In this document: positions 1 to 64,000 of the stretch, in pieces
Layout of the letters: each line of letters opens with the position of its first letter
Position numbering within the stretch: the first letter of the stretch is position 1
NCBI GenBank assembly: GCA_902773675.1
Contig: CACYFN010000003.1
Location: 3,209 to 67,208 of the forward strand
Reading direction: 5' to 3'
Source: an uncultured Erysipelotrichaceae bacterium
GTDB lineage: Bacteria > Bacillota_I > Bacilli_A > RF39 > UBA660
Length of the DNA stretch: 64,000 nucleotides
The notes under the pieces: generated by a model
What the model was told of the DNA's origin: nothing
Database searches by the model: none
What the model saw: the letters and a program-made list of their open reading frames with translations, nothing else
Position numbers and translations under genes: made by a program

Positions 1-795
1 TTTAGATGTATATATATTATTTAAATTATCTAATAATTCATTATTAATACCTATAGATTTTAAAAATTCTAAATATAGATAGAAGTCTTTCATATCTAAT
101 TTTGTAATATCTCCTTGATATAAAGTATTCAATAATAAAATCATATAACAATAATAGTCTGTTTGAATATTTGGTGTTATTATATCAGGATTAACTTCAT
201 CAATATTATATTTTTGATTAAAAATAATTCCTTTTCTTTTTAAACTTTGTAAATATCGAGTAGGACTTGCTTGATTATTTAGTATCTTAGAACTATCTAA
301 ATCAATAACTTTAATATCTCCATCATTAGTAACCATAATATTTTCTTCATGAATATCTCCAATATAAAAGTCATTAACACTTGTATATTTTCTTACATTT
401 TTCATTTTTTCTAAAACTTCTCCAATTTGTTTTAAAATTCTAATTTTTTCTTTGATATCAATTTTAGAATCATAAATAATTTGTGATAAATTAACACCAT
501 TTATAAGATCCATTGCATATCCAACAATTGTAGAATTAATAGAAACTAAACAATCAGGAATTACTAATTCATCAATATTAATTTCATCCTTATAATCAAT
601 TAATGAGTTGATAGTATACATTTTATTACTAAATTCTTTACCATTAGTAACAAAAAACTTTTTAAATATTTTATCTTCCTTTACCCATTTCTTCTTCATA
701 CTAAAATAGTATAAAATTGCTTCAGTATTAAGACATTTGATATCATATTTTCTTAAATTATTAGCTCGTTGTTGAGAAATATTAACTATTTTCAT
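1..795 (-). CDS. Protein-kinase-like / phosphotransferase-fold protein (APH/CotS-like), 3' end truncated by the window edge
   Basis: Open minus-strand frame from ATG at 795 (GGGGGA RBS 8 nt upstream) to the window start with no stop. Contains an HGDxxxxN-like catalytic loop (IGDIHEENIMV) and a D-x-D (VIDLD) motif typical of kinase-like phosphotransferases. Absent from the ORF track because it is truncated. Confidence 0.45.
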   Translation of the reverse strand, partial: MKIVNISQQRANNLRKYDIKCLNTEAILYYFSMKKKWVKEDKIFKKFFVTNGKEFSNKMYTINSLIDYKDEINIDELVIPDCLVSINSTIVGYAMDLINGVNLSQIIYDSKIDIKEKIRILKQIGEVLEKMKNVRKYTSVNDFYIGDIHEENIMVTNDGDIKVIDLDSSKILNNQASPTRYLQSLKRKGIIFNQKYNIDEVNPDIITPNIQTDYYCYMILLLNTLYQGDITKLDMKDFYLYLEFLKSIGINNELLDNLNNIYTSK

Positions 796-861
796 AAATA
801 GTCCCCCTTTTTCCAAATTATTTTATCATAAATATAAAAAAAATCAAATTAAAAGAAGAAA

Positions 862-1188
862 CTATCTTTTTCTTCTTAACACCTTAGCTTCTTCTCTAGT
901 AATACCATGTTCAGATAAAATAGCACCCTCTAAATCATAAACAGGTATTTCTTGTAATTCCCAATTTTTCTTAATATATTTAGTTATATCAATCCCTACT
1001 TGCATAAGTCTTATATACATTGACATATATTCACTAGGTATATCTGGATTTATAATTAAATCTTCATTAATACCAATAAGACACATTGCATATTTAATAA
1101 CACGCATCTGTTCCATAGAAAATTGGCCACTTCTTTTAATAATTTCTAACTTTGTATCAATATCATATTTCATAGAATCACTCACCAA
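862..1188 (-). CDS. Hypothetical protein (108 aa), co-directional between tmcAL and the kinase-like gene
   Basis: ORF-track ORF. No recognisable motif. Tight spacing within a three-gene minus-strand operon. Confidence 0.4.
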   Translation of the reverse strand: MVSDSMKYDIDTKLEIIKRSGQFSMEQMRVIKYAMCLIGINEDLIINPDIPSEYMSMYIRLMQVGIDITKYIKKNWELQEIPVYDLEGAILSEHGITREEAKVLRRKR

Positions 1189-1197
1189 TACAATATT

Positions 1198-2367
1198 TTA
1201 GCACACATCATCACTATTATCAATAAAAATCCTTATTTTTTCCTTATAATCTTTATTTATATATAATACTTGTTTATCATAAGGTAGAATCATACCTAAT
1301 ATTGAATATATTTTAGAATCAATTTTAAGTAATTCACCTCCATTGGAATAATTAGATATAATAGGAATATTTATATCCTTTTTAATTCTTTTCAAATAGT
1401 TTTTACCATTTTCATTAAATCCTAATATTCTAATATAATCTTTAAAATTATTAACATCATCATTAGTAATATTTAATAAAATATAAACCATTATTCTCTT
1501 AATTCTATTATAAGTATAATTCTTACTTTTAATATTATTAATTAATTTATCTAAACTATTAGAACAATTAATATATTTATTTATTCTATTTTTAATCTCC
1601 TCACTCATTTCATAAATATTACTAATATCACTTGATATAATTCTATATTTAATATAATTATAATAATCATCCAAATATTTAATATCATTTAAATATTTCA
1701 AAGTTTCACTAGGTACATATTTTTTAATACTCTTTTTATTTTTAATAGCTTCCCTAATACTAGTCGCACTAACTATGTCACCATCTAATTCTAGAGAATT
1801 ATAATCATTAGTTCTCTTAATAACAATTGGTTCAATATTAGCTTTTTGTAACATTATTTCCTTAATATATCCAAGGCCTAGTATATCATTAGGAGTATTA
1901 ATATTAATGTTAGTTACATCATATAAAGCTTTACCGCATGCTTTAGGATAGTTTAACCCATTACTTAAATAACCTTTAACTAAAATATCAAAATCTTTAT
2001 TATTAATTTGTGTATTAGCTAATCTTTTTAATAATTCAATATCATTAATTTCACTACCAAATACTATTTTATCAACACCAACTTCTTTTAATAGTTTAAT
2101 TGCTCCTCGAGAAAATTTATCTGATGAATTACAAGCATAAATAAAAGGTAGCTCAATAACTAAATCAATTCCAAATTTTAAAGCAATACTAGTTTTATCC
2201 CATTTATCAATTATACTAATATCTCCTCTTTGTGTAATATTACCAGACATAACCAAAATAATATTAGAATCAGGATACATTTCTTTAATTTTATTTAAAT
2301 GATATAAATGTCCATTATGAAATGGGTTATACTCACAAATAATACCAATATTCACATCAATCACCAT
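1198..2367 (-). CDS. tmcAL: tRNA(Met) cytidine acetate ligase TmcAL (YlbM/UPF0348 nucleotidyltransferase)
   Basis: N-terminal EYNPFHNGHLYHL HIGH-like motif, MSGNxTQRGD and VIELP segments matching B. subtilis YlbM/TmcAL. Confidence 0.75.
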   Translation of the reverse strand: MVIDVNIGIICEYNPFHNGHLYHLNKIKEMYPDSNIILVMSGNITQRGDISIIDKWDKTSIALKFGIDLVIELPFIYACNSSDKFSRGAIKLLKEVGVDKIVFGSEINDIELLKRLANTQINNKDFDILVKGYLSNGLNYPKACGKALYDVTNININTPNDILGLGYIKEIMLQKANIEPIVIKRTNDYNSLELDGDIVSATSIREAIKNKKSIKKYVPSETLKYLNDIKYLDDYYNYIKYRIISSDISNIYEMSEEIKNRINKYINCSNSLDKLINNIKSKNYTYNRIKRIMVYILLNITNDDVNNFKDYIRILGFNENGKNYLKRIKKDINIPIISNYSNGGELLKIDSKIYSILGMILPYDKQVLYINKDYKEKIRIFIDNSDDVC

Positions 2368-2471
2368 AACTATTATATAAAAAAAATAAATAAAATACTA
2401 TATTTAAAAAAAAATATAATATATCTTTTAATTATTTATAAAAAATGATATAATTAACCATAGGTGATGGT

Positions 2472-3570
2472 ATGGAAATATTTGAATTAGTAAACACATA
2501 TGATTCTTTTAATAATCGTATAAATGAATTATGGAGGTCACTTTGACACTGAGGCAAAACAAGAAAAAATAAAAGAATTAGAAAAATTAACCAATGAACA
2601 AAATTTCTGGGAAAAAGAAAATAGTAATGATATTTATAAAGAATTAAACACATTAAAAAATACCTTAAATAGTGTTGAAGAATTAAAAACAAGTATTAAA
2701 GCTTCATTAGACACACTAGAATTATTAAAAGTTGAATATGATGAAGAAATGAAAGAATTACTAGAAAATGATATAAAAGATATTAGTGATAAACTAGATA
2801 AAATAGAACTAGAATTATTATTAAATGGACAATATGATAATTGTGATTGCATCTTAGAAATACATCCTGGAGCTGGAGGAACAGAAAGTTGTGATTGGGC
2901 ATTAATGCTTTATAGGATGTATACTAGATATTGCGAAAAAAAAGACTTCAAATATGAAGTAATAGATTATCAAGATGGCGAAGAAGCCGGTATAAAAAGT
3001 GTCTCAATTATGATTCATGGAACTAATGCCTATGGATATCTTAAAAATGAAAAAGGAGTACATAGATTAATTAGAATTAGTCCATTTGATTCAAATAGTA
3101 GAAGACACACATCATTCGCATCAGTAGATATAACTCCAATATATAATAATACGGATATTAACATAGAAATAAAAGAAAGTGATATAAGAGTAGATATATA
3201 TAGATCATCAGGTCATGGTGGACAAGGAGTAAATACAACCGATTCCGCAGTAAGAATAACCCATATACCATCTAAAATAGTTGTCACTTGTCAAAATGAA
3301 AGAAGTCAAATAAGAAATAAAGAAATAGCTCTAAATGTCTTAAAAAATAAACTATATCAATTAGAATTAGAAAAAAGAGAAGGCGAGTTGCATGATATAA
3401 AAGGAGAAAATAAGGATATCAATTTTGGATCACAAATTAGAACTTATACAATGCATCCTTATTCTCTAGTCAAAGACCATCGTACTAATACAGAAAATAC
3501 AAATGTATCCAAAGTATTAGATGGTGATATCGATGAATTTATAAATGCTAACTTAAGAAGAGGTGTATAA
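2472..3570 (+). CDS. prfB: Peptide chain release factor 2, with programmed +1 ribosomal frameshift (frame 0 from 2472 to 2543, then +1 from 2545 to 3570)
   Basis: The short upstream frame MEIFELVNTYDSFNNRINELWRSL ends CTT TGA C. The downstream frame carries the SPF motif (RISPFDSNSRRHTSF) and the GGQ motif (SSGHGGQGVNTTDSAVRITH). The ORF-track start at 2524 is an internal ATG in the shifted frame. Confidence 0.85.
2533..2547 (+). promoter_or_regulatory. RF2 autoregulatory frameshift cassette: internal SD-like GGAGG, 3-nt spacer, then CUU UGA C
   Basis: GGAGG (2533-2537), TCA, then CTT TGA C (2541-2547). Same architecture as the E. coli prfB recoding site. Confidence 0.8.
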
Positions 3571-4475
3571 TGTTTTTTAAAAAAAGAGAGGATTTTGATC
3601 CTAATATCATAAAAAAAATATATCAAAATAGCAGAATATCAAGATATATAACATTTACATTTGGTATTCTTTTACTATCTTTATCATACAATATATTTGT
3701 TATGCCAACTAAAATAGTATATGGTATGGGTGGAATAGGTGTTATACTTAAAAATTTATATAATGTAGATCCATCATTAACAATTTTAATAGGATCAACA
3801 TTTACTCTTATTCTTAGTTTTATCTTACTAGGAAAAGAGAAATCAATGCATTCAATAGTAGGAACATTTATGTATCCATTGTTTATAAAATTAACATCAT
3901 TTGTACCAAACTATATAGATTTAGGAAATCTTGAAACAATAGTTATAGTAGTATCAGGATCATTAATATCAGGACTTGGCCTAGGATTAGTATTTAAATC
4001 CGGTTTTACTACCGGAGGAACTGATATATTAAATCAAATATTTGCTAAATTTGGAAAAATGGGGATGGGAAAAGCAATGCTTCTCACAGATGGAGTAATA
4101 ATATTAGCTTCATTCTTTGTCTTTGGATTCTCTGTATTCATATATTCAATAATATCATTAGCTATTATAAGTTTTTTAACAGATAAAGTAATATTAGGAA
4201 TATCCCAATCCAAATCATTTTATATCATAACAGAACATGATACAACTGTAAAAAAATTTTTAACATATCAGCTAGGACATGGAGTAACTGTTCTAAATGG
4301 TAAAGGAGGATACACAGGAAATAATCAAAAAGTAATAATGTGTATCGTTCCAACAAAAGATTATTTTGTAGTAAAAGAAGGAATAAAAAGAATTGATCCC
4401 GAAGCATTTTTCTTAGTAACTGATGCTTATGAAGTATCCGGAGGATCAATAGGAGGTAATAATGGACTTAATTAG
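3570..4475 (+). CDS. YitT-family membrane protein (DUF161 with C-terminal DUF2179)
   Basis: Polytopic hydrophobic N-terminal domain with a GGTDILNQ segment and a soluble C-terminal DUF2179-like tail (VIMCIVPTKDYFVVKEGIKRIDPEAFF). Confidence 0.7.
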   Translation: MFFKKREDFDPNIIKKIYQNSRISRYITFTFGILLLSLSYNIFVMPTKIVYGMGGIGVILKNLYNVDPSLTILIGSTFTLILSFILLGKEKSMHSIVGTFMYPLFIKLTSFVPNYIDLGNLETIVIVVSGSLISGLGLGLVFKSGFTTGGTDILNQIFAKFGKMGMGKAMLLTDGVIILASFFVFGFSVFIYSIISLAIISFLTDKVILGISQSKSFYIITEHDTTVKKFLTYQLGHGVTVLNGKGGYTGNNQKVIMCIVPTKDYFVVKEGIKRIDPEAFFLVTDAYEVSGGSIGGNNGLN

Positions 4476-5157
4476 ATTACGTAATATAAATAAAGTATAT
4501 AAAAATGGTGTAACTGCCATCCATAACTTAGATTTAACAATTAAAAAAGGAGAATTCGTTTTTATAATAGGAAAAACTGGTTGTGGTAAAAGTACTCTTA
4601 TTAAAATGCTATACCGTGAAGAAAAGCCTACCAAAGGAAAAATAATTGTTGGTGGTATTGACGTAGCAAAACTAAGAAATAGAAAAGTTTATAAAATAAG
4701 AAGAAAAATAGGTGTAGTATTTCAAAACTACCAATTACTACCTAAATGTACAGCCTATGAAAATGTAGCTTTTGCACTAGAAGTATTAGGTCTTCCAAAA
4801 TCAAAAATACATAGAAAAGTAGTAAAAGTATTAGACTTAGTAGGACTTAAAGAAAAAGCAAAACATTATCCAAGCCAGTTATCAGGAGGTGAACAACAAA
4901 GAGTAGCCATAGCTAGAGCAATTGTAAATGGTCCAAAATTATTAATATGTGATGAACCAACAGGAAATCTAGATCCAAATACTAGTATGGAAATAATGGA
5001 AGTATTAACAGCTATTAATAAATTAGGAACAACAATTTTGATGGTTACTCATGATATAGATATTGTTAATAAAATGAAAAAAAGAGTTATTCTATTAGAC
5101 TCTGGAAGTATCAAGAAAGATTATAAGGAAGGTGAGTATAATAGTGAAAGCATTTAG
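4462..5157 (+). CDS. ftsE: Cell-division ABC transporter ATP-binding protein FtsE
   Basis: Walker A GKTGCGKST, ABC signature LSGGEQQRVAIARA, Walker B LLICDEPTGNLD. Immediately followed by ftsX. Confidence 0.9.
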   Translation: MDLIRLRNINKVYKNGVTAIHNLDLTIKKGEFVFIIGKTGCGKSTLIKMLYREEKPTKGKIIVGGIDVAKLRNRKVYKIRRKIGVVFQNYQLLPKCTAYENVAFALEVLGLPKSKIHRKVVKVLDLVGLKEKAKHYPSQLSGGEQQRVAIARAIVNGPKLLICDEPTGNLDPNTSMEIMEVLTAINKLGTTILMVTHDIDIVNKMKKRVILLDSGSIKKDYKEGEYNSESI

Positions 5158-6049
5158 AATTATCAAAAGAAGTATTAGAGATTCAATGAAAAGTGTATTT
5201 AGAAACTTTTCACTTTCACTTGCTTCAATATCCTGTATAACAATTACCTTAATAGTAGTAGCTATATCAATAGTATTATCTTATAATGTTAATAACTTTA
5301 CTGATATTATCGAAAAAAATGTAACTATGGTTATATTTCTCGATAGCGATGTTACTGATGAACAAATAGAAAATATTCAAAAAGAACTAAAAAAAATAGA
5401 TAATGTAAATACAAAAACAGTTAAATTTATTGACAAAATGTCTATTGCTGATGATATGATGGAATCATCTGAAATATTAAAAAGCGTTATGGAAGATTAT
5501 ACTAGAGAAAATAGCCCATTACAAGACACATTTCAATTAAAAGTAAAAGATATTAATAAAATAGATAAAACAGCTAAAAAAATATCTAATATCGACGGTG
5601 TTGATCTTGTAAAATACGGCGAAGAAATGGTAAAAAAATTAGTTAAAGCATTTGATGTAGTAAGAAAAGGATGCATCTATATAGTAATAGCCTTAATATT
5701 GGTAACAGCATTCTTAATATCCAATACAATTAAAATAACAATTTTCTCAAGAAAAAGAGAAATAGAAATAATGCGTTTAGTAGGAGCTTCTAATATTAAT
5801 ATTAAAATACCTTTTATATTAGAAGGATTATTACTAGGTTTACTAGGTTCAATTGTACCAGTTGTAATAACAATTATAGGATATAATGCCATATATGATC
5901 ATTTCGATGGAGTAATGTTTTCTCAATTTATAAAATTAGTAAAACCAGAACCATTTGTATTCTATGTATCATTAATATTAATTGGTATAGGAATGATAGT
6001 AGGTATGATTGGATCATATCGAGCAGTAAAAAAATACTTAAAAATATAA
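5132..6049 (+). CDS. ftsX: Cell-division permease-like protein FtsX (GTG start)
   Basis: GTG start overlapping the ftsE stop. One N-terminal TM segment, an extracellular domain, then three C-terminal TM segments typical of FtsX. Confidence 0.85.
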   Translation: MSIIVKAFRIIKRSIRDSMKSVFRNFSLSLASISCITITLIVVAISIVLSYNVNNFTDIIEKNVTMVIFLDSDVTDEQIENIQKELKKIDNVNTKTVKFIDKMSIADDMMESSEILKSVMEDYTRENSPLQDTFQLKVKDINKIDKTAKKISNIDGVDLVKYGEEMVKKLVKAFDVVRKGCIYIVIALILVTAFLISNTIKITIFSRKREIEIMRLVGASNINIKIPFILEGLLLGLLGSIVPVVITIIGYNAIYDHFDGVMFSQFIKLVKPEPFVFYVSLILIGIGMIVGMIGSYRAVKKYLKI

Positions 6050-6075
6050 TACCAAATTTTGGTATTTTTTTTATG
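6049..6075 (+). terminator. Putative rho-independent terminator after ftsX
   Basis: ATACCAA-att-TTGGTAT hairpin followed by T8. The stem is AT-rich, so it is weak. Confidence 0.4.
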
Positions 6076-6170
6076 TATATAAATTGTAAAAAAAATATTG
6101 AAATTTTTGTTAAAAGATGGTAAAATTAATCTAGTATAGGGGAATAAAAAAGAAGAAAAGGGGAATATAT

Positions 6171-7391
6171 ATGTATCAAGATATAGAACAATTATTTGCA
6201 GAAGCTAATAATTCATCTAATAAAATGGATGAAAATTTTTCTAGTGTACAAAATGAAAAAACATCATATGAAAATTTCAAAGTAGAAGAAAACAATAATA
6301 AACCAGATATTGATTCGTATTTAGGAAATCAAAATATTGTAGAACAACAAATTAATAGTTTCAATAGTTCTGATATCTTTACATCAAGTCCTAAGTATGA
6401 TAGTAATACAAAATATGATAGTAATACTAGTTATATTAACCCAGTTCATAATGAAAAGGTAGATCAAAAAGTATTTGAAGAACCAAAAAAAACAAAAAAA
6501 GAAAATAAATATGAAAAAATAACTGATATGAATAATCTATTTGATAACTTATCTGCTGATGTACAGGGAGCAACAGATTTTATAACAGATGTTATGTCTG
6601 CTCGAGATGAAATAAGTAGAGAAAAACGAAAGCTTGAAGAAATGTATGAAAAACTAGAAAATGAGAAAAAAGATTTCAATAAATTAATGAAAGCAAAAGA
6701 AGAAAAATTTGCTAAAGAAAAACTTGATTTTGATGAATTTGTCGAAACCAAAAAAGCCAATTTAGAAAGATTAGAACGTCAAACACAAATTGATATAGAT
6801 AATGCTAATATCGAACTTGATAGTAAGAAAAATGAATTAGAACTTATGAAGAGTAGATTAGAAGCAGAAAAAAATGATTTTGAAAACTACAAAAAATTAG
6901 AACAAGATAGCATAAAAGATGAATATGCAAAATTAGAAGAAGATAAAAATAGTTTTGTAGAATATCAAAAAGTAGTTAATGAATCACTTGATAGTGACAG
7001 AAAAAATCTAGAAGCCGACAAAACAAATTTTGAAAACTATAAAAAATTAGAAGAAGAAAAATTAATAATAGAAACAGAAAAGAAAAAACAGGAAATAGAA
7101 AAATTAGTTGCCGTTCAAAAATTAGAAGCAAATACATTTAAACAAGATAAAGCAGAAATAGAAAGAACTAAAGAACAATTTGAAAAATATAAAGTACTTG
7201 AAAATAATAAATTATATAATGAAAGAGAAGTACTTAACGCTGAAAGAAGACAATTTGAAAAATATAAAGAAACATCAGAAAAGAAATTAGAATTAACAAA
7301 TAAAAACTTAGAAGAAAAATATGCTGAATTTAAAGATGTAATTAAACAATTCAATACAAAATTTAGAAAAGAAGAAAAGGAAGAGGTGTAG
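6171..7391 (+). CDS. Repeat-rich K/E coiled-coil protein (no signal peptide)
   Basis: Long ORF with TTGAAA-17-TAAAAT promoter-like sequence upstream (6099-6127). It has roughly 40-aa periodic repeats of the type K-NDFENYKKLE/E or KTNFENYKKLEEE or EQFEKYKVLE or RQFEKYKETSE. Confidence 0.6.
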   Translation: MYQDIEQLFAEANNSSNKMDENFSSVQNEKTSYENFKVEENNNKPDIDSYLGNQNIVEQQINSFNSSDIFTSSPKYDSNTKYDSNTSYINPVHNEKVDQKVFEEPKKTKKENKYEKITDMNNLFDNLSADVQGATDFITDVMSARDEISREKRKLEEMYEKLENEKKDFNKLMKAKEEKFAKEKLDFDEFVETKKANLERLERQTQIDIDNANIELDSKKNELELMKSRLEAEKNDFENYKKLEQDSIKDEYAKLEEDKNSFVEYQKVVNESLDSDRKNLEADKTNFENYKKLEEEKLIIETEKKKQEIEKLVAVQKLEANTFKQDKAEIERTKEQFEKYKVLENNKLYNEREVLNAERRQFEKYKETSEKKLELTNKNLEEKYAEFKDVIKQFNTKFRKEEKEEV

Positions 7392-7394
7392 TTG

Positions 7395-8720
7395 ATGCCA
7401 ACAAATTTTAATGAAAATGATATAACAACAAATAATGATTCAAATTTTGAATTTGATGGTAATTTAGATAATAATGATAATAGTTTGGTAAATGAATTTA
7501 ACGCTCAAGATGACAATAATTTTGATTTAGCATCAATTTTAAATGATGATAGCTCTATAATGGATGATTATAATAATGGATTCTTATTTGATAATGCTTC
7601 AAATGATAATCAAGATGATTATAAATTAGATTTTGAAAATGGTGATAATAATACTGAAAATAACAATCAAATAGAAGATGAAGTTGTTCAAAATGAAGAG
7701 CCAAATAATAATGATGAAGAAATGAATCCAACTGCAGATAGAATATTCAATGATATTAAAAATGATAATTTTAATTATGAAACAATTGGAGAAAAATTAG
7801 ATAATAATGTTGATATAAACGATGATTCATTTATGAATTTTAATGTTGAAAATGATAATGAATATGACTATGATAATATTCCTATAAATGAAAGTTTATT
7901 TAGTAGTAATTTTAATGAAAATCAAAACGAAACTATAGAAGATAATAATGAAGAACAATCAAATGAGTATAATGAAGATGAGGATAACTCACTAGAAAAT
8001 ATTAAAATTGATACAATCGAAGAAGAAAATGAAGATAATACATCAGAAAAAAATGAACCAACAATAGATAGCAAACAAGAAGAAAAAGAAGATTTCTATA
8101 AAGAAATGGATAATTCAATTGAAGATTTGAAAGCTAATACAGATTTTACAATCAATGAAAATGAAAATGTTTTATCAGATATAAATAATCTATTTGCTAA
8201 AGTAAATAATAATGTTAAAGAAGCGAGTGATATATTTAATCGTAATGTCGAAATGAAAAAAATACTTGATAATAGATTCGAAGAATTAAAACAATTACAA
8301 GCTGAAATAGAAGAAAGTAAAAAGAAAAATTATGATGAAATAAATGAATATAAAGAAGAAGTAATCAATAATCTTACTGAAAAGAAGAATGAAATAGAAG
8401 AAAAATTAGAATTACTAAAGAAAACGCAAGCAGATTTTGATAAAGAAAAAAATGAATTTGAAACATACAAGAAAGATGAAATTGATAAAATCACAAAAAT
8501 GCGTAAAGAAGAAGAAGAAAAATTTGATGCTCGTAGAAATGAATTAAATGAATTAGAAGATAAACTAAGAAAACAAAAAGATTTCTTAGAGGATGAGAAA
8601 AGACAATTAAGCTTAGATCAAATTCAATATGAAAGTGATAAAAATGAACTAGCCAACAATATGATTAAATTTAATGATATTGTATCAAAATTTACAAATG
8701 GCATTGACGGAATAAATTAA
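7395..8720 (+). CDS. Acidic N/D-rich low-complexity protein with a C-terminal coiled-coil paralogous to the preceding gene
   Basis: ATG at 7395 (the track begins at an in-frame TTG at 7392). The N-terminal 250 aa are dominated by N/D/E. The C-terminal 150 aa carry FDKEKNEFETYKKDE-type repeats resembling those in 6171..7391. Confidence 0.6.
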   Translation: MPTNFNENDITTNNDSNFEFDGNLDNNDNSLVNEFNAQDDNNFDLASILNDDSSIMDDYNNGFLFDNASNDNQDDYKLDFENGDNNTENNNQIEDEVVQNEEPNNNDEEMNPTADRIFNDIKNDNFNYETIGEKLDNNVDINDDSFMNFNVENDNEYDYDNIPINESLFSSNFNENQNETIEDNNEEQSNEYNEDEDNSLENIKIDTIEEENEDNTSEKNEPTIDSKQEEKEDFYKEMDNSIEDLKANTDFTINENENVLSDINNLFAKVNNNVKEASDIFNRNVEMKKILDNRFEELKQLQAEIEESKKKNYDEINEYKEEVINNLTEKKNEIEEKLELLKKTQADFDKEKNEFETYKKDEIDKITKMRKEEEEKFDARRNELNELEDKLRKQKDFLEDEKRQLSLDQIQYESDKNELANNMIKFNDIVSKFTNGIDGIN

Positions 8721-8773
8721 CAATAATTGTTAATTTTTTTCTGTTTCATGGTATAATAAATTAGGGGATAGCT

Positions 8774-9661
8774 ATGAATAATACAGTAAAAAAATTTTTA
8801 GATTATTTAAAATATGAAAGGAACTATTCTGATAATACTATAATTGGATATCATAATCATTTAACACTTTTTACAAACTTTATATACATAAAAAAAATAA
8901 ATAATATTAATGATATAGATTATAATATTATCCGTAATTATATAAATTATTTATATGAAAATAATTATAGCCCAAAAAGCATATGTAATCATATAAGTTC
9001 CTTACGTAGCTTTTTTAAATATTTAAAAAATGAAGAACTTATAAAAAATAATCCAATGATATTAATAGAAAATCCAAAATTAGAAAAAAAGTTGCCTAAA
9101 TATTTATACTATGAAGATTTAGAAAAAATACTAAATACTCCTGATTTAAATACAAATACAGGAATTCGTGATGCATTAATCTTAGAACTATTATATGTAA
9201 CAGGAATACGTGTAAGTGAACTTGTAAACATAAAAATACAAGATATAGATATATCAAATCAAAAAATTAAAATAACCGGAAAAGGTAATAAACAAAGAAT
9301 AGTAATGTATGGAAAAAAATGTCAAGAGTTACTAGATAAATATTTAAACATTAGAAACTTATTATTAAAAGATAATAATGATTACTTAATACTAGGAGTA
9401 AAAGGAAAAAAAATTAATGATCGTGTAATAAGAAATATTATAAATAATCTATCCATAAAAGCAGGATTAAACTTAAAAATATCACCTCATACATTTCGGC
9501 ATACATTTGCTACCCATATGTTAAATGAAGGAGCAGATCTACGTAGTGTACAAGAATTATTAGGCCATGAAAATCTATCAACAACAACCATTTATACCCA
9601 TGTAACAAATGAAAGATTAAGGAACGTTTATCTTCATTCTCATCCAAGAGCTAGGGGGTAA
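8774..9661 (+). CDS. Tyrosine site-specific recombinase, XerC/XerD family
   Basis: C-terminal catalytic region HTFRHTFATHMLNEGADLRSVQELLGHENLSTTTIYTHV with conserved R, H-x-x-R and Y. Extended -10 TGgTATAAT sits just upstream (8745-8753). Confidence 0.8.
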   Translation: MNNTVKKFLDYLKYERNYSDNTIIGYHNHLTLFTNFIYIKKINNINDIDYNIIRNYINYLYENNYSPKSICNHISSLRSFFKYLKNEELIKNNPMILIENPKLEKKLPKYLYYEDLEKILNTPDLNTNTGIRDALILELLYVTGIRVSELVNIKIQDIDISNQKIKITGKGNKQRIVMYGKKCQELLDKYLNIRNLLLKDNNDYLILGVKGKKINDRVIRNIINNLSIKAGLNLKISPHTFRHTFATHMLNEGADLRSVQELLGHENLSTTTIYTHVTNERLRNVYLHSHPRARG

Positions 9662-9663
9662 CT

Positions 9664-10140
9664 ATGTATAAAGATGAAATAAAAGACTTAAAACAAGCAA
9701 AAAAAGAAGCTTTAAATATATTTTATAAAGATTATATTAATATTTATATAAAACTATTAATAGGATATCCTAATTTAAAAAAAGAAAGAAATATTTTAAA
9801 ATACCTATATAAACAATATATAAAATTTGATAATAATGAAACAGAAGTACTTAATTTAATAAGTAAAATTCATGGTAATAAAGAAAATATTGATTTAATA
9901 GATAATCTATTAGACGAATTTGATAAAATATTCGAAAATTATTATGACTATCTTAGTGAGTGTCTATATGGCTATGAATCAACAATTAATGACGATATTA
10001 TAAATATAATTATTAATAGGATAAAAGGTGATTATTTAAAAATAGATAATGAAAGATATAGAATGAAATTACCTAAAATAGGTAAAACATTTAATAATGA
10101 ATATAAAGAAAAGATATTAAAACAAATAAGGAGTATATAA
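9664..10140 (+). CDS. Hypothetical K/Y-rich protein (158 aa)
   Basis: ORF tightly coupled between the Xer-type recombinase gene and tdk. No recognisable motif. Confidence 0.45.
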   Translation: MYKDEIKDLKQAKKEALNIFYKDYINIYIKLLIGYPNLKKERNILKYLYKQYIKFDNNETEVLNLISKIHGNKENIDLIDNLLDEFDKIFENYYDYLSECLYGYESTINDDIINIIINRIKGDYLKIDNERYRMKLPKIGKTFNNEYKEKILKQIRSI

Positions 10141-10722
10141 ATGTCAAAATTATATTTTAGATATGGAGCAATGAACTGTGGTAAAACAACTGCTCTACTA
10201 CAGGTAGCCCATAATTATGAAGAAAAGGGATTAAAAGTAATAGTAATAAAATCATCAATTGATAAAAAAGGAGATTCTAATATTGTATCAAGATTAGGAG
10301 TAGAAAGAAAGGTAGATATATTATTACCACCAGCAGAATCAATAAAAAATAGAATAAAACTAGATAATTTAAATTGTATATTAGTAGATGAAGCCCAATT
10401 CTTAACAAAAGAACAAGTAAAAGAATTATGGTTAATAGCTAAACTATATAATATACCAGTAATTTGCTATGGACTAAAAACAACCTTTAAAGGAGAATTA
10501 TTTGAAGGAAGCAAAATACTATTTGAATTGTCAGATGTCTTAGAAGAACTAGTAACAATATGTTCATGTGGTCACAAAGCCAAATTTAATGTAAGAAAAG
10601 TAAATAGCAAAATAGTATCAACTGGTGATGATGTAGCAATTGATGGCTATGATAATGTAACATATGAACCAATGTGTGGAAAATGCTATATTGAAAAAGT
10701 ATTAAAAATTAAATCTTTATAG
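10141..10722 (+). CDS. tdk: Thymidine kinase
   Basis: P-loop GAMNCGKTT, plus a C-terminal zinc ribbon CSCGHKA...CGKCY characteristic of type II thymidine kinases. Confidence 0.9.
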   Translation: MSKLYFRYGAMNCGKTTALLQVAHNYEEKGLKVIVIKSSIDKKGDSNIVSRLGVERKVDILLPPAESIKNRIKLDNLNCILVDEAQFLTKEQVKELWLIAKLYNIPVICYGLKTTFKGELFEGSKILFELSDVLEELVTICSCGHKAKFNVRKVNSKIVSTGDDVAIDGYDNVTYEPMCGKCYIEKVLKIKSL

Positions 10723-10725
10723 CAT

Positions 10726-10762
10726 TTGAAATATAAGTAATAAAATGATATAATTTTATAAG
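10726..10762 (+). promoter_or_regulatory. Putative sigma-A promoter for ppdK (TTGAAA-17-TATAAT)
   Basis: TTGAAA at 10726-10731, 17-nt spacer, TATAAT, then the AAGGAGAGG RBS before the ATG at 10779. Confidence 0.45.
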
Positions 10763-10778
10763 AATAAGGAGAGGTTAC

Positions 10779-13406
10779 ATGAAAAAATATGTATATGACT
10801 TTAATGAAGGTAACAAAGATATGAGAAATATCCTAGGAGGTAAAGGAGCTAACTTAGCCGAAATGACGAACATTGGTTTACCTGTTCCAAGTGGATTTAC
10901 AATCTCAACTGAAGCCTGTTTAGAATATTTAAAAAATAAAACCGAAATACCAGATAATATAACAAATGAAATATTTAATCATATTAAAATATTAGAAGAA
11001 AAAACAGGAAAATTATTTGGAAATAAAGATAATCCATTATTAGTATCTGTAAGAAGTGGTGCTCCAATTTCCATGCCAGGAATGATGGATAGTATTTTAA
11101 ATATTGGTCTTAATGATGAAATAGCTGAATCATTTTCTAAACAAACAAATAATCCTCATTTTGTATATGATTCATATCGTAGACTAATTCAAATGTTTTC
11201 AGATGTTGTAAAAGGTGTTCCAAAAAGTAATTTTGAATGCTTATTTGAGCAAATAAAAAAAACAAGAGGAAAAGAAGAATTTGAATTTACAGAAGAAGAA
11301 CTAAAAGGAATCATAAAACTTTATAAAGATGAGTATTTTGAATCAACAAAAGAACAATTCCCAGAAAATCCATATACACAGTTAATAGAAACAGTTGAAG
11401 CAGTATTTCTATCTTGGAATAATGATCGAGCAATAACATATAGAAAATTAAATGATATATCTAATGATTTAGGAACAGCTGTTAATGTTCAAACAATGGT
11501 ATATGGTAACTTAGGAGAAAATAGTGGAACAGGAGTAGCATTTACCCGTAATCCAGCAACCGGAGAAAATAAACTATTTGGAGAATATTTAATAAATGCC
11601 CAAGGAGAAGATGTCGTAGCAGGAATACGTACACCAGAATCTATTGATACCCTAAAAGAAGTAATGCCTGACTGTTATAAAGAATTTGAAAGTATTTGTA
11701 AAATATTAGAAAACCATTATAAAGATATGCAAGATATGGAATTTACTATTCAAAATGGTAAACTATATATGCTACAGACAAGAAATGCTAAAAGAACAGG
11801 ATCTTCAGCTATTAAAGTAGCTCTTGATATGATTAATGAAGGACTAATTACCAAAGAAGAAGCTATTTTAAGAGTAGAACCTAATCTATTAGAACAATTA
11901 TTACATCCAACATTTGATCAAGATGAACTAAATAATCAAGTACCAGTAGCTAAAGGACTTCCAGCTTCTCCTGGATGTGCAACAGGCAAATTATTTTTTA
12001 ATGTAAAAGATTTAAAAGAAGCTAAAGATAAAGGTGAAAAAGATTTAATATTAATAAGAATTGAAACATCACCAGAAGATATAGATGGAATGCAAATTGC
12101 TAATGGTATATTAACTATTAGAGGAGGAATGACCTCGCATGCTGCCGTAGTAGCTCGTGGAATGGGTACATGTTGTGTATCAGGATGTAGTGATATAGTA
12201 GTAGATGAAGCAAATAAAGTAATAAAAGTAAATGATTTAGAGGTCCATGAAGGAGAATACATTAGTCTAGATGGAAATACAGGTAATGTATATATTGGAA
12301 AAATAGATACTAAAGAACCAGAAATAAGTGGCGATTTTAAAACATTTATGGATTTAGCTGATACATATAGAAAATTAAGAGTAAGAGCTAATGCTGATAA
12401 TCCTAAAGATGCAAATACAGCTCGTAAATTTGGTTCCGAAGGAATAGGACTATGTAGAACAGAACACATGTTCTTTAACCCAGAAAGAATATTTGAATTT
12501 AGAAAAATGATAGTAGCAGATACCGAAGAACAAAGACAAAACGCCCTAAATAATATCTTGCCTTATCAAAGAAGTGACTTTGAAGCATTATTTGAATCCC
12601 AAGAAGGAGATCCAGTTATCATTAGATACCTAGATCCACCATTACATGAATTCTTACCAAAAAAAGAAGAAGAAATAAAAGAACTAGCTACAAGTTTAAA
12701 TATGTCATATGAATCATTAAAAGAAAGAATAGATGATTTAAAAGAATTTAATCCAATGATGGGACATCGTGGATGTAGATTAGATATAACATATCCAGAA
12801 ATAGCTGTAATGCAAACAAAAGCTGTAATAGAAGCAGCAATAAATGTAACAAAAAAAGGATTAAAAGTAAAACCAGAAATAATGATACCATTAATAGTAG
12901 ATGAAAAAGAATTAAAATTCATTAAAGATATCATAACTAATACAGCAGATAAAATTATAAAAGAAAACAATATAGAATTAGAATATATGGTAGGTACAAT
13001 GATTGAAGTACCACGTGCAACATTAATAGCCGATAAACTAGCTAAACATGCCCAGTTCTTTAGCTTTGGTACAAATGATTTAACACAACTTACATATGGC
13101 TTCTCAAGAGATGATGCATCTAAATTTTTAAAAGATTATTATGATAAAAATATCTTTGAGAGTGATCCATTTGCTAAAATAGATAGGGAAGGTGTAGGAA
13201 GATTAGTATATATGGCTATAAGAAAAGCAAAACAAATAAGAAATAATATCGAACTAGGTATATGTGGAGAACATGGAGGAGAACCAAGTAGTATCAATTT
13301 CTGCCAACTAATAGGTTTAGATTATGTATCTTGTAGTCCATATAGAGTTCCAATAGCTCGTCTTGCTGCTGCCCAAGCCGCAATCAAAGCAAAGAAAAAT
13401 AAATAA
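10779..13406 (+). CDS. ppdK: Pyruvate, phosphate dikinase
   Basis: An 875-aa protein with an N-terminal ATP-grasp region (GGKGANLAEM), the central phosphohistidine segment GGMTSHAAVVARGMG and a C-terminal PEP-utilising TIM-barrel domain. Confidence 0.95.
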   Translation: MKKYVYDFNEGNKDMRNILGGKGANLAEMTNIGLPVPSGFTISTEACLEYLKNKTEIPDNITNEIFNHIKILEEKTGKLFGNKDNPLLVSVRSGAPISMPGMMDSILNIGLNDEIAESFSKQTNNPHFVYDSYRRLIQMFSDVVKGVPKSNFECLFEQIKKTRGKEEFEFTEEELKGIIKLYKDEYFESTKEQFPENPYTQLIETVEAVFLSWNNDRAITYRKLNDISNDLGTAVNVQTMVYGNLGENSGTGVAFTRNPATGENKLFGEYLINAQGEDVVAGIRTPESIDTLKEVMPDCYKEFESICKILENHYKDMQDMEFTIQNGKLYMLQTRNAKRTGSSAIKVALDMINEGLITKEEAILRVEPNLLEQLLHPTFDQDELNNQVPVAKGLPASPGCATGKLFFNVKDLKEAKDKGEKDLILIRIETSPEDIDGMQIANGILTIRGGMTSHAAVVARGMGTCCVSGCSDIVVDEANKVIKVNDLEVHEGEYISLDGNTGNVYIGKIDTKEPEISGDFKTFMDLADTYRKLRVRANADNPKDANTARKFGSEGIGLCRTEHMFFNPERIFEFRKMIVADTEEQRQNALNNILPYQRSDFEALFESQEGDPVIIRYLDPPLHEFLPKKEEEIKELATSLNMSYESLKERIDDLKEFNPMMGHRGCRLDITYPEIAVMQTKAVIEAAINVTKKGLKVKPEIMIPLIVDEKELKFIKDIITNTADKIIKENNIELEYMVGTMIEVPRATLIADKLAKHAQFFSFGTNDLTQLTYGFSRDDASKFLKDYYDKNIFESDPFAKIDREGVGRLVYMAIRKAKQIRNNIELGICGEHGGEPSSINFCQLIGLDYVSCSPYRVPIARLAAAQAAIKAKKNK

Positions 13407-13482
13407 AAACAAGCTAAAGTATTATTCTACATTTGATTAAAAAATAGATTAATTAAACTACACTGATAGGAGGAAAGTTCTT

Positions 13483-14628
13483 ATGGGAATGGGAATAATA
13501 AAAGAAATCGATAGAATTTTAAAAAGCTCTCATTATAGGCCTATATTCCTTAAACTAAACAGTATTGACAATGATTCCACATTATTTAGCATATTAGATA
13601 ATATGCAAGAAAGTGAAAAGGAAGAGTTAGAAGAAGCTATTATTGGTTTAACATTAAGAGAAGAAATAAGCAAAGAAGAAAACAATATTCTAAATAAATA
13701 TAAAAATTATGTAATGAAAAAATCAAACAAAAATATTATGGAATATCTAAATAATAATTATTTAAGTTTTTTATACCATAAAGAATTTGAAGAAATAGTT
13801 AAAGATAGTAATTATGATTCGCAAATAAATCAAAAATCTATTTGGGAAATATATCAAGAACTATGTGATAAATTCAATGAAATAAGTGCCAAACTAGAAA
13901 ATAATACTAAACTTACAAATGAAGAGCACAAATTTTTTAAAAAGTATTTGTTAAGCACAGCATTTTATGATATGATTAATAAAAAGTATGAGGATGAAAA
14001 TGATATTATGTATGATGTAGTTGAATATTTTGATAAATATCCAATTACAAATTTTAATAATATTGAAAATAGACAACTATATATACTATATAATTTATCA
14101 AAACAACTTCTTAAAATAAATGTAGATAGTATTATTACATTTGATAGATATCATAATGAAGAAGACATTAGATGTGAAGGATTTTATAAAAAATTATCTG
14201 ATGGAAGATATCAAATAAATATAAGTAATCTAGAAGACATATATTTGAAAGATGAGAAAACAATGTATGAAAGTTTATTTACAGTCTTTCATGAACTTGG
14301 TCATTTAATGCAAGAAATAAATAATGATGCTTATCCAAAAGAAATTCAAGAATTATTTAAGTGGGAAAAGTATATAATAAATAAAGATAACTCTTTTTAT
14401 AAAAAATATCATGATAGTTTCTATTTAGAAGTAGATGCTGATCAATACGCCTTAACTAAGATGTTAGAATTATTTAAAGAAGAAAAACCAGAGTTTATTA
14501 TTCACTTAATTAATAAAGAAAAGAATAAGAAGAAGATAGAATTTTCAAAATTTTGTAATATTTTATATCAAAAGTATAATCAATTAATTGCTAATCAAGA
14601 AAAAAAATCAGCGCAACAACACCATTAA
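13483..14628 (+). CDS. Putative zinc metallopeptidase-like protein (HExxH; possibly ImmA/IrrE-like), no signal peptide
   Basis: HELGHLMQE motif at residues 270-278. It lies between ppdK and the XRE/DinD-like modules. No other family signature is recognisable. Confidence 0.5.
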   Translation: MGMGIIKEIDRILKSSHYRPIFLKLNSIDNDSTLFSILDNMQESEKEELEEAIIGLTLREEISKEENNILNKYKNYVMKKSNKNIMEYLNNNYLSFLYHKEFEEIVKDSNYDSQINQKSIWEIYQELCDKFNEISAKLENNTKLTNEEHKFFKKYLLSTAFYDMINKKYEDENDIMYDVVEYFDKYPITNFNNIENRQLYILYNLSKQLLKINVDSIITFDRYHNEEDIRCEGFYKKLSDGRYQINISNLEDIYLKDEKTMYESLFTVFHELGHLMQEINNDAYPKEIQELFKWEKYIINKDNSFYKKYHDSFYLEVDADQYALTKMLELFKEEKPEFIIHLINKEKNKKKIEFSKFCNILYQKYNQLIANQEKKSAQQHH

Positions 14629-14663
14629 CAAAACGATAATTATAGTCAAAATAATTTTAATTA

Positions 14664-14723
14664 ATGTTTTGCATCCCAAACAAGGCAGTAGTACAAGCTG
14701 CAATTAAAGCGAGAAAAATTTGA
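14664..14723 (+). other. Diverged remnant of a ppdK 3' end (copy 1)
   Basis: A short frame encodes MFCIPNKAVVQAAIKARKI*, compared with the authentic PpdK C-terminus RVPIARLAAAQAAIKAKKNK*. It is similar at the protein level but diverged at the nucleotide level. Confidence 0.5.
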
Positions 14724-14785
14724 ACGCAAAAGCGTCCCAACAATTATATATCAAAAGATTAAATAGAAATATTTAGTCTTTTTTA

Positions 14786-14835
14786 TTGATTTGTTTGTTG
14801 CAAATATGCTACAATATATTTGCAAGGAGAGAAAT
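14786..14835 (+). promoter_or_regulatory. Promoter with operator inverted repeat for XRE copy A
   Basis: TTGATT-18-TACAAT. The perfect 10-bp inverted repeat TTGCAAATAT (14798-14807) / ATATTTGCAA (14816-14825) flanks and overlaps the -10. A GGAGAG RBS follows. Confidence 0.5.
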
Positions 14836-15084
14836 ATGAATAAGATAAATGCTGAATTAATAAATGATGATGAATTTGATTTAATATGTAAATATATAAA
14901 ATTAAGAAATGAATCAAATATCAGTCAAACTGAATTAGCAAGAAAAGTGGGTATAGCTAGATCAACAATAGCTAGAATGGAAAGAAATCTACATTCTATA
15001 TCACTTGGAACTTTTACTAGATTATTAGAAGTAATGAATTATAAATTAGAAATAATAAAAAAGGAGGAAAAAAATGAAAAATGA
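14836..15084 (+). CDS. XRE-family helix-turn-helix transcriptional regulator (copy A)
   Basis: HTH segment ISQTELARKVGIARSTIARMERN. ATG at 14836 (the track ORF starts at an upstream in-frame TTG). About 90% identical to copy B at 16129. Confidence 0.8.
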   Translation: MNKINAELINDDEFDLICKYIKLRNESNISQTELARKVGIARSTIARMERNLHSISLGTFTRLLEVMNYKLEIIKKEEKNEK

Positions 15085-15907
15085 TATAATAGCATTAAAT
15101 AAAACGTTTGAAAACGAGAAAATTAGAACTATATGGAATAAGGACGAAGAAAAATATTATATTAGTGTAGTTGATATAGTAAAAGTTTTAATTGATTGTG
15201 ATTATCAACAAGCTAGAAATAATTGGAAAGTTATAAAATTTAGGTTAAAAAAAGAAGGAAATGAAACGGTTACAAATTGTAACCAGTTGAAATTGTTGTC
15301 ACAAGATGGAAAATATCGTTTAACTGATGTAGTTGATATTGAAGGAATGTTTAGGGTTATTGAATCAATTCCATCTAAAAAAGCTGAACCAATTAAGTTA
15401 TGGCTTGCTCATTTAGGAAAAGAGAGAATAGATTAAGAATACGATCCTGAAATAACAATTAATCGAGCGTTAGAAACATATAGAAGAAAAGGTTATTCTG
15501 ATGATTGGATTAATCAAAGATTAAAAGCAATTGATGCAAGAAAAGAATTTACTGATGAATTAAAGAATAATGGTATTGAAAGTAGCAAAGATTTTGCTAT
15601 TTTAACAGATTTATTAACGAAAGTATGGAGTGGCTATACAACTAAGGAATATAAACAATATAAAGGATTAACAAAAGAAAATTTAAGAGATAATATGACT
15701 AATATGGAATTAGTACTTAATATGTTAGCAGAAGTAACATCAACTGAAATAGCTAAGTCAAATGATAATAAAAATAAGGATAATGCTAAAGATTCAGTTA
15801 TACAAGGCGGTCTAATTGCTAAAAACACAAAAGAACAAATAGAAAGTAAAACCGGTAAAAAAATAGTAACAAGTACAAATAATAAAAATATAAAACAAAT
15901 AAAATAA
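15074..15907 (+). pseudogene. DinD/Bro-N-like DNA-damage-inducible protein, copy A, interrupted by an in-frame TAA at 15434-15436
   Basis: One reading frame 15074..15907 with a single internal stop (ERID*EYDPEI); copy B reads ERIDEIFDPSI at the same place. Bro-N core KYRLTDVVDIEGMFRVIESIPSKKAEPIKLWLAHLG, and a C-terminal part alignable with E. coli DinD. Confidence 0.5.
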
Positions 15908-15928
15908 GATATAAATAAGTCATTTTAG

Positions 15929-16030
15929 TTGGATACAGAACGTTATGTCGTTCCAATAAGGTTTCCAATTGATTACGATTCACAAGCTGCAATCAAAGCA
16001 AAGAATAGTAAAAAGAAAAAAACTAGGTAA
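15929..16030 (+). other. Diverged remnant of a ppdK 3' end (copy 2)
   Basis: An open frame encodes LDTERYVVPIRFPIDYDSQAAIKAKNSKKKKTR*. This aligns with the PpdK C-terminus ...LDYVSCSPYRVPIARLAAAQAAIKAKKNK*. Confidence 0.5.
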
Positions 16031-16078
16031 TTGAAGTGATGTGTCCTTCAAATAGTTCACAAAAACTAGTTTTTTTTG

Positions 16079-16128
16079 TTGATTTATTTGTTGCAAATAT
16101 GCTACAATATATTTGCGAGGAGAGAAAT
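16079..16128 (+). promoter_or_regulatory. Promoter with operator inverted repeat for XRE copy B
   Basis: Near-identical to 14786-14835. TTGCAAATAT (16091-16100) / ATATTTGCGA (16109-16118) around TACAAT. Confidence 0.5.
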
Positions 16129-16380
16129 ATGAATAAGATAAATGCTGAATTAATAAATGAGGATGAATTTGATTTAATATGTAAATATATAAAATTAAGA
16201 AATGAATCAAATATCAGTCAAACTGAATTAGCAAGAAGAGTGGGTATAGCTAGATCAACAATAGCTAGAATGGAAAGAAATTTGCATTCAATGTCACTCG
16301 GAACTTTTATTAAATTGTTAGAAGCAATGAATCATAAACTAGAAATAGTCAAAAAGGAGGATACTAATGAATCAAGATAA
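16129..16380 (+). CDS. XRE-family helix-turn-helix transcriptional regulator (copy B)
   Basis: MNKINAELINEDEFDLICKYIKLRNESNISQTELARRVGIARSTIARMERN. Paralogue of copy A. Confidence 0.8.
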   Translation: MNKINAELINEDEFDLICKYIKLRNESNISQTELARRVGIARSTIARMERNLHSMSLGTFIKLLEAMNHKLEIVKKEDTNESR

Positions 16381-16526
16381 AATGTATTTAATTAATAAAT
16401 AAATTATTTAATAATAAAACTATAAGAACAGTATGGGACAAGGATGAGGAAAAGTACTATGTTAGTGTAGTTGATGTAGCTGGAGCAGCTTCTGATAGTG
16501 ATAATCCTAGAAAGTATTGGAATTGG

Positions 16527-17237
16527 TTGAAAAATAAAATAACAAAAGAAGAAAATTTTGAAACGTCTAGTATTACTAGACAGTTGAAATTGAAAGCTCA
16601 AGATGGTAAATATCGTATGACTGATGTTGTAGATATTGAAGGTATGTTTAGAATAATAGAGTCTATTCCAAGTAAAAATGCAGAACCAATTAAGCAGTGG
16701 TTAGCTCGTTTAGGTAGTGAAAGAATAGATGAAATATTTGATCCTTCAATAGCAACTCAAAGATCTATCGATTTATATCGTGCTAAAGGATTTGATGAAA
16801 AATGGATTACTGAGAGAATAAAAAGTATTCAAAATAGAAAAGAATTAACTGACATTTGGAAAGATGGAGGAATAACTGATTCAAAAGAATATGCAATTCT
16901 TACTAATGAGATATATAAAGAATGGTCTGGAATGAAAGCAAGTGAGTACAAAGAATTTAAAGGGTTAAGAAAAGAATCATTAAGAGATAATATGACTCGT
17001 ATGGAAGAATTGCTTACAGATTTAGGAGAAGAAACAACAAAAGAATTAGCTAAAGAGTATAAACCAGTTGGATTAGAAGCAAATAAGAAAATAGCAAGAA
17101 TGGGTGGAAACACTGCTAAAGTAGCTAGAGAAGATATAGAAAGAAAATTAAATAGGACTATAATAACATCTAATAATAATTTAAATTATAAATATATAGA
17201 AGAAAACAAAGAAATAGAAAATAAACAGATTGTTTAA
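16527..17237 (+). CDS. DinD/Bro-N-like DNA-damage-inducible protein, copy B (frame open from 16392; N-terminus degenerate, first ATG at 16527)
   Basis: The upstream in-frame segment ...KTIRTVWDKDEEKYYVSVVDV matches the N-terminus of copy A, but it is preceded by a stop, and an out-of-frame ATG (MYLINK*) lies just upstream. The C-terminal region DFAILTNEIYKEWSG...KGLRKESLRDNMTRMEELLTDLGEETT resembles E. coli DinD. Confidence 0.55.
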   Translation: MKNKITKEENFETSSITRQLKLKAQDGKYRMTDVVDIEGMFRIIESIPSKNAEPIKQWLARLGSERIDEIFDPSIATQRSIDLYRAKGFDEKWITERIKSIQNRKELTDIWKDGGITDSKEYAILTNEIYKEWSGMKASEYKEFKGLRKESLRDNMTRMEELLTDLGEETTKELAKEYKPVGLEANKKIARMGGNTAKVAREDIERKLNRTIITSNNNLNYKYIEENKEIENKQIV

Positions 17238-17337
17238 GTTTTTTTGAATATTTATAAGTTTTTAAAATTTATTATAAATAAAACATATAAGTATGATATA
17301 ATATAAATAATAGTAAGAAGTAGAGGAAGTAATTTAA

Positions 17338-17922
17338 ATGAAGAAAGGAATACTTTTAGCTATCATTTTATGTGGAATTCTATTATTTACAGGTTGCGAC
17401 AAAGAAGCAGGATCAAAGGAAATTAGCGGTATCAAAATATATAATGATTCAACAACTTATGCATACAAAAAAACTTTTGGAGGAGAATACTATTTACTAG
17501 TTATAAGATATGACAAATTAGGAAACTTTAAATATCTAGAATATACTGATAATTATGATTTAGATGAATCTGAACCAGAAACTAAAGCATATTCCGATAA
17601 AGAATTACAAAAACTTGCAGAAGAAGATGAATGCAAACATCTTGAAAATCTAGATTATGATGAATTTAAATCAATATGTAAAGTAAAAAATCATATTTTT
17701 ACTTATGGTTATTCAATAACAGATAAAACAATTAGTTCAGGATTATTAAATGAAAATGGATATAATGAATGGGGAATATTACCATCCATAATTGGAGACT
17801 TTAAATCAGTTGAAAATGAAGCAGCCGCTAAAGAATTATTCAATAAAACTAAAGAAAATTTGAATGCAAGTGATGGAGATTTTATGATATTTGCTAATAA
17901 AAAATTAGAATTAAATAATTAG
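17338..17922 (+). CDS. Lipoprotein (hypothetical)
   Basis: Signal peptide with lipobox LFTGC (MKKGILLAIILCGILLFTGCDKE). Confidence 0.7.
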   Translation: MKKGILLAIILCGILLFTGCDKEAGSKEISGIKIYNDSTTYAYKKTFGGEYYLLVIRYDKLGNFKYLEYTDNYDLDESEPETKAYSDKELQKLAEEDECKHLENLDYDEFKSICKVKNHIFTYGYSITDKTISSGLLNENGYNEWGILPSIIGDFKSVENEAAAKELFNKTKENLNASDGDFMIFANKKLELNN

Positions 17923-17928
17923 TTTTAA

Positions 17929-17953
17929 AGTAGATAAAAAATCTACTTTTTTT
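17929..17953 (+). terminator. Rho-independent terminator
   Basis: AGTAGA-taaaaaa-TCTACT hairpin followed by T6. Confidence 0.5.
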
Positions 17954-18014
17954 AAATTAATAATTGTTTAAAACAAAAAATGTTTATGATATAATGAACA
18001 TTAGAGGTGTAAAA

Positions 18015-18482
18015 ATGAACGAATTTATGAAAATAGCAAAAGACTTATCAGAAAATAATTTAAAAACAAAAGCCGGAGGACCTTTTGGGGCATGTATTGT
18101 TAAAGATGGAAAAATTATAGGAAAAGGTTCTAATCAAGTTATAAAAAATAACGATCCAACAGCTCATGCTGAAATAATAGCCATAAGAGAAGCATGTAAA
18201 AATATAAACTCTTATGATTTAAGTGGATGCCAGTTATATACATCCTGTTATCCATGTCCAATGTGTCTATCAGCTATTATTTGGTCAAATATTAAAGAAG
18301 TATATTATGGAAATACTAAAGAAGATGCTGCAAATATTGGTTTTAGAGATGATTATATATATGAGTTTATAAAAAACAATAACACAGATAGTTTTGTTTT
18401 AAATTTAGAGTGTATAAATAGAGATGAAACAATTAAAGTATTTGAAGAATACTTAAAAGATGACAATAAAATAGCTTATTAA
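18015..18482 (+). CDS. guaD: Guanine deaminase (CDA-fold, GuaD-like) / nucleoside deaminase
   Basis: GGPFGACIVKDGKIIGKGSNQV...DPTAHAEIIAIREACK...CQLYTSCYPCPMCLSAIIW closely parallels B. subtilis GuaD. ATG at 18015 with AGAGGTG RBS. Upstream promoter TTTAAA-17-(TG)aTATAAT. Confidence 0.65.
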   Translation: MNEFMKIAKDLSENNLKTKAGGPFGACIVKDGKIIGKGSNQVIKNNDPTAHAEIIAIREACKNINSYDLSGCQLYTSCYPCPMCLSAIIWSNIKEVYYGNTKEDAANIGFRDDYIYEFIKNNNTDSFVLNLECINRDETIKVFEEYLKDDNKIAY

Positions 18483-18503
18483 TAAAAAAAGAAGGTGATT
18501 TAT

Positions 18504-19850
18504 ATGGATATAAAAACAAAAGCAAAATTATTCGCAATTAAAGCACATGATGGACAAAGAAGAAAAAGTGATAAAGAAAAACCAATGATAATTCATCCTA
18601 TAAATGTAGCTAATATATTAGAAGAATATAAGCTTGATGATAATGTTATTGCAGCCGGATATCTTCATGATGTAGTAGAAGATACAAAATATGAATTAAA
18701 AGATATAGAAGAAAATTTCAATGAAGATATAATGTCATTAGTAGAAGGTGCTAGTGAACCAGATAAAAGCCTTTCCTGGGAAGAAAGAAAGAAGCACACC
18801 ATAGATACAACTAAAAACTTAGATCTACGTCATAAAGCCATAATATGCGCAGATAAAATAAGCAACTTAGAAGATTTAAGAATATTAATAGAAACAACAG
18901 ACAATTTTGTTTTTTCATCATTTAAAAGAGGATTTGAATCTCAAAAATGGTATTATACAGAAGTATATAATAGCCTAATTTATAATGAAGATGAAAGCAA
19001 TGAAATGTTTATTAGATTAAAAAAACTAATAGATCATATCTTTTATAATCAAAAAGATAATTACATCCAAGATATAATATTTAAAGATAATATTGAAGAG
19101 TTAAATAAACTTAATAAACTACATTATCAAAAAGAAGAATTATATAAATTAAAATGCTTATTAGAAACAGTTCCATATGTAATAGAATTTACAGGTACTC
19201 CTAGAACTGGTAAAACAACATTAATAAACAATTTATATGATTTTTTTAAGAAAAAGGGGTTTATTGTAGAAGTATTAGAAGAATTTACAACATCAAAAAA
19301 ATATAAACAAGAAATATATCCAACATTAAAAGATAAATATAAAAATGTAGTAAATACAGAAATACCAAAATATGTATTAAAACAATTAGAAGAATCAATT
19401 TCTAATAAACCAGATATAATTATAATAGATAGATCGTTATTTGATAGATTAATATGGGTAGATAGATTACATTTAAAAGATGGTATGAGTAAAGAAGAAT
19501 ATGAAGAATATAAAAAATTATATATTCCATTAATAAAAGATAAAATAGATATAATAATTGCTACATATACTGATGCTTTAACATCTCTTAAAAGAGATTA
19601 TTTTGCTCATTTATCACTTGAAAAAAGAAGTTTTCTAAATGAAACAAATGTTAACGAATATAATCATTCATTACTAAATATGCAAGAATTAACTAAATCA
19701 GAAGAAATAAATCTATATTTATTTGATACAACAAATATAAATCAAAGAGAATTATCATTTGAAGTAGCAGAAACTATACTAAAAGATATGAAGAAAAAAT
19801 ATATTAAAAGAATAAATGATAATAAAGAATTAATTAAAAAACAAGACTAG
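18504..19850 (+). CDS. Two-domain protein: N-terminal HD-domain (p)ppGpp-hydrolase-like, C-terminal P-loop nucleoside/nucleotide-kinase-like
   Basis: The N-terminus AHDGQRRKSDKEKPMIIHPINVANILEEY...AAGYLHDVVEDT is the RelA/SpoT/SAH-type HD motif. The C-terminus has Walker A GTPRTGKTTL and a DRS-like IIIDRSLFDRL segment as in dNK/TMPK-family kinases. Confidence 0.6.
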   Translation: MDIKTKAKLFAIKAHDGQRRKSDKEKPMIIHPINVANILEEYKLDDNVIAAGYLHDVVEDTKYELKDIEENFNEDIMSLVEGASEPDKSLSWEERKKHTIDTTKNLDLRHKAIICADKISNLEDLRILIETTDNFVFSSFKRGFESQKWYYTEVYNSLIYNEDESNEMFIRLKKLIDHIFYNQKDNYIQDIIFKDNIEELNKLNKLHYQKEELYKLKCLLETVPYVIEFTGTPRTGKTTLINNLYDFFKKKGFIVEVLEEFTTSKKYKQEIYPTLKDKYKNVVNTEIPKYVLKQLEESISNKPDIIIIDRSLFDRLIWVDRLHLKDGMSKEEYEEYKKLYIPLIKDKIDIIIATYTDALTSLKRDYFAHLSLEKRSFLNETNVNEYNHSLLNMQELTKSEEINLYLFDTTNINQRELSFEVAETILKDMKKKYIKRINDNKELIKKQD

Positions 19851-19919
19851 CATAACTAGTTTTTTCTTTACTTAAAAACAAAAATTATGATATACTATTA
19901 TTGTTTCGTAGGAGGGTAT

Positions 19920-22091
19920 ATGAGTACAGAAATAATAGAAGAAATAAGTAAAAATTTAAATGTAGAAATAAAACAAGTTGAAAGCGTATTAAAATTACTA
20001 GAAGAAGGAAATACAATTCCATTTATAGCTAGATACAGAAAAGAAGCAACAGGTAATCTAAATGAAGAACAAATAAAAGTAATCGAAGAAAACTATACAT
20101 ATCAAGTAAATCTATTAAAAAGAAAAGAAGATGTAATAAGATTAATAGATGAAAAAGGTATGCTTACCGATGAATTAAAGGAAGAAATAATGGCTTGTAC
20201 TAAACTAGTAGAAGTAGAAGATTTATATAGACCATATAAAGAAAAGAAAAAAACAAAAGCAACCGAAGCCATTAAAAATGGATTAGAACCACTTGCTAAA
20301 TACATAATGACATTCCCAGTAAAAGGAAATATCGAAGAAGAAGCCAAAAAATATCTAAATGATAAAGTTCTAACACCACAGGATGCAATTCAGGGTGCTA
20401 GCTATATAATAGCTGAAAATATCAGTGATAATGCTAAATATAGAAAAGCAATTAGAGATAATACTTATAAATTTGGAACACTAATTACAAAATTAAAAAA
20501 GAATGCTCAAGATGAAGATAAAATATATGATATGTATTATGATTATCAAGAACAAGTAAGAAAAGTTAAACCACATCGAATACTTGCTATTAATAGAGGA
20601 GAAAAAGAAGGAATACTTTCAGTATCAATCGAAAATGATACTGATAGAACAATAGAATTTCTAAATAAAAGAGAAATTAAAAATGAAAAATCTATCGTAG
20701 TAGATATTGTAAAAGAAGCCATAAAAGATGCATATAAAAGATTAATACAACCTAGTATCGAAAGAGAAATAAGAAGTGATTTAACCGAAATAGCTGAAGT
20801 ATCAGCTATAGATAACTTTGGTAAAAACCTAGAAAACTTATTATTACAACCACCAATGAAAGAAAAAATAGTTCTTGCTTTTGATCCAGGATATATAAAT
20901 GGTTGTAAATTAGCAGTAATAGATAAAACAGGTAAATATCTAGATTCAACAGTAATAAAACCATTTCTTAATGGATCTAATAAAGATAAATTCATAGAAC
21001 AAAGTAAAACTATAGTAAAAAACTTAATAGATAAATATAACGTCGATATAATAGCTATAGGTAATGGTACCGCATCGCGTGAATCAGAAAAATTCTGTTA
21101 TGAATTAATACATGAATATAAACTAAATTGTAAATATGTAATAGTATCAGAAGCCGGAGCATCTATCTATAGTGCATCAAAAATAGCTATTGAAGAATTT
21201 CCAGATTTAGCAGTAGAAAAAAGAAGTGCTGTATCGATTGGAAGAAGACTTCAAGATCCACTTTCAGAACTAGTTAAAATTCCCCCAGAAGGAATAGGAG
21301 TAGGATTATATCAACACGATGTAAGTACCAAAAAACTATCAGAATCCCTAGACTTTGTCGTATCAAAAGTTGTAAACAGTGTAGGAGTTAATATCAATAC
21401 AGCATCTCCTTCATTATTAAAATATGTATCAGGAATAAAAAAGAATAACATCGATAAAATAATTGAATATCGTAATAAAGAAGGAAGAATTAATTCTAGA
21501 GAAGAAATCAAAAAGAAAAAATTATTAAGCGATAAAACATATGAGCAAGCAATAGGTTTCCTAAGAATTACTGAAGGAACAAATATCTTAGATGAAACAG
21601 CAATTCACCCAGAAAGTTATGAAGTAGCCACTAACTTATTAAAAAAATTAAATTGTACATTAAAAGATGTAGGAACAAATAATTTAATAAGTAAATTAGA
21701 TAATATTAATGTAGAAGAATTATCAAAAGAACTAAATACAGATATCTATACATTAGAAGATGTAATAGCCTCCTTAAAGAAACCAAATAGAGATCCAAGG
21801 GACGAAATGCCACAACCACTACTAAAAAGTGATGTACTTGATATCAATGACTTAAAAGTAGGAATGAAATTACAAGGAACAGTTAGAAATGTAGTTGACT
21901 TTGGAGCATTTATCGATATTGGACTTCATGAAGATGGCTTAGTACACATATCAAAAATAACTGATAAGTATATTAAACATCCTAGTGATGTATTAAGTGT
22001 CGGTGACATAGTAGACTGTTATGTAGATGAAATAAAATTAGACAAAAAAAAGGTCTCATTATCATTGATAGACCCATTAAAAACTAAATAA
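19920..22091 (+). CDS. tex: Transcription accessory protein Tex (YqgF/HhH/S1 domains)
   Basis: N-terminal IARYRKEATGNLNEEQI, and a C-terminal S1 domain (GMKLQGTVRNVVDFGAFIDIG). Promoter TTTACT-18-(TG)aTATACT upstream. ATG at 19920 after GGAGGG. Confidence 0.9.
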   Translation: MSTEIIEEISKNLNVEIKQVESVLKLLEEGNTIPFIARYRKEATGNLNEEQIKVIEENYTYQVNLLKRKEDVIRLIDEKGMLTDELKEEIMACTKLVEVEDLYRPYKEKKKTKATEAIKNGLEPLAKYIMTFPVKGNIEEEAKKYLNDKVLTPQDAIQGASYIIAENISDNAKYRKAIRDNTYKFGTLITKLKKNAQDEDKIYDMYYDYQEQVRKVKPHRILAINRGEKEGILSVSIENDTDRTIEFLNKREIKNEKSIVVDIVKEAIKDAYKRLIQPSIEREIRSDLTEIAEVSAIDNFGKNLENLLLQPPMKEKIVLAFDPGYINGCKLAVIDKTGKYLDSTVIKPFLNGSNKDKFIEQSKTIVKNLIDKYNVDIIAIGNGTASRESEKFCYELIHEYKLNCKYVIVSEAGASIYSASKIAIEEFPDLAVEKRSAVSIGRRLQDPLSELVKIPPEGIGVGLYQHDVSTKKLSESLDFVVSKVVNSVGVNINTASPSLLKYVSGIKKNNIDKIIEYRNKEGRINSREEIKKKKLLSDKTYEQAIGFLRITEGTNILDETAIHPESYEVATNLLKKLNCTLKDVGTNNLISKLDNINVEELSKELNTDIYTLEDVIASLKKPNRDPRDEMPQPLLKSDVLDINDLKVGMKLQGTVRNVVDFGAFIDIGLHEDGLVHISKITDKYIKHPSDVLSVGDIVDCYVDEIKLDKKKVSLSLIDPLKTK

Positions 22092-22161
22092 TAAAAAAAA
22101 GAAACCGCCCCCTGAGCAGTTTCTATAAAAGAATAAAAAGGGGTTGGCTAGTGTGATACTA

Positions 22162-22192
22162 GCACCAATTCGGTTTTCCGAACTGGTGCTTT
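22162..22192 (+). terminator. Putative terminator hairpin downstream of tex
   Basis: GCACCAATTCGG-tttt-CCGAACTGGTGC (one mismatch) followed by TTT. It is preceded by a second small hairpin GCTAGT-gtgat-ACTAGC. The T-tract is short. Confidence 0.4.
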
Positions 22193-22299
22193 ATATACTA
22201 AATCAAAAAAGGTATTTTGTCAAGCACTTTTTTGATTTTTTTTGAATTTTATAAAAATAATTAAATTTTTGAATATATTATTACTAAGTAAGGAGGATT

Positions 22300-22627
22300 A
22301 TGAAAAAATATTTAATAATAATTATTATTTTCTTAGTAGGATGTAGTAAAAAAAAAAAAAGAAATATTAGTATGCAATAATCAAGATACAGAAATAACCT
22401 TTAATTTTGAAAATAACAAATCCATAAACTATCAAAAAGTAACTCATATTAAACTAAATAATAATCAAGAAGCCATGAATTATAAAAATGATGATTATGA
22501 TAAACTAGAAGTAGTAGATAATATAGTAAATATGTATATAGATGAAAAAATAGATGATATGAATATTGAAGAAGTAAAATCATTATATGAAAAATCTGGA
22601 TATAACTGCAAAAAAAAATCACCATAG
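22300..22627 (+). pseudogene. Lipoprotein gene interrupted by a frameshift at an A13 homopolymer (phase-variation candidate)
   Basis: AAGGAGG RBS, then ATG and MKKYLIIIIIFLVGC (lipobox LVGC). The A13 run (22348-22360) gives a stop after 26 codons. The frame one base further along is open from 22361 to the TAG at 22625-22627 and encodes about 88 more residues. Confidence 0.55.
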
Positions 22628-22630
22628 TGA

Positions 22631-22864
22631 TTAATTATCTGAAAATAAATCATTAATACTTATATTTAGAGCCTTACAAATATTAAGCATAGTAGATAAA
22701 GTAACATTTTTATATTCTTTACACGATTCAATTTGTTTAATATAAGAAATACTAAAATTAGCCTTTTCCGCAAGCTGTTCCTGAGTTAAATTTAACTTAT
22801 TTCTATAATATTTAACATTATTACTAAATATATTATAATTATTCAAAATATCATTATTCTTCAT
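22631..22864 (-). CDS. XRE-family HTH transcriptional regulator
   Basis: LTQEQLAEKANFSISYIKQIE HTH. It is divergent from a second HTH gene. Confidence 0.7.
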   Translation of the reverse strand: MKNNDILNNYNIFSNNVKYYRNKLNLTQEQLAEKANFSISYIKQIESCKEYKNVTLSTMLNICKALNISINDLFSDN

Positions 22865-22963
22865 AGTACCACCTACTTGAGATTATTTTCTCATATTTTT
22901 TTTATTAAATCAGTACACTATCAGTGAACTATATGATATAATATCTAAAGAAAGAAGGATATT

Positions 22964-23173
22964 ATGCATAACAAATTAAAAGAAATAAGATTAAAAAATC
23001 ATTATACTCAAAAATATATGGCTGAAAAACTAAAAATAAGTAAACCATTCTATTCATTCCTAGAAAATGATAAAAGAATCCTAACATATGATATGGCTAT
23101 CAAAATAGCTAAAATATTTAATACAAAACCAGATAGATTATTTTATGAAGAACATGTAAATAGAGTTGATTAA
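22964..23173 (+). CDS. XRE-family HTH transcriptional regulator (Cro/CI-like small protein)
   Basis: YTQKYMAEKLKISKPFYSFLEN HTH. Divergently arranged with 22631..22864 across a 100-bp intergenic region. Confidence 0.65.
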   Translation: MHNKLKEIRLKNHYTQKYMAEKLKISKPFYSFLENDKRILTYDMAIKIAKIFNTKPDRLFYEEHVNRVD

Positions 23174-23216
23174 TTATTAAAAAAAGTGTATAATTTTTAT
23201 AGTCGTAGGAGGAATT

Positions 23217-23840
23217 ATGAAAAGTATACAAAATTTTAAAATAACAAATTTACTATTATCATTAGTAATATTTATAATTGGTTTAATATTAATGACTAAT
23301 TCATCATTTATTATTGATATACTAGCTTATATTATTGGAGGTTTCCTAGGATTAATTGGTATCATAGAAATAATATCATCATTAATACATAAAAATGATA
23401 ATTCAAGTACATTAAAAATTATATTTGGAATACTTTTGATATCAGGAGGAGCTTTAGTTGCAATATTCCCTAATGTAGTAGATTTTACAATAAGAATAAT
23501 CTTTGGAGGATGGATACTATTTATTGGAGTAAGTAGATTAATAATTGCTCTAACAATAAAAAAAGTTGACCAAGTAGGATTTAAAACATTCCTAATAACA
23601 TCTATTATAATGGTTATATCAGGAGTAGTTATATTAATAAGTTTCTATGAATTATTAGGATTATTATTAGCTATCTATGCAATATCAGAAATAGTTAATT
23701 ATATTTACTTTAATCTTAATAAGAAAAAATATAGTACAGTATTTGACTTTGAAGAAAATATAACTCCAACTAAAAATAAAAAAATAATAAAAAAAGAAAT
23801 AAAAGAAAAAGAAGCTATTGACGCCGTTATTGACGAATAG
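23217..23840 (+). CDS. DUF308/HdeD-like repeat membrane protein
   Basis: Internally repeated hydrophobic segments (IGLILM...IIGGFLGLIGIIEII...IFGILLISGGALVAIFP...) typical of the DUF308 family. Confidence 0.5.
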   Translation: MKSIQNFKITNLLLSLVIFIIGLILMTNSSFIIDILAYIIGGFLGLIGIIEIISSLIHKNDNSSTLKIIFGILLISGGALVAIFPNVVDFTIRIIFGGWILFIGVSRLIIALTIKKVDQVGFKTFLITSIIMVISGVVILISFYELLGLLLAIYAISEIVNYIYFNLNKKKYSTVFDFEENITPTKNKKIIKKEIKEKEAIDAVIDE

Positions 23841-25788
23841 CTTCTTCTTTTTCATTTATAGTAGGAATTAAATTATCTAATCCTTCATCATTATAAGTAG
23901 GCTGAGTACCCTTAAGATAATAAAACATTACAGATTTTTCATCATTAGATACCTCACCACTAATAGGATTAACCATTACCCCAACCACATTATCAGGCAT
24001 TTTATACCACTTAACATCCTTATCCTTCAAATATTCATTAACACTATTACTCCACATCTTTTTAATCTGTTTACCCACATCACTACCAGTATCACTATTA
24101 TCATCATATCCAGCCCATATACTCATAACAATATTACCATTATATCCAACAACCAAATTATCCGTATCCGTAGAACCAGTCTTAATAGAAAAAGTATTAT
24201 TTAATTTACCAGTTAAATCATAACAAGTAGGATAAATATAATCAACAAAACGATAATCATAAGTACTAGTCAGTAATTGATTAATAATATAAACCAAACT
24301 AGAATTTAAAACTTGTTCCTCATCATCTTTATATTCATATAAAATATTATTATTCATATCAGTAATCCTATTAATTAAATGTCCTTTAACTTTATATCCC
24401 AAATTAGCAAGTGCACTATAAGCAGAAGTAAGCTCAATAATATTAATCTCTTCACTACCCAAAGCCAGAGATGGAATAGCACTTAATTTAGAAGTAATAC
24501 CAACTCTTTTTAAAATATTAACCAGAGTATCTTCTCCTAAAAACAAATGTGTCTTAATCGCATAAATATTATCCGAATAAGCAATAGCAGCTGCCATAGA
24601 TATCTTTTTATTTGCGTATTTATCATTAAAATTAGAAGGACTATAAGTTTGATCATTTGAAAAAACAAAAGTAGTAACTTCACTAGTAAAAGTAGAAGAA
24701 GCAGTAAAACCATTCTCTAAAGCAGAATAATAAAGAAATGGTTTTAAAGTAGATCCTACTTGTCTTTTAGAACTAGTAGCCCTATTAAATTGACTCTTAT
24801 TATAATCAACACCACCAGTTAAAGCAATAATACCTCCATCATTAGGATTCATCATCACACTAGCAATCTCTAAATTATCAATATTAATATTATCCTTCAT
24901 ACTTTTTTCCAATATATTTTGGGCATTAATATCCAAATTAGTATAAATTTTTAAACCACCGGTTTCCAAAAAAGAAGTAGGAATAGAATTAATACCATCA
25001 AGTTCCTTCATAACTGCATCTTTATAATATAACAAAGTATTAAGCTCATACTTAGAACTATGACCATAATAAGTTAACTCCTCATTTAAAGCATTATTCA
25101 TTTCACTATCACTAATATAACCATTAATAACCATTGATTTCAAAACTAATTTCTGCCTTTCTTTAGCCTTATCTTCATTAGTTAAAGGAGAATAATTACT
25201 AGGAGACTTAGGAATTCCTGCCAATATACTAGCTTCTCCTAAAGTTAACTCACTAGAATTCTTATTAAAATAATAATGGCTTGCATTCTCAATACCATAC
25301 ACACCACCATAATTAATAGTATTTAAATATCCTTCCAAAATTTCATCCTTATCATATTGAGATTCCAGTCTTACAGTAAGCCATGCTTCCTTAATTTTCC
25401 TCTCCCAGGTTTTATCAAAATTCAAAAATAAATTTTTAACTAATTGCTGGGAAATAGTAGAAGCCCCTTGCAAATTCTTTTTATTAGTAATATTAACATA
25501 CATAGACTTAATAATTCTAAAAAAATCAAAACCCTTATGCTTATAAAAATTCTTATCCTCAATCGATATAGTTGCATTAATCAAATAAGGAGAAATATTA
25601 TCTAATTTAACCCATTCATTAGATCCATCAAATAGCTCACCATTATTATCATAAATATAATATCCACTCGCACTATTAATATCAAGTTTATTAGTAGTAG
25701 ATGCATAAAAATATAAACCATAATATAAAATAATAAAAAGAGTAATAAAAAAACCACTAATTTTAATAATTTTTTTAATAATTTTCAT
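23827..25788 (-). CDS. Class A penicillin-binding protein (bifunctional glycosyltransferase/transpeptidase, PBP1A-like)
   Basis: N-terminal TM, the GT51 motifs EDKNFYKHKGFD and GASTISQQLVKN, and the transpeptidase SxxK (GSTLKPF). Confidence 0.85.
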   Translation of the reverse strand: MKIIKKIIKISGFFITLFIILYYGLYFYASTTNKLDINSASGYYIYDNNGELFDGSNEWVKLDNISPYLINATISIEDKNFYKHKGFDFFRIIKSMYVNITNKKNLQGASTISQQLVKNLFLNFDKTWERKIKEAWLTVRLESQYDKDEILEGYLNTINYGGVYGIENASHYYFNKNSSELTLGEASILAGIPKSPSNYSPLTNEDKAKERQKLVLKSMVINGYISDSEMNNALNEELTYYGHSSKYELNTLLYYKDAVMKELDGINSIPTSFLETGGLKIYTNLDINAQNILEKSMKDNINIDNLEIASVMMNPNDGGIIALTGGVDYNKSQFNRATSSKRQVGSTLKPFLYYSALENGFTASSTFTSEVTTFVFSNDQTYSPSNFNDKYANKKISMAAAIAYSDNIYAIKTHLFLGEDTLVNILKRVGITSKLSAIPSLALGSEEINIIELTSAYSALANLGYKVKGHLINRITDMNNNILYEYKDDEEQVLNSSLVYIINQLLTSTYDYRFVDYIYPTCYDLTGKLNNTFSIKTGSTDTDNLVVGYNGNIVMSIWAGYDDNSDTGSDVGKQIKKMWSNSVNEYLKDKDVKWYKMPDNVVGVMVNPISGEVSNDEKSVMFYYLKGTQPTYNDEGLDNLIPTINEKEEAIRQ

Positions 25789-25837
25789 ATAATCACCATA
25801 TCTAAAATTAGTATTACAAAAAAATATTAAATTATGA

Positions 25838-26230
25838 GTGCAAATTTATAAAAAGTATGCTATAATGTTCTGGATGTGTATGGGAAAGACTAAATTCAAA
25901 GCAAAAATTGATTCTCAAGATGAAAAATCTATTATTTATGGTAATTGCATTTTTAATAATAATAAAATTACCTATAAAGAAAAAGATATAAAAGTAACAA
26001 TTTTAATATCTGATAATATAATAGAAATGATTAGAGAATGCAATGATTATAAAATTCATTTAATATTTCAAAAAGACTCAGTTACACAATCTACATATCA
26101 ATTATTTGGAGGAAACAAAATATTTAATTTAGAAACAAAAACTGAAGTATTAGATATAGGTGATAAAAAAATTCAAATTGATTATATATTAGAAGATAAT
26201 AAATTTTCTTATATATTAGAAATGGAGTAA
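25838..26230 (+). CDS. DUF1934 (YwiB-like) beta-barrel protein
   Basis: Small protein immediately upstream of argS, which is the conserved ywiB-argS arrangement in Firmicutes. The start may be an internal ATG (25868 or 25883). Confidence 0.5.
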   Translation: MQIYKKYAIMFWMCMGKTKFKAKIDSQDEKSIIYGNCIFNNNKITYKEKDIKVTILISDNIIEMIRECNDYKIHLIFQKDSVTQSTYQLFGGNKIFNLETKTEVLDIGDKKIQIDYILEDNKFSYILEME

Positions 26231-26232
26231 AT

Positions 26233-27930
26233 ATGATACTAGATATATTAAGTAAAATAATTACTAATGTTGCTAATGAATTAGGTTATAAAGAAAACCT
26301 AAGAATAAAAAAATCTAATCGTCCTGATCTATGTGATTATCAATGTGACGAAGTATTTAAATTAACAAAAATTTATCATAAATCTCCTAAAGAAATAGGA
26401 GAAGAAATTGTTAATAAAATTAATAAATTAGAAAACTTTCCAAATTATTTTGATAAAGTAGAATTTTGTAACCCAGGATTTATTAATATAACAATTAGTA
26501 ATACATTCATTAATGAAAATTTAAAACAAATGGGTATAAAAGAAAAATTTAATATAAAAAAGCCAGACATTATAAATACATATGTAATTGATTATGGTGG
26601 ACCTAATATAGCAAAGCCATTACATGTAGGACATATGAGACCAGCTATAGTTGGAGAATCAATTAAAAGAATAATTGATTATGCTGGACACAAAACAATA
26701 TCAGATGTTCATTTAGGAGATATAGGACTTCCTATCGGTGAAGTTATTTATGCTTGCTTAAGAGATGGAAAAAGTGTAGAAGATATTGATTTACCATATT
26801 TAAACAAAGTATATCCAGAGATGAGTAAATTAATAAAAGAAGATAAAGTAGTTAAAGAAGAATGTGAAACCATTATTAAGATGGTTCAAGATAAAGAAAA
26901 ATATTTAGACTACTGGCAAAAAATATGTGAAGTATCAAAAAAAGATATCAAAAGATTATATAAATATTTAGATGTATCATTTGATTATTGGTTATCAGAA
27001 TCAGATGCATATGATTATATTCCAAAAGTAAAAGATTTCTTAATTCAAAAAGACTTATTAAAAGATAGCGAAGGAGCTAAAGTAGTATTCGTTAACAAAG
27101 AAGATGATAAAATAAATTATCCTCCTTTAATCTTCCAGAAAAGCAATGGAGGCTTTCTTTATGAAAGTTCTGATTTAGGAACAATTTATCAAAGGATGGA
27201 AGATTTTAACCCTGATTATATTTTATATGTTACAGATCAAAGACAAGCAATGCACTTTGAAAAAATATTTAGAGTATGTGAATTATCAGGATTAACAAAA
27301 GATACAAAATTAGTTCATCTTCCACATGGAACCATTAATGGTATAGATGGAACCCCTTATAAAACTAGACAAGGAGATACTCCTAAATTAGATGAACTAT
27401 TTAATGATGTAAAAGAAATATTTATATCCAAAAAAGAAGAAAATAAGAATATGTCTGAAGAAGATATAAATATAATAGTAAATTCAATTCTTAAATTTGC
27501 AGATTTACAAAATAGTCGTGATAGAGATTATATCTTTGATATTAATAAATTTAGTGACACCCAAGGTAAAACAGGCCCATATATTTTATATAGTTACCTA
27601 AGAATGAAAAAAATTATTGAAAAATATGATTCAAATATTAATAATTTAAGTAATAAAGTATACAATATATATGACAGAAATTTAAGAATGAATATTCTTA
27701 ATTTAGATGAATGTATTTCATTAGCTTTAAAAGAATATAAACCAAATTATATAGCAGAATATATTTATGAATTATGTGTTTCAATGAATGCATTTTATCA
27801 GAATAATCATATTGCTAATCTAGAAGATGATTTAAAATTAAATGATTGGATTAGTATCATAAAACTTGCGAATAGTATAATAAGAGAAATGTTAAATTTA
27901 CTTATTATAGAAATACCAAGTAAAATGTAG
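26233..27930 (+). CDS. argS: Arginine--tRNA ligase
   Basis: HIGH motif PLHVGHMRPAIVGESIKR. Its length (565 aa) and C-terminal anticodon-binding domain fit the class I ArgRS pattern. Confidence 0.9.
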   Translation: MILDILSKIITNVANELGYKENLRIKKSNRPDLCDYQCDEVFKLTKIYHKSPKEIGEEIVNKINKLENFPNYFDKVEFCNPGFINITISNTFINENLKQMGIKEKFNIKKPDIINTYVIDYGGPNIAKPLHVGHMRPAIVGESIKRIIDYAGHKTISDVHLGDIGLPIGEVIYACLRDGKSVEDIDLPYLNKVYPEMSKLIKEDKVVKEECETIIKMVQDKEKYLDYWQKICEVSKKDIKRLYKYLDVSFDYWLSESDAYDYIPKVKDFLIQKDLLKDSEGAKVVFVNKEDDKINYPPLIFQKSNGGFLYESSDLGTIYQRMEDFNPDYILYVTDQRQAMHFEKIFRVCELSGLTKDTKLVHLPHGTINGIDGTPYKTRQGDTPKLDELFNDVKEIFISKKEENKNMSEEDINIIVNSILKFADLQNSRDRDYIFDINKFSDTQGKTGPYILYSYLRMKKIIEKYDSNINNLSNKVYNIYDRNLRMNILNLDECISLALKEYKPNYIAEYIYELCVSMNAFYQNNHIANLEDDLKLNDWISIIKLANSIIREMLNLLIIEIPSKM

Positions 27931-27940
27931 GAGGAAAATT

Positions 27941-28390
27941 ATGAATTTAAAAGACATGAAAAAAGAAGAATTAGAATTATTATCATATACTGACTTAACA
28001 GAAATGATTTTAAAAGAATCAAAAAAATCAATGAATACACCAAAAATATTTAAAAAAATCTGTGAATTATTAGAATTAAGTGATGAAGAATATCAAAATA
28101 AAATAGGAGATTATTATACATCACTTACAACAGATAAAAGATTTATCCATTTAGATAATGCAGATTGGGATTTAAAAGATCGTCATAAAGTAGAAATAAT
28201 TGATTATGAAGAAGATGAAGACGAAGAAGAAGACATCGAAGAAGAAGATGAAGATGAAGTAGAAGAAGAAACTTCTGAAGACGAAGAATTAGATATTGAT
28301 AACGATGTTATTGATGATGAATCACTAGATACGGATGATGATTTAGAAGATTTGTCTATAATAGATGAAGAAGAAATAGATGCACAATAA
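27941..28390 (+). CDS. rpoE: DNA-directed RNA polymerase delta subunit
   Basis: N-terminal HARE-HTH-like domain (ELELLSYTDLTEMILKE...KRFIHLDNADWDLKDRH) followed by a long D/E-rich acidic tail. Confidence 0.7.
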   Translation: MNLKDMKKEELELLSYTDLTEMILKESKKSMNTPKIFKKICELLELSDEEYQNKIGDYYTSLTTDKRFIHLDNADWDLKDRHKVEIIDYEEDEDEEEDIEEEDEDEVEEETSEDEELDIDNDVIDDESLDTDDDLEDLSIIDEEEIDAQ

Positions 28391-28416
28391 TACCTTATAG
28401 GTATTATTTTTCCATT
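28391..28416 (+). terminator. Rho-independent terminator after rpoE
   Basis: AATACCTA-TAGGTATT hairpin followed by ATTTTTCC. Confidence 0.5.
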
Positions 28417-28474
28417 TTAGTTGCAACTTTTCCCTAATTATAGTATAATTTATATGTTTTAAAGGAGGCCCTTT

Positions 28475-29530
28475 ATGATTGAAAGATTAAATAATATAGA
28501 AACACGTTATAATGAAATAACTAAAGAACTAATGGATCCAGAAGTAATTAGTAATATAAAAAAAACATTAGAACTTACCAAAGAACAATCAACACTTAAA
28601 GAAGCATATGAAGCATACCAAGAATATAAACAAGTATTAAGTGATTTAGAATCAGCAAATGAAATGCTAAAAGATAGTGAACTAGCAGAATTTGCTAAAG
28701 AAGAAATAAATACATTAACAGAAAAGAAAAATAAAATGGAAGCAGATTTTGAAATATTATTACTTCCAAAAGACCCTAATGATGGTAAAAACGTAGTATT
28801 TGAAATAAGAGGAGCAGCAGGTGGAGATGAAGCAAATATATTTGCTGGAGACCTTTATCATATGTATACTAAATATGCTGAAAAAAATGGTTGGAAAATA
28901 GAAGTAGTTAATGAAGATCATTCCGATAACGGAGGATTTACTTTAATAGAATTTATTTTAAAAGGTGATAACGTATACTCTAAAATGAAATATGAAAGTG
29001 GTGCCCATAGAGTACAAAGAGTACCAGTAACAGAAACTCAAGGAAGAGTACATACTTCAACTGCAACTGTACTAGTAATGCCTGAAGCAGAAGAATTAGA
29101 CTTTGAACTTGATATGAACGAAGTAAGAGTCGATATAACACGTTCATCAGGGTGTGGTGGTCAAGGAGTAAACACAACCGATTCAGCCGTAAGACTTACT
29201 CATATACCAACTGGAATAGTTGTATATTCTCAAGTAGAACGTAGTCAAATCAAAAATAAAGAATTAGCTATGAAAATATTAAAAACAAGACTATATGATT
29301 TAAAATTACGTGAAAAAGAAGAAGCCGAAGGAAAAGAAAGAAGAAGTAAAATTGGTACCGGAGATAGAAGTGAAAAAATAAGAACATATAACTATCCACA
29401 AAACCGTGTAACAGATCATAGAATAGGATTTACAACAATGCAACTAGATCGAGTAATGGAAGGTGCTATGGATGAAATAATTGAAGCACTTATTACCGAA
29501 GATCAAGCAAGAAAATTAAGAGGAGAGTAA
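28475..29530 (+). CDS. prfA: Peptide chain release factor 1
   Basis: PxT tripeptide region (RVPVTETQGRVHTSTATV) and GGQ (SSGCGGQGVNTTDSAVRLTH). Confidence 0.9.
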   Translation: MIERLNNIETRYNEITKELMDPEVISNIKKTLELTKEQSTLKEAYEAYQEYKQVLSDLESANEMLKDSELAEFAKEEINTLTEKKNKMEADFEILLLPKDPNDGKNVVFEIRGAAGGDEANIFAGDLYHMYTKYAEKNGWKIEVVNEDHSDNGGFTLIEFILKGDNVYSKMKYESGAHRVQRVPVTETQGRVHTSTATVLVMPEAEELDFELDMNEVRVDITRSSGCGGQGVNTTDSAVRLTHIPTGIVVYSQVERSQIKNKELAMKILKTRLYDLKLREKEEAEGKERRSKIGTGDRSEKIRTYNYPQNRVTDHRIGFTTMQLDRVMEGAMDEIIEALITEDQARKLRGE

Positions 29531-29561
29531 TCTCCCTTTTATTATAAGTTGAGGTGATTTA

Positions 29562-30209
29562 ATGAAAGTAAAAATTTGTGCTAATACAAGTATTGAAGAA
29601 GCACAGATGTGCTTAGATGCAAAAGCTGATATAATTGGAATATTAGTTGGACAAGAACATGCCAGTAGTGACTTTGTTGATAAACAAAAAGCAAAAGAAA
29701 TATGTAATTATATAAATAAAAGATGTGATGTATCATTAGTAACTCATCTAACAGATGCTAAAAGAATAATAGAATTAACAGAATATATTGGAAATAATAT
29801 TATTCAATTACATTCAGATATAAAAGAAGAAGAAGTAGAAAAAATAAAAAAAAGATTACCAAATATTAAATTAGTTCGATTAATTCATGTAGCTAGTGAT
29901 GGAACTATTTGTACAGATTATAAAAAAATGAAATATGCAGATTATTATTTATTAGATAGTTTTAATTTAAAAACAAATCAAGTAGGTGGTACAGGTTTAA
30001 CTCACGATTGGAAGAAAAGTAGAGAATTAATTGAATTACTAGATAAACCTACATTTTTAGCTGGTGGACTAAATCCTAATAATGTTTCTCTAGCAATTAA
30101 TACAGCGAGACCTTATGGAGTAGATGTAAATAGTGGATGTAAAAATGATTTTGAAAAAAAAGATAAAGAAAAAGTAAAACAATTTGTTAAAAATGCCAAA
30201 AAAATTTAA
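29562..30209 (+). CDS. trpF: Phosphoribosylanthranilate isomerase-like protein (TrpF family)
   Basis: KVKICANTS start, VGGTGLTHDW, LAGGLNPNNV and PYGVDVNSG match PRAI motifs (GGTG..FDW; LAGGL.P.NV; P.GVDVSSG). Confidence 0.55.
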   Translation: MKVKICANTSIEEAQMCLDAKADIIGILVGQEHASSDFVDKQKAKEICNYINKRCDVSLVTHLTDAKRIIELTEYIGNNIIQLHSDIKEEEVEKIKKRLPNIKLVRLIHVASDGTICTDYKKMKYADYYLLDSFNLKTNQVGGTGLTHDWKKSRELIELLDKPTFLAGGLNPNNVSLAINTARPYGVDVNSGCKNDFEKKDKEKVKQFVKNAKKI

Positions 30210-30226
30210 AATAATAATGTAAAAAG

Positions 30227-30250
30227 AAGTTAAAAAAATATTTTTTTAAC
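30227..30250. terminator. AT-only palindromic hairpin (possible bidirectional terminator)
   Basis: GTTAAAAAAATATTTTTTTAAC, a perfect palindrome. It is weak because the stem is A/T only. Confidence 0.3.
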
Positions 30251-30317
30251 TAAAAATAGTATTAATTATTTAAAAAAACTGTTATAATATTTTCATAATA
30301 AAGAGGAGAAGATAATT

Positions 30318-31499
30318 ATGAAAAAAATAATATTTTTATTTACGGTATTAGCACTTACCATATTTACGGCTTTACCTACAATGGTTAAAGCAGATCCTGG
30401 AGTAGGACGAGTAGCAAATTCAATAACATTAACAGAAAGTAGTACAAATAATGAACAAGTAAATAGTAACACTAATATGGAAGAATTTATTAATTCTAAA
30501 ATAGAAGAATTTTTAGGAGCACTAGCAGAACAAGGAGTTACACTTACTCCAAATAATGCCAATATTGATTTTAGTACACTATTTTCAACAACAGAACCAT
30601 ATAAGTATGCAACAGTTTCAGATGTAAATGACAATTTTGTTATGATTGAAGGAACATTAACTAAAACATATCAAGTTAATTATGTGACTGTTAATGTCAC
30701 AACAACTAACGCAAATAAAACCCAAATAACAAGTGCAGATGTTACTTTAGAAGCTCCAAAAATAGGAGATAAAGTAGAAAAAATAAAAAAAGATGATGGA
30801 TATGGAGAATATGATGCTCAAAGTATAGAACCAACAGTAACTACTACAACTGAAGGAATAAATATAAATGCCTTCTGGGTTAGCGGTTTAGAAGATTTAT
30901 CCGAAGAGCCATTTTATGGAACATTTGAAGAAGATACATATTATTATGCAATGATAGATTTTGAAGCAGAAGAAGGATATGAATTTCCAGCAACTTTTCC
31001 AGATGGAATAAAAGTAAATGGAGCAGCTCCAGATGAAATATTTGCAGTATACGGTGAAACATATACTCACTGCATAGTAAAAATAAAAGCAACAAAAGAT
31101 ACACCAAAATATGAAGTAAAAGAAGGAGCAAATCTAGAATATATAATTAACAAAGACGAAGCTGCAACATTTAGAATAGATGCAGATTATAGCCTATTTG
31201 AAACAGATGGAAAAGTATTTGTAGATGATGTTTTAGTAAATAAAGATAATTATGTATCAAAAACAGGAAGTACAATTATAACATTAGCTAAATCATATAT
31301 GGACACATTAAGTACAGGTACTCATACATTAAAAGTAACATTTAATAATGGTGGAACATCAGAAACAACATTTACAGTAGCTAAACAAGAAGAAAAAAAT
31401 CCACAAACAAGTGATAACATAATAAGCTATATCTCAATCTTAGGACTAAGTATAATTAGTATTACTGGATTATATATAAATAAAAAAAAATTTAACTAG
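30318..31499 (+). CDS. Cell-surface protein with a class-B-sortase-type sorting signal (NPQTS)
   Basis: Signal peptide MKKIIFLFTVLALTIFTALPTMVKA. T/N-rich body. The C-terminus has NPQTS, then a hydrophobic segment (IISYISILGLSIISITGLYI) and a basic tail NKKKFN. Confidence 0.6.
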   Translation: MKKIIFLFTVLALTIFTALPTMVKADPGVGRVANSITLTESSTNNEQVNSNTNMEEFINSKIEEFLGALAEQGVTLTPNNANIDFSTLFSTTEPYKYATVSDVNDNFVMIEGTLTKTYQVNYVTVNVTTTNANKTQITSADVTLEAPKIGDKVEKIKKDDGYGEYDAQSIEPTVTTTTEGININAFWVSGLEDLSEEPFYGTFEEDTYYYAMIDFEAEEGYEFPATFPDGIKVNGAAPDEIFAVYGETYTHCIVKIKATKDTPKYEVKEGANLEYIINKDEAATFRIDADYSLFETDGKVFVDDVLVNKDNYVSKTGSTIITLAKSYMDTLSTGTHTLKVTFNNGGTSETTFTVAKQEEKNPQTSDNIISYISILGLSIISITGLYINKKKFN

Positions 31500-31521
31500 G
31501 AAAATATCCTAGTTTTTTAAG
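31496..31521 (+). terminator. Rho-independent terminator
   Basis: CTAGGA-aaata-TCCTAG hairpin followed by T6. Confidence 0.55.
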
Positions 31522-31611
31522 TGATAAAAAAAATATATTACTAATATTTATTAGTTAAGAAATATTTTAAAATAATTAAATTATGGTATAATATAAATAA
31601 TTTGATATAGG

Positions 31612-32397
31612 ATGTATTTTATGAATTATAATGATTTATTAGAAGCACATCTAAGATTTGGAACAACCAAAGAAGATATTATTAAAGAAAAAGGATTTGA
31701 AAAAATTCAAGAAAATGTCGTTCTTGCACCTTGGTGGAGACATAATATGTTTGAAAATCAAAATTTCAAAATTGAAAAAATAAATGATGTTGTATATAAC
31801 ATTACATATGAAGATTTAACTTTTTCATATATTGAAATTCATAATATAGGTGCATCAGCAGTAATGGACTATGTATTAGCTCTAGGAGTTACAAAATGTA
31901 AAAACATCATATTTTTAGGATCAACGGGTTCACTAGACGAAAAAATTAAAATAGGTGATATAGTTATACCAAAATACTCTATTTGTGGTGATGGAGCATC
32001 TAGATACTTAAATAAAAATCTAGAAGATGAATTATTTAAAAAAGAATATCCAGCAAAAGAAATAACTAAAGAATTAATTAATTTATTGAAAGAACAAAAC
32101 ATTAAATATCATTATGTACCTAATTTTAGTGTTGATAATATTTTTGCTCAATTTTATCATATTGATAAAATATTGAAATTAGGAGCTAAAACTATTGAAA
32201 TGGAAACAGCAAATCTATTCAAATGTGGTGAAGTAATGAATAAAAATGTAACTGCAATCTTTTGCGTTTCGGATAATACAATATTAAAAAAATCTTTATA
32301 TAGTGGAAGAAGTCAAGAAGAACATGAATATAGACATAATGTTAGATATAATATAATTCCAAAAATTGTTATTGATTTAATAAAAAAATTAAAATAG
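31612..32397 (+). CDS. Nucleoside phosphorylase, PNP/UDP family (DeoD/MTA-nucleosidase-like)
   Basis: IGASAVMDYVLALGVTKCKNIIFLGSTGSL and IEMETANLFKCGEVMNKNVTAIFCVSDN. Extended -10 TGgTATAAT upstream. Confidence 0.55.
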   Translation: MYFMNYNDLLEAHLRFGTTKEDIIKEKGFEKIQENVVLAPWWRHNMFENQNFKIEKINDVVYNITYEDLTFSYIEIHNIGASAVMDYVLALGVTKCKNIIFLGSTGSLDEKIKIGDIVIPKYSICGDGASRYLNKNLEDELFKKEYPAKEITKELINLLKEQNIKYHYVPNFSVDNIFAQFYHIDKILKLGAKTIEMETANLFKCGEVMNKNVTAIFCVSDNTILKKSLYSGRSQEEHEYRHNVRYNIIPKIVIDLIKKLK

Positions 32398-32407
32398 AAA
32401 GTAAATT

Positions 32408-32577
32408 AGTGATAAATCTATCCTATTAGTAACCCATGGTGGAGTATCCGCACTAATTAATACATATTATAATAATAATTTATACGAAGGAGCTATATCA
32501 GATAAATTCTTAAAAAATTGTGAATATGCTTTTTATAACACTAAAAAAAAATTACCCAAAGTAAAGAAAAAATATTA
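32408..32577 (+). pseudogene. Possible C-terminal remnant of a histidine-phosphatase (phosphoglycerate-mutase family) gene
   Basis: An open frame with no start codon encodes ...SILLVTHGGVSALINTYY... and resembles the C-terminal LLVTHGGVIRAL region of that family. Confidence 0.3.
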
Positions 32578-32651
32578 GATTTTATAATATAATTCTTTCA
32601 CACTAAGAATATAAAAAATAATATGGTATAATATTTAATAGGAGTGATAAA

Positions 32652-32942
32652 ATGGCTACAACCAAAGAATATAAAGATTATATCTTAGAAAACTTAAATA
32701 TATTAAAAAATATTACCTATAAACCAATGATGGGAGAATACTTACTATATTATAATAAAGTATTATTTGGTGGAATATATGATAATAGATTATTAATAAA
32801 AAAAACAAATAGTAATAAAGTATATAATTTAAAAGAATCAATTCCATATGAAAGTGCCAAACCAATGTATTTAGTAGATACAGATGACTTAGAATTATTA
32901 AAAAATATTATCTTAGATACATATAAAGATCTAAATAAATAG
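32652..32942 (+). CDS. Small protein resembling the TfoX N-terminal domain
   Basis: MMGEYLLYYNKVLFGGIYDNRLLIK resembles TfoX_N (MFG..GLY..G..FA.I.D..LYLK). Extended -10 TGgTATAAT upstream. Confidence 0.4.
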   Translation: MATTKEYKDYILENLNILKNITYKPMMGEYLLYYNKVLFGGIYDNRLLIKKTNSNKVYNLKESIPYESAKPMYLVDTDDLELLKNIILDTYKDLNK

Positions 32943-32954
32943 ATTGGAGAAAAA

Positions 32955-33521
32955 ATGAGTATATTTGAAATAATATTTATTGCTGTTGGACTGGCTATGG
33001 ATGCATTTGCAGTAGCAATATGTAAAGGCCTATCAATGAAAAAAATAGATTATAAAAAAGCAATTATAATAGCTTTGTATTTTGGATTATTTCAAACATT
33101 AATGCCAGTATTAGGATACTTTCTTGGAAGTAGTTTTACTAATGTAGTAGAAAAAATAGATCATTGGATAGCCTTTATTTTACTATCTATAATTGGTATA
33201 AATATGATTAAAGAATCAACCAGTAAAGAGGAAGAAAAAAGAAATGACAAAGTAGATATAAAAACAATGCTCTTACTTGCTATCGCAACCAGTATTGATG
33301 CCTTAGCTGTAGGTATAACCTTTGCCTTCTTTAAAGTAAATATATTATTATCAGTAATAATTATTGGAATAATAACCTTTATAATATCCTTCTTAGGAGT
33401 AATAATAGGAAATAAATTTGGTGATAAATTTCAAAATAAAGCCGAACTATTTGGTGGAATAATATTAATATTAATTGGTTTAAAAATATTATTAGAACAC
33501 TTAAAAATATTTAATTTATAA
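32955..33521 (+). CDS. mntP: Manganese efflux pump MntP (DUF204)
   Basis: Duplicated GLAMDAFAVA / SIDALAVG motifs in a six-TM protein of 188 aa. Confidence 0.8.
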   Translation: MSIFEIIFIAVGLAMDAFAVAICKGLSMKKIDYKKAIIIALYFGLFQTLMPVLGYFLGSSFTNVVEKIDHWIAFILLSIIGINMIKESTSKEEEKRNDKVDIKTMLLLAIATSIDALAVGITFAFFKVNILLSVIIIGIITFIISFLGVIIGNKFGDKFQNKAELFGGIILILIGLKILLEHLKIFNL

Positions 33522-33541
33522 AAAAATGAAGGAGAAAAAAT

Positions 33542-34036
33542 ATGAAAGATAAAAAGAGTTTAATAATATATTTTAGTAGAGCAGATGAAAATTATGCAGT
33601 AGGTTATATAGATAAAGGAAATACCGAAATAGTAGCAGAATATGTAAGAGATTTAACAGGTGCAGATATGTTTAAAGTAGAACCATTAGTTCTATATGCA
33701 AAAGACTATGCTACTTGTATCGAAGAAGCAAAACAAAGAATTGGTAATGCTCCAATCAAAGAAGAAATAAAAGATATATCACAATATGAAGTAATATATA
33801 TAATGAGCCCAATATACTGGGGAACATATGCACCAGAATTAGAAACAGCCATAAAAAACTTGGATTTTACAGGTAAAATAGTTAGAATAATATCTACCCA
33901 TGAAGGATCAGGACTAGCTAATATGGTAAATGATATTAAAAAAATATGTAGGGGTGCCAACGTACTTGATGATGCAATTGCTATTAAAGGTAGTCAAGCT
34001 AAAAATTCCAAATCTATAATAGAAAATTGGATTTAA
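33542..34036 (+). CDS. Flavodoxin-like protein
   Basis: LIIYFSRADENYAVGYIDKGNTEIVAEYV N-terminus typical of the flavodoxin_4 family. Confidence 0.5.
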   Translation: MKDKKSLIIYFSRADENYAVGYIDKGNTEIVAEYVRDLTGADMFKVEPLVLYAKDYATCIEEAKQRIGNAPIKEEIKDISQYEVIYIMSPIYWGTYAPELETAIKNLDFTGKIVRIISTHEGSGLANMVNDIKKICRGANVLDDAIAIKGSQAKNSKSIIENWI

Positions 34037-34075
34037 AATATAAAGATATGATACAATAACTACCGGTGATTAAAT

Positions 34076-34543
34076 ATGAAAAAAATAATATTAATAATAA
34101 TTATACTTATTATTTGTGGATGTAGTTCTAATAATAAAAATATAATTAGTAAAATAGAATTAGATAATAATAATTGTAAAATAATAAGTGAAATAGATAA
34201 CCATAGTGGATTTCATGGTGATGGAGAATATTTTGCTAAAATAAAATGTTCAAATATTAATAAAGAAGAATTATCAAGACATTGGAAAAAACTACCATTA
34301 TCAAACTCAATAAATGAAGCTACAAATATAAATCATTGTGATAGTAAAGGTTGCTATAATATATATGAAAAATATAATATTCCAAATATAAAAAATGGTT
34401 ATTATTATTTCTTAGATAGAAATTCAGAATCAAAAAATAAATATGATGATACATATTTAAATGATAGACATTCTCATAATTATACATTAGCTTTATTAGA
34501 TAAAGATAATGATATAATATATTATTATGAATTAGATACATAG
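34076..34543 (+). CDS. Lipoprotein (hypothetical)
   Basis: MKKIILIIIILIICGCSSNN, with lipobox IICGC. Confidence 0.6.
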   Translation: MKKIILIIIILIICGCSSNNKNIISKIELDNNNCKIISEIDNHSGFHGDGEYFAKIKCSNINKEELSRHWKKLPLSNSINEATNINHCDSKGCYNIYEKYNIPNIKNGYYYFLDRNSESKNKYDDTYLNDRHSHNYTLALLDKDNDIIYYYELDT

Positions 34544-34801
34544 GACTAACTATGAATGGATTTAGTATATTAATGTTTATATTTACCATATCAGTATTTT
34601 TAGTAGGATTATATATGTTTACCGGTCATAAAATAGATATGTTATCTTGGAAAGCACAATATAAAAATCTAAAAAAAGTGATTGGATTAAAATAGGCAAA
34701 TACACAATGATAGTTAGTATATTCATCTTTATACTTGCTATAATTGGTCTAATATTCACTTTTTAAAATATAAATATAAAAGATATTTATATTTTTTATT
34801 A

Positions 34802-34864
34802 TGTAGTAAAATTGTAGTAAATTTGTAGTTTTGTATTGACAAGATATTTTTTTAGTGATAATAT
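34802..34864 (+). promoter_or_regulatory. Three 11-bp direct repeats abutting a consensus sigma-A promoter (TTGACA-17-TGaTAATAT)
   Basis: TGTAGTAAAAT (34802), TGTAGTAAATT (34813) and TGTAGTTTTGT (34824) at 11-bp period. Then TTGACA 34836-34841, a 17-nt spacer, TAATAT 34859-34864. RBS GAGGTGA before the ATG at 34883. Confidence 0.55.
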
Positions 34865-34882
34865 ACATTTGAGGTGATGCAA

Positions 34883-35473
34883 ATGGAAAGTAAAACAAGT
34901 GCTATTAATATTCAAATAGATAGTAATGTTAAAAAAGAAGCTACCATGGTTTTATCAGAATTAGGATTATCAATGAGTTCAGCAATTAACTTATTCCTAA
35001 AACAAGTAGTTAAAAAAAATGGACTTCCTTTTGAAGTAACTAATGTTGTAGATAAAAAGAAAATACTAGATGTAGTATGCGCATTAATTATGAAAGATGG
35101 AAAATGCTTAATAGCTAGAAGAAGCAAAGATGATCATTTAAAAGGAAGATGGGAATTTCCTGGTGGAAGAAGAGTAGGATTAGAAGACGAAAAGAAAACC
35201 CTACAAAGAGCATTTGATGAAGTATTAAAAATTAATGTTGATATTAAAGATTACCTAACACACAGCATATGTGAATATCCAGGACATATTGTCGATTTAA
35301 AACTATATGAATGTGATTATATTAGTGGAGAATTTAATCTAACAATTCATTCAGAATATAAATGGGTAAATATAGAAGAACTACTAGATTATGACCTAGC
35401 AGATGCTGATGTAGTATTATCAAAATTTTTAATAAAAAAGTATATTGAAGAATCAAGAGAAAAAGGAGAATAA
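34883..35473 (+). CDS. Fusion protein: N-terminal RelB/DinJ-type ribbon-helix-helix domain plus C-terminal NUDIX (MutT-like) hydrolase domain
   Basis: N-terminus INIQIDSNVKKEATMVLSELGLSMSSAINLFLKQVVKKNGLPFEV parallels E. coli DinJ (ARIDEDLKNQAADVLAGMGLTISDLVRITLTKVAREKALPFDL). The C-terminus LIARRSKDDHLKGRWEFPGGRRVGLEDEKKTLQRAFDEVL is MutT-like with a slightly degenerate Nudix box. Confidence 0.6.
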   Translation: MESKTSAINIQIDSNVKKEATMVLSELGLSMSSAINLFLKQVVKKNGLPFEVTNVVDKKKILDVVCALIMKDGKCLIARRSKDDHLKGRWEFPGGRRVGLEDEKKTLQRAFDEVLKINVDIKDYLTHSICEYPGHIVDLKLYECDYISGEFNLTIHSEYKWVNIEELLDYDLADADVVLSKFLIKKYIEESREKGE

Positions 35474-35474
35474 T

Positions 35475-35777
35475 ATGGTAGAACTTAAAAAATTACAAAA
35501 AGAAGTATATCAAAATAAAGTAAATCATAACTTTAATGTAACTGATATTAATTTAGAATTTTGTCTTGCATTTGAAGAATTAGGAGAAGCTCATAATGCT
35601 TGGAGTACAAAAAAATCTGATTTAGGAGAAGAACTTGCCGATGTAGCTATCTATCTTTTAGGACTATCTGAAATATTAAATATTGATTTAGAAAAAGAAA
35701 TATTAAATAAAATAAAAAAGAATGCTAAAAGAGTATATAAAGAAGTAAATGGGGTTATTGTTAAGGAAGAGGGATAA
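35475..35777 (+). CDS. MazG-like nucleotide pyrophosphohydrolase (small all-alpha NTP-PPase)
   Basis: EELGEAHNAW...LGEELADVAIYLLGLSEILNIDLEKEILNKIKKNAKRVY matches the MazG/YpjD core (EE.GE...E..ELADV..YL..LA...GIDLE). ATG at 35475 after AAGGAG. Confidence 0.55.
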   Translation: MVELKKLQKEVYQNKVNHNFNVTDINLEFCLAFEELGEAHNAWSTKKSDLGEELADVAIYLLGLSEILNIDLEKEILNKIKKNAKRVYKEVNGVIVKEEG

Positions 35778-35779
35778 TT

Positions 35780-36595
35780 ATGAATATAGAGGAATTAGAA
35801 AATTTATTTGAAAAATATGATATATTTACACTTGATTCATTAAGCATATTATTAAGTTATTTAGATGAATCAGAATTGAAAGAAATAGGCCCAGTATTTA
35901 GAAATGTATATAAGAAAAAGTATAAAAAGATAGAAGAAGAATTTGAAGGAATAAATGAATATGATGATATAAATATATTATTAAACTTTGATATACAAAA
36001 TATTATTGATAATATTATTTTATTAAATAAGAAAGAATTAGATTTTATAAATCACGTTGTTAGTACATCTTTATCAAAAATAGATAAAACCAAAGATGAA
36101 AATTTTAAAATGGTTTTTTATTTAAAAAGTTATCAACACGAAATTGCTATATTTACTGAATATACAAAGTATTCAGTAAATACTATAGATGATAGCTTTA
36201 CTAAGAAAGAACTTGAAAAATTTTTTGAAAAATATGATGTTATTGAATTAGCTTATATGGAACAGATTATTGAAAATGCACGTTATGAATATAATGTATA
36301 TAGATTATATAAAGCATATAATAAAGTATTAAATAGTAAATCACCATATGATATATATACAATCGATGAATATCATGAAAAACAAAAAACAAGTAGAATA
36401 TCTGATATTAAGAAAAAAAATCATTTATTAAATAAGAAAGAATTAACACTTTTAAAAAATTTAATTGATTCATTTTCAAATATTTTAGATGATGAATATT
36501 ATATAAAAGAATTTAGTATATTAGAAAATTCATTAATAGAAGAAATAGATAAAAGAAAAAGACAAAAAACTATTACCAAAAAACCTAAAAAGTAG
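35780..36595 (+). CDS. Hypothetical protein (271 aa), last gene of the DinJ-NUDIX/MazG operon
   Basis: Start 3 nt after the MazG-like stop. No recognisable motif. Confidence 0.5.
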   Translation: MNIEELENLFEKYDIFTLDSLSILLSYLDESELKEIGPVFRNVYKKKYKKIEEEFEGINEYDDINILLNFDIQNIIDNIILLNKKELDFINHVVSTSLSKIDKTKDENFKMVFYLKSYQHEIAIFTEYTKYSVNTIDDSFTKKELEKFFEKYDVIELAYMEQIIENARYEYNVYRLYKAYNKVLNSKSPYDIYTIDEYHEKQKTSRISDIKKKNHLLNKKELTLLKNLIDSFSNILDDEYYIKEFSILENSLIEEIDKRKRQKTITKKPKK

Positions 36596-36616
36596 AAAAT
36601 AGCTTCTACTTTTTAT
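36591..36616 (+). terminator. Rho-independent terminator
   Basis: GTAGAA-aatagc-TTCTAC hairpin followed by TTTTTAT. Confidence 0.5.
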
Positions 36617-36663
36617 ATTACATTTTAAATAATTATGCTATAATTATTATGAGGAGTGATGAT

Positions 36664-37227
36664 ATGAAAAAAATATTTATACTAATTATTGTAGGCTTAT
36701 TTATAATAACAGGTTGTGGAAAAACTAATGAAGCAAGTAATAATGTAGTAGAAAATAAAAACGAAGTAACAAATAAAGAAGAAAAAATAGTAAAACCAAC
36801 AGCAGATGGAGATGAATTAACAGTAGAGTCATTAAACTTCTTTATACCAACAGGATATACTGAAAACTCATACAATGGTATGATGGGAGTATATGATTAT
36901 TATACAGGTAATGTTACTTTAAGTGAACTTAATGTAGGAGTAGTAGTTACATGGAATGGAAACTATAAAGATTCAAATGCCAAAGATTATATTGAAAATA
37001 AATCTAATACAGCAAAATCAATTCATCTAACAAGTGTAACAACAGAAAAAATTAATGGTACTGATTGGTATGTATTTTCAAATGAAAACAATTATTACTA
37101 TGCAGCTGAATATGATGAAAACTTATATGAAGTAACAGTAGAAAAAAGAAATGATCCACAAAACTTATTTGAAACAACCAATGAAATGGTTAAAAAAACA
37201 TTATTCTTTTTAGAAACAGAAGAATAA
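36664..37227 (+). CDS. Lipoprotein (hypothetical)
   Basis: MKKIFILIIVGLFIITGCGK, with lipobox ITGC. ATG at 36664. Confidence 0.6.
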   Translation: MKKIFILIIVGLFIITGCGKTNEASNNVVENKNEVTNKEEKIVKPTADGDELTVESLNFFIPTGYTENSYNGMMGVYDYYTGNVTLSELNVGVVVTWNGNYKDSNAKDYIENKSNTAKSIHLTSVTTEKINGTDWYVFSNENNYYYAAEYDENLYEVTVEKRNDPQNLFETTNEMVKKTLFFLETEE

Positions 37228-37308
37228 TAAGAGGTAAAATATGAATGATAAAATATGTCAAAGTTGCGCAATGCCAATAATAAATGATACTATAATATTG
37301 GTGATTAA

Positions 37309-37713
37309 ATGAAAAAAATATTAACATTTATAAAAAATAAAGATAATAAATTATTACTATTACATAATAATCCTATAGATCCAATTCATGGAGGAGATAT
37401 ATGGTATACAGTAACAGGTGGAGTAGAAGAATTTGATAATACTTTAGAAAATACAGTAATTAGAGAAATAAAAGAAGAAACTAATTTAGATGTAATTAAT
37501 ACCAAATATTTAGAAATTAATTATACTTATACAAATAGAAAAGGTATAGAATGCATTGAATATGTATTTATAAGTTTAGTAGAAGATGGTAATATCATTT
37601 TAAACGAAGAAAGCATTGGATATAAATGGTTAAATATAAACGATTATATAGAAGAAATCTATTGGTATGGAAATAAAGATGAACTAAGAAAAATATTAGA
37701 AAAAAATTTATAA
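37309..37713 (+). CDS. NUDIX hydrolase
   Basis: GGVEEFDNTLENTVIREIKEETNL Nudix-box-like segment (REIKEETNL). Confidence 0.55.
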   Translation: MKKILTFIKNKDNKLLLLHNNPIDPIHGGDIWYTVTGGVEEFDNTLENTVIREIKEETNLDVINTKYLEINYTYTNRKGIECIEYVFISLVEDGNIILNEESIGYKWLNINDYIEEIYWYGNKDELRKILEKNL

Positions 37714-37850
37714 GATAAATTAAAAAAATTTGCAAAATACCATTTGTAATTACCTAAGATATATGATATCATGAATTTGTCAAGGAAACTTGAATATAAT
37801 AAAAAAAGGGAACATTCAGTTTGGTATGCCGAATGTCTACCCAAATTTAT

Positions 37851-37893
37851 TTCGTTGACATTTAATTCAAATGCGAATTAAGTGTCATTTTTT
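37851..37893 (+). terminator. Orphan rho-independent terminator in an ORF-free 400-bp region
   Basis: GACATTTAATTC-aaatgc-GAATTAAGTGTC (12-bp stem, one mismatch) followed by ATTTTTTTAT. It lies 140 nt downstream of the nearest + strand gene. Confidence 0.45.
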
Positions 37894-38110
37894 TATAACA
37901 GCTACCAATAAGGATAGGAGTAATAAAATGATAGCAATGTATCTAAGAATTTTTATAATAAAAACTCTTTTATTCATTATTATCAAACCTCCTCTCTAAA
38001 AGATAAGAGGTAGACACTAAAGAAACTAAATATTCCCATAAATATTATAACAAATATATTGCAATCAATAAAAAATAGATTATTTGTGAAATAAGCAATG
38101 GAGGAAGTAC

Positions 38111-38743
38111 ATGACAGATATAGAATACTTAAAAAAATATTATAAAGGCAACATGATTGGATATAACTTTGATATAAATAAAGACTGTCTAATACCACGT
38201 TTTGAAACCGAACAATTAATAGAAAAGACTATTAATTATATCAATAAACTATTTAATAAAAAAATAGACATAGTAGATCTAGGTACTGGTAGTGGTTGTA
38301 TAGCAATCACCTTAAAAAAAGAACTAGATTGTAATGTAACAGCTGTAGATATATCAAATAAAGCTTTAAAAATAGCCAGGGGTAATGCTAATAAAAATAA
38401 TTGTCTAATAGACTTCTTAGAAGGAGATATGTTAAAACCATTAAATAAAAAATATGACTTAATAATATCTAATCCTCCTTATATAAGTAGAGATGAAAAA
38501 ATAATGGATATAGTTAAAAATAATGAACCCCATATAGCCTTATATGCTGATAAAGAAGGACTTTATTATTATGAAGAAATACTAAAAAAAAACTATCTAA
38601 TAGCATTTGAAATAGGTCAAGAACAAGCAAATAAAATAAAAGAAATGGCTAAACTATACCTATATCATCCATATATAAAAATAGAAAAAGATTTACAAGG
38701 ATTAGATAGATTTGTCTTTATAACTAATGGAGAAGAAATATGA
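38111..38743 (+). CDS. prmC: Release-factor glutamine N5-methyltransferase PrmC/HemK (short form)
   Basis: SAM-binding VDLGTGSGCIAI and the catalytic NPPY motif (LIISNPPYISRDE). Confidence 0.7.
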   Translation: MTDIEYLKKYYKGNMIGYNFDINKDCLIPRFETEQLIEKTINYINKLFNKKIDIVDLGTGSGCIAITLKKELDCNVTAVDISNKALKIARGNANKNNCLIDFLEGDMLKPLNKKYDLIISNPPYISRDEKIMDIVKNNEPHIALYADKEGLYYYEEILKKNYLIAFEIGQEQANKIKEMAKLYLYHPYIKIEKDLQGLDRFVFITNGEEI

Positions 38744-39369
38744 AAGATGTAGACTTATGGAAATATGAAAAAGAATTATTAAAAGAAGGATATAAATATA
38801 TAGGTGGAGTAGATGAAGTAGGACGTGGACCATTAATAGGACCAGTAGTTACTGCTTGTGTAGTACTACCAAAAGACTTTGTCTTAGAAGGATTAACAGA
38901 TTCTAAAAAATTAAGTGAAAAAAAACGTAATCAGTATTATGATTATATAATTAATAATTGTGTAGCCTATAGTATCGGAATGTGTTCACCAGAAGAAATA
39001 GATGAACTAAATATCTATCAAGCAAGTAGAGTAGCCATGATAAGAGCAATTGAAGAAGTAAAAAAGAAAATACCACTAGATTATATACTAAGTGATGCTA
39101 TGCCAATGGATATAGATATACCAGTAAAAGATATAATTAAAGGTGATGCCAAAAGTATTACCATAGCAGCTGCAAGTGTTGTAGCCAAAGTAACAAGAGA
39201 TAATATAATGTATGAATTAGATAAATTATATCCAGAATATGGATTTAAAAACCATAAAGGATATCCAACTAAAAAACATTACGAAGCACTAAATAAATAT
39301 GGACTTATAGAAGGATATAGAAAAACCTATGGTCCAGTAATAAAAATATTGAAAGGAGAAAAAATATGA
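38740..39369 (+). CDS. rnhB: Ribonuclease HII
   Basis: GVDEVGRGPLIGPVVTACVVLP and DSKKLS motifs. Confidence 0.85.
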   Translation: MKDVDLWKYEKELLKEGYKYIGGVDEVGRGPLIGPVVTACVVLPKDFVLEGLTDSKKLSEKKRNQYYDYIINNCVAYSIGMCSPEEIDELNIYQASRVAMIRAIEEVKKKIPLDYILSDAMPMDIDIPVKDIIKGDAKSITIAAASVVAKVTRDNIMYELDKLYPEYGFKNHKGYPTKKHYEALNKYGLIEGYRKTYGPVIKILKGEKI

Positions 39370-40286
39370 AATTATTACTTTCCCATATAGCTGATTTAGA
39401 TGGTATTACTCCAGTAATATTATTAAACTTATTAGATGAAAAATTTGAATATGTTTTATTTGAAGTAAATGAATTAAGTAGTTATATAGAAGAACAAATA
39501 GAAACAGATTACTTTGATAAATATGATACTATTTATATAACAGATTTAGGAATAACTAAAGAATGTGCAGATAAAATAATAAATAGTAAATATAAAGAAA
39601 AATTTAAATTATTTGATCATCATGAAAGTCATTACTATTTAAATGATTATGAATTTGCAACAGTTATAGAAGAACATGATAACTTTAAAGAATGTGGAAC
39701 ATCATTGTTTTATAATTATTTATTAAAAGAATATAGAAGTGATATCCTAAAAAAGAATAATGTCATAATGTTTGTTGAATTAGTAAGAGAAGGAGATACT
39801 TGGCAATTTACTGACTTAAAAGAAGAATCCTTTAATTTAAATAATTTATTAAACTTTTATGGAAGAGATAACTTTATAGAAATATATTCTAAATCATTAA
39901 AAGAAAATAATGAATTTTACTTTAATCAAACAGAATTAATAATATTAGAATCATTAAATAGACAAAAAAAAGAATATATAGAATCATTTAAAGACAAAGT
40001 AATTATAAAAAAAATAAATGGATACACCATAGGATTTGTATTTGCTGAAAGTTATCGTAGTGAACTAGGAAATTATCTAGCAGAACAATACTACGATCAA
40101 GTAGATTTTATAGGAATAATAAATATGAATAGACATATTAGTTTTCGAGGTAAAAAAGAATTTAAACCAACCAATAAATTTGCTGAAAATTATGGTGGAG
40201 GCGGTCATCCACTAGCTAGTGCTATGAAACTTCCAGAAGATTTAAAAGTAAAAATATTAAAATACATCTATGATGAAAATAAATAA
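39366..40286 (+). CDS. DHH-DHHA1 family phosphoesterase (NrnA-like oligoribonuclease / pAp phosphatase)
   Basis: DLDG near the N-terminus, the DHH motif (LFDHHES), and the DHHA1 GGGGHPLASA. Confidence 0.65.
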   Translation: MKLLLSHIADLDGITPVILLNLLDEKFEYVLFEVNELSSYIEEQIETDYFDKYDTIYITDLGITKECADKIINSKYKEKFKLFDHHESHYYLNDYEFATVIEEHDNFKECGTSLFYNYLLKEYRSDILKKNNVIMFVELVREGDTWQFTDLKEESFNLNNLLNFYGRDNFIEIYSKSLKENNEFYFNQTELIILESLNRQKKEYIESFKDKVIIKKINGYTIGFVFAESYRSELGNYLAEQYYDQVDFIGIINMNRHISFRGKKEFKPTNKFAENYGGGGHPLASAMKLPEDLKVKILKYIYDENK

Positions 40287-40770
40287 AGTAAGCGTTGGAT
40301 ACCTTAAAACTAATTGTTATATAATAAGTATAGATGATGAATGTCTAGTAATAGATCCCGGAGACGAATACGATAAAATTGAAAAAGAAATAAATAATAA
40401 AAAAGTACTAGGTACTATTATAACCCACCATCATTTTGACCATGTAGGATGCATAAATCATTTTAATAATATATATGATATTAATAATTTAAAAGAAGGA
40501 ATAAATAAAATAGGAAAATTTAACTTTGAAGTAATATATACACCAGGTCATACAAATGATTCAATTTGTATCCATTTTAAAGAAGATAATGTAATGTTCG
40601 TAGGAGACTTTCTTTTTAAAGATGGAATAGGGAGAACTGACTTAGGTGGAAATGAAATTGATATGCATAATAGCCTATTAAAAATAAGTAAATATAATAA
40701 AGATATTACTATATTACCAGGTCATGGAGATAAATCTAAATTAGGTATAGAAGTAAATAAATGGATATAA
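40270..40770 (+). CDS. MBL-fold metallo-hydrolase
   Basis: THHHFDHVG (HxHxDH) and a downstream PGHT segment. Confidence 0.65.
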   Translation: MMKINKVSVGYLKTNCYIISIDDECLVIDPGDEYDKIEKEINNKKVLGTIITHHHFDHVGCINHFNNIYDINNLKEGINKIGKFNFEVIYTPGHTNDSICIHFKEDNVMFVGDFLFKDGIGRTDLGGNEIDMHNSLLKISKYNKDITILPGHGDKSKLGIEVNKWI

Positions 40771-40819
40771 AAAAATACTACATCAAAAGTAGTATTTTTA
40801 TATTAATCTTAATTCATAT

Positions 40820-41321
40820 TCAGTATATTTTATCAATCCTATCATAGAACAATATACCATTTAAATGATCTATTTCATGCTGAAAAGCGATAGATAATTC
40901 TTCTCTAGCTCTAACTCTAATTTTATTACCATCTTCATCGAATCCTTCAATTGTAACTCTTGCATATCTTTTTACATGTCCTTCAACTTCACGATTAACA
41001 CTTAAGCATCCTTCGCCAGCTTCAGCAGCAATCATTTCTGTAGAATAACTAACAATTTTAGGATTAATAACAACGTAATTATCAAAAACCCCTTCATCAA
41101 CTTCATGGACAATCACAATTATTCTTTTATTTATACCTAGTTGAGGAAAAGCAAGTCCCATACCTGGTCTTAAATCATATTTTTTAGAATATTCTTCAAT
41201 TTGACTATATGTAAGTTCATCAATAATCCTTTGAATTAATTTTTTTTCATCTTTAGAAATAGGAAAAACAACCTCTTAAAGACTTTTCTTTTTCATCCAA
41301 AATATCTAATTTTTTAAACAT
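40820..41321 (-). CDS. def: Peptide deformylase, apparently frameshifted near its 5' end (frame shift at the A5 run 41274-41278)
   Basis: The frame from the internal M at 41161 carries GLAFPQLG, EGCLSV and QHEIDHLNG. The N-terminal about 55 codons lie in two frames. ATG at 41321 with GGAGGGAGG RBS gives MFKKLDILDEKEKSLRG..., and a 1-nt deletion in the homopolymer would join this to ...PISKDEKKLIQRIIDELTYSQIEEYSKKYDLRPGMGLAFPQLG. This reading was done by hand. Confidence 0.55.
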
Positions 41322-41354
41322 ACTTCTTCCTCCCTCCGGATATTATAGCACATT

Positions 41355-41666
41355 TTACTTAAATTGCAAATAATCACCAATTTTATATGAATTATAGCCA
41401 TTTGGTATTTCATATGTATAATAAACATTTTTTTTAGGTAATATAATTCTACAAGGACCTAAATTATTAAAAATATATAATATTTTATTATTCTTATCAG
41501 TCATAATAACATCTATTTTTTCAAACATAAAAAAAGTATGAATACTATTACATTTATTAAAACATAAACCATAATTTATATTTTTTTTAAACATAAAACC
41601 TTTTAATCTATTAAAAAACTTATCACACATTTTAATATTAATAGCTTTCTTACAAACTAGTATCAT
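41355..41666 (-). CDS. DUF192 family protein
   Basis: GLCFNKCNSIHTFFMFEKIDVI...ILPKKNVYY pattern resembling COG1430/DUF192. Confidence 0.4.
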   Translation of the reverse strand: MILVCKKAINIKMCDKFFNRLKGFMFKKNINYGLCFNKCNSIHTFFMFEKIDVIMTDKNNKILYIFNNLGPCRIILPKKNVYYTYEIPNGYNSYKIGDYLQFK

Positions 41667-41757
41667 GATATCACCAAAAATATTATAACATTTAATAAAT
41701 TAATTGACAAATATATAAAATTATTATAAAATTATATATAGAATAGGTGGCGTAAAT

Positions 41758-41949
41758 ATGAAAATGAATAATAAAGGACAAGCATTAGTTGAATACTTAT
41801 TAATTATCGCAGTAATAAGTGTAGTAATAATAAGTGTAGTAAAATTATTTGGAGGATATTTAAAAGATTCAATGACTAAATCATCTTGCGAATTAACAGG
41901 ACAAAACTATGTAAAAGGAGATTCTCCAGGAGCAGGATATTGTGAATAA
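41758..41949 (+). CDS. Flp/Fap-type prepilin (Tad-pilus-like pilin)
   Basis: MKMNNKG/QALVEYLLIIAVISVVI has G then x4-E-Y, the Flp-family class III leader motif, followed by a hydrophobic helix. Total 63 aa. Confidence 0.5.
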   Translation: MKMNNKGQALVEYLLIIAVISVVIISVVKLFGGYLKDSMTKSSCELTGQNYVKGDSPGAGYCE

Positions 41950-42310
41950 TAAAGGCTTTTCAGCAATCGAGTTACTTGCAATTATCATAATACTAACTAT
42001 TATAGCTTTAATATCAATACCAATTGTATTAAATACAGTTAATAATGAAAAGAAAATGAATAATCGGAAAAGTGTAGATGCATATGGAGAAAATATTGAA
42101 GTTGCTTTTAATCGATATAAAAATGCTCATGATGGAGAATTTACAACTAAATTAGAAGATTTAAAAAAATATCTTACAATAGATAAAGTAAAATGTGATA
42201 AAGTAAATATTGATGAACAAGGTAATGTTACAATAAAAGATTGCTATGTTGATGGAGAAAAAGTCCTAAACGATAAAAGTGAAACCTATGAATATAGTAC
42301 AAAAAAATAG
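41942..42310 (+). CDS. Type IV pilin-like protein (prepilin-type N-terminal cleavage/methylation domain)
   Basis: MNNKG/FSAIELLAIIIILTIIALISIPIV has Gly, Phe at +1 and Glu at +5. Two cysteines near the C-terminus (KCDK...KDCY). Confidence 0.5.
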   Translation: MNNKGFSAIELLAIIIILTIIALISIPIVLNTVNNEKKMNNRKSVDAYGENIEVAFNRYKNAHDGEFTTKLEDLKKYLTIDKVKCDKVNIDEQGNVTIKDCYVDGEKVLNDKSETYEYSTKK

Positions 42311-42326
42311 TTATCCAAAAGGATAA

Positions 42327-42929
42327 CTATTTTATATATTTTAATAAAATTAAACCATTAAAAACAATAAAACCTATAAAACTAATAATATTTACTATTG
42401 AAATAAATTTACTAAATTTTCTACCACTCATTAAAGATATACCAAATAAGAAAAACATAAAAGATAACAAACCTAAATCAATATATAAAAATCTTCTTCT
42501 ATTTAAATATGAAGTAAAAACTACCAAATATAATATTAGTCCTAAACTAATTATTAATAATAATATATTAGAAATTAATAAACCACTACCATATTTTTTA
42601 TCATCTAAATCAAAATCTTCATAATTATTTTCTTCATCTTTTTTTTCTAATTTAATATCTTTACTTAAAGTTTGAGTCAATTCCTCATACTTTTTTGTTT
42701 GACTCAAAGCCTCTTCAATAGATTCAACTTCACTAACATTTTCAATTTCATCTTTCATTGCAATATTATTATTTTCATCAACAACAATTTTATCTAAATC
42801 ATCTTTCTTTTTTGCTTTTTCCCTTTTTTTTCTTTCACTTCGACTCATTAAATCAGTAAAGGATGCAGTCTTATCAAGTTCATCATCTTTAATATCAGAT
42901 AAATCAATTAATCTTTCTTTATTTTTCAT
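42327..42929 (-). CDS. Membrane protein (hypothetical; charged N-terminal half, three to four C-terminal TM helices)
   Basis: ORF-track ORF. Hydrophobic C-terminal half. Confidence 0.45.
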   Translation of the reverse strand: MKNKERLIDLSDIKDDELDKTASFTDLMSRSERKKREKAKKKDDLDKIVVDENNNIAMKDEIENVSEVESIEEALSQTKKYEELTQTLSKDIKLEKKDEENNYEDFDLDDKKYGSGLLISNILLLIISLGLILYLVVFTSYLNRRRFLYIDLGLLSFMFFLFGISLMSGRKFSKFISIVNIISFIGFIVFNGLILLKYIK

Positions 42930-43043
42930 ACCATCACCATACTAATTATAACTTAAAATATAAAAAAAATAAATACATTTAATAAAAAATACAATTATAA
43001 TTTGTATTAATTATTAATAATAGTTGCTAAAAAATGTCGAAAT

Positions 43044-44123
43044 ATGTTATACTTTATATGGATGGTGGTCTACGTGATAGATATAAATTTTAAAAAAACT
43101 TTATTAATGGTTTTGATTCCCTTTATATTTGTTACAGCAATTATACCATTTATTAAAAAAATAGCATTTCACATAGGAGCAATTGATATTCCAAATGAAA
43201 GAAAAGTCCATAAAAAACCAATGCCTAGATTAGGTGGACTAGGAATATATGCTGGATTTTTACTAGGATATATATTGTTCGGTGAGCACACCTATATGAT
43301 GAATTCAATTTTAATAGGAAGCTTTATTTTAATAATTACCGGTATGATAGATGATATAAAACCAATTAAAGCATATCATAAATTAATTGGTCAAATTTTA
43401 GCATGTTTAATTGTAGTTTTTTATGGAGAAGTACTTTTAAAAGATATTAGTTTTTTTGAATTATATATAGATTTTGGAGTTTTTTCTTATCCTATTACAA
43501 TACTTTTTATGTTAGGATGTATTAATTGTATGAATTTAATTGATGGTCTTGATGGACTTGCAGCAGGAATTTCCTCAATATTCTTTCTAACAATAGGAAT
43601 AATATCACTTTTTAAAACATCAGGTGGTCTTTCATTTGAATTATCATTTATATTAACATTAATAATGTTAGGATCAACTGGTGGATTTTTAGTGCACAAT
43701 TTTAATCCAGCTAAAATATTTATGGGAGATACTGGTTCCATGTTTTTAGGATTTATTATTTCAATAATAACATTACTTGGATTTAAAGCAACATTGATGT
43801 CATCGATAATAATACCACTATTTATTTTAGTAGTTCCTATTTTAGATACTTTATTTGCAATTATTAGAAGAAAATTGAAAGGTGAAAGTGTAATTGTTCC
43901 AGATAAAAGTCACATTCATCATCAATTACTAAGACGTAATTGTAGTGTGAAAAAAACAGTATTAATTATATATCTAATAACATTCTTATTTTCAACAGCA
44001 TCCGTAATATATGTACTTGTAGATAATGTAATTGGTTATATTATATATGGAACATTAATGGTATTTGTAATAATATTTGTTCTAACAACAGATATACTAT
44101 TTGAACATAAAAAAAATAATTGA
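43044..44123 (+). CDS. Polyprenyl-phosphate N-acetylhexosamine-1-phosphate transferase (WecA/TagO family, GT4 MraY-like)
   Basis: HKKPMPRLGGLGIY, NLIDGLDGLAAG and GDTGSMFLGF motifs. Confidence 0.8.
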   Translation: MLYFIWMVVYVIDINFKKTLLMVLIPFIFVTAIIPFIKKIAFHIGAIDIPNERKVHKKPMPRLGGLGIYAGFLLGYILFGEHTYMMNSILIGSFILIITGMIDDIKPIKAYHKLIGQILACLIVVFYGEVLLKDISFFELYIDFGVFSYPITILFMLGCINCMNLIDGLDGLAAGISSIFFLTIGIISLFKTSGGLSFELSFILTLIMLGSTGGFLVHNFNPAKIFMGDTGSMFLGFIISIITLLGFKATLMSSIIIPLFILVVPILDTLFAIIRRKLKGESVIVPDKSHIHHQLLRRNCSVKKTVLIIYLITFLFSTASVIYVLVDNVIGYIIYGTLMVFVIIFVLTTDILFEHKKNN

Positions 44124-44944
44124 AAGGATTTGAAAACATGATAAAAAATACTTTTCTAAATTTTAAACATTATTGGTTTTTAATGACCCAATTAATATCA
44201 AGAGATTTTAAAGTTAAATATAAACGAAGTGTATTAGGCGTTGTTTGGAGTCTATTAAATCCAATATTAATGATGTCAGTAATGGCAGTAGTTTTTTCTC
44301 AAATGTTTAGAGTTAGAGTGGAGGGAGCTAACTACTTAGTTTATTTAATGACAGGAATTATAATGTTTAACTATTTTAATGAAGCATCAACAAACGCTAT
44401 GACATCAGTAGTAGATAATTTTGGACTAATTAACAAAGTATATATTCCAAAATATATATTTCCAATTGCAAAATGCTTATTTATTGGAATAAATTTTTTA
44501 TTAACATTAATCCCATGGCTAGGAATAATATTACTTTCTTATGTGGGACTTGGTGAATATACATGTCACATAAATATAAATTATTTATTGCTACCATATG
44601 TTTTTTTATGTTTATTTCTTTTTACAGTTGGTATGGGATTATTTTTGTCTTGCGTTTCAGTTTTTTTAAGAGATGTAATTTACATATATGGAATAGTAAC
44701 AATGATTTGGAATTATATTACCCCTGTATTTTATAGTATTGAAATAATACCTGAAAAATTAATACCAATATTTAAATTTAATCCATTATATCAATATTTA
44801 AATGCAGCAAGAGAAATAGTATTATATTCAAAATGTCCATCGGTATATAATTTAATTGCTATAACATTATATTCATTATTTGCAGTAATAATTGGTGGAA
44901 TAATATTTAAAAAGAATCAAGATAAATTTGTATATTATGTTTAG
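44120..44944 (+). CDS. ABC-2 type polysaccharide/teichoic-acid exporter permease (Wzm/TagG-like)
   Basis: Six-TM ABC-2 permease directly upstream of the ATPase gene. Confidence 0.7.
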   Translation: MKGFENMIKNTFLNFKHYWFLMTQLISRDFKVKYKRSVLGVVWSLLNPILMMSVMAVVFSQMFRVRVEGANYLVYLMTGIIMFNYFNEASTNAMTSVVDNFGLINKVYIPKYIFPIAKCLFIGINFLLTLIPWLGIILLSYVGLGEYTCHININYLLLPYVFLCLFLFTVGMGLFLSCVSVFLRDVIYIYGIVTMIWNYITPVFYSIEIIPEKLIPIFKFNPLYQYLNAAREIVLYSKCPSVYNLIAITLYSLFAVIIGGIIFKKNQDKFVYYV

Positions 44945-44953
44945 GAGGTTAAA

Positions 44954-45694
44954 ATGATTGAATTAGAAGATGTCACAATGAAATTTAATTTAGGAATTGA
45001 AAAAAATTTTTCTATAAAACAAGCATTTGTAAATTTTTTTAATCCTAAACATAAAAAACAGAAAAAAGAATATTTTAATGCCTTAAAAAATATCAGTTTT
45101 AATGTAAAAAAAGGAGAGGTAGTTGGACTTATAGGTAGTAATGGAGCGGGTAAATCAACATTACTTAAAGTAGTAAGTGGCGTAATGAAACCAACACAAG
45201 GTAAAGTTACAGTACATGGAGCAATATCACCAATGATTGAACTTGGAGCAGGTTTTGATATGGAATTAACAGCCAGAGAAAACATTTATTTAAATGGATC
45301 AATTTTAGGATATTCAAAAAAGTTTATTGATGAAAAATTTAATGATATTGTTGAATTTTCCGAATTAAGAGATTTCTTAGATGTGCCAATAAAGAATTTT
45401 TCATCAGGTATGACTGCAAAACTTGCATTTTCAATTGCAACAGTAGTAGATCCAGAAATATTAATTGTAGATGAGATACTATCTGTTGGAGATATTAAAT
45501 TTCAAGAAAAAAGTAAAAACAAAATGTTAGAAATGATTAAAGGTGGAACAACAGTATTGTATGTTTCACATTCATTACAATCTATTAAAGAATTATGTGA
45601 TAAAGTAATTTGGATAGAACATGGAGTAATGATTAAAATGGGTGATGCTAAAAAAATATGTGAAGAATATTATGAACATCAAATGCAGAAGTAG
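44954..45694 (+). CDS. ABC exporter ATP-binding protein (Wzt/TagH-like)
   Basis: Walker A GSNGAGKSTLLK, signature FSSGMTAKLAFS, Walker B ILIVDEILSVGD. Confidence 0.85.
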   Translation: MIELEDVTMKFNLGIEKNFSIKQAFVNFFNPKHKKQKKEYFNALKNISFNVKKGEVVGLIGSNGAGKSTLLKVVSGVMKPTQGKVTVHGAISPMIELGAGFDMELTARENIYLNGSILGYSKKFIDEKFNDIVEFSELRDFLDVPIKNFSSGMTAKLAFSIATVVDPEILIVDEILSVGDIKFQEKSKNKMLEMIKGGTTVLYVSHSLQSIKELCDKVIWIEHGVMIKMGDAKKICEEYYEHQMQK

Positions 45695-45702
45695 GAGGAA
45701 AT

Positions 45703-47511
45703 ATGGAAAAATATATACATTATTGTTGGTTTGGTGGAAAACCACTTCCAAAACTAACTAAGAAATGCATTAAAAGCTGGAAAAAATTCTTACCAGATTT
45801 TGAAATAATAGAATGGAATGAATCTAATGTAAATTTGGAAGAATGCCCATTCATAAAAGAAGCATATCAACATAAAAAATGGGCATTTGTTGCAGATTAT
45901 GCTAGAACAGTTGCTCTTTATAACAAAGGCGGTATTTATTTTGATACAGATATGTTACTTAAAAAGCCAATTGATTTCTTATTTGAACATGAAACATTTT
46001 TAGGTATAGAAGATTCATTTATGGTAAATGCGGCAGTATGGGGAGCTAATAAACCAAAATCATATTTTTCAAAAAAAATGTTAGATTTTTATAAAGCTCA
46101 AAAACATTTTGATGTAAATAATATGTTTAAAGTTAGTATTCCAAGAATTATGACTTCACTACTAAATGAAGAAGGATTAGATCATACATCAAATGAAATA
46201 CAACATTTAAAACACAACATAACAATTTATCCAAGAGAGTATTTTTATCCACTATCATTTGATTTTAAAGATAATGTCTTTACTGATAATACTTGTATGA
46301 TTCATTATTTTGATGCCAGTTGGTTTAGTAAAAAAGAAAAATATAGAGTTAAATTAAACAGAAAAATTGGTGAAAAAAATGTAAATAGAATGATTGGAGT
46401 ATATAAGAAAATAAGACATCTAGGTGGAGCAATTATTAAAAAAACATTATATAAACCAGCTAAATACTTTAAATACACTTATTTAAATAAAGGAAAATAT
46501 AAAAATGATTTAAATAAATCAATTAATGCATTAAAAAATATAAATGGTGATTATATAGTAATGCATAATCCTGATTGGCTAGGAATAACAAGTGCTACTA
46601 TCGAATTATTTGATAATAACAGAGTACCTTGTGGTGAATTTTTAAGAAAAAGTGATATGAAAAAATTTGCAAGTGTAATACTAGAAAAAAATATTAAGCA
46701 AGTTATATTTAGTGCAATGTGTATTGGTTGGAAAGATTTAGCCTATTATCTAAAATCAAAAAATCCTAATATATTAATAAAAGTATTCTGGCATGGAAGT
46801 ATATCACAAGTTTCAGAACCATATGGTTGGGCAAGAAATATCGAATTAATAGATATGAGTAAAGATGGAACATTAACTACATTTGGGACTTGTAAAGAGT
46901 CATTAGTAAAATTCTATGAAAATTTAGGTATCAATACTAAATTTATAATGAATAATGTAACACTAAAAAATAAAATTGAACATAAAAATCCGAAAGAAGT
47001 AGTTATAGGACTTTATGCAGCAAAAAAAGATGATTGGAGAAAAAACCTTTTTGCTCAAATAGCTGCTGTATCACTAATAAAAAATGCCACAATCGATATA
47101 ATACCGATGGACTATGAAGCCGCTACATTTGCTTCCAATCTAGGATTAAAAGTAACAGGTATTGATAAAGCAATTCCAAGAGAACAATTACTAGAAAGAA
47201 TGAGTAAAAATACTATGAATTTATATGTTACTTTCTCAGAGTGTGCACCAATGCTACCAATCGAAAGCTTTGAAGTAGGAACAATCTGCTTAACTGGCAA
47301 TAATCATCATTACTTTAAAAATACAGAATTAGAAAAATATTTAGTTGTAGATAATGAAGAAAGTCCAGTTGAAATAGCTAACAAAATTGAATTATGCATA
47401 AAAAATCAAGAAAAAGTATTAAAACTATATAAAGAATGGAAAAAGAAAAATGATACTAACAGCACAAAAAGTGCTACAGATTTTATAAATGATGGAATGG
47501 GGGAAAAATAA
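45703..47511 (+). CDS. Glycosyltransferase, N-terminal GT32-like DXD-motif domain with a C-terminal extension
   Basis: HYCWFGGKPLP...KKWAFVADYARTVALYNKGGIYFDTDM, a Gly_transf_sug-type motif. Confidence 0.5.
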   Translation: MEKYIHYCWFGGKPLPKLTKKCIKSWKKFLPDFEIIEWNESNVNLEECPFIKEAYQHKKWAFVADYARTVALYNKGGIYFDTDMLLKKPIDFLFEHETFLGIEDSFMVNAAVWGANKPKSYFSKKMLDFYKAQKHFDVNNMFKVSIPRIMTSLLNEEGLDHTSNEIQHLKHNITIYPREYFYPLSFDFKDNVFTDNTCMIHYFDASWFSKKEKYRVKLNRKIGEKNVNRMIGVYKKIRHLGGAIIKKTLYKPAKYFKYTYLNKGKYKNDLNKSINALKNINGDYIVMHNPDWLGITSATIELFDNNRVPCGEFLRKSDMKKFASVILEKNIKQVIFSAMCIGWKDLAYYLKSKNPNILIKVFWHGSISQVSEPYGWARNIELIDMSKDGTLTTFGTCKESLVKFYENLGINTKFIMNNVTLKNKIEHKNPKEVVIGLYAAKKDDWRKNLFAQIAAVSLIKNATIDIIPMDYEAATFASNLGLKVTGIDKAIPREQLLERMSKNTMNLYVTFSECAPMLPIESFEVGTICLTGNNHHYFKNTELEKYLVVDNEESPVEIANKIELCIKNQEKVLKLYKEWKKKNDTNSTKSATDFINDGMGEK

Positions 47512-48386
47512 TGTTAGAAGAAATTAAACAGCATCAAAATGATAAATGCATATCATTAGTTCCACCATTTGATTTAAAATACTTTGAAGGAATAAATAAT
47601 ACATTAGGAAATGCCATAAAAATTGGCCATGTTGAAGTAAATGAAAAAATAATAAAAACAATTAATGAATCCAAAATAGAGAAAATATATTTATTTGGTA
47701 ATCATGATATTTATAGATACATCCTACCAAGACTAAAAAAGAAAATAGAAGTATGTTGGGTATTTAATGAATCATTTTCTAGTTTATCCAATGGTGGAGT
47801 TAGATACTATTTAAACACTATCTTTGAATATTATGAAAGAAATCTTATAAAATCAATAGGATGTACTAGTAAAGATAACAAAAAAATATTTGAAAATTCA
47901 AAATATAATTGTGAATATATAAATTTGCAAATCAAGAAAATAGAATCAAAATCAAATAAGAGTAATTCAATAGGAATTCTAAGTGATGACTATGATCCAA
48001 ATAATAACTTTTATAATCAATTAGCAGCTCTAACTTTTATTGATTATGATGTATGTAAATATAGATGCGTAATGGATGCAACAAATCATTTTCAAAAATA
48101 CTTTAACATAAAAAGTAAAATAACAGATAATATGGATGAAGTAATTAAAAATAATTTTGTTAATTTATACATTAATTTTACAAATACCAATAAAGAATTA
48201 ATCATGAGAAGTTTTAACTACGGAGTACCTGTAATTGTTGGTAATACAGATTTTTATGATAATAATAATTATTTAAAAGAAAATCTTGTAGTAAAAAGTG
48301 ATGATGATATTAATGAAATAGTAGAAAAAATAAACTTTGTAAAGAGAAACTATAAAAAGATAATGGAAGAGTATAATAATATCTAG
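47511..48386 (+). CDS. Hypothetical protein in the polysaccharide locus
   Basis: ORF-track ORF, translationally coupled to the preceding gene. Confidence 0.4.
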   Translation: MLEEIKQHQNDKCISLVPPFDLKYFEGINNTLGNAIKIGHVEVNEKIIKTINESKIEKIYLFGNHDIYRYILPRLKKKIEVCWVFNESFSSLSNGGVRYYLNTIFEYYERNLIKSIGCTSKDNKKIFENSKYNCEYINLQIKKIESKSNKSNSIGILSDDYDPNNNFYNQLAALTFIDYDVCKYRCVMDATNHFQKYFNIKSKITDNMDEVIKNNFVNLYINFTNTNKELIMRSFNYGVPVIVGNTDFYDNNNYLKENLVVKSDDDINEIVEKINFVKRNYKKIMEEYNNI

Positions 48387-48396
48387 GTGATTGCTT

Positions 48397-49617
48397 ATGA
48401 GATATGGACTTTTATATTATAAAAATACAGATAATATAGGTGATGATATTCAAAGTTATGCCCAAGAACAATTTTTACCAAGAATCGATTACATGATTGA
48501 TAGAGAGAATTTGGAACAATTTGTTCCAAATGAAAAAAAATACATATATACAATAATGAATGCTTGGTATATTCATGATAAATACAACTTTAATTTTTCA
48601 CCATATATTTATCCATTATTCATATCAATGTTTTTCAAAAACTTTCCCTATGAAGATGGAGTAACATATGGAACTGATTATTTAAATGAAAATGTTATAA
48701 CTGATTTAAAAAAGTATTCACCAGTAGGAGCAAGAGATTTACACACAAAAAAAATATTTGATAATTTAAATATTGAAAATTATTTTTCTGGTTGTTTAAC
48801 ATTAACTCTTGAAAAATTACCTAATATCAAAAAAGAAAAATATATTGTAGTAAATGGACTTAATGAAGAAGAAATAGAATATATAAAAAGTAAAACAAAA
48901 AAAGAAGTAAAAGTTGTAAAACAAGATGTCCCATATGGTTCCTTTTCCAATGAAACTTGGGAACAAAGAAAAGATAGAGTTGTAGACTTATTAAAATTAT
49001 ATCAAGGAGCACACATGGTTATTACAACGAAACTACATTGTTCACTTCCATGTTTAGCTCTTGAAACACCAGTATTACTATTATATGATAAATCATTTCC
49101 TGAAAACGAAGATAGAATAGGTACTTACTTAGAATATCTAAATCATATCGATAGAACAGAATTAAAATCATCAAATATTAATTTTAATAAACCATTAAAT
49201 AATCCAGAAAAGTATTTAGAATTAAGAAAATCACTTATAAAAAAATGTAAAGAATTTATAAATAATAATAAACAAATAGATATAAATGATTTACCTGATA
49301 TTGAACAATATAAATATTATATAAAACGATCATTTGAATCTAGAAAACCAATAATTAATCATTTAAAAGAATTATCAAATAAATATGTAGAAGAATGTAA
49401 AAAATCATCACAAATGTATGATGAATTAAATGAACTAAAATATCAAAATAATGATTTAAAAAATAAAATAGATAACTTAAAAGAAAATAATGAAAAGCTT
49501 AGTAAAGAAAAAGATGAAATAAATACTAAATACAATGATTTAAACGAAAAAATGTGTAGAATTGAGAATTCTAGGTCATATAAATTATATAAAAAAATAA
49601 AAAAAATATGTAAGTAA
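48397..49617 (+). CDS. Polysaccharide pyruvyl-transferase-like protein with a C-terminal coiled-coil
   Basis: The N-terminus YYKNTDNIGDDIQ resembles the PS_pyruv_trans NxGDD motif. C-terminal heptad-like NELKYQNNDLKNKIDNLKENNEKL. Confidence 0.4.
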   Translation: MRYGLLYYKNTDNIGDDIQSYAQEQFLPRIDYMIDRENLEQFVPNEKKYIYTIMNAWYIHDKYNFNFSPYIYPLFISMFFKNFPYEDGVTYGTDYLNENVITDLKKYSPVGARDLHTKKIFDNLNIENYFSGCLTLTLEKLPNIKKEKYIVVNGLNEEEIEYIKSKTKKEVKVVKQDVPYGSFSNETWEQRKDRVVDLLKLYQGAHMVITTKLHCSLPCLALETPVLLLYDKSFPENEDRIGTYLEYLNHIDRTELKSSNINFNKPLNNPEKYLELRKSLIKKCKEFINNNKQIDINDLPDIEQYKYYIKRSFESRKPIINHLKELSNKYVEECKKSSQMYDELNELKYQNNDLKNKIDNLKENNEKLSKEKDEINTKYNDLNEKMCRIENSRSYKLYKKIKKICK

Positions 49618-49641
49618 TAATAGCATTAGGATGGTGAAATT

Positions 49642-50778
49642 TTGAAAGAAAAATTATCTTGGATTACAGGATTAAAAGGGGTTGCAGCATTAGTAATATT
49701 AATTCATCATTTTGCTTTGTATTTTTATCCTGGTTTTATATATACTACAGCAGATAATATCAAAATGAAAGGTGGCTTAGAGCTAAAAATAGCCCAAACA
49801 CCATTGAATATTTTTAGTTGGGGTGGTGTAACAGGAGTATGTATCTTTTTTACAATAAGTGGGTTTTTAATCGCATATAACTATTATAAAAAAGAAAAAA
49901 AATATGATGCATCATATATGATAAAGAGATATTTAAAACTAATGATACCGATATTAATTTCATCCACAATAATATTCTTAATTGTAAAATCAAAAATTTT
50001 TAGAACAGATTCATTGTTAGAACTATACAAGAATAGTGGGTTAAATAATAGTTATACTTATTATAATGAAAACATTTTTACACTAATATGGAATTCATTA
50101 TTTACATTATTTAAAACTGCATCTTGCCCAATTAATCCACCAATGTGGACAATGAAAAATGAATTAATATATTCAATATTAAGTGGATTATTAATAAATG
50201 TTACCGGTAAAAGTAAATATAGATTTATTATTTATTTCATAATTTTTTTGCTCTTCATTAATACATATTATATATGTTTCATATTAGGTATTGTTCTTTG
50301 TGATGTTTGGGTGAATAAACAAAATATTATCAATTATTTAAATAGATTTGATATAAAAATAATTATATTATTATTTGGATTATTATTATTTTCATGTACT
50401 TATGCTAATCAATTTACTATATATTATTCAGTCATAAATAATTTATTTGAAGAAATTGATTATATAGTATTCTATCATTCAATTGGTTCAGCATTAATTT
50501 TACTATTCTTTTTATTAACAATTAATGCAAGAAAATTATTTTCAAAAAAATTATTCTTGTTCTTAGGTGAACAGTCACTTTTTATATATTTATTCCATTG
50601 GGTAATCATTAATACATTTTCTATGTTTATTGTTGTCAAATTAAATAGATATTTAAAATATTATCAATCATGTCTTATATCACTTGTATTATCATTTATA
50701 GTAATAATTCTTATGTCAAAGTATTTTGGTAAATATATTACAGCAATAACCAGTTGGGTAGTAAAGAAGATAAAATAA
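49642..50778 (+). CDS. Acyltransferase family 3 membrane protein (O-acyltransferase, OatA-like)
   Basis: N-terminal WITGLKGVAALVILIHHF and a roughly 10-TM topology typical of Acyl_transf_3. TTG start. Confidence 0.6.
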   Translation: MKEKLSWITGLKGVAALVILIHHFALYFYPGFIYTTADNIKMKGGLELKIAQTPLNIFSWGGVTGVCIFFTISGFLIAYNYYKKEKKYDASYMIKRYLKLMIPILISSTIIFLIVKSKIFRTDSLLELYKNSGLNNSYTYYNENIFTLIWNSLFTLFKTASCPINPPMWTMKNELIYSILSGLLINVTGKSKYRFIIYFIIFLLFINTYYICFILGIVLCDVWVNKQNIINYLNRFDIKIIILLFGLLLFSCTYANQFTIYYSVINNLFEEIDYIVFYHSIGSALILLFFLLTINARKLFSKKLFLFLGEQSLFIYLFHWVIINTFSMFIVVKLNRYLKYYQSCLISLVLSFIVIILMSKYFGKYITAITSWVVKKIK

Positions 50779-50795
50779 TTAAGGAGGAAGAAAAC

Positions 50796-52976
50796 ATGAG
50801 TTTAAAAAAAATATTAAATATAGTAAAAAATTTAGTTTGTAGTTATATAATGATATTCATTGTTTACAATGTGAATATTGTTTTTAGAAAACTAATTTTT
50901 TCAAGTACAGATAAACTTATATTTATTAGTAAAACGATATTAATTAGTTTAATTATAATCAATGTCATCTTATATTATAAAAATATATTATTTAAAAAGA
51001 AGAGATATTTATATATTATATTTTTATTTCTACTAGCCTGTAATTTTTCTGAAGGATTCTTCTCAAATTTTAAATCTTATACATTTATTATAGCATATAC
51101 ATATATATTATTAATTACTTTTTATATTATGCTAAAAAGAAAAATGAAATTTGAATTAGCATTAGTTTATAGTTTTTCAAGTCTATTATTGTCAGCTTTT
51201 GTAATAGGAATGTTTGGATTACTTTTCTTATACAAATATTTGTTATTAGCATATTTATTATATGTAATATATTATATTTATAACCAAGCAAAAACTGATA
51301 AACAAATTATAAAAAATACAATCGATAGTATGTTTGATGCATCATTTATAGTATTAAATATTATGTTCATTTTAGCAATTCTATTTGGAGCAGGATTATA
51401 TGTCCATGTTTATGATGAATATTCACATTGGGCATTTGATGCAAAGGCCATGATATATTATTCTAAGTTTGGTACAAGTCAAGATATTATGTTAAAAACA
51501 AAAGCATATCCACCAATTTTCACTGTATGGCATTATACATTATCAATTTTTGAAGGATTTAATGAACATTATTTGTATGTTGGTTTAAATTTTTTAATAA
51601 GCATATATTTGTTACCATTGTTTATTTATTTAAAAAATAATAATTTATTTATTAAAATACTTGGAGTTATTGCAATTATTTTTGGATGTTATATGTTTGG
51701 AGGAGTTTATTCATATAATAATTTATATGCAGATTATGCTATTACTTCAATTTTTACTTGTTCATTAATTGTATTTTTTGTATCAAGAGATCAAAACATT
51801 AATTTAAATCGATTATTAATTATATTACTAATAATTCTTACATTATCAAAAACAAACGGATTTGTAATTGCATTAATTTTTTGCTTAATTATAATGCTTA
51901 ATGAATTTATTGGAGTGTCATTTAAATCATTTAAAGAGTTAATAAAAAAATGTGTAGATTTATTAAAAAAATATAAATCATTTATATTAACTATAATCAT
52001 AACTTTCATATTGTGGAAAATATATCTTTTAATTACAGGCAAAATAACAGTTGAATATTATGATGCTGTAATTTTACCTGATGGTTTAAAACCTGACTTA
52101 AAATATAAATTAAATTATGAGTTTATCAATAGTTTTTTAAGAAAAGTTATAACTTCATTTGATAATAAATGTATATGGGGGCTAATACCTCTTACATTGT
52201 ATCAGTATTTGATAGTTTCCTCAATTGTTCTATATTTGCTATTTTACAAATTAACTAACGATGTAAAAAAAGCCTTACTTAAAATAATACCATTTATATT
52301 GAGTTATCTAATATTTTTCGCTGTAACAGTATTATCAATATTCTTTGCATTCTGTCAATATGAAGCTAGTATATTAGCATCATTTGAAAGATATCTAAAT
52401 TGGTATAATGTTGCAATACTATTATTTATTATTTCAATGATATTAAGAATTAAAGATAATAAGAGTAATATATTTAAAATGCTTATTTTGGGATATATTG
52501 TTCTTTCAATACCATTTTCTGCGATATACAGTTTTGCAATAAGTCCAACTAAGTCAGAAAGTTACAATGCATATGTTGAACGAAGTGAAAAAGTAAAATT
52601 TTTAAATGATAATACTCCTGAAAATTCATTAATATATGTTATAGATCAAAAAGACACAGATGGAATAATGGCAATGTGGTATACAAGATATTATGGTTTT
52701 CCAAGAAAAAATAATGCTTCATCATCATCAATTGGATGGAAAATTAAAACGGAAGCTAATAAAGATGATTTAAGAGATTGGGGACTTACAGCAAAAAAAT
52801 GGGAGAAAGAGTTAAAAAAATATAGTTTTGATTATGTATTCCTTTATTCTGCTGATGATTTATTCTTTGAAAAAACCAAATATATGTATGATGATCTAGA
52901 AATTGCCAAAAAAGCAGTATTATTTAAAATTGAGTATGATGAAAAAGATAATATTAAATTAATTGCAATAAAATAG
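50796..52976 (+). CDS. Large polytopic membrane protein (polymerase/glycosyl-transferase-like; unassigned)
   Basis: Over 15 predicted TM helices. ATG at 50796 after AAGGAGG. Confidence 0.45.
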   Translation: MSLKKILNIVKNLVCSYIMIFIVYNVNIVFRKLIFSSTDKLIFISKTILISLIIINVILYYKNILFKKKRYLYIIFLFLLACNFSEGFFSNFKSYTFIIAYTYILLITFYIMLKRKMKFELALVYSFSSLLLSAFVIGMFGLLFLYKYLLLAYLLYVIYYIYNQAKTDKQIIKNTIDSMFDASFIVLNIMFILAILFGAGLYVHVYDEYSHWAFDAKAMIYYSKFGTSQDIMLKTKAYPPIFTVWHYTLSIFEGFNEHYLYVGLNFLISIYLLPLFIYLKNNNLFIKILGVIAIIFGCYMFGGVYSYNNLYADYAITSIFTCSLIVFFVSRDQNINLNRLLIILLIILTLSKTNGFVIALIFCLIIMLNEFIGVSFKSFKELIKKCVDLLKKYKSFILTIIITFILWKIYLLITGKITVEYYDAVILPDGLKPDLKYKLNYEFINSFLRKVITSFDNKCIWGLIPLTLYQYLIVSSIVLYLLFYKLTNDVKKALLKIIPFILSYLIFFAVTVLSIFFAFCQYEASILASFERYLNWYNVAILLFIISMILRIKDNKSNIFKMLILGYIVLSIPFSAIYSFAISPTKSESYNAYVERSEKVKFLNDNTPENSLIYVIDQKDTDGIMAMWYTRYYGFPRKNNASSSSIGWKIKTEANKDDLRDWGLTAKKWEKELKKYSFDYVFLYSADDLFFEKTKYMYDDLEIAKKAVLFKIEYDEKDNIKLIAIK

Positions 52977-52984
52977 GTGATTTT

Positions 52985-54388
52985 TTGAAAAAAATAGATA
53001 AATACTATATAAAGATAACAATTATCACATTTATTATATTATTTATTATATTATTAGGATTCTATCCTGGACTTGTTCCATATGATGGAAATAATCAGTG
53101 GCAACAAGTTCAGAGTGGAATTATAATAAATAATCATCCGTTTTTTAGCACATTTTTTATGCTAATTTTATCAAAAATCTGGAATAGCGTAACTATTGTA
53201 ATAATATATCAAATAATCATATTTTCCATTAGTTGGGGATACTTATGCAAAACTTTAAAGCTAGAAAATAAAACTCAATATAAAATTATGTATATTGTAA
53301 CAATATGTATTCTATTATATCCATTAACATGTTTATATAGTATAACATTATGGAAAGATATATTATATACAACATATTTATTCTTATGTGCAATTATGCT
53401 TTATGATTGGCAAAGTAGTAACTTCAATTTTAGCAAGCAAAAATATATATTATTAGGTGTAGTTATTTCCATGATTTTTAGCTATCGACATAATGGTATT
53501 ATAGTTGCAATTATTTTGTTGATATCATTTTATGTAATATGTATAAAAAAATATCTAAATAAAACAATTGAAAAACAAGTTTTAAAAAATAACACATTTG
53601 TTTTAATAACATTTATAATAATGATTATTACAATTTTTATACCAAAGAAAATAATATTGAATCAAAGTGAAATAAAATTAAAAAGTCAAGAAAATTATAC
53701 TGAATCATTTTCAACAATCGATGGATATATGTTATGGATTATGGGAGCACATCTAAAAGATAATAACATTAATAATGAAAAAGACAAAGAATTTTTAAAT
53801 AAAATAATTCCACTTGATGAATGGAAAGAGATATATAATCCATATTTAATAAATAATACACATAATGCACAGAACTTAAATCGACAATATTTAATTAAAA
53901 ATAATAAAAAATTTGAAAAAATATTTATAAAATATAGTTTAGATAATCCAGGTACTATATTAAAACATTATATAAAATCAGATGCATTACTATTAAATCC
54001 TGTATCTAGCTTAGATGGATATGTATATGTATATTGTTTTCCAGAAATGGGATTTTTACCAAAATATACGAAAATAAAACCTATCATACCTTTTATAAAA
54101 GAAGTTTATCAAAAAATATCTGACTTAAGTTTTTATAAACCATTTGTTATTTTTTATGAACCAGCATTTATATTATATATTTCAATCATAATTACATTTA
54201 TATTATCAAAAAAAATATATGGTAAAAAAATATGGATATTTATTTTACCAATGATTTTAAATACAATTTCATTGTTACCAATAAATTTAGCCCAAGATTT
54301 AAGATATGTTTATATAAATTATTTAACATTCTATGGATTATTATTAATGTTTATATTGAATATAAAAAATGTATTAAAAAGTAAATAA
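52985..54388 (+). CDS. Polytopic membrane protein (unassigned; O-antigen polymerase/ligase-like topology)
   Basis: Multiple TM helices with one large loop. TTG start. Confidence 0.4.
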   Translation: MKKIDKYYIKITIITFIILFIILLGFYPGLVPYDGNNQWQQVQSGIIINNHPFFSTFFMLILSKIWNSVTIVIIYQIIIFSISWGYLCKTLKLENKTQYKIMYIVTICILLYPLTCLYSITLWKDILYTTYLFLCAIMLYDWQSSNFNFSKQKYILLGVVISMIFSYRHNGIIVAIILLISFYVICIKKYLNKTIEKQVLKNNTFVLITFIIMIITIFIPKKIILNQSEIKLKSQENYTESFSTIDGYMLWIMGAHLKDNNINNEKDKEFLNKIIPLDEWKEIYNPYLINNTHNAQNLNRQYLIKNNKKFEKIFIKYSLDNPGTILKHYIKSDALLLNPVSSLDGYVYVYCFPEMGFLPKYTKIKPIIPFIKEVYQKISDLSFYKPFVIFYEPAFILYISIIITFILSKKIYGKKIWIFILPMILNTISLLPINLAQDLRYVYINYLTFYGLLLMFILNIKNVLKSK

Positions 54389-54492
54389 TAAAATAAAAAA
54401 TGTTGTTTACTTTGAAAATTTCTAATCTTGCAGATAATATTAAAAATATGATATAATTAAAAAAATAAAGTTTTAGAGAGGTACTGAAAAAT

Positions 54493-55209
54493 ATGAGAGT
54501 ATTACTAATCATTCCTTCATACAATGAAGAAGCAAATGTATTAAATAATTATAACAGAATTGTAGAATTTAATGAAAAAAGCAAAATAAAATATGATGCA
54601 ATAGTTATTAATGATGGATCTAAGGATAGAACTGAAGAAATATGTATTAAAAATAATATTCCTCATATTTCTCTAGTTCACAATCTCGGCATAGGTGGAG
54701 CAGTTCAAACTGGATACAAATATGCTTATAAAAATGATTATGATATTGCAGTCCAATTTGATGGTGACGGACAACATGATGTTAATTATGTTAAAAATAT
54801 AATTGATCCCATTATTAATAAAGAAAGTGATATGGTAATTGGATCAAGATTTATTGATAAAAGTAGTAGTGAATTTAAATCAAGTATGACAAGAAGATTG
54901 GGAATTAAAATTATATCCTTCTTTATAAAAATGGTTACAAGAAAAAAAATATATGATACTACTAGTGGATTTAGAGCAGTTAATAAGAAAATAATTAAAG
55001 AATTTGCAAATGAATATCCAGTAGAATATCCTGAACCAATTACAACCGTAGAAACAATAAAAAAAGGTTATAAAGTTGATGAAATACCAGTAAGTATGAA
55101 TGAAAGAGAAAATGGAACTTCAAGTATAAAAGCCTGGAAAAATATATATTATATGTTGAATGTAATTCTATCAATTGTTATTTTAGGAATAGGAGGTAAG
55201 AAAAAATGA
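54493..55209 (+). CDS. Family 2 glycosyltransferase (polyprenyl-phosphate sugar transferase, GtrB/CsbB-like)
   Basis: LIIPSYNEEANV...VINDGSKDRT...DGDGQHD, with a C-terminal TM helix. Confidence 0.8.
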   Translation: MRVLLIIPSYNEEANVLNNYNRIVEFNEKSKIKYDAIVINDGSKDRTEEICIKNNIPHISLVHNLGIGGAVQTGYKYAYKNDYDIAVQFDGDGQHDVNYVKNIIDPIINKESDMVIGSRFIDKSSSEFKSSMTRRLGIKIISFFIKMVTRKKIYDTTSGFRAVNKKIIKEFANEYPVEYPEPITTVETIKKGYKVDEIPVSMNERENGTSSIKAWKNIYYMLNVILSIVILGIGGKKK

Positions 55210-55559
55210 GTATTAATCTAATTATAGTATCAATACTTTTTAGCATATTTATTATCATTACCATTCTTTTTTTACTAAGAAAGAAAAAAATAAATATAAA
55301 GTATTCTCTTATATGGATTATATTATTTACCATCTTATTAATTGCAACTATTATACCAGGATTTTTAGTATGGATTACACATTTACTGGGATTTAAGACA
55401 GCTTCAAATATGGTAATCTCAATTATTCTAGCAGTATTAGTAGTGATATCAATTGTTTTAACAATGATAGTATCAAAACAAGATAAAAAAATTAGATTGT
55501 TAATACAAGAAATTAGTATTCTAAAAAAAACATTTGGTGATTATAATGAAAAAAAATAG
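55206..55559 (+). CDS. Small membrane protein (DUF2304-like GT2 partner)
   Basis: Two to three TM segments, translationally coupled downstream of the GT2 gene. Confidence 0.4.
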   Translation: MSINLIIVSILFSIFIIITILFLLRKKKINIKYSLIWIILFTILLIATIIPGFLVWITHLLGFKTASNMVISIILAVLVVISIVLTMIVSKQDKKIRLLIQEISILKKTFGDYNEKK

Positions 55560-56985
55560 TGTAAAAAAAAATGTATTATATAATCTTATCTATCAAGTAC
55601 TAACTGTTCTTCTTCCTTTAATAACAACACCATATTTATCAAGAAAATTAGGAGCTGAGCCTATAGGAATATATGGCTTTACCTTATCAATTGTAACTTA
55701 TTTTGTATTATTTGGATCACTTGGTACTGCAATGTATGGACAAAGAGAAATAGCAAAAAGACAAAATTCTAAGAAAAAATATTCTGTAACTTTTTGGGAA
55801 GTAACAATTATAAGAATTCTTGCAATGTTTATTTCAATGTTAATATTCTTTATATTTTTCTGCAGAAATGGAAGTTATATTTTATATTACAAAATATTCT
55901 TAATATACATGATTGCCTATGCATTAAATATTTCTTGGTTTTTTCAAGGAATGGAAAAATTTGATAAAATTGTAATAAGGAATATTATTGTAAAAATACT
56001 GAGTATCATTTTAATATTTACATTAGTAAAAAGCCCAAATGATTTATGGATATATATTTTAATATTTGTTGGATCAGAATTATTAGGAAATCTTTCTTTA
56101 TGGTTATATTTACCAAAATATTTAACAAAAATTGAAAGAAAAAGTATTAAATTAAAAAAACATTTAATTCCTGTGTTATTACTATTTTTACCTCAAGTTG
56201 CAACACAGATTTATACTGTTTTAGATAAAACAATGGTTGGAATAATAACAAATAATATGGATGAAGTAGGCTTTTACGAACAAGCTCAAAACATTGCCAA
56301 AGCTGCTTTAGTTATTATGGCATCAGTTCAAACAGTAATGAACTCAAGAGTTGCAAATGCCAATGAACAAGGAGATATAAATACAATAAAAAAATGTCTA
56401 AAAAAATCATTTGATTTTGTTTGGATGATTGGAATTCCTATAATGTTTGGTCTAATAATAGTATCTGGTAATTTAGTACCATGGTATTATGGTAAAAATT
56501 TTGAACCAGTAAAATTTATCTTAATTACAATATCGCCAATAATTTTAGCAATAGGATTAAGTGGTATAACTGGAATTGTTTATATGATACATACTGGCCA
56601 ACAAAATAATTTTACTAGATCTGTTATTTTTGGAGCAATTGTTAATGTAATATTTAATATTATATTAATAAATATATTCGGCACTATTGGAGCAGCAATT
56701 TCATCTGTAATAGCAGAAATATCTATTCTTATATTTCAATTAAGATATATTAAAGAGGTTTATAAGATAATTGATATTTTCAAAGTTTCAATTAAACCAT
56801 TAGTTGCTGGTTTATTAATGGTTATGATTTTACTTCCAATATCATTTATTTTAAAGTCTTCAATAATAAATACTTCAGTTTTAGTAATTTCAGGTATGTT
56901 AATATATAGCTTAGTTCTGTATATATTAAAGTATGATTTATTACATGATATTATCCATTCAGGAATAAAGATAATAAAAAGATAA
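55546..56985 (+). CDS. wzx: Polysaccharide flippase, MOP/Wzx family
   Basis: About 12-14 TM helices. N-terminus LIYQVLTVLLPLITTPYLSRKLGAEPIGIYGF typical of Wzx. ATG at 55546, lying among A8-A9 tracts. Confidence 0.7.
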   Translation: MKKNSVKKNVLYNLIYQVLTVLLPLITTPYLSRKLGAEPIGIYGFTLSIVTYFVLFGSLGTAMYGQREIAKRQNSKKKYSVTFWEVTIIRILAMFISMLIFFIFFCRNGSYILYYKIFLIYMIAYALNISWFFQGMEKFDKIVIRNIIVKILSIILIFTLVKSPNDLWIYILIFVGSELLGNLSLWLYLPKYLTKIERKSIKLKKHLIPVLLLFLPQVATQIYTVLDKTMVGIITNNMDEVGFYEQAQNIAKAALVIMASVQTVMNSRVANANEQGDINTIKKCLKKSFDFVWMIGIPIMFGLIIVSGNLVPWYYGKNFEPVKFILITISPIILAIGLSGITGIVYMIHTGQQNNFTRSVIFGAIVNVIFNIILINIFGTIGAAISSVIAEISILIFQLRYIKEVYKIIDIFKVSIKPLVAGLLMVMILLPISFILKSSIINTSVLVISGMLIYSLVLYILKYDLLHDIIHSGIKIIKR

Positions 56986-57015
56986 ATATCACAAAATTAA
57001 AGGAGTGATAGAGAG

Positions 57016-58158
57016 ATGGAAAAAAAAGAAATTATTATATTCAGTGAATATTATTTACCAAAGTTAGGTGGTGTTGAAAGATATACCAACAAATTAATAG
57101 AAGAATTAAAAGAAAAGTATAATATAACAATAGTAACTACAATACTTGATGGTGTAGAAGATTATGATCAACAAGAAAATGTAAAAATATTTAGAGTTCC
57201 TGTTTACAATATCTTTAAAAGCAGATATGCATTTATAAAGAAAAATAAGAAATTCAAGAAAATAATGAGTGAAGTTGGAAAGACACATTATAATTTCTTA
57301 ATATGTCAAACAAGATTTTTTCCTATGACATCATTTGGAGCTAAATATGCAAAGAAAAACCATATACCAATGATTGTAATAGAACATGGAAGTTCACATT
57401 TTTCAATTAATAATCGAATTCTAGATTTTTTTGGAAAGATATATGAACACCTTATTACAAATAGATTAAAGAAAAAATGTTCTAATTACTATGGTGTTTC
57501 CCAAAGATGTGTCTCATGGCTAAAACATTTTAAGATTGACGCATTAGGCGTACTATATAATTCAATTGATCACAAAGATTATAATAAATTTAAAGATAAA
57601 TATTATTTTAAAAATAAAGAAAAAGAAATAAATATTTGTTATGCCGGAAGATTAATAAAAGAAAAAGGTGTATATGAACTATGTGATGCTTTTAATAAAT
57701 TAACAAAAGGATATAAAAATATAAAATTAAATATAGCCGGCGATGGACCAATTCTTAATGATTTAAAATTAAAATATTCAAATAACAAGAAAATAGTATT
57801 TTTAGGAAAATTAGATTTTGATAATGTAATGGGATTATATAATTCATGTGATATATTTGTATATCCATCAATGTATCCAGAAGGATTACCAACATCTATA
57901 CTTGAAGCAGGACTTATGAAATGTGCAGTTGTAGCCACTGATAGAGGGGGAACAGTAGAAGTAATTACTCACAAAAAAGATGGCCTTATCTGCGAGGAAA
58001 ATGTACAATCTATACATGATAATATAAAATTATTACTAGATAATCATAAATTATTAGAAGAATATAAAGAAAAATTACATCAAAGAATAATTGAAAATTT
58101 TACTTGGAATGTTACAGCTAAAAAATTATCAAATATAATAGAAAAAGAAAGTAGGTAG
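57016..58158 (+). CDS. Family 4 glycosyltransferase
   Basis: EGLPTSILEAGLMKCAVVATDRGG (E-x7-E region). Confidence 0.8.
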   Translation: MEKKEIIIFSEYYLPKLGGVERYTNKLIEELKEKYNITIVTTILDGVEDYDQQENVKIFRVPVYNIFKSRYAFIKKNKKFKKIMSEVGKTHYNFLICQTRFFPMTSFGAKYAKKNHIPMIVIEHGSSHFSINNRILDFFGKIYEHLITNRLKKKCSNYYGVSQRCVSWLKHFKIDALGVLYNSIDHKDYNKFKDKYYFKNKEKEINICYAGRLIKEKGVYELCDAFNKLTKGYKNIKLNIAGDGPILNDLKLKYSNNKKIVFLGKLDFDNVMGLYNSCDIFVYPSMYPEGLPTSILEAGLMKCAVVATDRGGTVEVITHKKDGLICEENVQSIHDNIKLLLDNHKLLEEYKEKLHQRIIENFTWNVTAKKLSNIIEKESR

Positions 58159-58162
58159 TAAT

Positions 58163-58924
58163 ATGAAAATATATATTATATCAGGTAATAAAACACCAAT
58201 TATAGATAGAAAAGAATATGAAATATTGCAAGTCGGAGCTGCCATAAATAAAGATGTCAATATCAGCAAATTAAAAGATAATACAAAAGATAATATATCT
58301 GAAAAAAATAGAAATTATTGTGAACTAACAGGATTATACTGGATATGGAAAAATTCAAAAGAAAAAATAATCGGATTAGTTCATTATAGAAGATTCTTTT
58401 ATAAAAAAATTATGTTCAAAAATAAAGAAGTAGTTACAGAAGACGATGTAAAAGATATATTGAAAGATTATGATATTATACTTCCAACAATGGGACATAC
58501 ATACATGACTGTATACAAACAATATGAGAAATATCACGATATAAATGATTTATTATTATGTGGAAAAATTATCAAAAAAAAATATCCAGATTACTATCCA
58601 GAGTTTGAAAAATTGTTAAAACAAAAAAAGTATTATCCATTTAATATGTTTATTGCAAAAAAAGAATTAATAGACGAATATTGTGAATGGTTGTTTGATA
58701 TTTTATTTGAATCAGAGAAAACAATAAATAAAACATTAGAAACAAAAGATAAGTATAATAAAAGGGTTTATGGATTTCTTAGTGAAAGATTGTTTAATGT
58801 ATGGATTAAAACAAAAAAATTAAAGATAAAAGAATTGCCAGTCTATAATGTAGAAAAAAACAAAGCAAAAGAAATACTAATAGAAACAACAAAACATGCA
58901 TTAAATGTTGTTAGAAAAAAGTAA
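58163..58924 (+). CDS. DUF4422 exopolysaccharide-biosynthesis protein
   Basis: YCELTGLYWIWKNSKEKIIGLVHYRRFF segment typical of DUF4422. Confidence 0.5.
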   Translation: MKIYIISGNKTPIIDRKEYEILQVGAAINKDVNISKLKDNTKDNISEKNRNYCELTGLYWIWKNSKEKIIGLVHYRRFFYKKIMFKNKEVVTEDDVKDILKDYDIILPTMGHTYMTVYKQYEKYHDINDLLLCGKIIKKKYPDYYPEFEKLLKQKKYYPFNMFIAKKELIDEYCEWLFDILFESEKTINKTLETKDKYNKRVYGFLSERLFNVWIKTKKLKIKELPVYNVEKNKAKEILIETTKHALNVVRKK

Positions 58925-58934
58925 TGGAGGTTTT

Positions 58935-60038
58935 ATGAAATATGATTATTTAGTAGTTGGAGCAGGTTTATTTGGTGCAACTTTTGCTAATCTTGCTCAT
59001 AAAAATGGTAAAAAGGTTTTGGTTATTGATAGAAGAAATCATATAGCTGGAAATGTTTATACGGAAAATATTGAAGGAATTAATGTACATAAATATGGTG
59101 CACATATTTTTCATACAGATTATAAAGATGTATGGGATTATGTAAATTCATTTGTTGAATTTAACAGATATACTAATAGTCCTATTGCTAGAATAGGTAA
59201 TGAAGTATACAATTTACCTTTTAATATGAATACATTTTCAAAGATGTGGAATGATGTATTTACTCCGGAAGACGCATTAAGACATATTAATGAAGAAAAA
59301 AAAGAAATAGATAAAGATCCAACTAACTTAGAAGAACAAGCTATTTCATTAGTTGGTAGAACAATTTATGAAAAATTAATTAAAGGCTATACAGAAAAGC
59401 AATGGAATAGAGATTGTAAAGATTTACCAGCATTTATTATAAAAAGATTACCTGTAAGATTAATTTATGACAATAATTATTTTAATGATAGATATCAAGG
59501 TATACCTATAGGTGGTTATACTAAATTAGTTGAAAAGATGTTAGAAGGAATTGAAGTAAGACTTAATACTGATTATTTTTCTAATATAGATGAATTTAAA
59601 AATATTGCTAACAAGGTAGTTTATACTGGCCCACTTGACGAATATTTTAATTATTCATTAGGTGAATTAGACTGGAGATCACTAAAATTTGATACAAAAA
59701 TATTAAATGAAGAAAATCATCAAGGAAATGCTGTTGTTAATTATACAGGTCATGAGGTAGAATATACAAGAGTAATAGAACATAAACATTTTGAAAATAA
59801 TCAAAGTGATAAAACAGTTGTTACTTATGAATATCCTGCTGACTATGAAAAAGGTATGGAAAAATATTATACAATTAATGATGATAAAAATAATAAATTG
59901 GCTAGTGAGTATAGAGATTTAGCAAGTAAAGAAGAAAATGTTATATTTGGTGGAAGACTTGCTGAATATAAATATTATGATATGGATGATGTTATTAAAG
60001 CTGCATTTGCTACGATAAATAAAGAATTAAAAATATGA
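58935..60038 (+). CDS. glf: UDP-galactopyranose mutase
   Basis: FAD-binding YDYLVVGAGLFGATFA, and HKYGAHIFHT. About 367 aa. Confidence 0.85.
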   Translation: MKYDYLVVGAGLFGATFANLAHKNGKKVLVIDRRNHIAGNVYTENIEGINVHKYGAHIFHTDYKDVWDYVNSFVEFNRYTNSPIARIGNEVYNLPFNMNTFSKMWNDVFTPEDALRHINEEKKEIDKDPTNLEEQAISLVGRTIYEKLIKGYTEKQWNRDCKDLPAFIIKRLPVRLIYDNNYFNDRYQGIPIGGYTKLVEKMLEGIEVRLNTDYFSNIDEFKNIANKVVYTGPLDEYFNYSLGELDWRSLKFDTKILNEENHQGNAVVNYTGHEVEYTRVIEHKHFENNQSDKTVVTYEYPADYEKGMEKYYTINDDKNNKLASEYRDLASKEENVIFGGRLAEYKYYDMDDVIKAAFATINKELKI

Positions 60039-60127
60039 TAATTGAAAGGAATATGTGTATATAAAATATTTTAATTTGATTAATTTTTGTAGTAGAATTT
60101 TTTATCAACAGAAGGGAATAATATTAA

Positions 60128-61348
60128 ATGATAAAATGGGTAGTAGAAAAAATTAAAAGACTAGCTAATAAAAACTACATAAAAATAACAGATGTTTTAA
60201 CAGAAGGTAAGAAATTAATTATCAAATATGATGTTAATGGTGATGTATGCCAATTCTTTGAAAAAGATAAATCTATGGAAATAGAATATGATTTTAAACT
60301 AGATAAAATTTCTAAAAGTATTTTAGTTATTCCGTTTTTATCCCTTTTTTTACCAGTAGCATGGATTACCAAAAGTAATATAATTCTTGATGAAATTGAT
60401 GAATCATTTTTAAATAATATAGATAAAATAAGAAATGCATTTAATAATATGTATGAAGAAAATTTATTTAAGAAAATTAAAATTAAATCAAAAAAAATAG
60501 TTAAAAATGAAATAAAACCAATAAGAAGTTCAATGTTCTTTTCTGGTGGTGTAGATTCTCTTGATACATTATGTACAAATTTTGATAAAAATCCTTTATT
60601 AATAATGATATGGGGATCTGATATTTGGCTTGAAGATATAAAAGGCTGGAATACTGCTAAACAAAATATGGATAAAATATCTAAAAAATTAAAGAAAAAT
60701 AAAACATACATTAAATCAAATTTTAGAAAAACTATAAATGAATTAAAACTAAATGAAGTATATGAAGAACAATTAGGAGATAATTGGTGGCATGGTGTAG
60801 AACATGGAATGGCACTTCTAGGACATATTGCTCCATTAGTTATTAAATATAAAATAGCAGTTCATTATATACCAGGAACCTTTAGTAATAATGATAAAGA
60901 TGTTAAATGTGCCTCATATCCAACAATAGATGAAAATTTTAAAGTAGCAAATTGTAGTGTTATTCATGATGGATTTAATTATACAAGGTTAGATAAAGTA
61001 AAAAATATAGTTTCATTTTCTAAAGATAATAAGACAGGTATTAAATTTAGAACTTGTTATAAAGAACGAGATGACAAAATGAATTGCTGTGATTGTGAAA
61101 AATGCTTTAGAACAATTATGGAACTTGTTAGTATTGGTGAAAATCCTGAAAAATATGGATATGAATATAATAAAGAAGTAATAAATAAAATAAAGTCACA
61201 TTTAAAAAATAATAAGTTCGAACATGAAATATTAAGTAATATGTGGTTCGATATTCAACAAGAGATTAATAAAAATAAATATTTTAAAGTTTATGATTTA
61301 TCTTGGATAAATGATTTTGATTTTAAAAGTAAAAATAGTAAAGAATAG
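60128..61348 (+). CDS. PP-loop ATP-pyrophosphatase-like protein (N-acetyl-sugar amidotransferase WbuX/WbpG-like)
   Basis: SGGVDS PP-loop (SMFFSGGVDSLDTL) and a C-terminal CCDCEKCFRT cysteine cluster. Confidence 0.45.
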   Translation: MIKWVVEKIKRLANKNYIKITDVLTEGKKLIIKYDVNGDVCQFFEKDKSMEIEYDFKLDKISKSILVIPFLSLFLPVAWITKSNIILDEIDESFLNNIDKIRNAFNNMYEENLFKKIKIKSKKIVKNEIKPIRSSMFFSGGVDSLDTLCTNFDKNPLLIMIWGSDIWLEDIKGWNTAKQNMDKISKKLKKNKTYIKSNFRKTINELKLNEVYEEQLGDNWWHGVEHGMALLGHIAPLVIKYKIAVHYIPGTFSNNDKDVKCASYPTIDENFKVANCSVIHDGFNYTRLDKVKNIVSFSKDNKTGIKFRTCYKERDDKMNCCDCEKCFRTIMELVSIGENPEKYGYEYNKEVINKIKSHLKNNKFEHEILSNMWFDIQQEINKNKYFKVYDLSWINDFDFKSKNSKE

Positions 61349-61409
61349 TTAATTTCAACTTTTTCTTTACTATTTTTTTTATATAATGTATAATTAAATT
61401 GGTGATAAA

Positions 61410-62534
61410 ATGAAAAAAATTACTATTTTAGCACTTCATCTTAATTATGGTGGTATAGAAAGATTTATTACTAATTTAGCAAATAGTTTAAGTAATGATT
61501 ATGATGTAGAAATTATATCTACATATAAAATGACAGATAAACCATTTTTTAAACTAAATAATAATATTAAAGTTAAATATTTAATAACTAATCTAAAACC
61601 TAATAAAGAAGAAATAAATACATATTTAAAAAAATTTAACATCATTAAATTAACAAAAGAGCTATTTAAAAGTATGAAAATACTATACTTAAAAAAACAC
61701 TTAATGATTGACTTTATAAAAAAATGTAATAGTGAAATTGTAATAAGTACAAGAGATATCCATAACACATGGCTAGGAAAATATGGAAGAAAAGAAATAT
61801 TAAAGATAGGCAGCGAACATAATGATAGTAATTCATTAAAATATATAAAAAAAATATCCAAAACAGCTCATAAATTAGACTACTTTGTAGTAGTATCCAA
61901 AAAAATGAAAGATGATTATACTAAATATTTAAAAGTTCCAGTAATATATATTCCAAATAGTATAGAAAAAATACCAACTAGTTACTCAAAATTAGATACA
62001 AATAATATTATATCAGTTGGTAGATTAGAAAACGTTAAAGGATTTGAAGATTTAATAGAAGTATTTGAAATAGTTATTTCTAAAAATAAAAATATTAAAT
62101 TAAATATAGTAGGATCTGGTAGTCAAAAAGAAATACTTGAAGAAAAAATTAATAAATTAAATTTAAATAATAATGTTAAATTAGTAGGATATAAAACCGA
62201 AGAAGAATTATCTAATTTATATAATGAATCAAGTATATTTGTAATGACATCACATAGTGAATCATTTGGCCTTGTATTATTAGAAGCAATGAGTCATAAA
62301 TTACCTTGTATAGCATTTGATAGTGCAAATGGAGCTTGCGAGATTATAGAAGATAATATTAACGGATATTTAATAAAAAATAGAAATAAAGAAGAAATGG
62401 CAAATAAAATATTAGAATTAATTAATAATAAAGAAAAAAGAGAACAAATAGGTACAAATGCTTTAAATAATTCTAAAAGGTATTTATCAGAAAATATAAA
62501 AAAGAAGTGGGTTGATATTTTTGAAAACAAATAA
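61410..62534 (+). CDS. Family 4 glycosyltransferase
   Basis: SHSESFGLVLLEAMSHKLPCIAFDSANGACEII. Confidence 0.8.
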   Translation: MKKITILALHLNYGGIERFITNLANSLSNDYDVEIISTYKMTDKPFFKLNNNIKVKYLITNLKPNKEEINTYLKKFNIIKLTKELFKSMKILYLKKHLMIDFIKKCNSEIVISTRDIHNTWLGKYGRKEILKIGSEHNDSNSLKYIKKISKTAHKLDYFVVVSKKMKDDYTKYLKVPVIYIPNSIEKIPTSYSKLDTNNIISVGRLENVKGFEDLIEVFEIVISKNKNIKLNIVGSGSQKEILEEKINKLNLNNNVKLVGYKTEEELSNLYNESSIFVMTSHSESFGLVLLEAMSHKLPCIAFDSANGACEIIEDNINGYLIKNRNKEEMANKILELINNKEKREQIGTNALNNSKRYLSENIKKKWVDIFENK

Positions 62535-62994
62535 TATAATATTTATATCAAGCACAGGTGGACATTTAAATGAATTATTACAATTAAAAGAATTATTTAA
62601 AAAATATAATAGCTATATAATTACCGAAAAAACAAAATCTAATAATAAACTAAAAGATAAATATGATAATGTATTCTATTTAGTATATGGAACTAGAAAA
62701 AATCTATTATTTTATCCATTTATATTTATATTTAATATTATTAAATCATTTATCTACTTTTTTAAAATCAAACCAAAAGTTATTGTAACAACAGGAACAC
62801 ATACAGCAGTACCAATGTGTTATATAGCTAAATTATTTAGAAAAAAAGTAATTTATATAGAAACATTTGCAAACCGTTATAGTAAAACGATGGCAGGAAA
62901 AATGATTTATCCAATTGCTGATACATTTATTGTACAATGGGAAGAAATGTTAAAATTATATCCTAAAGCTAAATATTTTGGAAGCATATACTAA
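62512..62994 (+). CDS. Alg14-like glycosyltransferase subunit (Cps14F/PssD type, membrane-anchoring partner)
   Basis: IIFISSTGGHLNELLQLKELF N-terminus. Followed by the Alg13-like partner. Confidence 0.65.
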   Translation: MIFLKTNNIIFISSTGGHLNELLQLKELFKKYNSYIITEKTKSNNKLKDKYDNVFYLVYGTRKNLLFYPFIFIFNIIKSFIYFFKIKPKVIVTTGTHTAVPMCYIAKLFRKKVIYIETFANRYSKTMAGKMIYPIADTFIVQWEEMLKLYPKAKYFGSIY

Positions 62995-63006
62995 TGGAGG
63001 ATTATA

Positions 63007-63492
63007 ATGATTTTAGTAACACTAGGAACACAAGATAAAAAATTCTATCGTCTTATTAAAGAAATAGATAAATTAATAGAACAAAAGAAAATAAAAGAAG
63101 AAGTAATAGTTCAAGCAGGAAGTTCTGCAAACTATAAAAGTAGCAAAATGAAAATATTTAATCTTATTCCAATGGAAGAATTTGATGAGTTGTTAAAAAG
63201 ATGTGACTTACTAATTACTCATGGAGGAGTAGGAACGATATTAAATGGTTTAAAAAATAACAAAAAAGTTATAGCTGTACCGAGATTAAAAAAATATAAG
63301 GAACACGTAAACGATCATCAAGTACAAATTGTAAGCAATTTTAGTGATGAAGGATATATATTAAAAGTTGAAAATATTAGTACATTGTATGATGTAATAA
63401 AATACTCAAAAGTATTTAAACCAAAAAAATATAAAGAAAATAATAAAGAATTTGTTGAAAAATTATCAAAGGAAATAGATAATTATTTATAA
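63007..63492 (+). CDS. Alg13-like glycosyltransferase catalytic subunit (GT28 C-terminal domain; Cps14G/PssE type)
   Basis: MILVTLGTQ...LLITHGGVGTILNGLKNNKKVIAVPR. Confidence 0.65.
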   Translation: MILVTLGTQDKKFYRLIKEIDKLIEQKKIKEEVIVQAGSSANYKSSKMKIFNLIPMEEFDELLKRCDLLITHGGVGTILNGLKNNKKVIAVPRLKKYKEHVNDHQVQIVSNFSDEGYILKVENISTLYDVIKYSKVFKPKKYKENNKEFVEKLSKEIDNYL

Positions 63493-63501
63493 GGAGGTAT
63501 A

Positions 63502-64000
63502 TATGAAAATATTAGTTACAGGAGGAACTGGTTACATAGGAAGTCACACTTGTGTAGAATTATTAAATGAGGGATATGAAGTAGTAATTGTTGATAATTT
63601 TAGTAATTCAAAACCAGAAGTTACAGAAAAAATTAAAAAAATAACAAATAAAGATATTAAATTTTATAAAGGTGACGTATGTTCAAGAGAATTAATAGAA
63701 AAAATATTTAATGAAAATGAAATAGATGGAGTAATTCATTTTGCAGGTTATAAAGCAGTTGGTGAGTCTGTAAAAAAACCATTAATGTACTATCAAAATA
63801 ATTTAGAATCAACAATAAACCTATTAGATGTTATGCAAAATCATAACTGTAAGACTTTTATTTTTTCATCTAGTGCAACAGTATATGGTATTCAAGATAC
63901 ACCAAAATATGTTGAAACAATGGAAAGACGAAAGCAATCAAATCCATATGGTAGAACAAAATCAATGATTGAACAAATACTTGAGGATTTATATACATCA
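63502..64000 (+). CDS. galE: UDP-glucose 4-epimerase, 3' end truncated by the window edge
   Basis: MKILVTGGTGYIGSHTCVEL Rossmann motif, and YGRTKSMIEQIL (Y-x3-K). The frame is open to the window end. Confidence 0.85.

Follow-up and report, generated by a model that had tools for sequence, protein, structure and literature searches.

The 3′ end of ppdK as a probable attachment site for small recombinase-less cassettes in uncultured gut Bacilli

Two short frames behind the ppdK gene of an uncultured Erysipelotrichaceae bacterium (RF39; UBA660) resemble the end of ppdK itself. Each is followed by an XRE-BroN gene pair, and a gene for an HExxH protein separates ppdK from the first of them. How did this arrangement arise? 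The locus (positions 13407-17337) was studied within a window of 64,000 nt, which is the whole stretch of DNA analysed (CACYFN010000003.1, positions 3,209-67,208 of the forward strand, assembly GCA_902773675.1). Gene layout, remnants and modules were all found as the initial annotation had described them (Table 1). Our reading, held at a probability of about 0.75, is that the codons L-A-A-A-Q-A-A-I at the ppdK 3′ end serve as a site-specific attachment site in a lineage of uncultured AT-rich gut Bacilli, where small recombinase-less cassettes of one or two genes stack.

Table 1. Features of the ppdK locus in window coordinates.
Feature	Position	Strand	Remarks
XerC-type tyrosine recombinase	8774..9661	+	NCBIfam XerC 338 bits vs integron integrase 145 bits
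ppdK, 875 aa, anchor gene	10779..13406	+	ORF and Pfam context; last codons hold the putative attachment core
Junction c0, attL-like	13353..13416	+	aligned with empty-site alleles L306, L307
HExxH cassette	13374..14693	+	1,320 bp core to core; single gene, recombinase-free
HExxH protein gene, 381 aa	13483..14628	+	invariant columns H270-E271-x-x-H274, E295
Junction c1, attR-like, remnant 1	14694..14723	+	displaced native ppdK tail QAAIKARKI, then stop
Terminator, intrinsic	14753..14784	+	hairpin -13.9 kcal/mol, z -5.2, then T-run
XRE1 promoter/operator	14786..14825	+	-35 14786-14791; extended -10 TACAAT 14810-14815; palindrome 14798-14825
XRE1, 82 aa, HTH_3	14836..15084	+	Pfam E 1.6e-13; 11-nt overlap with BroN1 start
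BroN1, type I	15074..15907	+	matches Bro-N, PADLOC PDC-S13, phrog_15286
Junction c2, remnant 2	15983..16030	+	core 22/23 identical to c0; decayed tail …KAKNSKKKKTR, then stop
AACTAG…CTAGTT hairpin and T-run past c2	16015..16078	+	terminator-like, loop enlarged; weak, z -1.8
XRE2 promoter/operator	16079..16118	+	-35 16079-16084; -10 16103-16108; palindrome 16091-16118
XRE2, 83 aa	16129..16380	+	88% identical to XRE1
BroN2, type II	16367..17237	+	85% identical to L166 gene

The ppdK-tail core (CAAGCYGCAATYAA / CAAGCNGCNATNAA) occurs in three exact copies, at 13374, 14694 and 15983, and nowhere else in the 64-kb window; when one mismatch was allowed, 5 matches were observed against 0.6 expected. 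Before the stop codon, the window's PpdK ends in …AAAQAAIKAKKNK, the remnant 1 frame (14664-14723) in …QAAIKARKI and the remnant 2 ORF (15929-16030) in …QAAIKAKNSKKKKTR. When the ppdK tail was locally aligned with each of the two intergenic regions, the score of remnant 2 (51) was reached by 0/2000 shuffles and that of remnant 1 (32) by 3/2000. When each of the 64 genes in the window was compared in its tail with its own downstream sequence, ppdK ranked first (E 1e-6; the others 2.5e-4 or worse). The significant likeness to ppdK is limited to the core and the sequence after it: the left boundary is sharp, the similarity begins at the core in all copies, and the stretches upstream, including the "…VPI.." part of remnant 2, scored no better than shuffles.

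A comparison of the locus across relatives, which had been named beforehand as a check, provided both empty and occupied forms. Two conspecific metagenome contigs match the window up to 13400 at 99.9% (L306) and 99.75% (L307) identity. L306 is 99.91% identical over window positions 779-13400 and then resumes at 14693, and L307 shows the same pattern (14693/14695). In both contigs ppdK continues directly into remnant 1, after which come the terminator and the XRE1 promoter, with no HExxH gene, and their PpdK proteins (P0298 of L306 and P0297 of L307) end in …IKARKI, exactly as remnant 1 does. Therefore, the HExxH cassette is strain-variable; remnant 1 represents the native tail in a displaced position, and the window's own ending (…KAKKNK before the stop) is the replacement supplied by the cassette. 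The cassette is present in the window, L001-L005 and L305, and absent from L306 and L307; the other conspecific contigs that reach beyond ppdK (6/6) agree with the window in layout over the length they cover. Within-species variation is shown for the HExxH cassette only, and most contigs are metagenome assemblies, prone to breaking at precisely the ppdK junction. The difference between occupied and empty forms could in principle reflect a deletion between imperfect repeats rather than an insertion. The intrinsic terminator lies directly 3′ of ppdK in L306 and L307. It serves ppdK in cassette-free strains and probably ends a ppdK-HExxH transcript in the window, where no terminator was detected after c0 (13400-13482 folds no better than shuffles).

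Judged from both empty alleles, the crossover falls after GCTGCTGC and before the first diagnostic base in CAAGC[C/T]. These at most 7 bp include the centre of a 21-bp imperfect palindrome, and c0 is a dyad-symmetric site (TTGCTGCT-GCCCA-AGCCGCAA) with its core CAAGCCGCAATCAAAGCAAAG starting at 13374. A homology-driven exchange with no dedicated recombinase, either RecA-dependent or microhomology loop-out and re-entry between tail copies of about 25-45 nt, or a transformation swap via flanking homology, would fit the absence of an integrase from all arrays examined and the 23-43 nt of similarity shared by the copies. It would also fit the better conservation of the distal repeat part, as expected from gene conversion (L015), and the homogenisation of XRE and promoter within the genome (93% nucleotide identity vs 70% for BroN). 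However, c0 and c1 agree without a mismatch over stretches of only 5-7 nt, no significant homology was seen in the left flanks, and in the two independent empty alleles the crossover falls at the dyad centre, on the far left margin of the similar region, rather than being spread along it. Moreover, the same ppdK codons are an integrase target in another phylum (PMC11005914), and the origin of the first tail copy would be left unexplained. Such an exchange is thus considered quite unlikely, and site-specific catalysis more probable.

The HExxH family is rare, with 42 representatives among 1.84 billion proteins. As to a possible M78/ImmA membership, weak Peptidase_M78 matches were obtained for 5/23 family members, and the confident structure model of the protein gave no peptidase fold match. 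The 3′ flank of the HExxH gene together with the core recurs in L176, where it adjoins other genes in an unrelated context. The view that HExxH, XRE and Bro-N genes form a combination typical of ICE and prophage immunity regions was not borne out: they belong to separate cassettes, and HExxH homologues were found without XRE or BroN. Among 50,697 phage records, just 4 contain BroN.

The two XRE-BroN modules are true paralogues, as had been proposed, with HTH_3 and Bro-N matches; promoter and XRE are 93% identical over 300 nt, and the BroN genes 70-75% at the nucleotide level. Both modules carry TTGATT-18-TGnTACAAT overlapping a 28-bp palindrome (TTGCAAATAT-N8-ATATTTGCAA), and the XRE1 promoter/operator is conserved in L166 and L171. 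BroN1 matched PDC-S13 (E 7.6e-109) and phrog_15286 (E 1.9e-96) over its full length, while the former label "DinD-like" found no NCBIfam support and was dropped. In the window strain both BroN genes are pseudogenes: BroN1 contains a GAA>TAA nonsense codon (15434-15436), being intact with 277 aa in the conspecific L002, and BroN2 has a +4-nt insertion after codon 11 that causes a frameshift near 16394. XRE-BroN would be a self-repressed two-gene module whose BroN protein falls in a candidate family enriched in defence islands; the window strain has both copies inactivated. One BroN homologue lies within a helicase/methyltransferase cluster (L301).

Could the two modules have arisen without mobile DNA, by local tandem duplication of the segment from the ppdK tail through XRE-BroN and later divergence? 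Core, XRE and BroN do share a register of about 1,290-1,300 bp, and the 93% identity of XRE and promoter would agree with it. However, BroN1 and BroN2 are only 53% identical to each other, while BroN1 is 81-86% identical to the genes of L171, L178 and L173 and BroN2 85% to that of L166, so that the two have separate origins. Conversion or recombination within a single genome accounts better for the high XRE1/XRE2 identity, and other arrays have unrelated genes between their cores. Hence a local duplication is extremely improbable. The other species whose genes are 82-86% identical to BroN1 and BroN2 have PpdK only about 59-87% identical to the window's (ppdK homologues range over 59-93%); BroN has been exchanged between hosts. 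Acquisition from other hosts rather than local duplication, as the initial annotation suggested, therefore holds, on the BroN identities as well as on the HExxH cassette and flank in L176.

In related uncultured Bacilli, unrelated cassettes stand in arrays behind ppdK, numbering from 1 to at least 6, with a core copy at the end of each, although ppdK itself is not in view at two of the array loci, including L171. The first slot behind ppdK holds HExxH in the window, Inositol_P in L166, GNAT in L169 and Fic in L088. Four cores lie downstream in L178, L171 has 6 against 0.21 expected, and L015 contains three near-identical copies of tail plus terminator. Over 171 loci, the core motif counted 37 downstream on the + strand, 11 on the - strand and 5-6 upstream. 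One 3′ flank is common to the aaRS cassettes of L166, L171 and L178, and the BroN 3′ flank to the window, L166, L171 and L303. Together with the empty alleles and the attB known from Bacteroidota (PMC11005914), these different cassettes in one slot support the initial proposal of an integration hotspot with displaced tails at the ppdK 3′ end.

Alternatively, each unit might be left over by deletion from a large integrase-bearing ICE, IME or prophage and now be fixed and immobile. Large elements of this kind exist at ppdK in other phyla (PMC11005914), a tyrosine recombinase lies 270-370 nt after ppdK in L122 and L152, and truncated serine-recombinase genes are present in the related islands L172 and L303; both BroN pseudogenes of the window and the visibly decayed older cores (c1 and c2 of L166, and L169) also fit. 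Yet a single-gene 1.3-kb unit is present or absent with exact junctions between 99.9% identical strains, the units consist throughout of one or two genes in one orientation, in arrays of up to 6 or more with no integrase fragments between them, and the same unit of cargo and flank recurs across genomes and contexts. Decay is thus unlikely; the units are better described as small cassettes without an integrase that are still precisely gained or lost than as "decayed islets".

No recombinase gene other than the XerC-type one turned up in the window. Gene order xerC-hyp-tdk-ppdK is kept in many relatives but not all, xerC not being beside ppdK in L178, and we regard XerC as context only. Limited screens, using a profile seeded on XerC and tblastn with an approximate resolvase query, gave no further recombinase in the window, nor in the stretches of up to 10 kb covered downstream of ppdK in the Bacilli loci. 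Because neither a cognate integrase nor a circular cassette junction was observed, both the catalysis and mobilisation in trans are what we infer; as the cassettes encode no recombinase, one encoded elsewhere would act in trans.

In the proposed mechanism, cassettes of one or two genes would enter the dyad-symmetric ppdK site (TTGCTGCT-GCNCA-AGCYGCAA) through a crossover at its centre. On one side, a cassette would bring the remaining ppdK codons in its own variant, with a stop, thus keeping the PpdK enzyme intact, and on the other a cassette-specific arm. The earlier tail and its terminator would be displaced downstream as a non-coding remnant. Successive integrations at the gene-proximal core copy would build a head-to-tail array, which in the window reads ppdK, HExxH cassette, c1, XRE1-BroN1, c2, XRE2-BroN2. 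The strain-variable HExxH cassette would be the newest, apparently transcribed by read-through from ppdK, and XRE2-BroN2 either the oldest cassette minus its distal core copy or ppdK's original neighbour. Accretion predicts such a distal copy, and its absence after BroN2 (the intergenic region 17238-17337 is not tail-like) counts against our explanation. This order of arrival is a proposal, like the function of the cargo, which is accessory.

Several known systems can be compared with this locus. PDC-S13 of PADLOC (PHROG 15286), a candidate defence family, resembles the window's BroN in the full-length BroN1 match and the N-terminal Bro-N domain, whereas the window BroN has a dedicated XRE autorepressor partner and both copies are inactivated. 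In Bacteroidota, PvCTn-like conjugative transposons use a 20-bp attB over the same ppdK codons, making imperfect direct repeats and regenerating the ppdK stop within 3 codons; this attB is experimentally supported and used by several unrelated elements (PMC11005914). The target codons, the regenerated stop and the several unrelated elements per site are thus alike, but those elements are large, with their own integrase beside attL and T4SS genes, while the window units are 1.3-kb cassettes in another phylum, stacked in arrays and free of integrase and transfer genes.

The tandem ssrA islands of Dehalococcoides lie downstream of one single-copy conserved gene, are bounded by a 20-bp direct repeat of its 3′ end and have strain-specific content; some have no integration module, and for these cis-mobilization was proposed (PMC3146451). 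They share with the window the tandem layout, the gene-end repeat, strain specificity and module-less members. However, 16 of the islands have a six-gene integration module including the serine recombinase DsiB, and the islands measure several kb or more, in contrast to the module-free arrays of one or two genes per unit seen here. CIMEs, which miss integration and transfer genes, keep attL and attR and accrete in tandem at one att site (ICEberg 2.0, PMC6323972), match the window cassettes by definition; classical CIMEs depend on a neighbouring ICE for mobilisation in cis, whereas no ICE or IME partner is visible in the window and its units are much smaller. The cassettes would behave like cis-mobilizable elements or like integron cassettes moved in trans. 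Chromosomal integrons likewise have same-strand arrays of small cassettes, each ended by a site copy and with the newest nearest the anchor, and at least one cassette here (HExxH) seemingly relies on upstream transcription. In the window, however, no intI is adjacent and the nearby recombinase scores as XerC rather than integron integrase, the repeat copies a gene tail and is not an attC hairpin, and most cassettes come with a promoter and a terminator of their own.

As listed in the table below, ppdK is followed in the window by three types of small genes and two copies of its own 3' end. Among the proteins in the 90% cluster of the window's PpdK, 874-aa variants were found; the C-terminus of P0298 (…AAAQAAIKARKI) is exactly that of remnant 1, the first tail copy, and P0297 ends in …AAAKAAIKARKI. 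L306, the contig that encodes P0298, matches window 779-13400 at 99.91% identity before it resumes at 14693-14822, and a second conspecific contig (L307) matches 9400-13400 at 99.75% and resumes at 14695-14792. Since both contigs skip the 1,320-bp HExxH cassette (13374-14693), some strains carry this cassette and others lack it with a clean junction. PpdK is intact in both states, with 874 aa (…ARKI) in the empty allele and 875 aa (…AKKNK) in the window. Judged from these alleles, remnant 1 appears to be the native ppdK tail in displaced form, and the current tail end of the window (…KAKKNK, then stop) appears to have arrived with the HExxH cassette. Seven other conspecific contigs were recovered, six of which reach past ppdK and show the window's layout as far as it is covered (L001-L004, L305).

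Features at the ppdK locus of the window
Feature	Position	Strand	Remark
XerC-type tyrosine recombinase gene	8774-9661	+	same strand as ppdK
ppdK	10779-13406	+	ends …AAAQAAIKAKKNK, then stop
HExxH protein gene	13483-14628		381 aa
Remnant 1 frame	end at 14723		…QAAIKARKI, then stop
XRE1	14836-15084		HTH_3 match (Pfam)
BroN1	15074-15907		Bro-N match (Pfam)
Remnant 2 ORF	15929-16030		…QAAIKAKNSKKKKTR, then stop
XRE2	16129-16380		HTH_3 match
BroN2	16367-17237		
Lipoprotein gene	17338-17922		

Comparison of attB (L306, L307), attL (core copy c0) and attR (core copy c1) confined the crossover to at most 7 bp, GCTGCTGC/NCAAGC/Y, that is, from GCTGCTGC to the first diagnostic base of CAAGC[C/T]. A 21-bp imperfect palindrome, TTGCTGCT-GCACA-AGCTGCAA, made by the Leu-Ala-Ala-Ala-Gln-Ala-Ala-Ile codons of ppdK, has its centre in this interval. 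Directly behind ppdK, both L306 and L307 carry the hairpin terminator of 14753-14784 (-13.9 kcal/mol, z -5.2) and then the XRE1 promoter. In the occupied allele, promoter scanning and folding found neither a terminator nor a promoter in the gap between ppdK and the HExxH gene; hence, the HExxH cassette is probably transcribed from ppdK. A separate irregularity was seen in L305, a contig 99.98% identical to the window, where 44 bp of the ppdK 3' end are duplicated in tandem (12551-12638, equal to window 13329-13372); the duplication stops exactly at the core and frameshifts PpdK to …AAALVVHIEFQ, then stop (P0295, 873 aa). It may be the footprint of aberrant recombination or an assembly artefact.

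The core motif CAAGCNGCNATNAA occurs in exactly three perfect copies in the 64 kb (13374, 14694 and 15983), and five matches against 0.6 expected were obtained in the same window when one mismatch was permitted. These copies form direct repeats bounding the units, 13374 and 14694 around HExxH and 14694 and 15983 around XRE1-BroN1, and the only ORFs inside the units are HExxH, XRE and BroN, with integration and transfer genes absent. A repeat finder paired the ppdK end with 15983-16025 (84% over 43 nt) and 14693-14731 with 15982-16020. The initial annotation had described both remnants as diverged PpdK C-termini, and this held for the cores: local alignment of the ppdK tail with the two intergenic regions scored 51 (0/2000 shuffles) and 32 (3/2000), so that the likeness of the remnants exceeds chance for the core part. 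In a control over all 64 window genes, no other gene had a copy of its tail downstream as strong as that of ppdK, and local alignment revealed no ppdK-tail likeness in the intergenic region behind BroN2. To the left, the similarity ends abruptly where the core does; the flanks upstream of every copy are at shuffle level, and the '…VPI..' stretch upstream of the remnant 2 core, previously taken as PpdK-like, did no better than shuffles.

Two further ideas on the junctions were discarded. The cassette 3' flanks, considered as decayed ppdK coding sequence, were not significant against shuffles. The terminator hairpin was considered as part of a special recombination site, and ACTAG…CTAGT terminators were also found at 19845-19868 and 31492-31520; because they recur across the genome, the junction hairpins represent a habit of the lineage. 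The genome is very AT-rich (GC 0.20-0.32), and the base composition of the island did not differ from that of its flanks. Elsewhere in the window, a locally GC-rich, apparently structured stretch without an Rfam match at the gathering threshold lies right behind tex (22100-22230). In 22301-23173, a small lipoprotein-like ORF is interrupted at a run of A's, and a divergent pair of small XRE-type genes lies behind it (22631-22864, - strand; 22964-23173, + strand).

More distant uncultured Bacilli/'Tenericutes' MAGs also have a variable region behind ppdK that is punctuated by core copies, as shown in the following table. The matches listed from PpdK C-terminus scans of genome and metagenome contigs were all at most 72% identical and served as a background set, not as a close comparison.

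Gene order behind ppdK in relatives (PpdK identity to the window in brackets)
Locus	Order
L166 (87%)	ppdK, Inositol_P, core, deaminase and tRNA-synthetase fragments, core, XRE-BroN type II, core and terminator, IS110
L169 (78%)	ppdK, GNAT, decayed core and terminator, ligA
L088	ppdK, Fic, core
L178-L180, NCBI GCA_017544165.1 (59%)	ppdK, 265-aa gene, T-box and class II aaRS, HAD, XRE fragment, XRE-BroN type I, core and terminator, core genes
L171	cores separating HTH, SerRS, 453-aa gene, WYL and partner, XRE-BroN, HAD
L015	three near-identical copies of tail, stop and terminator
L014	XRE regulator and methyltransferases behind ppdK
L024	7-kb island behind ppdK

The units are co-oriented on the + strand, numbering three in the window, 4-5 in L178 and at least six in L171. 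L178 has four downstream cores, and L171 has six in 14.8 kb against 0.21 expected, in a 15-kb locus without ppdK where the anchor is putative. Over 171 loci, the motif gave 37 downstream matches on the + strand against 11 on the - strand and 5-6 upstream, some of these being coding false positives. The integration hotspot that the initial annotation placed at the ppdK 3' end is thus borne out by the empty alleles of L306 and L307, by the core-punctuated arrays of relatives and by the known attB codons, and the region behind ppdK does vary across related genomes, both between empty and occupied alleles and in the cassettes behind ppdK.

The HExxH flank and core were also found in L176, beside a fucosidase gene and not ppdK. 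A 3' flank of ~100 nt is common to the aaRS cassettes of three genomes (L166, L171, L178), and a BroN flank is common to the window, L166, L171 and L303; cassette-specific 3' flanks thus move together with their cargo. Tail variants in the core copies, such as …KSKGQSK, equal the real PpdK termini of other species, which fits cassette movement between hosts.

Several cassettes deserve separate description. Accessory class II aminoacyl-tRNA synthetase genes form cassettes in the ppdK-type arrays of L178 (6093-6375) and L171 (1450-1795), the former with a T-box leader (Rfam, 107 bits). In L015 (1740-3100), both cassettes behind ppdK open with the same ~250-nt leader, which includes two imperfect ~60-nt repeats and on which TRF and Rfam found nothing, followed by a 167-aa gene without a match in Pfam or PADLOC. 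The combination looks like an RNA-plus-protein module; assignment to type III toxin-antitoxin systems was rejected, as there was no Pfam/PADLOC match and no TRF array. In L166, an IS110-family transposase gene (16198-17478) is inserted just behind the last copy of core, terminator and promoter, with a RhuM-family gene and a GIY-YIG gene further downstream.

The XRE and Bro-N assignments made earlier were confirmed by HTH_3 matches for XRE1 and XRE2 and a Bro-N match for BroN1 (E 1.2e-8), while the proposed DinD likeness was dropped, since neither BroN protein matched an NCBIfam family at E <= 0.01. BroN1 matches the PADLOC candidate defence family PDC-S13 over its full length (residues 9-276, E 7.6e-109), and BroN also matches phrog_15286. 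Relatives occur in only 4 of 50,697 phage records, and one viral-contig homologue sits within a helicase/methyltransferase cluster. More than 8,000 homologues were found, many on 1-3-kb contigs, the best 120 being at least 80% identical. BroN1 belongs with L171, L178 and L173 to type I (77-86% identity), and BroN2 with L166 (85%) to type II, with L089 at 55-58%. Because type I proteins are 82-86% identical between hosts whose PpdK proteins share only ~59%, horizontal spread is indicated. An XRE-BroN pair also stands right behind a tRNA-linked island in L172 and L173.

The promoter-plus-XRE segments 14774-15073 and 16067-16366 are 93% identical, and the adjoining BroN genes, of different subtypes, ~70%. 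XRE1 shares 88% identity with XRE2, and both share 76-78% with those of L166/L171, so the XRE-plus-promoter segment has been homogenised within the genome. This pattern suggests that gene conversion or recombination keeps both repressors and their operators alike, and cross-regulation between the two modules is possible. Both BroN genes are inactivated in the window strain: BroN1, which is intact in L002, by a nonsense codon, and BroN2 by a +4 frameshift that is also present in L002. In L089, a BroN homologue has an in-frame TGA (10735-10737) where relatives have Gly, which could mean that the gene is a pseudogene or that its host has reassigned TGA.

The HExxH family is rare, with 42 representatives, in which the HExxH motif and E295 are invariant. 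The window protein scored 17.2 bits against Peptidase M78 (cut-off 22), and weak M78 matches were obtained for 5 of 23 family members (best E 3.1e-6). The single-sequence structure model was poor and the alignment-based model confident, and fold searches with the latter returned generic helical matches only. HExxH homologues have no XRE or BroN neighbours, and XRE-BroN also occurs without HExxH. As the HExxH gene is moreover strain-variable, the three gene types are independent cassettes and not one immunity region, contrary to the ICE/prophage immunity combination proposed initially.

The earlier statement that no integrase is left at the locus stood up: within the limited screens, no recombinase besides XerC was detectable in the 64-kb window, and none up to 10 kb downstream of ppdK in any Bacilli array examined. 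The XerC-type gene, the nearest recombinase, lies 3.7 kb upstream with three genes between, and its product scored 338 bits as XerC against 145 bits as integron integrase (cut-off 265). The order xerC-hyp-tdk-ppdK is kept in many relatives, not in L178, where xerC is absent beside ppdK. A tyrosine recombinase lies 270-370 nt behind ppdK in L122 and L152, which belong to the background set outside the Bacilli relatives; one resolvase match was found downstream of ppdK in L098, and truncated large serine recombinase genes occur in the related islands of L172 and L303. The L172 island, 4.8 kb in length (1880-6690), is bounded by a tRNA gene and a duplicated tRNA 3' end, and an XRE-BroN pair follows it directly. 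It carries genes for an ABC ATPase, a radical SAM/SPASM protein and a truncated serine recombinase, and is missing from the sister contig L173 (6640-6660).

A phage or virus with a ppdK-type attP was rejected as the vehicle, as neither the full 23-nt core nor the tail-plus-terminator queries had a match among the viral contigs, and matches to a looser 17-nt pattern had no tail-plus-terminator extension. A dif/Xer-type site or replication terminus was likewise rejected, since no 11-6-11 layout was recognised by eye, the GC skew is positive over 8-22 kb and the genes are co-oriented throughout. No partner element was found. Because a unit free of recombinase genes is gained or lost precisely, we infer that the cassettes are mobilised in trans.

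Beyond the window, the evidence describes a system of integrase-less cassettes that form arrays throughout the lineage, at a ppdK site known as attB in another phylum. A bolder reading, to which we assign a probability of only about 0.2, is that the ppdK 3' end would be a genuine platform for capturing cassettes. Mini-cassettes of ~1-2 kb, promoterless or self-promoted and each with an attP-like site of arm, core and replacement tail, would be excised and captured in trans, in an integron-like manner without IntI or attC. Candidate enzymes would be the XerC-type protein syntenic with ppdK in many genomes or a large serine recombinase, and the cargo shuffled between species would comprise defence candidates, accessory aminoacyl-tRNA synthetases with T-box leaders, Fic, GNAT and others.

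A defined recombination site, with its core, its crossover of at most 7 bp and both alleles, is of value in an uncultured reduced-genome gut lineage where gene flow is almost uncharted. The arrays serve as a natural inventory of accessory genes and defence candidates, explain assembly breaks at the ppdK locus, and pose the question of which enzyme moves 1.3-kb cassettes that have no recombinase of their own. If the trans-acting system is new, it would amount to a compact way of capturing cassettes that differs from integrons.

Among known systems, the Bacteroidota conjugative transposons at ppdK (PvCTn) have an attB motif at the 3'-terminal A-A-Q-A-A-I codons, and PvCTn-like elements show imperfect direct repeats and a stop regenerated within three codons (PMC11005914). 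The window's crossover interval lies within the same codons, whereas the integrase next to attL, the T4SS and the regulatory genes are all absent from the window and the Bacilli arrays. The same ppdK codons serve as attachment site in both Bacteroidota and Bacilli, and hence in two phyla, which points to convergent or shared use of a symmetric, protein-constrained motif. Integrons are resembled in the co-oriented arrays of small cassettes in the window, L178 and L171; however, there is no intI with adjacent attI and Pc, the nearest recombinase scores as XerC, and the repeat is the ppdK tail core and not an attC imperfect-palindrome site, the ACTAG…CTAGT hairpins being ordinary terminators. Unlike in an ImmR/ImmA immunity module, XRE and HExxH do not form one conserved unit. 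At ssrA of Dehalococcoides, tandem islands are bounded by copies of the gene's 3' end, and some integrase-less units were proposed as cis-mobilizable elements (PMC3146451); such elements (CIMEs) have no integration or transfer genes and retain attL and attR (PMC6323972). The HExxH and XRE1-BroN1 units of the window likewise have target-derived attL/attR repeats and no integration or transfer genes, and for the HExxH unit there are occupied and empty sites, with a precise junction and ppdK intact in both. By the tests that define them, the locus is neither an integron nor a PvCTn-like element; in mechanism, it is best grouped with site-specific accretion and CIME-like elements, in an integron-like architecture.

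Follow-up and report, generated by a model that had tools for sequence, protein, structure and literature searches.

The lipoprotein gene that begins at position 22300 of the 64,000-nucleotide stretch of DNA analyzed here (hereafter the window, with positions counted from its first nucleotide) raises a simple question. Is a gene whose reading frame is interrupted by 13 consecutive A residues truly broken, or has it been turned off by a tract that can also turn it on? A sequence-only reading of the locus had proposed slipped-strand phase variation, and to us it likewise seems fairly probable that the run is a real, slippage-prone poly-A tract with ON and OFF alleles, which behaves as a simple-sequence switch (a 'contingency locus') that is turned ON and OFF by mutation. 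In that case, the 108-codon gene would yield a small membrane-anchored lipoprotein carrying a YehR-like β-sheet/helix domain on a short Lys-rich tether, and its host would be an uncultured, AT-rich (24% GC), small-genome gut or rumen member of the Bacilli. The tether codons AGT AAT CAA AAA AAA would have given way to a pure poly-A run within the species, this pure run would be long enough to mispair during replication, and the gain or loss of one A would decide whether the mature domain is in frame. The OFF length (A13, with a 26-codon product) would be that of the window, and near-identical populations with A12 would represent the in-frame length.

The basic anatomy of the locus, as it had been read from the letters, is borne out by coordinates and frames: a ribosome-binding site, a lipoprotein signal, the A13 run, a stop after 26 codons and an adjacent frame of 88 codons that is open up to 22627. 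The ATG at 22300 opens the gene on the plus strand, and a Shine-Dalgarno sequence, read from the sequence as AAGGAGG (22290-22296), lies 3 nt 5′ of it and is kept as (A/T)AGGAGGA(T/A)TATG in sister-species loci. Codons 1 to 15 (22300-22344) read MKKYLIIIIIFLVGC, in which a positive n-region and a hydrophobic h-region precede a lipobox, L-V-G-C, of the form [LVI][ASTVI][GAS]C (MKK-YLIIIIIF-LVGC). Cys15 is encoded by TGT (22342-44) and is followed by AGT. The run itself (22348-22360, plus strand) consists of exactly 13 A residues, covers codons 17-21, and falls within the tether, a non-conserved stretch that joins the lipid-anchor Cys to the folded domain.

Frame 0 reads CSKKKKRNISMQ (with a KKKKRNISMQ stretch that starts in the run) and ends at a TAA stop (22378-22380), such that the complete product of the A13 allele is the 26-aa peptide MKKYLIIIIIFLVGCSKKKKRNISMQ. 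The +1 frame is open from GAA at 22361 to TAG at 22625-22627 (88 codons, plus strand) and encodes the mature domain, including the peptide EILVCNNQDTEITFNFENNK. These codons are identical to those of in-frame alleles and carry no second lesion. As had been predicted, loss of one A restores an ORF of 108 aa and gain of two an ORF of 109 aa (alleles A12 and A15, respectively), and the A12 product is the known protein P0004. The length of this 5′ coding homopolymer sets the reading frame of the lipoprotein ORF, and the tract is the sole cause of the out-of-frame state in the window.

An intact lipoprotein gene does stand behind the frameshift, as evident from the conservation of its family. When the repaired product was compared with 5.8 billion proteins, three clusters of full-length homologues (108-110 aa) were recovered with 98%, 72% and 53% identity, and the window protein minus one A is 100% identical to P0004, which is called on conspecific contigs of several samples. 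A profile search of 1.84 billion representative proteins returned only 18 family members, and the family is thus narrow. In an alignment of 17 members, the lipobox Cys (17 of 17), Cys25, Cys103, F36, K93 and E97 are invariant, and the Lys/Asn-rich tether between the lipobox and the conserved 'L-x-C', which houses the tract, varies in both length and sequence. We conclude that the gene is genuine and conserved. Two other lipobox proteins encoded in the window (17338-17922 and 36664-37227) suggest that a lipoprotein pathway (Lgt/LspA) exists in this organism.

Searches against Pfam found nothing significant for the protein or for 16 homologues, apart from one homologue that matches LPAM_1; no family member matched a DUF1307-type Pfam model at E ≤ 0.01, and a sequence-profile search of the PDB returned signal-peptide matches only. 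An AlphaFold model built with the 17-sequence alignment, which supersedes a run with three sequences (pLDDT 65.7), has a pLDDT of 88.6, with low confidence for residues 1-19 (residues 16-19 have low pLDDT), and is predicted to fold from approximately residue 20 onward into a β-sheet with two helices. The best fold match of this model is the E. coli lipoprotein YehR (PDB 2JOE; DUF1307), at 13% sequence identity. This match would name a fold rather than a role, because YehR itself is without established function.

The organism that carries the gene is apparently absent from the GTDB species representatives. The Tex protein encoded beside the locus is at most 80% identical to that of any GTDB species representative, and a scan of these representatives with peptide patterns of the family found no relative of the lipoprotein. 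The relatives found through Tex are MAGs of uncultured bacteria from gut and rumen (rabbit, human, deer, sheep, yak and cattle), under the labels Bacilli, Tenericutes, 'Mycoplasma sp. CAG:877' or 'Clostridium sp. CAG:594', one of them being a circular 1.2-Mb contig. At the level of order, the organism may be of the RF39/RFN20 type. The presence of a class A PBP gene (23827-25788) rules out a wall-less mycoplasma.

How unusual is a run of 13 A residues in such a genome? The GC content of the window is 24% and its plus strand is 44% A, such that base composition alone predicts approximately 0.5-0.8 A13 runs per 64 kb. Under this simple model, the mere presence of one A13 run is insignificant. 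The distribution of actual run lengths is a different matter: the 64-kb window holds 39 runs of A8, seven of A9, none of A10 to A12 and the single A13, T runs do not exceed 8, and the longest other homopolymer is 9. The loci examined from related species, 80 in number and 701 kb in total, contain 16 runs of 9, four of 10 and one of 12, the last at the end of a contig; no run in them reaches 13. Codon choice in 64 background genes reveals the same avoidance, in that AAG accounts for 7% of isolated Lys codons, 14% of those in KK and 39% of those in KKK; only two of 23 KKK runs are all-AAA, and the sole KKKK run contains AAG. The lipoprotein gene is the exception, with four AAA codons in succession (and one more A) at the tract and three at its 3′ end. 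We regard codon-level avoidance of poly-A in a genome of 24% GC as a clean signature of selection against slippery runs. The tract, far above the background length of the genome, is exceptional for genome and clade and is not compositional noise.

To read the tract in other populations, contigs were recovered through anchors in neighboring genes, which are unbiased with regard to the state of the lipoprotein gene, and through the homologues themselves. The comparison set comprises 13 distinct contigs from 13 samples that are 99.3-99.9% identical to the window over 0.7-6.3 kb; they derive from ENA rumen-type assemblies (k87_ and k141_ record prefixes, 'STEW19', PRJEB21624). Alleles were read in the 15-16 nt between GGATGT and GAAATATTA. 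Six samples carry the interrupted, in-frame sequence AGTAATCAAAAAAAA, that is AGTAATCA8 (AGT AAT CAA AAA AAA; Ser-Asn-Gln-Lys-Lys). AGT followed by A12, also in frame, is present in ERZ27280225, ERZ27280248, ERZ1029116, ERZ914825 and ERZ27280143. The out-of-frame form, AGT followed by A13, is found in ERZ1029112 and in the window, and ERZ28613586 carries A15, in frame. The consensus state is therefore in frame in 12 of the 14 sequences (13 contigs and the window), and several alleles co-occur inside the same sample sets. The comparison of related strains that the sequence-only reading had recommended has thus turned up A12 (five sequences), A13 (two) and A15 (one), with ON and OFF lengths among populations that are more than 99% identical. 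A scan of JGI metagenomes with the tract flanks and a variable gap gave 0 matches.

The flanking sequences are instructive. ERZ27280225, with A12, agrees with the window at all 18 variable flank sites, and over 6.3 kb the tract is the only indel between the two, with four SNPs at 21077-21110 inside Tex. The second A13 contig (ERZ1029112; L005/L009) is three SNPs from the window, and its remaining background is common to a contig with the interrupted allele; being on a different haplotype, it is not the same assembly as the window. Because A13 recurs on this second contig, and because the ERZ27280225 twin exists, A13 is no quirk of one assembly, and A12 and A13 share a background. ON and OFF lengths both occur in wild populations, even on one flanking haplotype. 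Within Tex, a cluster of SNPs and small indels of approximately 45 nt (21077-21123) separates the window from ERZ27280225, ERZ914825 and ERZ27280143, with identical flanks; local recombination or a join made during assembly may account for it. We also considered contig breaks as a signal of heterogeneity and rejected them, as the short contigs L007 and L008 end at 22424, 63 nt short of the tract.

A second A-rich run lies at the other end of the gene. This A9 run (22610-22618, plus strand) is 3′ of the last conserved residues, Cys103-Lys104, and affects only a short C-terminal tail, which reads KKKSP-stop with A9 and KKNHHSD-stop with A8. The A8 version, present in ERZ914825 and ERZ27280143, matches the 110-aa proteins P0005 and P0007, and its ORF overlaps the convergent HTH gene by 4 nt. 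In sister species, TAA directly follows Cys-Lys; here, this TAA has been absorbed into the A8/A9 run and a tail of KKSP or KNHHSD has been added.

The sister species also permit a view of how old the main tract might be. Their tether reads Lys-Asn-Ile-Lys-Lys (AAA AAT ATA AAA AAA) or Lys-Asn-Asn-Asn-Thr (AAA AAT AAT AAT ACA), and that of more distant members reads Ser-Asn-Lys-Lys or similar. From these tether sequences, the interrupted Ser-Asn-Gln-Lys-Lys is probably ancestral, and the pure run probably arose within the species of the window. The pure tract is absent from six of the 14 conspecific sequences and from the sister species, and so there is no sign of long-term selection that keeps it; its appearance is that of a young hotspot and not of a switch kept over long periods. 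The interrupted, A12 and A15 alleles fill the same 15 nt and differ by replacement of non-A nucleotides beside the run (T,C to A,A; then G,T to A,A). Transient-misalignment mutagenesis at the borders of a run yields equal-length replacement of this kind, and these alleles may have arisen in this manner. The sister-species scaffold L103 (STEW19) offers a similar case, where A16 replaces 16 nt (TGATGATAGTAAAAAA) at equal length (324-360), beside a 26-nt deletion. This copy of the gene is dead, and gene callers render it as fragments of 54 aa and 58 aa (P0027). Equal-length homopolymerization, in L103 as in A12 and A15, could be a product of misalignment mutagenesis or an assembler artefact of STEW19 scaffolds.

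Could the A13 allele be an error of sequencing or assembly, such that the true length is A12, the gene is constitutively intact and the window carries a one-base consensus mistake? Runs of 13 are error-prone, and short-read consensus may be off by one base at this length. Moreover, the tract is the only defect of the gene, its repaired product is identical to a protein found elsewhere, the closest haplotype (ERZ27280225) has A12, and the related data are metagenome assemblies. We nevertheless judge this explanation to be very unlikely. A13 is also present in an independent assembly from another sample and on another haplotype (L005/L009). A general homopolymer-error problem of the assembly was rejected, because approximately 40 A8/A9 tracts of the window sit inside intact ORFs and no other gene in the window is visibly frameshifted at a homopolymer. 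In the 6-kb neighborhood, only three homopolymers vary in length (the A13 tract, the A9 run at 22610-18 and a T8 run at 22236-43), whereas those at 22044, 22093 and 22896 (A8/T8) keep one length in all 13 assemblies. Each length variant other than A15 is common to at least two samples (A13 in two, A12 in five, A8 of the 22610 run in two and T9 in five), which argues against random error. The A15 call is less trustworthy, since its source scaffold (ERZ28613586; L010/L096) has a PBP gene that is disrupted by an N-run and by the loss of 10 bp (window 23942-25007). Finally, if the population sampled were a mixture of A12 and A13, the choice of one length by the assembler would be the phase-variation scenario itself and not its refutation.

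If the A13 allele is real, it might still be an incipient pseudogene, that is, a dispensable gene struck at a chance hotspot in an unconstrained tether, unselected and with no role in switching. One-way decay of this kind would suit a tract that is young and not conserved, a family that is narrow and patchy (18 representatives), a sister-species copy that is clearly dead (L103, with its 26-nt deletion and A16 in mid-gene) and a second tract that has already abolished the ancestral stop and whose length drifts between A9 and A8. We consider decay unlikely, however, as the window allele has no second lesion and its 88 downstream codons equal those of in-frame alleles, the same flanking haplotype is known with A12, and a change of ±1 in a run of 12-13 nt is intrinsically reversible at a high rate. 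The gene is also in frame in most populations, and its residues are strongly conserved within the family. Rescue at the level of expression is a possibility to which we give more weight, though on balance it is doubtful: slippage by RNA polymerase (-1 A or +2 A), possibly with ribosome sliding, could restore the frame in some messages, such that the tract tunes dose. The genome is AT-rich and reduced, with relatives of approximately 1.2 Mb, the downstream frame is undamaged, and the run of 13 is longer than the 10-11 A tracts that give full-length product in Blochmannia and Buchnera (PMC3017870). Against this proposal, the frameshifts of those endosymbionts are conserved between populations or species, whereas here A13 is a minority allele and the frameshift is not shared by relatives: the gene is in frame throughout the sister species and in 12 of 14 conspecific sequences. 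Ribosomal frameshifting by -1 was rejected as a means of rescue because that frame reads KKKKKY-stop and terminates at once; only +1 or -2 shifts would be productive. Slippage during expression is in any case compatible with a switch in the DNA and would complement rather than replace it.

We therefore retain the preferred explanation of a mutational ON/OFF switch. The length changes presumably occur by replication slippage and would be reversible, the lipoprotein is expected to be surface-exposed, and switching may have adaptive value. The OFF state is probably leaky ('low'), since RNA polymerase also slips on runs of such length. From its alleles, the locus would work like a phase-variable locus. 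We do not claim an evolved contingency locus, because the tract is not conserved and such conservation is often required of evolved loci of this type. A loss allele, whether deleterious or neutral, would account for OFF equally well.

A bolder proposal, which strikes us as rather doubtful, is that the wild populations of this gut symbiont, itself never cultured, show a contingency locus in the course of being born. One species seems to hold the full series of AAT CAA AAA AAA (stable), A12 (ON), A13 (OFF) and A15 (ON), and the run seems to lengthen as bases beside it are converted, with the total constant at 15 nt, and to slip only afterwards. If it were true that the tract allele rises because switching is useful, for example for escape from phage, protozoa or host antibody directed at this surface protein, then this would be a natural example of the origin of phase variation. 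Also speculative is a role for the OFF product. The mature N-terminus of the A12 and A13 alleles, Cys-Ser-Lys-Lys-Lys-Lys, is the peptide of the synthetic TLR2 agonists Pam2CSK4 and Pam3CSK4. The OFF allele, which retains the signal peptide and Cys-Ser-Lys4-RNISMQ (lipid-CSKKKKRNISMQ if processed), might release a short lipopeptide.

The lipoprotein gene stands alone, with a small-RNA candidate and two HTH regulator genes as neighbors. The candidate RNA, of approximately 99 nt, is encoded on the minus strand (22092-22223, including its promoter) and adjoins the lipoprotein gene on the 5′ side in a divergent and syntenic arrangement. Its promoter (22223-22195) consists of a perfect -35 element, TTGACA, a 17-nt spacer and TAGTAT; a 13-bp 5′ hairpin (22190-22161) follows, and an intrinsic terminator with a U-run lies at 22124-22100. 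In sister species, the identity of the RNA is approximately 100%, as against only 53-76% for the lipoprotein. The RNA also remains beside the lipoprotein gene in another species (L104, 690-1292), where an inserted NUDIX gene sets the two apart from Tex. Eight loci of more distant relatives contain a further eleven copies, which are frequently arranged in tandem. A 45-nt core, GCUAGUAUCACACUAGCCAACCCCUUUUUAUUCUUUUAU, is almost invariant in 13 aligned copies, where only the last two positions vary; a C-rich core, CCAACCCC, is likewise almost invariant, and the terminator stem exhibits compensatory changes at three pairs. Rfam has no family for this RNA, the best match (22 bits) being a terminator, and at the gathering threshold nothing was found in the entire window, which also has no tRNAs. 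The small RNA may be the more novel object of this neighborhood. In one more distant relative (L017, 6340-7159), two tandem copies of the lipoprotein gene lie 3′ of the small-RNA element.

Between the minus-strand promoter of the small RNA and the lipoprotein gene lies a run of T8 (22236-22243), 57-64 nt 5′ of the ATG, which is T9 in five conspecific samples and longer than T8 (T10 by eye) in the sister species L105; contig L108 ends exactly at this run. A change between T8 and T9 could alter the promoter or UP-element geometry of either gene. We do not claim T8/T9 as a promoter-spacer switch, because a promoter scan of 21900-23300, with 21 sites versus 14.3±3.4 expected, is not above noise and is uninformative for a plus-strand promoter. 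Elsewhere in the window, two near-duplicate HTH genes (14791-15084 and 16036-16380) have a common N-terminal sequence, and the 120-aa ORF (15074-15436) and 70-aa ORF (15695-15907) between them resemble a split gene of the Bro-N/antirepressor type. The region (14791-16380) may be the remnant of a mobile element.

Homopolymer switching of surface lipoproteins is a textbook phenomenon in mycoplasmas and some pathogens, and has hardly been examined in the uncultured, genome-reduced Bacilli of rumen and gut. The present locus offers a defined site for scoring by PCR or in sequencing reads, with ON and OFF alleles circulating in cattle cohorts and with the interrupted allele as an internal control that is unable to slip. 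Gene callers split or drop the gene (fragments of 26 aa and 50 aa), and consequently pangenomes built from MAGs will record as missing a gene that is simply out of phase. The wider significance is modest, since the mechanism is not new and the protein has no assigned function.

Among known systems, the closest parallels are lipoproteins of mycoplasmas. In Mycoplasma hominis, the 5′ poly-A tract of vaa is ON at 8 A and OFF at 7 or 9, with switching at 10^-3 to 10^-4 (Zhang & Wise 1997, as relayed in PMC524362). Both genes encode lipoproteins in AT-rich, host-associated relatives of the Bacilli, Vaa being a surface lipoprotein, and both have a 5′ coding poly-A run of strain-variable length in which ±1 truncates the product. 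Unlike the Vaa tract of 7-9 A, whose rate was measured in clonal cultures, the present tract is 12-15 A long, is missing from approximately half of the strains, and resides in the gene of an unrelated protein. The p78 gene of M. fermentans, which encodes an ABC-transporter lipoprotein, has a 5′ poly-A run of 7 or 6 A (cited in PMC2831843). There too, an A run lies near the start of a lipoprotein coding region and a single-A indel inactivates the gene, but P78 is a substrate-binding component encoded within an operon, whereas the gene examined here is a stand-alone gene for a 108-aa protein. These precedents lend substance to the initial claim that a homopolymer at the junction of signal peptide and mature protein is a hallmark of phase-variable lipoproteins, although as a general rule the claim goes too far, given that the two other lipoprotein genes of the window (17338-17922 and 36664-37227) have no A tract.

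A Firmicute surface-protein gene with a 5′ poly-A run, inlA of Listeria monocytogenes, provides a further comparison. Its run is A6/A7, its revertants arise at approximately 10^-7, and its frameshifts have arisen independently more than once and can revert at elevated rates, in line with a general '5′ homopolymeric tract' model (Orsi, Bowen & Wiedmann 2010, PMC2831843). The run is much longer here, and from this difference a run of A12-13 should slip far more often than that of inlA. In Blochmannia and Buchnera, tracts of 10-11 A undergo transcriptional slippage that gives full-length product, with approximately 30% of transcripts corrected (PMC3017870, citing Tamas et al. 2008). The resemblance lies in a long poly-A tract that carries a 1-nt indel while the remainder of the gene is intact, in a genome that is AT-rich and reduced, and the difference in that the endosymbiont frameshifts are conserved and affect essential genes, whereas A13 is a minority allele of a gene that looks non-essential. 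The mechanism is thus already known; what is new is its occurrence in a different protein family, on a run much longer than those of Vaa, P78 and inlA, and in an uncultured rumen lineage.

Follow-up and report, generated by a model that had tools for sequence, protein, structure and literature searches.

Whether an operon whose first gene is annotated by current pipelines as a "type II toxin-antitoxin system RelB/DinJ family antitoxin" is in fact part of a toxin-antitoxin (TA) system is the question raised by a locus in an uncultured Erysipelotrichaceae bacterium of the gut. The operon was analyzed in a stretch of 64,000 nucleotides, hereafter referred to as the window. A first-pass annotation of this DNA had noted that gene 1 joins an antitoxin-like ribbon-helix-helix (RHH) domain to a NUDIX domain and had suggested that the product could be a transcription factor, a proposal that our analysis supports in part. 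Each computational test applied to it was favorable, and the RHH fold, the conserved repeats upstream of the operon and the rarity of the architecture all speak for it, while the idea that the NUDIX domain is a sanitizing enzyme fared less well. We conclude that the RelB/DinJ antitoxin label on gene 1 is probably wrong. We favor, with moderate confidence, the view that the unit is a self-contained and autoregulated operon for cleaning the nucleotide pool, in which gene 1 would encode a pseudo-NUDIX, ligand-responsive RHH autorepressor of pyrimidine (d)NTP house-cleaning, and we do not regard it as a TA system of the canonical type.

Layout of the operon and its control region

The locus at positions 34802-36616 begins with a triple repeat and an extended -10 promoter close to consensus, continues with three genes that nearly touch one another and ends in a terminator (Table 1), and every element that had been described in the first-pass annotation was found in its place. 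Gene 2 starts 1 nt past the stop codon of gene 1, and gene 3 starts 2 nt past that of gene 2. A GTG codon at 34874 was considered as the start of gene 1 and was rejected because homologues begin with MENKTSAINIQ; a GAGG motif is kept at the position of the gene 1 ribosome-binding site in homologous loci. The terminator hairpin closes the unit, and its folding energy of -11.3 kcal/mol (z = -7.28) was not reached by any of 200 shuffled sequences.

Table 1. Features of the operon, with positions given in the numbering of the window
Feature	Position	Strand	Basis or remark
Putative operator (direct repeats, three copies, period 11 bp)	34802..34834	+	Abuts the -35 hexamer; about -69 to -37
Repeat 1, TGTAGTAAAAT	34802-34812		
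Repeat 2, TGTAGTAAATT	34813-34823		
Repeat 3, TGTAGTTTTGT	34824-34834		Keeps the TGTAG(T) core only
Sigma-70-type promoter	34836..34864	+	TTGACA 34836-34841, 17-nt spacer, TG 34856-34857, TAATAT 34859-34864
Ribosome-binding site, GAGGTGA	34871..34877	+	5 nt before the gene 1 ATG; read from the sequence
Gene 1, RHH-NUDIX fusion, 196 aa	34883..35473	+	Domain profiles, AF2 model, conservation
Gene 2, MazG-like all-alpha NTP pyrophosphohydrolase, 100 aa	35475..35777	+	PF12643, conserved acidic motifs
Gene 3, orphan all-alpha protein, 271 aa	35780..36595	+	No family match
Intrinsic terminator hairpin, AAAAAGUAGAAA...UUCUACUUUUU	36586..36615	+	Overlaps the gene 3 stop codon

Three 11-bp direct repeats had been reported to abut the promoter, and a pattern search verified their presence at a spacing of exactly 11 bp. 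A triple TGTAG with this exact spacing would arise by chance about 9e-5 times per window; none was seen in 300 Markov simulations of the window, compared with one in the actual sequence. Of the 23 related species loci, 22 contain the triple repeat, one copy each, and a search of both strands over 350 kb gave no further copy. In an alignment of 17 species the repeat cores, (A/T)TGTAG(TA), are invariant and the sequence upstream of them is not conserved; in 22 of the 23 species loci the conservation of the triple repeat equals that of the -35 hexamer. When the window is compared with L007, nucleotide similarity starts exactly at the first repeat. By sequence comparison, the repeats thus constitute a phylogenetic footprint. 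The core matches the relO hexad [A/T]TGT[A/C]A recognized by E. coli RelB, in which the central TGT[A/C] is critical (PMC2812701). A second copy of TGTAGTAAAAT at 41835 is not regarded as an operator because it lies within a small pilin-like coding sequence.

The near-perfect promoter described in the first pass was also found with all of its parts. In DNA of 24% GC a promoter match alone means little (the window contains 38 promoter-like matches where 35.5 are expected), and it is the retention of TTGAC and of the TG before the -10 hexamer across species that makes this promoter credible.

A RelB/DinJ-type domain joined to a degenerate NUDIX domain

The RHH fold that had been claimed for the N terminus of gene 1 is confirmed as being of RelB/DinJ type by three profile libraries, including matches of residues 5-56 to RelB (PF04221; 48.7 bits against a cutoff of 22.4) and to RelB_DinJ (TIGR02384; 67.6 bits against 45.65), as well as by a match of residues 4-53 to DinJ in the PDB (9lew, E = 7e-6). 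The AF2 model places two helices at residues 14-26 and 31-46 of this region, and the domain bounds are approximately 4-46 for the RHH and 59-193 for the NUDIX domain, with a linker of low confidence at 47-57. The match to the RelB profile breaks off at position 54 of 85 and the NUDIX fold begins at residue 59, so that gene 1 has no C-terminal toxin-binding tail.

The first-pass proposal that a MutT-like NUDIX domain is fused to the RHH is borne out by matches to NUDIX_4 (PF14815; 49.9 bits against a cutoff of 35, residues 65-176) and to NudG and MutT. PF00293 is also matched (30.9 bits against 21.1), and the AF2 model shows the Nudix alpha/beta/alpha fold with pLDDT > 90 over residues 60-190. 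The best NCBIfam match is PRK10546, which is NudG, a pyrimidine (d)NTP diphosphatase; its score of 83 bits is far under the equivalog cutoff of 156. Residues 59-181 match NudG and MutT structures in the PDB (2rrk and 5x1x, E ~1e-15). Judged by these matches, the NUDIX fold of gene 1 is descended from active NudG/MutT-like hydrolases of pyrimidine or oxidized (d)NTPs.

The Nudix box of gene 1 reads GGRRVGLE-DEKKTLQ-RAFDEVLKI, with RAFDEVLKI at the place of REUXEEXGU in the consensus GX5EX7REUXEEXGU and of RELREELGI in the NudG alignment. The same degeneration is present in the fusion from all 24 species, where the RE of the consensus is replaced by RA or RS, its EE by E plus a variable residue and its G by K or some other residue, giving the pattern R[A/S]F.[E/D][V/L/I/E/D/A] throughout. 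Two of the three catalytic glutamates are therefore gone in every fusion homologue. In none of the 24 species is the general base of MutT, Glu53, preserved, its equivalent being Ala or Ser throughout, and the equivalent of Glu57 varies freely among V, L, I, A, D and E, which indicates that this position is under no constraint. E101 is kept, as is the first acidic residue (Glu/Asp) of the "EE" pair, which reads DE or ED in two species. Of the 23 related species loci, 11 have in the same operon an additional NUDIX gene whose box is intact, and the window's own operon has none. These 11 operon paralogues retain REIxEE, as do the closest free-standing relatives (P0130, P0134, P0135 and P0138).

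Outside of the box, the dead and active forms share invariant residues at R80, H156, D171 and D176, and S157, E158, Y159 and W161 are at least 90% conserved across both. The fusion is 78-87% identical across 23 species with dS near saturation, and its dN/dS of 0.03-0.14 points to very strong purifying selection; at a dS of 0.7-1.5 this conservation reflects selection and not recent transfer. Given the lost canonical glutamates, hydrolysis by the gene 1 NUDIX domain is unlikely, although such a loss is no proof. The earlier suggestion that this domain is a sanitizing enzyme is thus probably incorrect, as the box is degenerate in all homologues, and the loss of catalytic residues suggests that gene 1 is probably a nucleotide-sensing switch for the nucleotide-cleaning enzyme encoded beside it.

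Partner genes, distribution and genomic setting

The assignment of gene 2 as a MazG-type pyrophosphatase, also made in the first pass, is upheld by a marginal match to the MazG-like family PF12643 (28.0 bits against a cutoff of 27) together with conserved acidic motifs. PF03819 scores 18.2 bits, under its cutoff of 22, a PHROG pyrophosphatase family is matched at 1.2e-10, and the best solved relatives, DCTPP1/RS21-C6 and integron MazG, are all weak matches with E of at least 0.0016. The acidic motifs E-L-G-E-A and G-E-E-L-A-D, the latter of which aligns with EELSDV of DCTPP1, are conserved in 22 species, and the gene has the EXXE ... EXXD metal-binding acidic motif of MazG-like NTP pyrophosphohydrolases. 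The fusion is paired with the MazG-like gene in 22 of the 23 species loci.

Gene 3 had been described as having no recognizable domains, which agrees with profile searches of Pfam, PDB sequences, PHROGs and PADLOC, none of which gave a consistent match, and with a structure comparison that matched no fold relatives. It consists of two tandem copies (residues 1-138 and 140-266) of an all-alpha module of about 130 aa, with one to three such modules per protein in the family; its body is acidic and its C-terminal tail Lys-rich. With a pLDDT of 86.8 for the AF2 model, gene 3 adds a confidently modeled protein family that has no detectable fold relatives. The family is present in 21 of the 23 species loci and is hypervariable. 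The orthologue in a sister genome is 50% identical, compared with 95-97% for the operon partners, and dN/dS is 0.59 as opposed to 0.03 for gene 1 and 0.06 for gene 2. In one segment of gene 3 it reaches ~1.2, with neighbors at 0.03-0.45.

The RHH-NUDIX fusion forms a single cluster at 50% identity among 1.84 billion representative proteins and is confined to uncultured gut and rumen Bacilli. Both this distribution and the literature agree with the first-pass remark that the arrangement is not a standard one, since it is neither common nor characterized, and we know of no earlier description of a protein that combines RHH and NUDIX domains. The flanking genes are housekeeping genes (prfA...prmC, SmpB/RNase R and NifU/S1). 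Cassettes that are 96-99% identical are found in unrelated flanks beside an IS (rve) fragment, and a conserved 119-nt element near the cassette gave no tRNA or Rfam match. A phage origin gained no support, as no phage record spans more than one of the domains and no viral contig encodes the fusion. A split ancestor, in which an active NUDIX gene would be preceded by an independent RHH gene, was sought in L030-L032 and was not found. The closest active NUDIX relatives include NUDIX-SRA-like-HNH fusions beside a helicase; TagI was considered as a Nudix-HNH parallel and dropped, as it is an SRA-HNH protein.

Proposed role, alternatives and known systems

From its sequence we infer that gene 1 binds DNA and is gated by a ligand. 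In an autoregulated house-cleaning operon, RHH dimers would occupy the three repeats, which are spaced one helical turn apart, by cooperative binding to a single face of the DNA, and the bound dimers would occlude the UP-element/-35 region and so repress the strong promoter. A nucleotide in the catalytically dead NUDIX pocket would alter DNA binding, such that a build-up of substrate would derepress the hydrolases. The most plausible ligand would be a pyrimidine (d)NTP, either non-canonical or present in excess, such as NudG and DCTPP1 act on, a guess that rests on relatives at 40-50% identity. The pyrimidine theme recurs in both genes, with NudG as the best NCBIfam match of gene 1 and dCTP pyrophosphatase 1 as the best PDB match of gene 2. 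Gene 3 would be an obligatory, fast-evolving helical partner, perhaps one that modulates the regulator or the enzyme or serves as a scaffold for either. Several observations nevertheless weigh against this reading. The repeats lie upstream of -35 and not over the -10 or the transcription start, which leaves room for an activating or purely architectural role. The window's operon is without an intact NUDIX paralogue, gene 2 is barely above its Pfam cutoff, a simple house-cleaning model offers no role for the hypervariable gene 3, and the occurrence of nearly identical cassettes in unrelated flanks beside an IS fragment is more typical of accessory or conflict modules.

Other explanations were weighed. 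We regard it as very unlikely that the fusion is a bifunctional enzyme-repressor like PutA or BirA, in which the NUDIX domain would hydrolyze its substrate through a non-canonical site with catalysis or occupancy coupled to DNA binding. RHH-enzyme fusions such as PutA are known, and the intact fold, the conserved substrate-side residues the retained E101 and first acidic residue of the "EE" pair and the DE or ED reading of this pair in two species would be compatible with it. However, the general base is replaced in every species, the Glu57 position is unconstrained, and a second enzyme would be redundant where the same operon contains intact NUDIX paralogues. It is also unlikely that the regulator functions without a ligand, with the dead NUDIX domain used for oligomerization or for docking of the MazG-like enzyme or gene 3, or that it activates transcription from upstream of -35. 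The repeats do occupy a position typical of activator sites, there is precedent for protein interactions mediated by Nudix domains without catalytic activity (PMC5389931), and the constant co-occurrence of gene 3 fits a protein partner. Yet a near-consensus promoter with an extended -10 should not need activation, and the conservation of residues held in common with active hydrolases outside of the box is hard to explain if no nucleotide is bound.

A degenerate or novel TA-like or defense unit, offered as an alternative in the first pass, is not favored, and we assign it a low probability. Under this explanation the RHH-NUDIX protein would be an antitoxin or sensor, the effector would be either the MazG-like enzyme, acting by nucleotide depletion, or the helical gene 3, and the module would fire on a phage-type or alarmone nucleotide. 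The RelB/DinJ type of the RHH, a promoter and operator that resemble those of a TA locus, the conflict-protein-like evolution of gene 3, the occurrence of the cassettes in unrelated flanks by an rve fragment (a pattern commoner in accessory or conflict modules) and the NUDIX-SRA-like-HNH relatives are all in its favor. So at face value is the only match in a defense library, that of the fusion to PADLOC PDC-S07 at 121 bits. This match was rejected as evidence and is not diagnostic of defense because generic free-standing NUDIX proteins, P0130 and P0134 among them, score 123-147 bits; a sequence that we take to be E. coli MutT scores 131 bits, and no functional validation of PDC-S07 was found in the literature. 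Searches of genes 2 and 3 against Pfam, NCBIfam, PADLOC and PHROGs detected no RelE/YafQ/ParE-like or other toxin family, and an adjacent toxin gene is likewise absent from the 23 related loci. The missing toxin-binding tail, a conservation of the fusion far above that of typical antitoxins, its absence from phage records and viral contigs and the housekeeping neighbors also argue against a conflict module. A related and improbable possibility is that the operon provides inducible surveillance for non-canonical nucleotides. The dead NUDIX domain would then sense a modified pyrimidine (d)NTP (5-methyl- or 5-hydroxymethyl-dCTP, or dUTP) arising from foreign-DNA salvage or phage replication and derepress the hydrolases that destroy that nucleotide, with gene 3 as an arms-race interface, be it a phage-protein trap or a specificity partner of the regulator. 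If true, this would define a new class of nucleotide-triggered, non-abortive defense or sanitation switch as well as a second known family of Nudix-derived transcription factors.

Should the house-cleaning autorepressor be correct, the RHH-pseudoNUDIX regulator would represent a second and independent instance in which a house-cleaning enzyme fold became a sensor, with an evolutionary record that is unusually clear as dead and live NUDIX paralogues occur in the same operon. It would also offer a testable handle on nucleotide-pool quality control in reduced-genome gut and rumen Bacilli, for which an operator sequence, a class of candidate ligands and the enzymes under control can all be named. 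There are consequences for annotation as well: the antitoxin label, if wrong, would make TA systems seem more numerous in these uncultured lineages than they are, and defense counts could be inflated in the same way by the generic PDC-S07 match.

Among known systems, a review of the Nudix clan names a single transcription factor derived from a Nudix protein, NrtR (PMC5389931). In NrtR a degenerate Nudix domain is the effector sensor of a DNA-binding repressor that controls genes of the same area of metabolism, often including its own operon (PMC2330246, PMC6800001). The likeness to gene 1 lies in a catalytically degenerate Nudix domain as the proposed sensor and is an analogy of mechanism only. 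The N-terminal Nudix domain of NrtR is of ADP-ribose-pyrophosphatase type and precedes a C-terminal winged helix; the effector of NrtR is ADP-ribose, and its binding sites are palindromes. In contrast, gene 1 has the reverse order with an N-terminal RHH, a Nudix domain closest to NudG/MutT and not to ADPRases, direct repeats and NTP pyrophosphatases as its presumed targets. NrtR and the RHH-NUDIX fusion are thus independent inventions with non-homologous architectures. With RelB/DinJ, gene 1 shares an RHH above the TIGR02384 cutoff, a relO-like operator core, a strong and presumably autorepressed promoter and its place as first gene of the operon. It differs in having no disordered C-terminal toxin-neutralizing tail and no accompanying RelE/YafQ gene, in repeats that are direct rather than inverted, in very high conservation and in low copy number. 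The E. coli mazEFG operon has a MazG-type enzyme downstream of a TA-type DNA-binding gene, as does this operon, but here there is no MazF-like toxin.

The component domains have their own closest counterparts. The fold and family-specific residues of NudG/MutT are shared by gene 1, whereas its box is without the Glu53 and Glu57 equivalents and the Gly, and it is fused to a putative DNA-binding domain. Gene 2 shares the EXXE...EEXXD helices and a size of about 100 aa with DCTPP1/RS21-C6 and integron MazG, a similarity that is weak (E about 1e-3). NikR, MetJ and PutA combine an N-terminal RHH with a C-terminal metabolite sensor or enzyme of the regulated pathway. They share this design principle with gene 1 and no sequence relationship beyond the RHH, the C-terminal domain being ACT-like in NikR, a dehydrogenase in PutA and a NUDIX domain in gene 1. 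By analogy, the logic of gene 1 is like that of NrtR and of NikR/PutA, and it is a member of none of these families.

Organization of the transcription unit and its putative operator

The region from 34802 to 36616 reads as a single transcription unit on the + strand, summarized in the table below.

Features of the RHH-NUDIX transcription unit in the window
Feature	Position	Strand	Details
Three direct repeats	starts 34802, 34813, 34824	+	TGTAGTAAAAT, TGTAGTAAATT, TGTAGTTTTGT
Promoter	TTGACA 34836-34841, 17-nt spacer with TG, TAATAT 34859-34864	+	directly 3' of repeats
GAGGTGA	between TAATAT and gene 1 ATG	+	
Gene 1, 196 aa	ATG 34883, end 35473	+	RelB/DinJ RHH + NUDIX
Gene 2, 100 aa	35475-35777	+	MazG-like PF12643
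Gene 3, 271 aa	35780-36595	+	all-alpha module family, without known family
Hairpin closing the unit	36586-36615	+	-11.3 kcal/mol, z = -7.3

The three 11-bp repeats adjoining a near-perfect TTGACA-17 promoter that were described in the first-pass annotation are indeed present, and the intergenic gaps of 1 nt (genes 1/2) and 2 nt (genes 2/3) with internal Shine-Dalgarno sequences fit the translational coupling it proposed. The next gene downstream is preceded by a promoter-like site of its own. At 24% GC, promoter-like hexamers are not above chance in the window (38 found versus 35.5 expected), nor is a single repeat 11-mer enriched there. The TGTAG triple at exact 11-bp spacing has a chance expectation of ~9e-5 per window and occurred in 0 of 300 simulated windows. 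TGTAGTAAAAT also occurs by chance at 41835, within a small ORF (41759-41950, +; MKMNNKGQALVEYLL...) with a G/QxxxE signal like that of type IV prepilins.

Of 23 species loci, 22 contain the element TGTAG-N6-TGTAG-N6-TGTAG exactly once, in every case on the coding strand and abutting TTGAC, with none elsewhere in 350 kb of both strands. An alignment of 17 species is invariant at the three TGTAG(TA) cores and at T-TTGAC and unconserved 5' of the repeats, and nucleotide similarity between the window and the related locus L007 starts exactly at 34802. The repeats are thus a conserved cis-element. Their core, (A/T)TGTAG, agrees at 5 of 6 positions with the E. coli RelB operator hexad [A/T]TGT[A/C]A, which depends critically on its central four bases and least on its final A (PMC2812701). 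The RHH strand residues KTSAINIQ are invariant between species, which matches the invariance of the repeat site. At two loci, L026 and L029, the same operator and promoter sit before an extra gene ahead of the fusion. This gene (L026 4561-4977; L029 4511-4981) is a single-module member of the gene 3 family, so that modules of this family can stand at the start or at the end of the operon.

An RHH domain fused to a degenerate NUDIX domain

Residues 5-56 of gene 1 match RelB (PF04221, 48.7 bits) and RelB_DinJ (TIGR02384, 67.6 bits; cutoff 45.65), and residues 63-176 match the NUDIX_4 and NUDIX profiles. Matches in the PDB agree, with DinJ aligned over 4-53 and NudG (2rrk) and MutT-like proteins over 59-181, so that both the N-terminal RHH assignment and the fusion claimed from sequence alone are borne out. 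The closest named relatives are MutT and NudG (83 bits, well under the equivalog cutoff), the latter a pyrimidine (d)NTP diphosphatase. An AlphaFold model contains helices at 14-26 and 31-46, a low-confidence linker at 47-57 and a confident NUDIX fold (pLDDT above 90); its N-terminal strand does not form, the usual outcome when an RHH domain is modeled as a monomer.

Aligned by HMMER to structures of NudG and MutT-like proteins, gene 1 reads RAFDEVLKI where the Nudix box REUXEEXGU is expected. In the window and in all 23 related species Ala or Ser replaces the first Glu, the Gly is gone, and the last Glu position takes any of V, L, I, A, D and E and is therefore unconstrained. A separate 130-139-aa NUDIX protein, ~30% identical and with an intact GGKx5Ex7REIKEE box, is encoded in 11 of the 23 related operons, and the nearest free-standing relatives (P0130, P0134, P0135 and P0138; 38-52% identical to the fused domain) retain REIxEE. 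Outside the box, R80, H156, D171 and D176 are invariant across dead and live forms, with S157, E158, Y159 and W161 at least 90% conserved. Purifying selection on the fusion gene is very strong (dN/dS 0.05-0.14 against 22 species at dS 0.8-1.5, and 0.03 against the sister genome), and its two halves are equally constrained. The fused domain is thus predicted to be a pseudoenzyme, with box loss, retention of outer residues and purifying selection together being the likely signature of ligand binding retained without catalysis.

The fusion has ~1,090 relatives at 90% clustering, the best 120 all at least 83% identical with both domains present. The architecture, for which a database survey had been suggested, is represented among 50%-identity clusters (1.84 billion representatives) by one full-length cluster, P0125, among the best 150 of 8,626 matches; the others of these 150 cover the NUDIX or the RHH part alone, and N-terminal extensions on the other close NUDIX relatives among them are HIT, HNH, GNAT, HAD or deacetylase domains rather than RHH. 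The fusion is carried by uncultured Bacilli of the gut and rumen, sampled from ruminants, rabbits and humans, whose record titles include Bacilli, Erysipelotrichaceae and Mollicutes MAGs and Clostridium sp. CAG:433; it appears confined to this narrow uncultured clade. Databases name it 'type II toxin-antitoxin system RelB/DinJ family antitoxin', and full-text literature searches turned up no publication describing an RHH-Nudix regulator.

Intact nearest relatives of the fused NUDIX domain also include proteins of ~420-430 aa that combine NUDIX, a weak SAD/SRA match and HNH. Such NUDIX/SAD-SRA-like/HNH proteins and HNH_2-NUDIX fusions are represented by P0132, P0141, P0151, P0183 and L031 5007-6299, the last flanked by a large helicase-like gene and a SWIM-like gene; this type may unite a nucleotide sanitiser and a modification-dependent restriction enzyme in one protein.

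Companion genes and behavior of the cassette

The MazG-type assignment of gene 2 holds, if barely (PF12643, 28.0 versus a cutoff of 27). Its alignments to dCTP pyrophosphatase 1/RS21-C6 and integron MazG are weak, its acidic motifs E-L-G-E and E-E-L-A-D are kept in all species, and in 22 of 23 loci it is adjacent to the fusion or separated from it only by the intact NUDIX gene. Gene 3, as anticipated, matches no family of Pfam, NCBIfam, PHROGs or PADLOC, and a profile search of 5.8 billion proteins retrieved only 13. Its family is built from a ~130-aa all-alpha module (signature ..EELE.FF.KY...EL... then ..KN..L..KEL.FL..L; basic tail) in 1, 2 or 3 copies, present in 21 of 23 loci. The sister genome L033 carries the cassette in the same chromosomal position, prfA to prmC, with identities of 75-96% for neighbors, 95% for the fusion and 97% for the MazG-like protein but just 50% for gene 3. 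Since its dS (0.59) is like that of neighbors while dN reaches 0.35 (dN/dS 0.59 overall; ~1.2 for codons 80-120), gene 3 appears to be an always-intact, rapidly diversifying partner.

Genes flanking the cassette are housekeeping: prfA, MntP, flavodoxin, NUDIX-134 and prmC in the window, SecG, RNase R and SmpB in L004, and NifU and an S1-domain gene in L006; flank sharing is limited to sub-clades. The cassettes at L004 5906-7673, L006 1762-3530 and L008 407-2189 are 96-99% identical within unrelated flanks, the common segment running only from ~9 bp before the first TGTAG repeat to just past gene 3. A 336-bp fragment of rve (IS integrase) lies upstream in L004 (5550-5884) and downstream in L006 (3559-3894). 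This is the behavior of a discrete cassette. Between-species dS is near saturation, and inheritance is thus mostly old rather than by recent transfer.

Several other features were observed nearby. The prfA and prmC genes are usually adjacent; in the window (28475-38743) they are split by a variable ~8.5 kb interval holding the cassette, with accessory genes (PRAI, a 393-aa unknown, PNP) that differ from those in L033 1-7854 (RibD_C, Zn-ribbon protein, GrpB). Two genes downstream of the operon is a separate 134-aa NUDIX gene (37309-37713, +) with intact REIKEE; the sister genome has a 90% identical counterpart just before prmC, and the subfamily differs from that of the operon-borne intact paralogues of other species. 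Additionally, a conserved gene that has a strong RBS and is followed by hairpins encodes a 30-aa hydrophobic peptide. It occurs at 37885-37977 (-) as MNKRVFIIKILRYIAIILLLLSLLVAVIKK, 1.3 kb downstream of the cassette, and at L007 6933-7025 (+) as MKTKTFIIKVLKLIAIILLLSTLLVLAIKK, ~170 nt downstream (DNA ~76% identical over 119 nt). The product resembles the small membrane peptides of type I toxin systems; the element has no Rfam or tRNA match, and a strict motif search found none near the cassette in other loci.

A candidate ligand-responsive autorepressor and known systems

The best-supported reading, which we hold with somewhat better than even confidence, is that the cassette regulator is a ligand-responsive autorepressor. 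RHH dimers would occupy the three in-phase sites beside the -35 hexamer of a strong promoter, and the dead NUDIX pocket would hold a nucleotide of the class on which its live relatives and the co-encoded MazG-like and NUDIX enzymes act, most likely a pyrimidine or otherwise non-canonical (d)NTP, whose binding would relieve repression. A toxin-antitoxin or defense-type conflict module, suggested mainly by the evolution of gene 3 and the cassette behavior, is unlikely, as there is neither a toxin nor an antitoxin tail, the unit is absent from the phage records and viral contigs searched and the PADLOC match is generic. With that candidate defense model, PDC-S07 (PDLC04899), ordinary NUDIX proteins that stand alone (P0130, P0134 and the L009 operon paralogue) reach 123-147 bits and a sequence we take to be E. 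coli MutT 131 bits; a match to it is therefore not evidence of defense and was ruled out as such. Doubtful to a slightly greater degree is a regulator that acts independently of ligand, or as an activator. Least probable, set beside the degenerate box, is a bifunctional enzyme-repressor in which the NUDIX domain is still active.

Compared with known systems, the proposed role of gene 1 resembles that of NrtR, where a dead Nudix domain serves as sensor and which a review of the Nudix clan cites as the sole Nudix-family transcription factor (PMC5389931), while its layout resembles NikR and PutA, which join an RHH domain to a sensor or enzyme domain. Gene 1 nevertheless falls outside NrtR because the DNA-binding domain, domain order and Nudix subtype all differ, outside the RelB/DinJ antitoxins because it has no tail and no toxin, and outside the NUDIX hydrolases because its Nudix box departs from the consensus.

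Follow-up and report, generated by a model that had tools for sequence, protein, structure and literature searches.

A peptide deformylase gene of a rumen/gut Bacilli lineage is probably broken by assembly gaps in a single deposited contig

Results

Structure of the def locus in the deposited sequence

The window, meaning the whole 64,000-nt stretch of DNA analysed here, carries on its minus strand a gene for peptide deformylase (def). The gene stands between those for a DUF192 protein and an MBL hydrolase (DUF192 - def - MBL hydrolase), which is its orthologous position. The parts of the locus are given below; a slash marks the junction between two bases adjacent in the deposited sequence.

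41329..41337, minus strand: Shine-Dalgarno-like GGAGGGAGG, seen in the sequence itself 7 nt before the def ATG
41273..41321, minus strand: def 5' segment, codons 1-16 (MFKKLDILDEKEKSLR) with the initial base of codon 17, no difference from the intact allele
41273/41272, minus strand: 14-nt gap, AAATAAGCAAAGAT on the gene strand, with loss of E17-D21 (EISKD) and a +1 frame shift; no microhomology
40828..41272, minus strand: def core segment VVFPISKDE...ILFYDRIDK, which contains the three catalytic motifs, from sequence and profile matches
40828/40827, minus strand: 11-nt gap, ATAAACCATTC on the gene strand, with loss of NKPF, a second frameshift and a premature TGA at 40822-40820
40798..40827, minus strand: def 3' tail YTEYELRLI and TAA, out of frame with the core as deposited

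The ATG at 41321 opens a frame of 22 codons (MFKKLDILDEKEKSLRGCFSYF) closed by TAA at 41255-41253, so that the start, the ribosome-binding site and the closed frame were as an earlier note on this DNA had described them. The Def core, with the motifs GMGLAFPQLG, EGCLSV and QHEIDHLNG, was likewise found where that note had placed it, in the +1 frame relative to this ATG. The core frame is open from just past a TAA at 41278-41276 to the TGA at 40822-40820, and its first ATG, GTG or TTG is the ATG at 41161, from which a product of 113 aa is read; the largest deposited def ORF is 40820-41161. A promoter-like TTGCAA-16-TGnTATAAT was detected at 41369-41342, just upstream of the Shine-Dalgarno sequence, although such sites were no commoner than in shuffled sequences; in DNA this rich in AT the promoter/terminator scan was uninformative, with 5 sites found and 5.8 expected.

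The three motifs of the core frame (GMGLAFPQ, EGCLS, QHEIDH) include the Gln of motif 1 and the metal ligands, namely the Cys of EGCLS and the two His of HExxH. The deposited 113-aa ORF scored 117.8 bits with TIGR00079 and 114.2 bits with PF01327, above both cut-offs (103.95 and 22.8), and spanned profile positions 43-150 only. All the solved peptide deformylases (PDFs) found have at least about 39 residues before motif 1, which the 113-aa ORF lacks. An uninterrupted ORF including the N-terminal region of about 50 residues before motif 1 was absent from the window, owing to two frameshifts, and present in the same-strain contigs L001, L104 and L003.

Intact def allele in other assemblies

A protein search with the joined Def translation returned more than 100 homologues with 81-97% identity. 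Nearly all of the 120 listed were 182 aa in length, starting with MFKKLDILDEKEKSLREISKDVVFPISKDE and ending with DRIDKNKPFYTEYELRLI; in some other metagenomic proteins, such as the 178-aa P0008, the tail differs slightly in length without loss of frame. The intact Def matched TIGR00079 at 133.6 bits and PF01327 at 126.9 bits, likewise above the cut-offs.

The contig with the best Def match, L001 (ENA ERZ28614181), was collinear with positions 38059-51321 of the window and showed 0 mismatches over 13.3 kb, with four gaps on the window side. Three independent assemblies with 0 mismatches, represented by L001/L103 (ERZ28614181), L104 (ERZ27280225) and L105 (Logan ERR3224568), each contained whichever of the missing segments they spanned. 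Two of the four gaps lie in def, and the deposited gene differs from the intact same-strain allele by these 14- and 11-nt gaps alone, with 0 mismatches across the gene. It is the absence of these segments that breaks the frame, as their lengths are not multiples of three. The 11-nt gap replaces the conserved tail NKPFYTEYELRLI by IY-stop, and the first base missing in it is a G/A polymorphism between co-occurring strains. Reinsertion of both segments gave a 549-nt ORF identical to the 182-aa Def P0001, which is encoded on 5 public contigs.

The 14-nt segment was present in 9 independent contigs, three of them (L001, L104 and L105) with 0 mismatches to the window, and the 11-nt segment also in 9 contigs, with 0 mismatches in L001, L104, L101 and L102. 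For the deleted products, namely the 113-aa Def fragment and a 210-aa PrmC, the databases list a single contig, an NCBI/ENA entry of 70,423 nt that also encodes the other proteins of the window and is evidently its source. A scan of JGI metagenomes for either allele of the 14-nt site gave no match. The idea that the gaps were runs of N stripped when the window was cut was rejected, as gene calling on the source contig had yielded precisely these deleted forms.

These comparisons revised the repair put forward in the earlier note, which was the removal of one base from a homopolymer at 41274-41278. The plus strand reads TCTTA at that position; the A5/T5 run lies at 41264-41268 and had the same length in all 9 contigs compared at the 14-nt site. 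Deletion of a single base does fuse the two frames formally, and does so anywhere within 41275-41256, but the true difference is the 14-nt gap at 41273/41272. The typical Def of about 175 aa anticipated from such a repair was not obtained either: the 1-nt correction yields 166 aa without EISKD and the tail, a length found in 0 of 80 related species, and the true product has 182 aa. The second frameshift, at 40828/40827, had been missed.

Conservation of def in related genomes

The best-matching GTDB species representative encodes a Def with 86% identity at the protein level. In the 80 genomes of related species that could be found, all of them uncultured Bacilli or 'Tenericutes' MAGs of rumen and gut origin, tblastn gave a single uninterrupted def match per genome, with protein identities of 64-86%. 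The five residues between LR and VxFP were kept in 80/80 relatives, and the region of NKPF was well conserved. As the gene was intact and invariant in length at both gap sites in these 80 genomes, def is evidently under purifying selection in the lineage. The positions of the gaps, the identity to intact same-strain contigs and the absence of the interruption in relatives were all direct results of the comparisons. No second def was found within the 64-kb window. Sequence and gene context identify the locus as the single orthologous peptide deformylase gene, of class II (Gram-positive type), in an uncultured rumen/gut bacterium of the Bacilli with very AT-rich DNA (24% GC).

Gaps in prmC and clustering of the four lesions

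The other two gaps are located 2-3 kb from def in prmC and belong to the same cluster of lesions.

38111..38743, plus strand: prmC (release-factor glutamine methyltransferase) with two gaps, from comparison with 0-mismatch contigs
38157/38158, plus strand: 66-nt gap in prmC, in frame, which removes EALNRLEDGEPVQYIVGNVDFY in the conserved EPVQYIVGNVDFY region
38588/38589, plus strand: 21-nt gap in prmC, in frame

The TIGR03534 score of PrmC decreased from 240.6 bits for the intact form to 190.8 bits with the gaps, under the cut-off of 199.1. The 21-nt segment was found in L001, L096 and L097 and also in L098, a Logan contig with 0 mismatches.

Public contigs allowed a comparison over about 61 kb of the window, with 99.98-100% identity, among other parts over 779-23407, 25781-38157 and 42985-64000. 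All four gaps (66, 21, 11 and 14 nt) fall inside 3,116 nt (38157-41273), and the chance that four independent events would cluster in this way within the length compared was about 5e-4. No multi-base indel was detected outside 38157-41273 in the other ~58 kb compared, where the only length differences were two of 1 nt in poly-A tracts (22348 and 32543). The cluster consisted of four indels and zero substitutions, with junction microhomology of 0, 1, 0 and 0 nt. Indels without substitutions and with nearly no microhomology correspond to neither the spectrum of slippage nor that of gradual pseudogene decay.

Other observations in the window

The first of the two poly-A differences lies in an A13 tract ending at about 22348 (A12 in the near-identical L010). 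The tract breaks a 108-aa lipoprotein-like ORF (MKKYLIIIIIFLVGCSKKKK...) at 22300-22627 on the plus strand, right past the lipobox cysteine. No other true frameshift in a homopolymer was seen in the window, and either a phase-variable contingency tract or an error in homopolymer length could account for this one. The second is intergenic, at about 32535-32543, with A9 in the window and A10 in L004. A diverged direct duplication of about 690 nt with 80% identity was found at 14774-15458 and 16067-16755, comprising genes for an HTH-type regulator and a Bro-N-domain protein, and a gene of the tyrosine integrase/recombinase type is located further upstream at 8774-9661. This region may be a remnant of a mobile element or prophage. 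The Bro-N gene encodes 277 aa in L011 and 120 aa in the window.

Assembly context of the gap region

Among the contigs carrying the MBL-hydrolase gene that adjoins def, 7/9 were under 5 kb, compared with 0/8 and 0/7 for window genes at 10.8 kb and 53 kb, respectively. L098 (Logan) and L099 (MEGAHIT k141), produced by different assemblers, both stop precisely at 40827, where the 11-nt gap has its left edge. The 54-kb contig to which L004 belongs breaks off 42 nt inside the 66-nt prmC segment.

Positions 38000-43000 of the window are split in public assemblies into many contigs of 0.9-3.3 kb, and the flanks assemble as contigs of 20-70 kb. Strain divergence in these 5 kb was 2-6% (L002, L003, L096, L097 and L109-L111), and this strain-variable hot spot adjoins a cell-wall polysaccharide gene cluster (43-64 kb).

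Identical public contigs are labelled STEW19-1_SAMEA..., which points to the cattle-rumen dataset described in Stewart et al. 2019. Assembly in that work was by IDBA-UD and MEGAHIT, with further nanopore assemblies in which residual indels were acknowledged (PMC6785717). The source contig may stem from one of these methods.

Programmed frameshift of prfB in the same window

The gene for release factor 2 (prfB), at 2472-3570 on the plus strand, showed a canonical programmed +1 frameshift, the site of which is known to be widely conserved. From the ATG at 2472 the gene reads MEIFELVNTYDSFNNRINELWRSL-stop and then continues as DTEAKQEKIKELE in the +1 frame, with the SD-like GGAGG at 2533-2537 followed by CTT TGA C at 2541-2547. 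The downstream ORF matched TIGR00020 at 490 bits. The shift site also shows that this organism reads TGA as a stop codon. At the def junction (AGA GGT TGT TTT TCC), we found no stop at the shift point, no internal SD and no slippery or hungry-codon context. No relevant report on programmed frameshifting in def was found among the titles and abstract openings surveyed.

Discussion

Origin of the gaps

An ordinary class II def broken by assembly or scaffolding gaps of this one contig is the explanation that we favor, with a probability of roughly 0.7. As other assemblies of the same strain contain the missing segments, one of them in a match of 13.3 kb without a mismatch, the broken gene is most likely due to an assembly defect. 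We infer that short contigs from this strain-heterogeneous, easily fragmented stretch were probably merged or polished and that a few bases dropped out where they met. In that case the organism itself would produce a normal 182-aa metalloenzyme removing the N-formyl group from nascent proteins. The sequencing error considered in the earlier note was accordingly close in kind, since an error-type cause is the best supported, but the error would consist of multi-base gaps, two of them in def, with no homopolymer involved and with prmC included in the cluster. Some observations count against an assembly defect: the deposited record is contiguous with no Ns at the junctions, gene calling gave exactly the deleted products, and only one of the four junctions matches the ends of other contigs exactly. 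Furthermore, both gaps in prmC are in frame, which would occur in one of nine cases at random and which selection on real deletions would favor.

That the four deletions are real is a view that we regard as unlikely. A sub-lineage would have been hit by clustered mutation, for example through error-prone repair of a damaged 3-kb stretch, by which def was inactivated to a very recent pseudogene and prmC was shortened. The deletions are indeed present in the deposited record, from which their products were called; the frame of prmC is preserved by both gaps; and in-frame variants of the Def tail are known elsewhere, as in P0008. On the other hand, the zero substitutions relative to intact same-strain contigs left no sign of relaxed constraint across the gene and the 13.3 kb, and none of the junctions was found on any second contig, with 9 contigs intact at each def site. 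The uninterrupted def of the 80 related species, with no second copy in the window, also argues against true loss, and an allele that is lethal or strongly deleterious should not dominate an assembly consensus. Loss of def is known to be tolerated only if formylation (fmt) has been lost too. A bolder form of this view, in which a rumen Bacilli sub-lineage lost def and remodelled prmC in one homology-independent event of clustered deletion, so that the four gaps arose together, is more doubtful still. If true, it would imply def-independent life with formylation lost, or a localized multi-deletion process not normally seen in bacteria.

The remaining three explanations were effectively excluded. 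Some Firmicutes have two def genes, and the earlier note had considered that this copy might be an inactive paralogue beside a functional one elsewhere in the genome. This is very improbable in view of the conserved orthologous context, the base-for-base identity to the same-strain intact allele outside the gaps and the one def match per genome in 80/80 relatives. A homopolymer-length error of 1 nt in the A5/T5 run is even less probable. Removal of one T at 41268-41264 does join the def frames formally, and 1-nt differences in poly-A length do occur in the window (22348 and 32543), but the comparison with 9 independent contigs showed a clean 14-nt gap of mixed sequence beside an unchanged T5 run, the positions first proposed are not a homopolymer, and the product of a 1-nt repair would lack EISKD and still be truncated at the C-terminus. 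A programmed +1 ribosomal frameshift, the third cause suggested at first, or a functional split or short Def is hardly credible: a strong SD and ATG do precede a short ORF overlapping the core frame, but the interruption occurs in 0/80 species and the 120 listed homologues are nearly all of full length, the junction has no prfB-like context, restoring one frame leaves the protein unrestored owing to the second frameshift at the 3' end, and the 113-aa ORF is without the residues that precede motif 1 in solved PDFs.

Consequences for annotation

The case bears on annotation quality, as annotation of this MAG would turn an essential gene for translation maturation into a pseudogene or a fragment of 113 aa, and would make prmC too short. 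Such miscalled def and prmC would reduce the estimated completeness and could lead to wrong conclusions on metabolism or essential genes. The case further illustrates that repairing a frame by 1 nt may look neat formally and still be mistaken, and that near-identical contigs reveal the true lesion. A def-null bacterium would hold moderate interest in the event that the deletions were real.

Comparison with known systems

The closest structures were those of class II PDFs, namely Geobacillus stearothermophilus PDF2 (1LQY), Bacillus cereus PDF2 (2OKL) and Staphylococcus aureus PDF (1LQW). The intact allele aligned with 1LQY without gaps over the first ~78 residues, including the position of EISKD, and with one 1-residue gap later (E 8e-47). 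It shares with these enzymes GxGLAxPQ, EGCLS and QHEIDH along with the Cys and two His ligands. Unlike them, the deposited frame is broken twice, and the host belongs to an uncultured Bacilli lineage with 24% GC.

The deposited def resembles prfB in that a short ORF comes first and the main protein is encoded downstream in the +1 frame. In contrast to prfB, def shows no signal of that kind, its interruption is not conserved, and the 14-nt gap accounts for it. The problem is the same as that addressed by IDEEL in Stewart et al. 2019 (PMC6785717), where an assembly indel makes a predicted protein far shorter than its near-identical homologues. The indels in that study were residual nanopore errors, whereas those in the present contig are of 11-66 nt, clustered and without homopolymer context.
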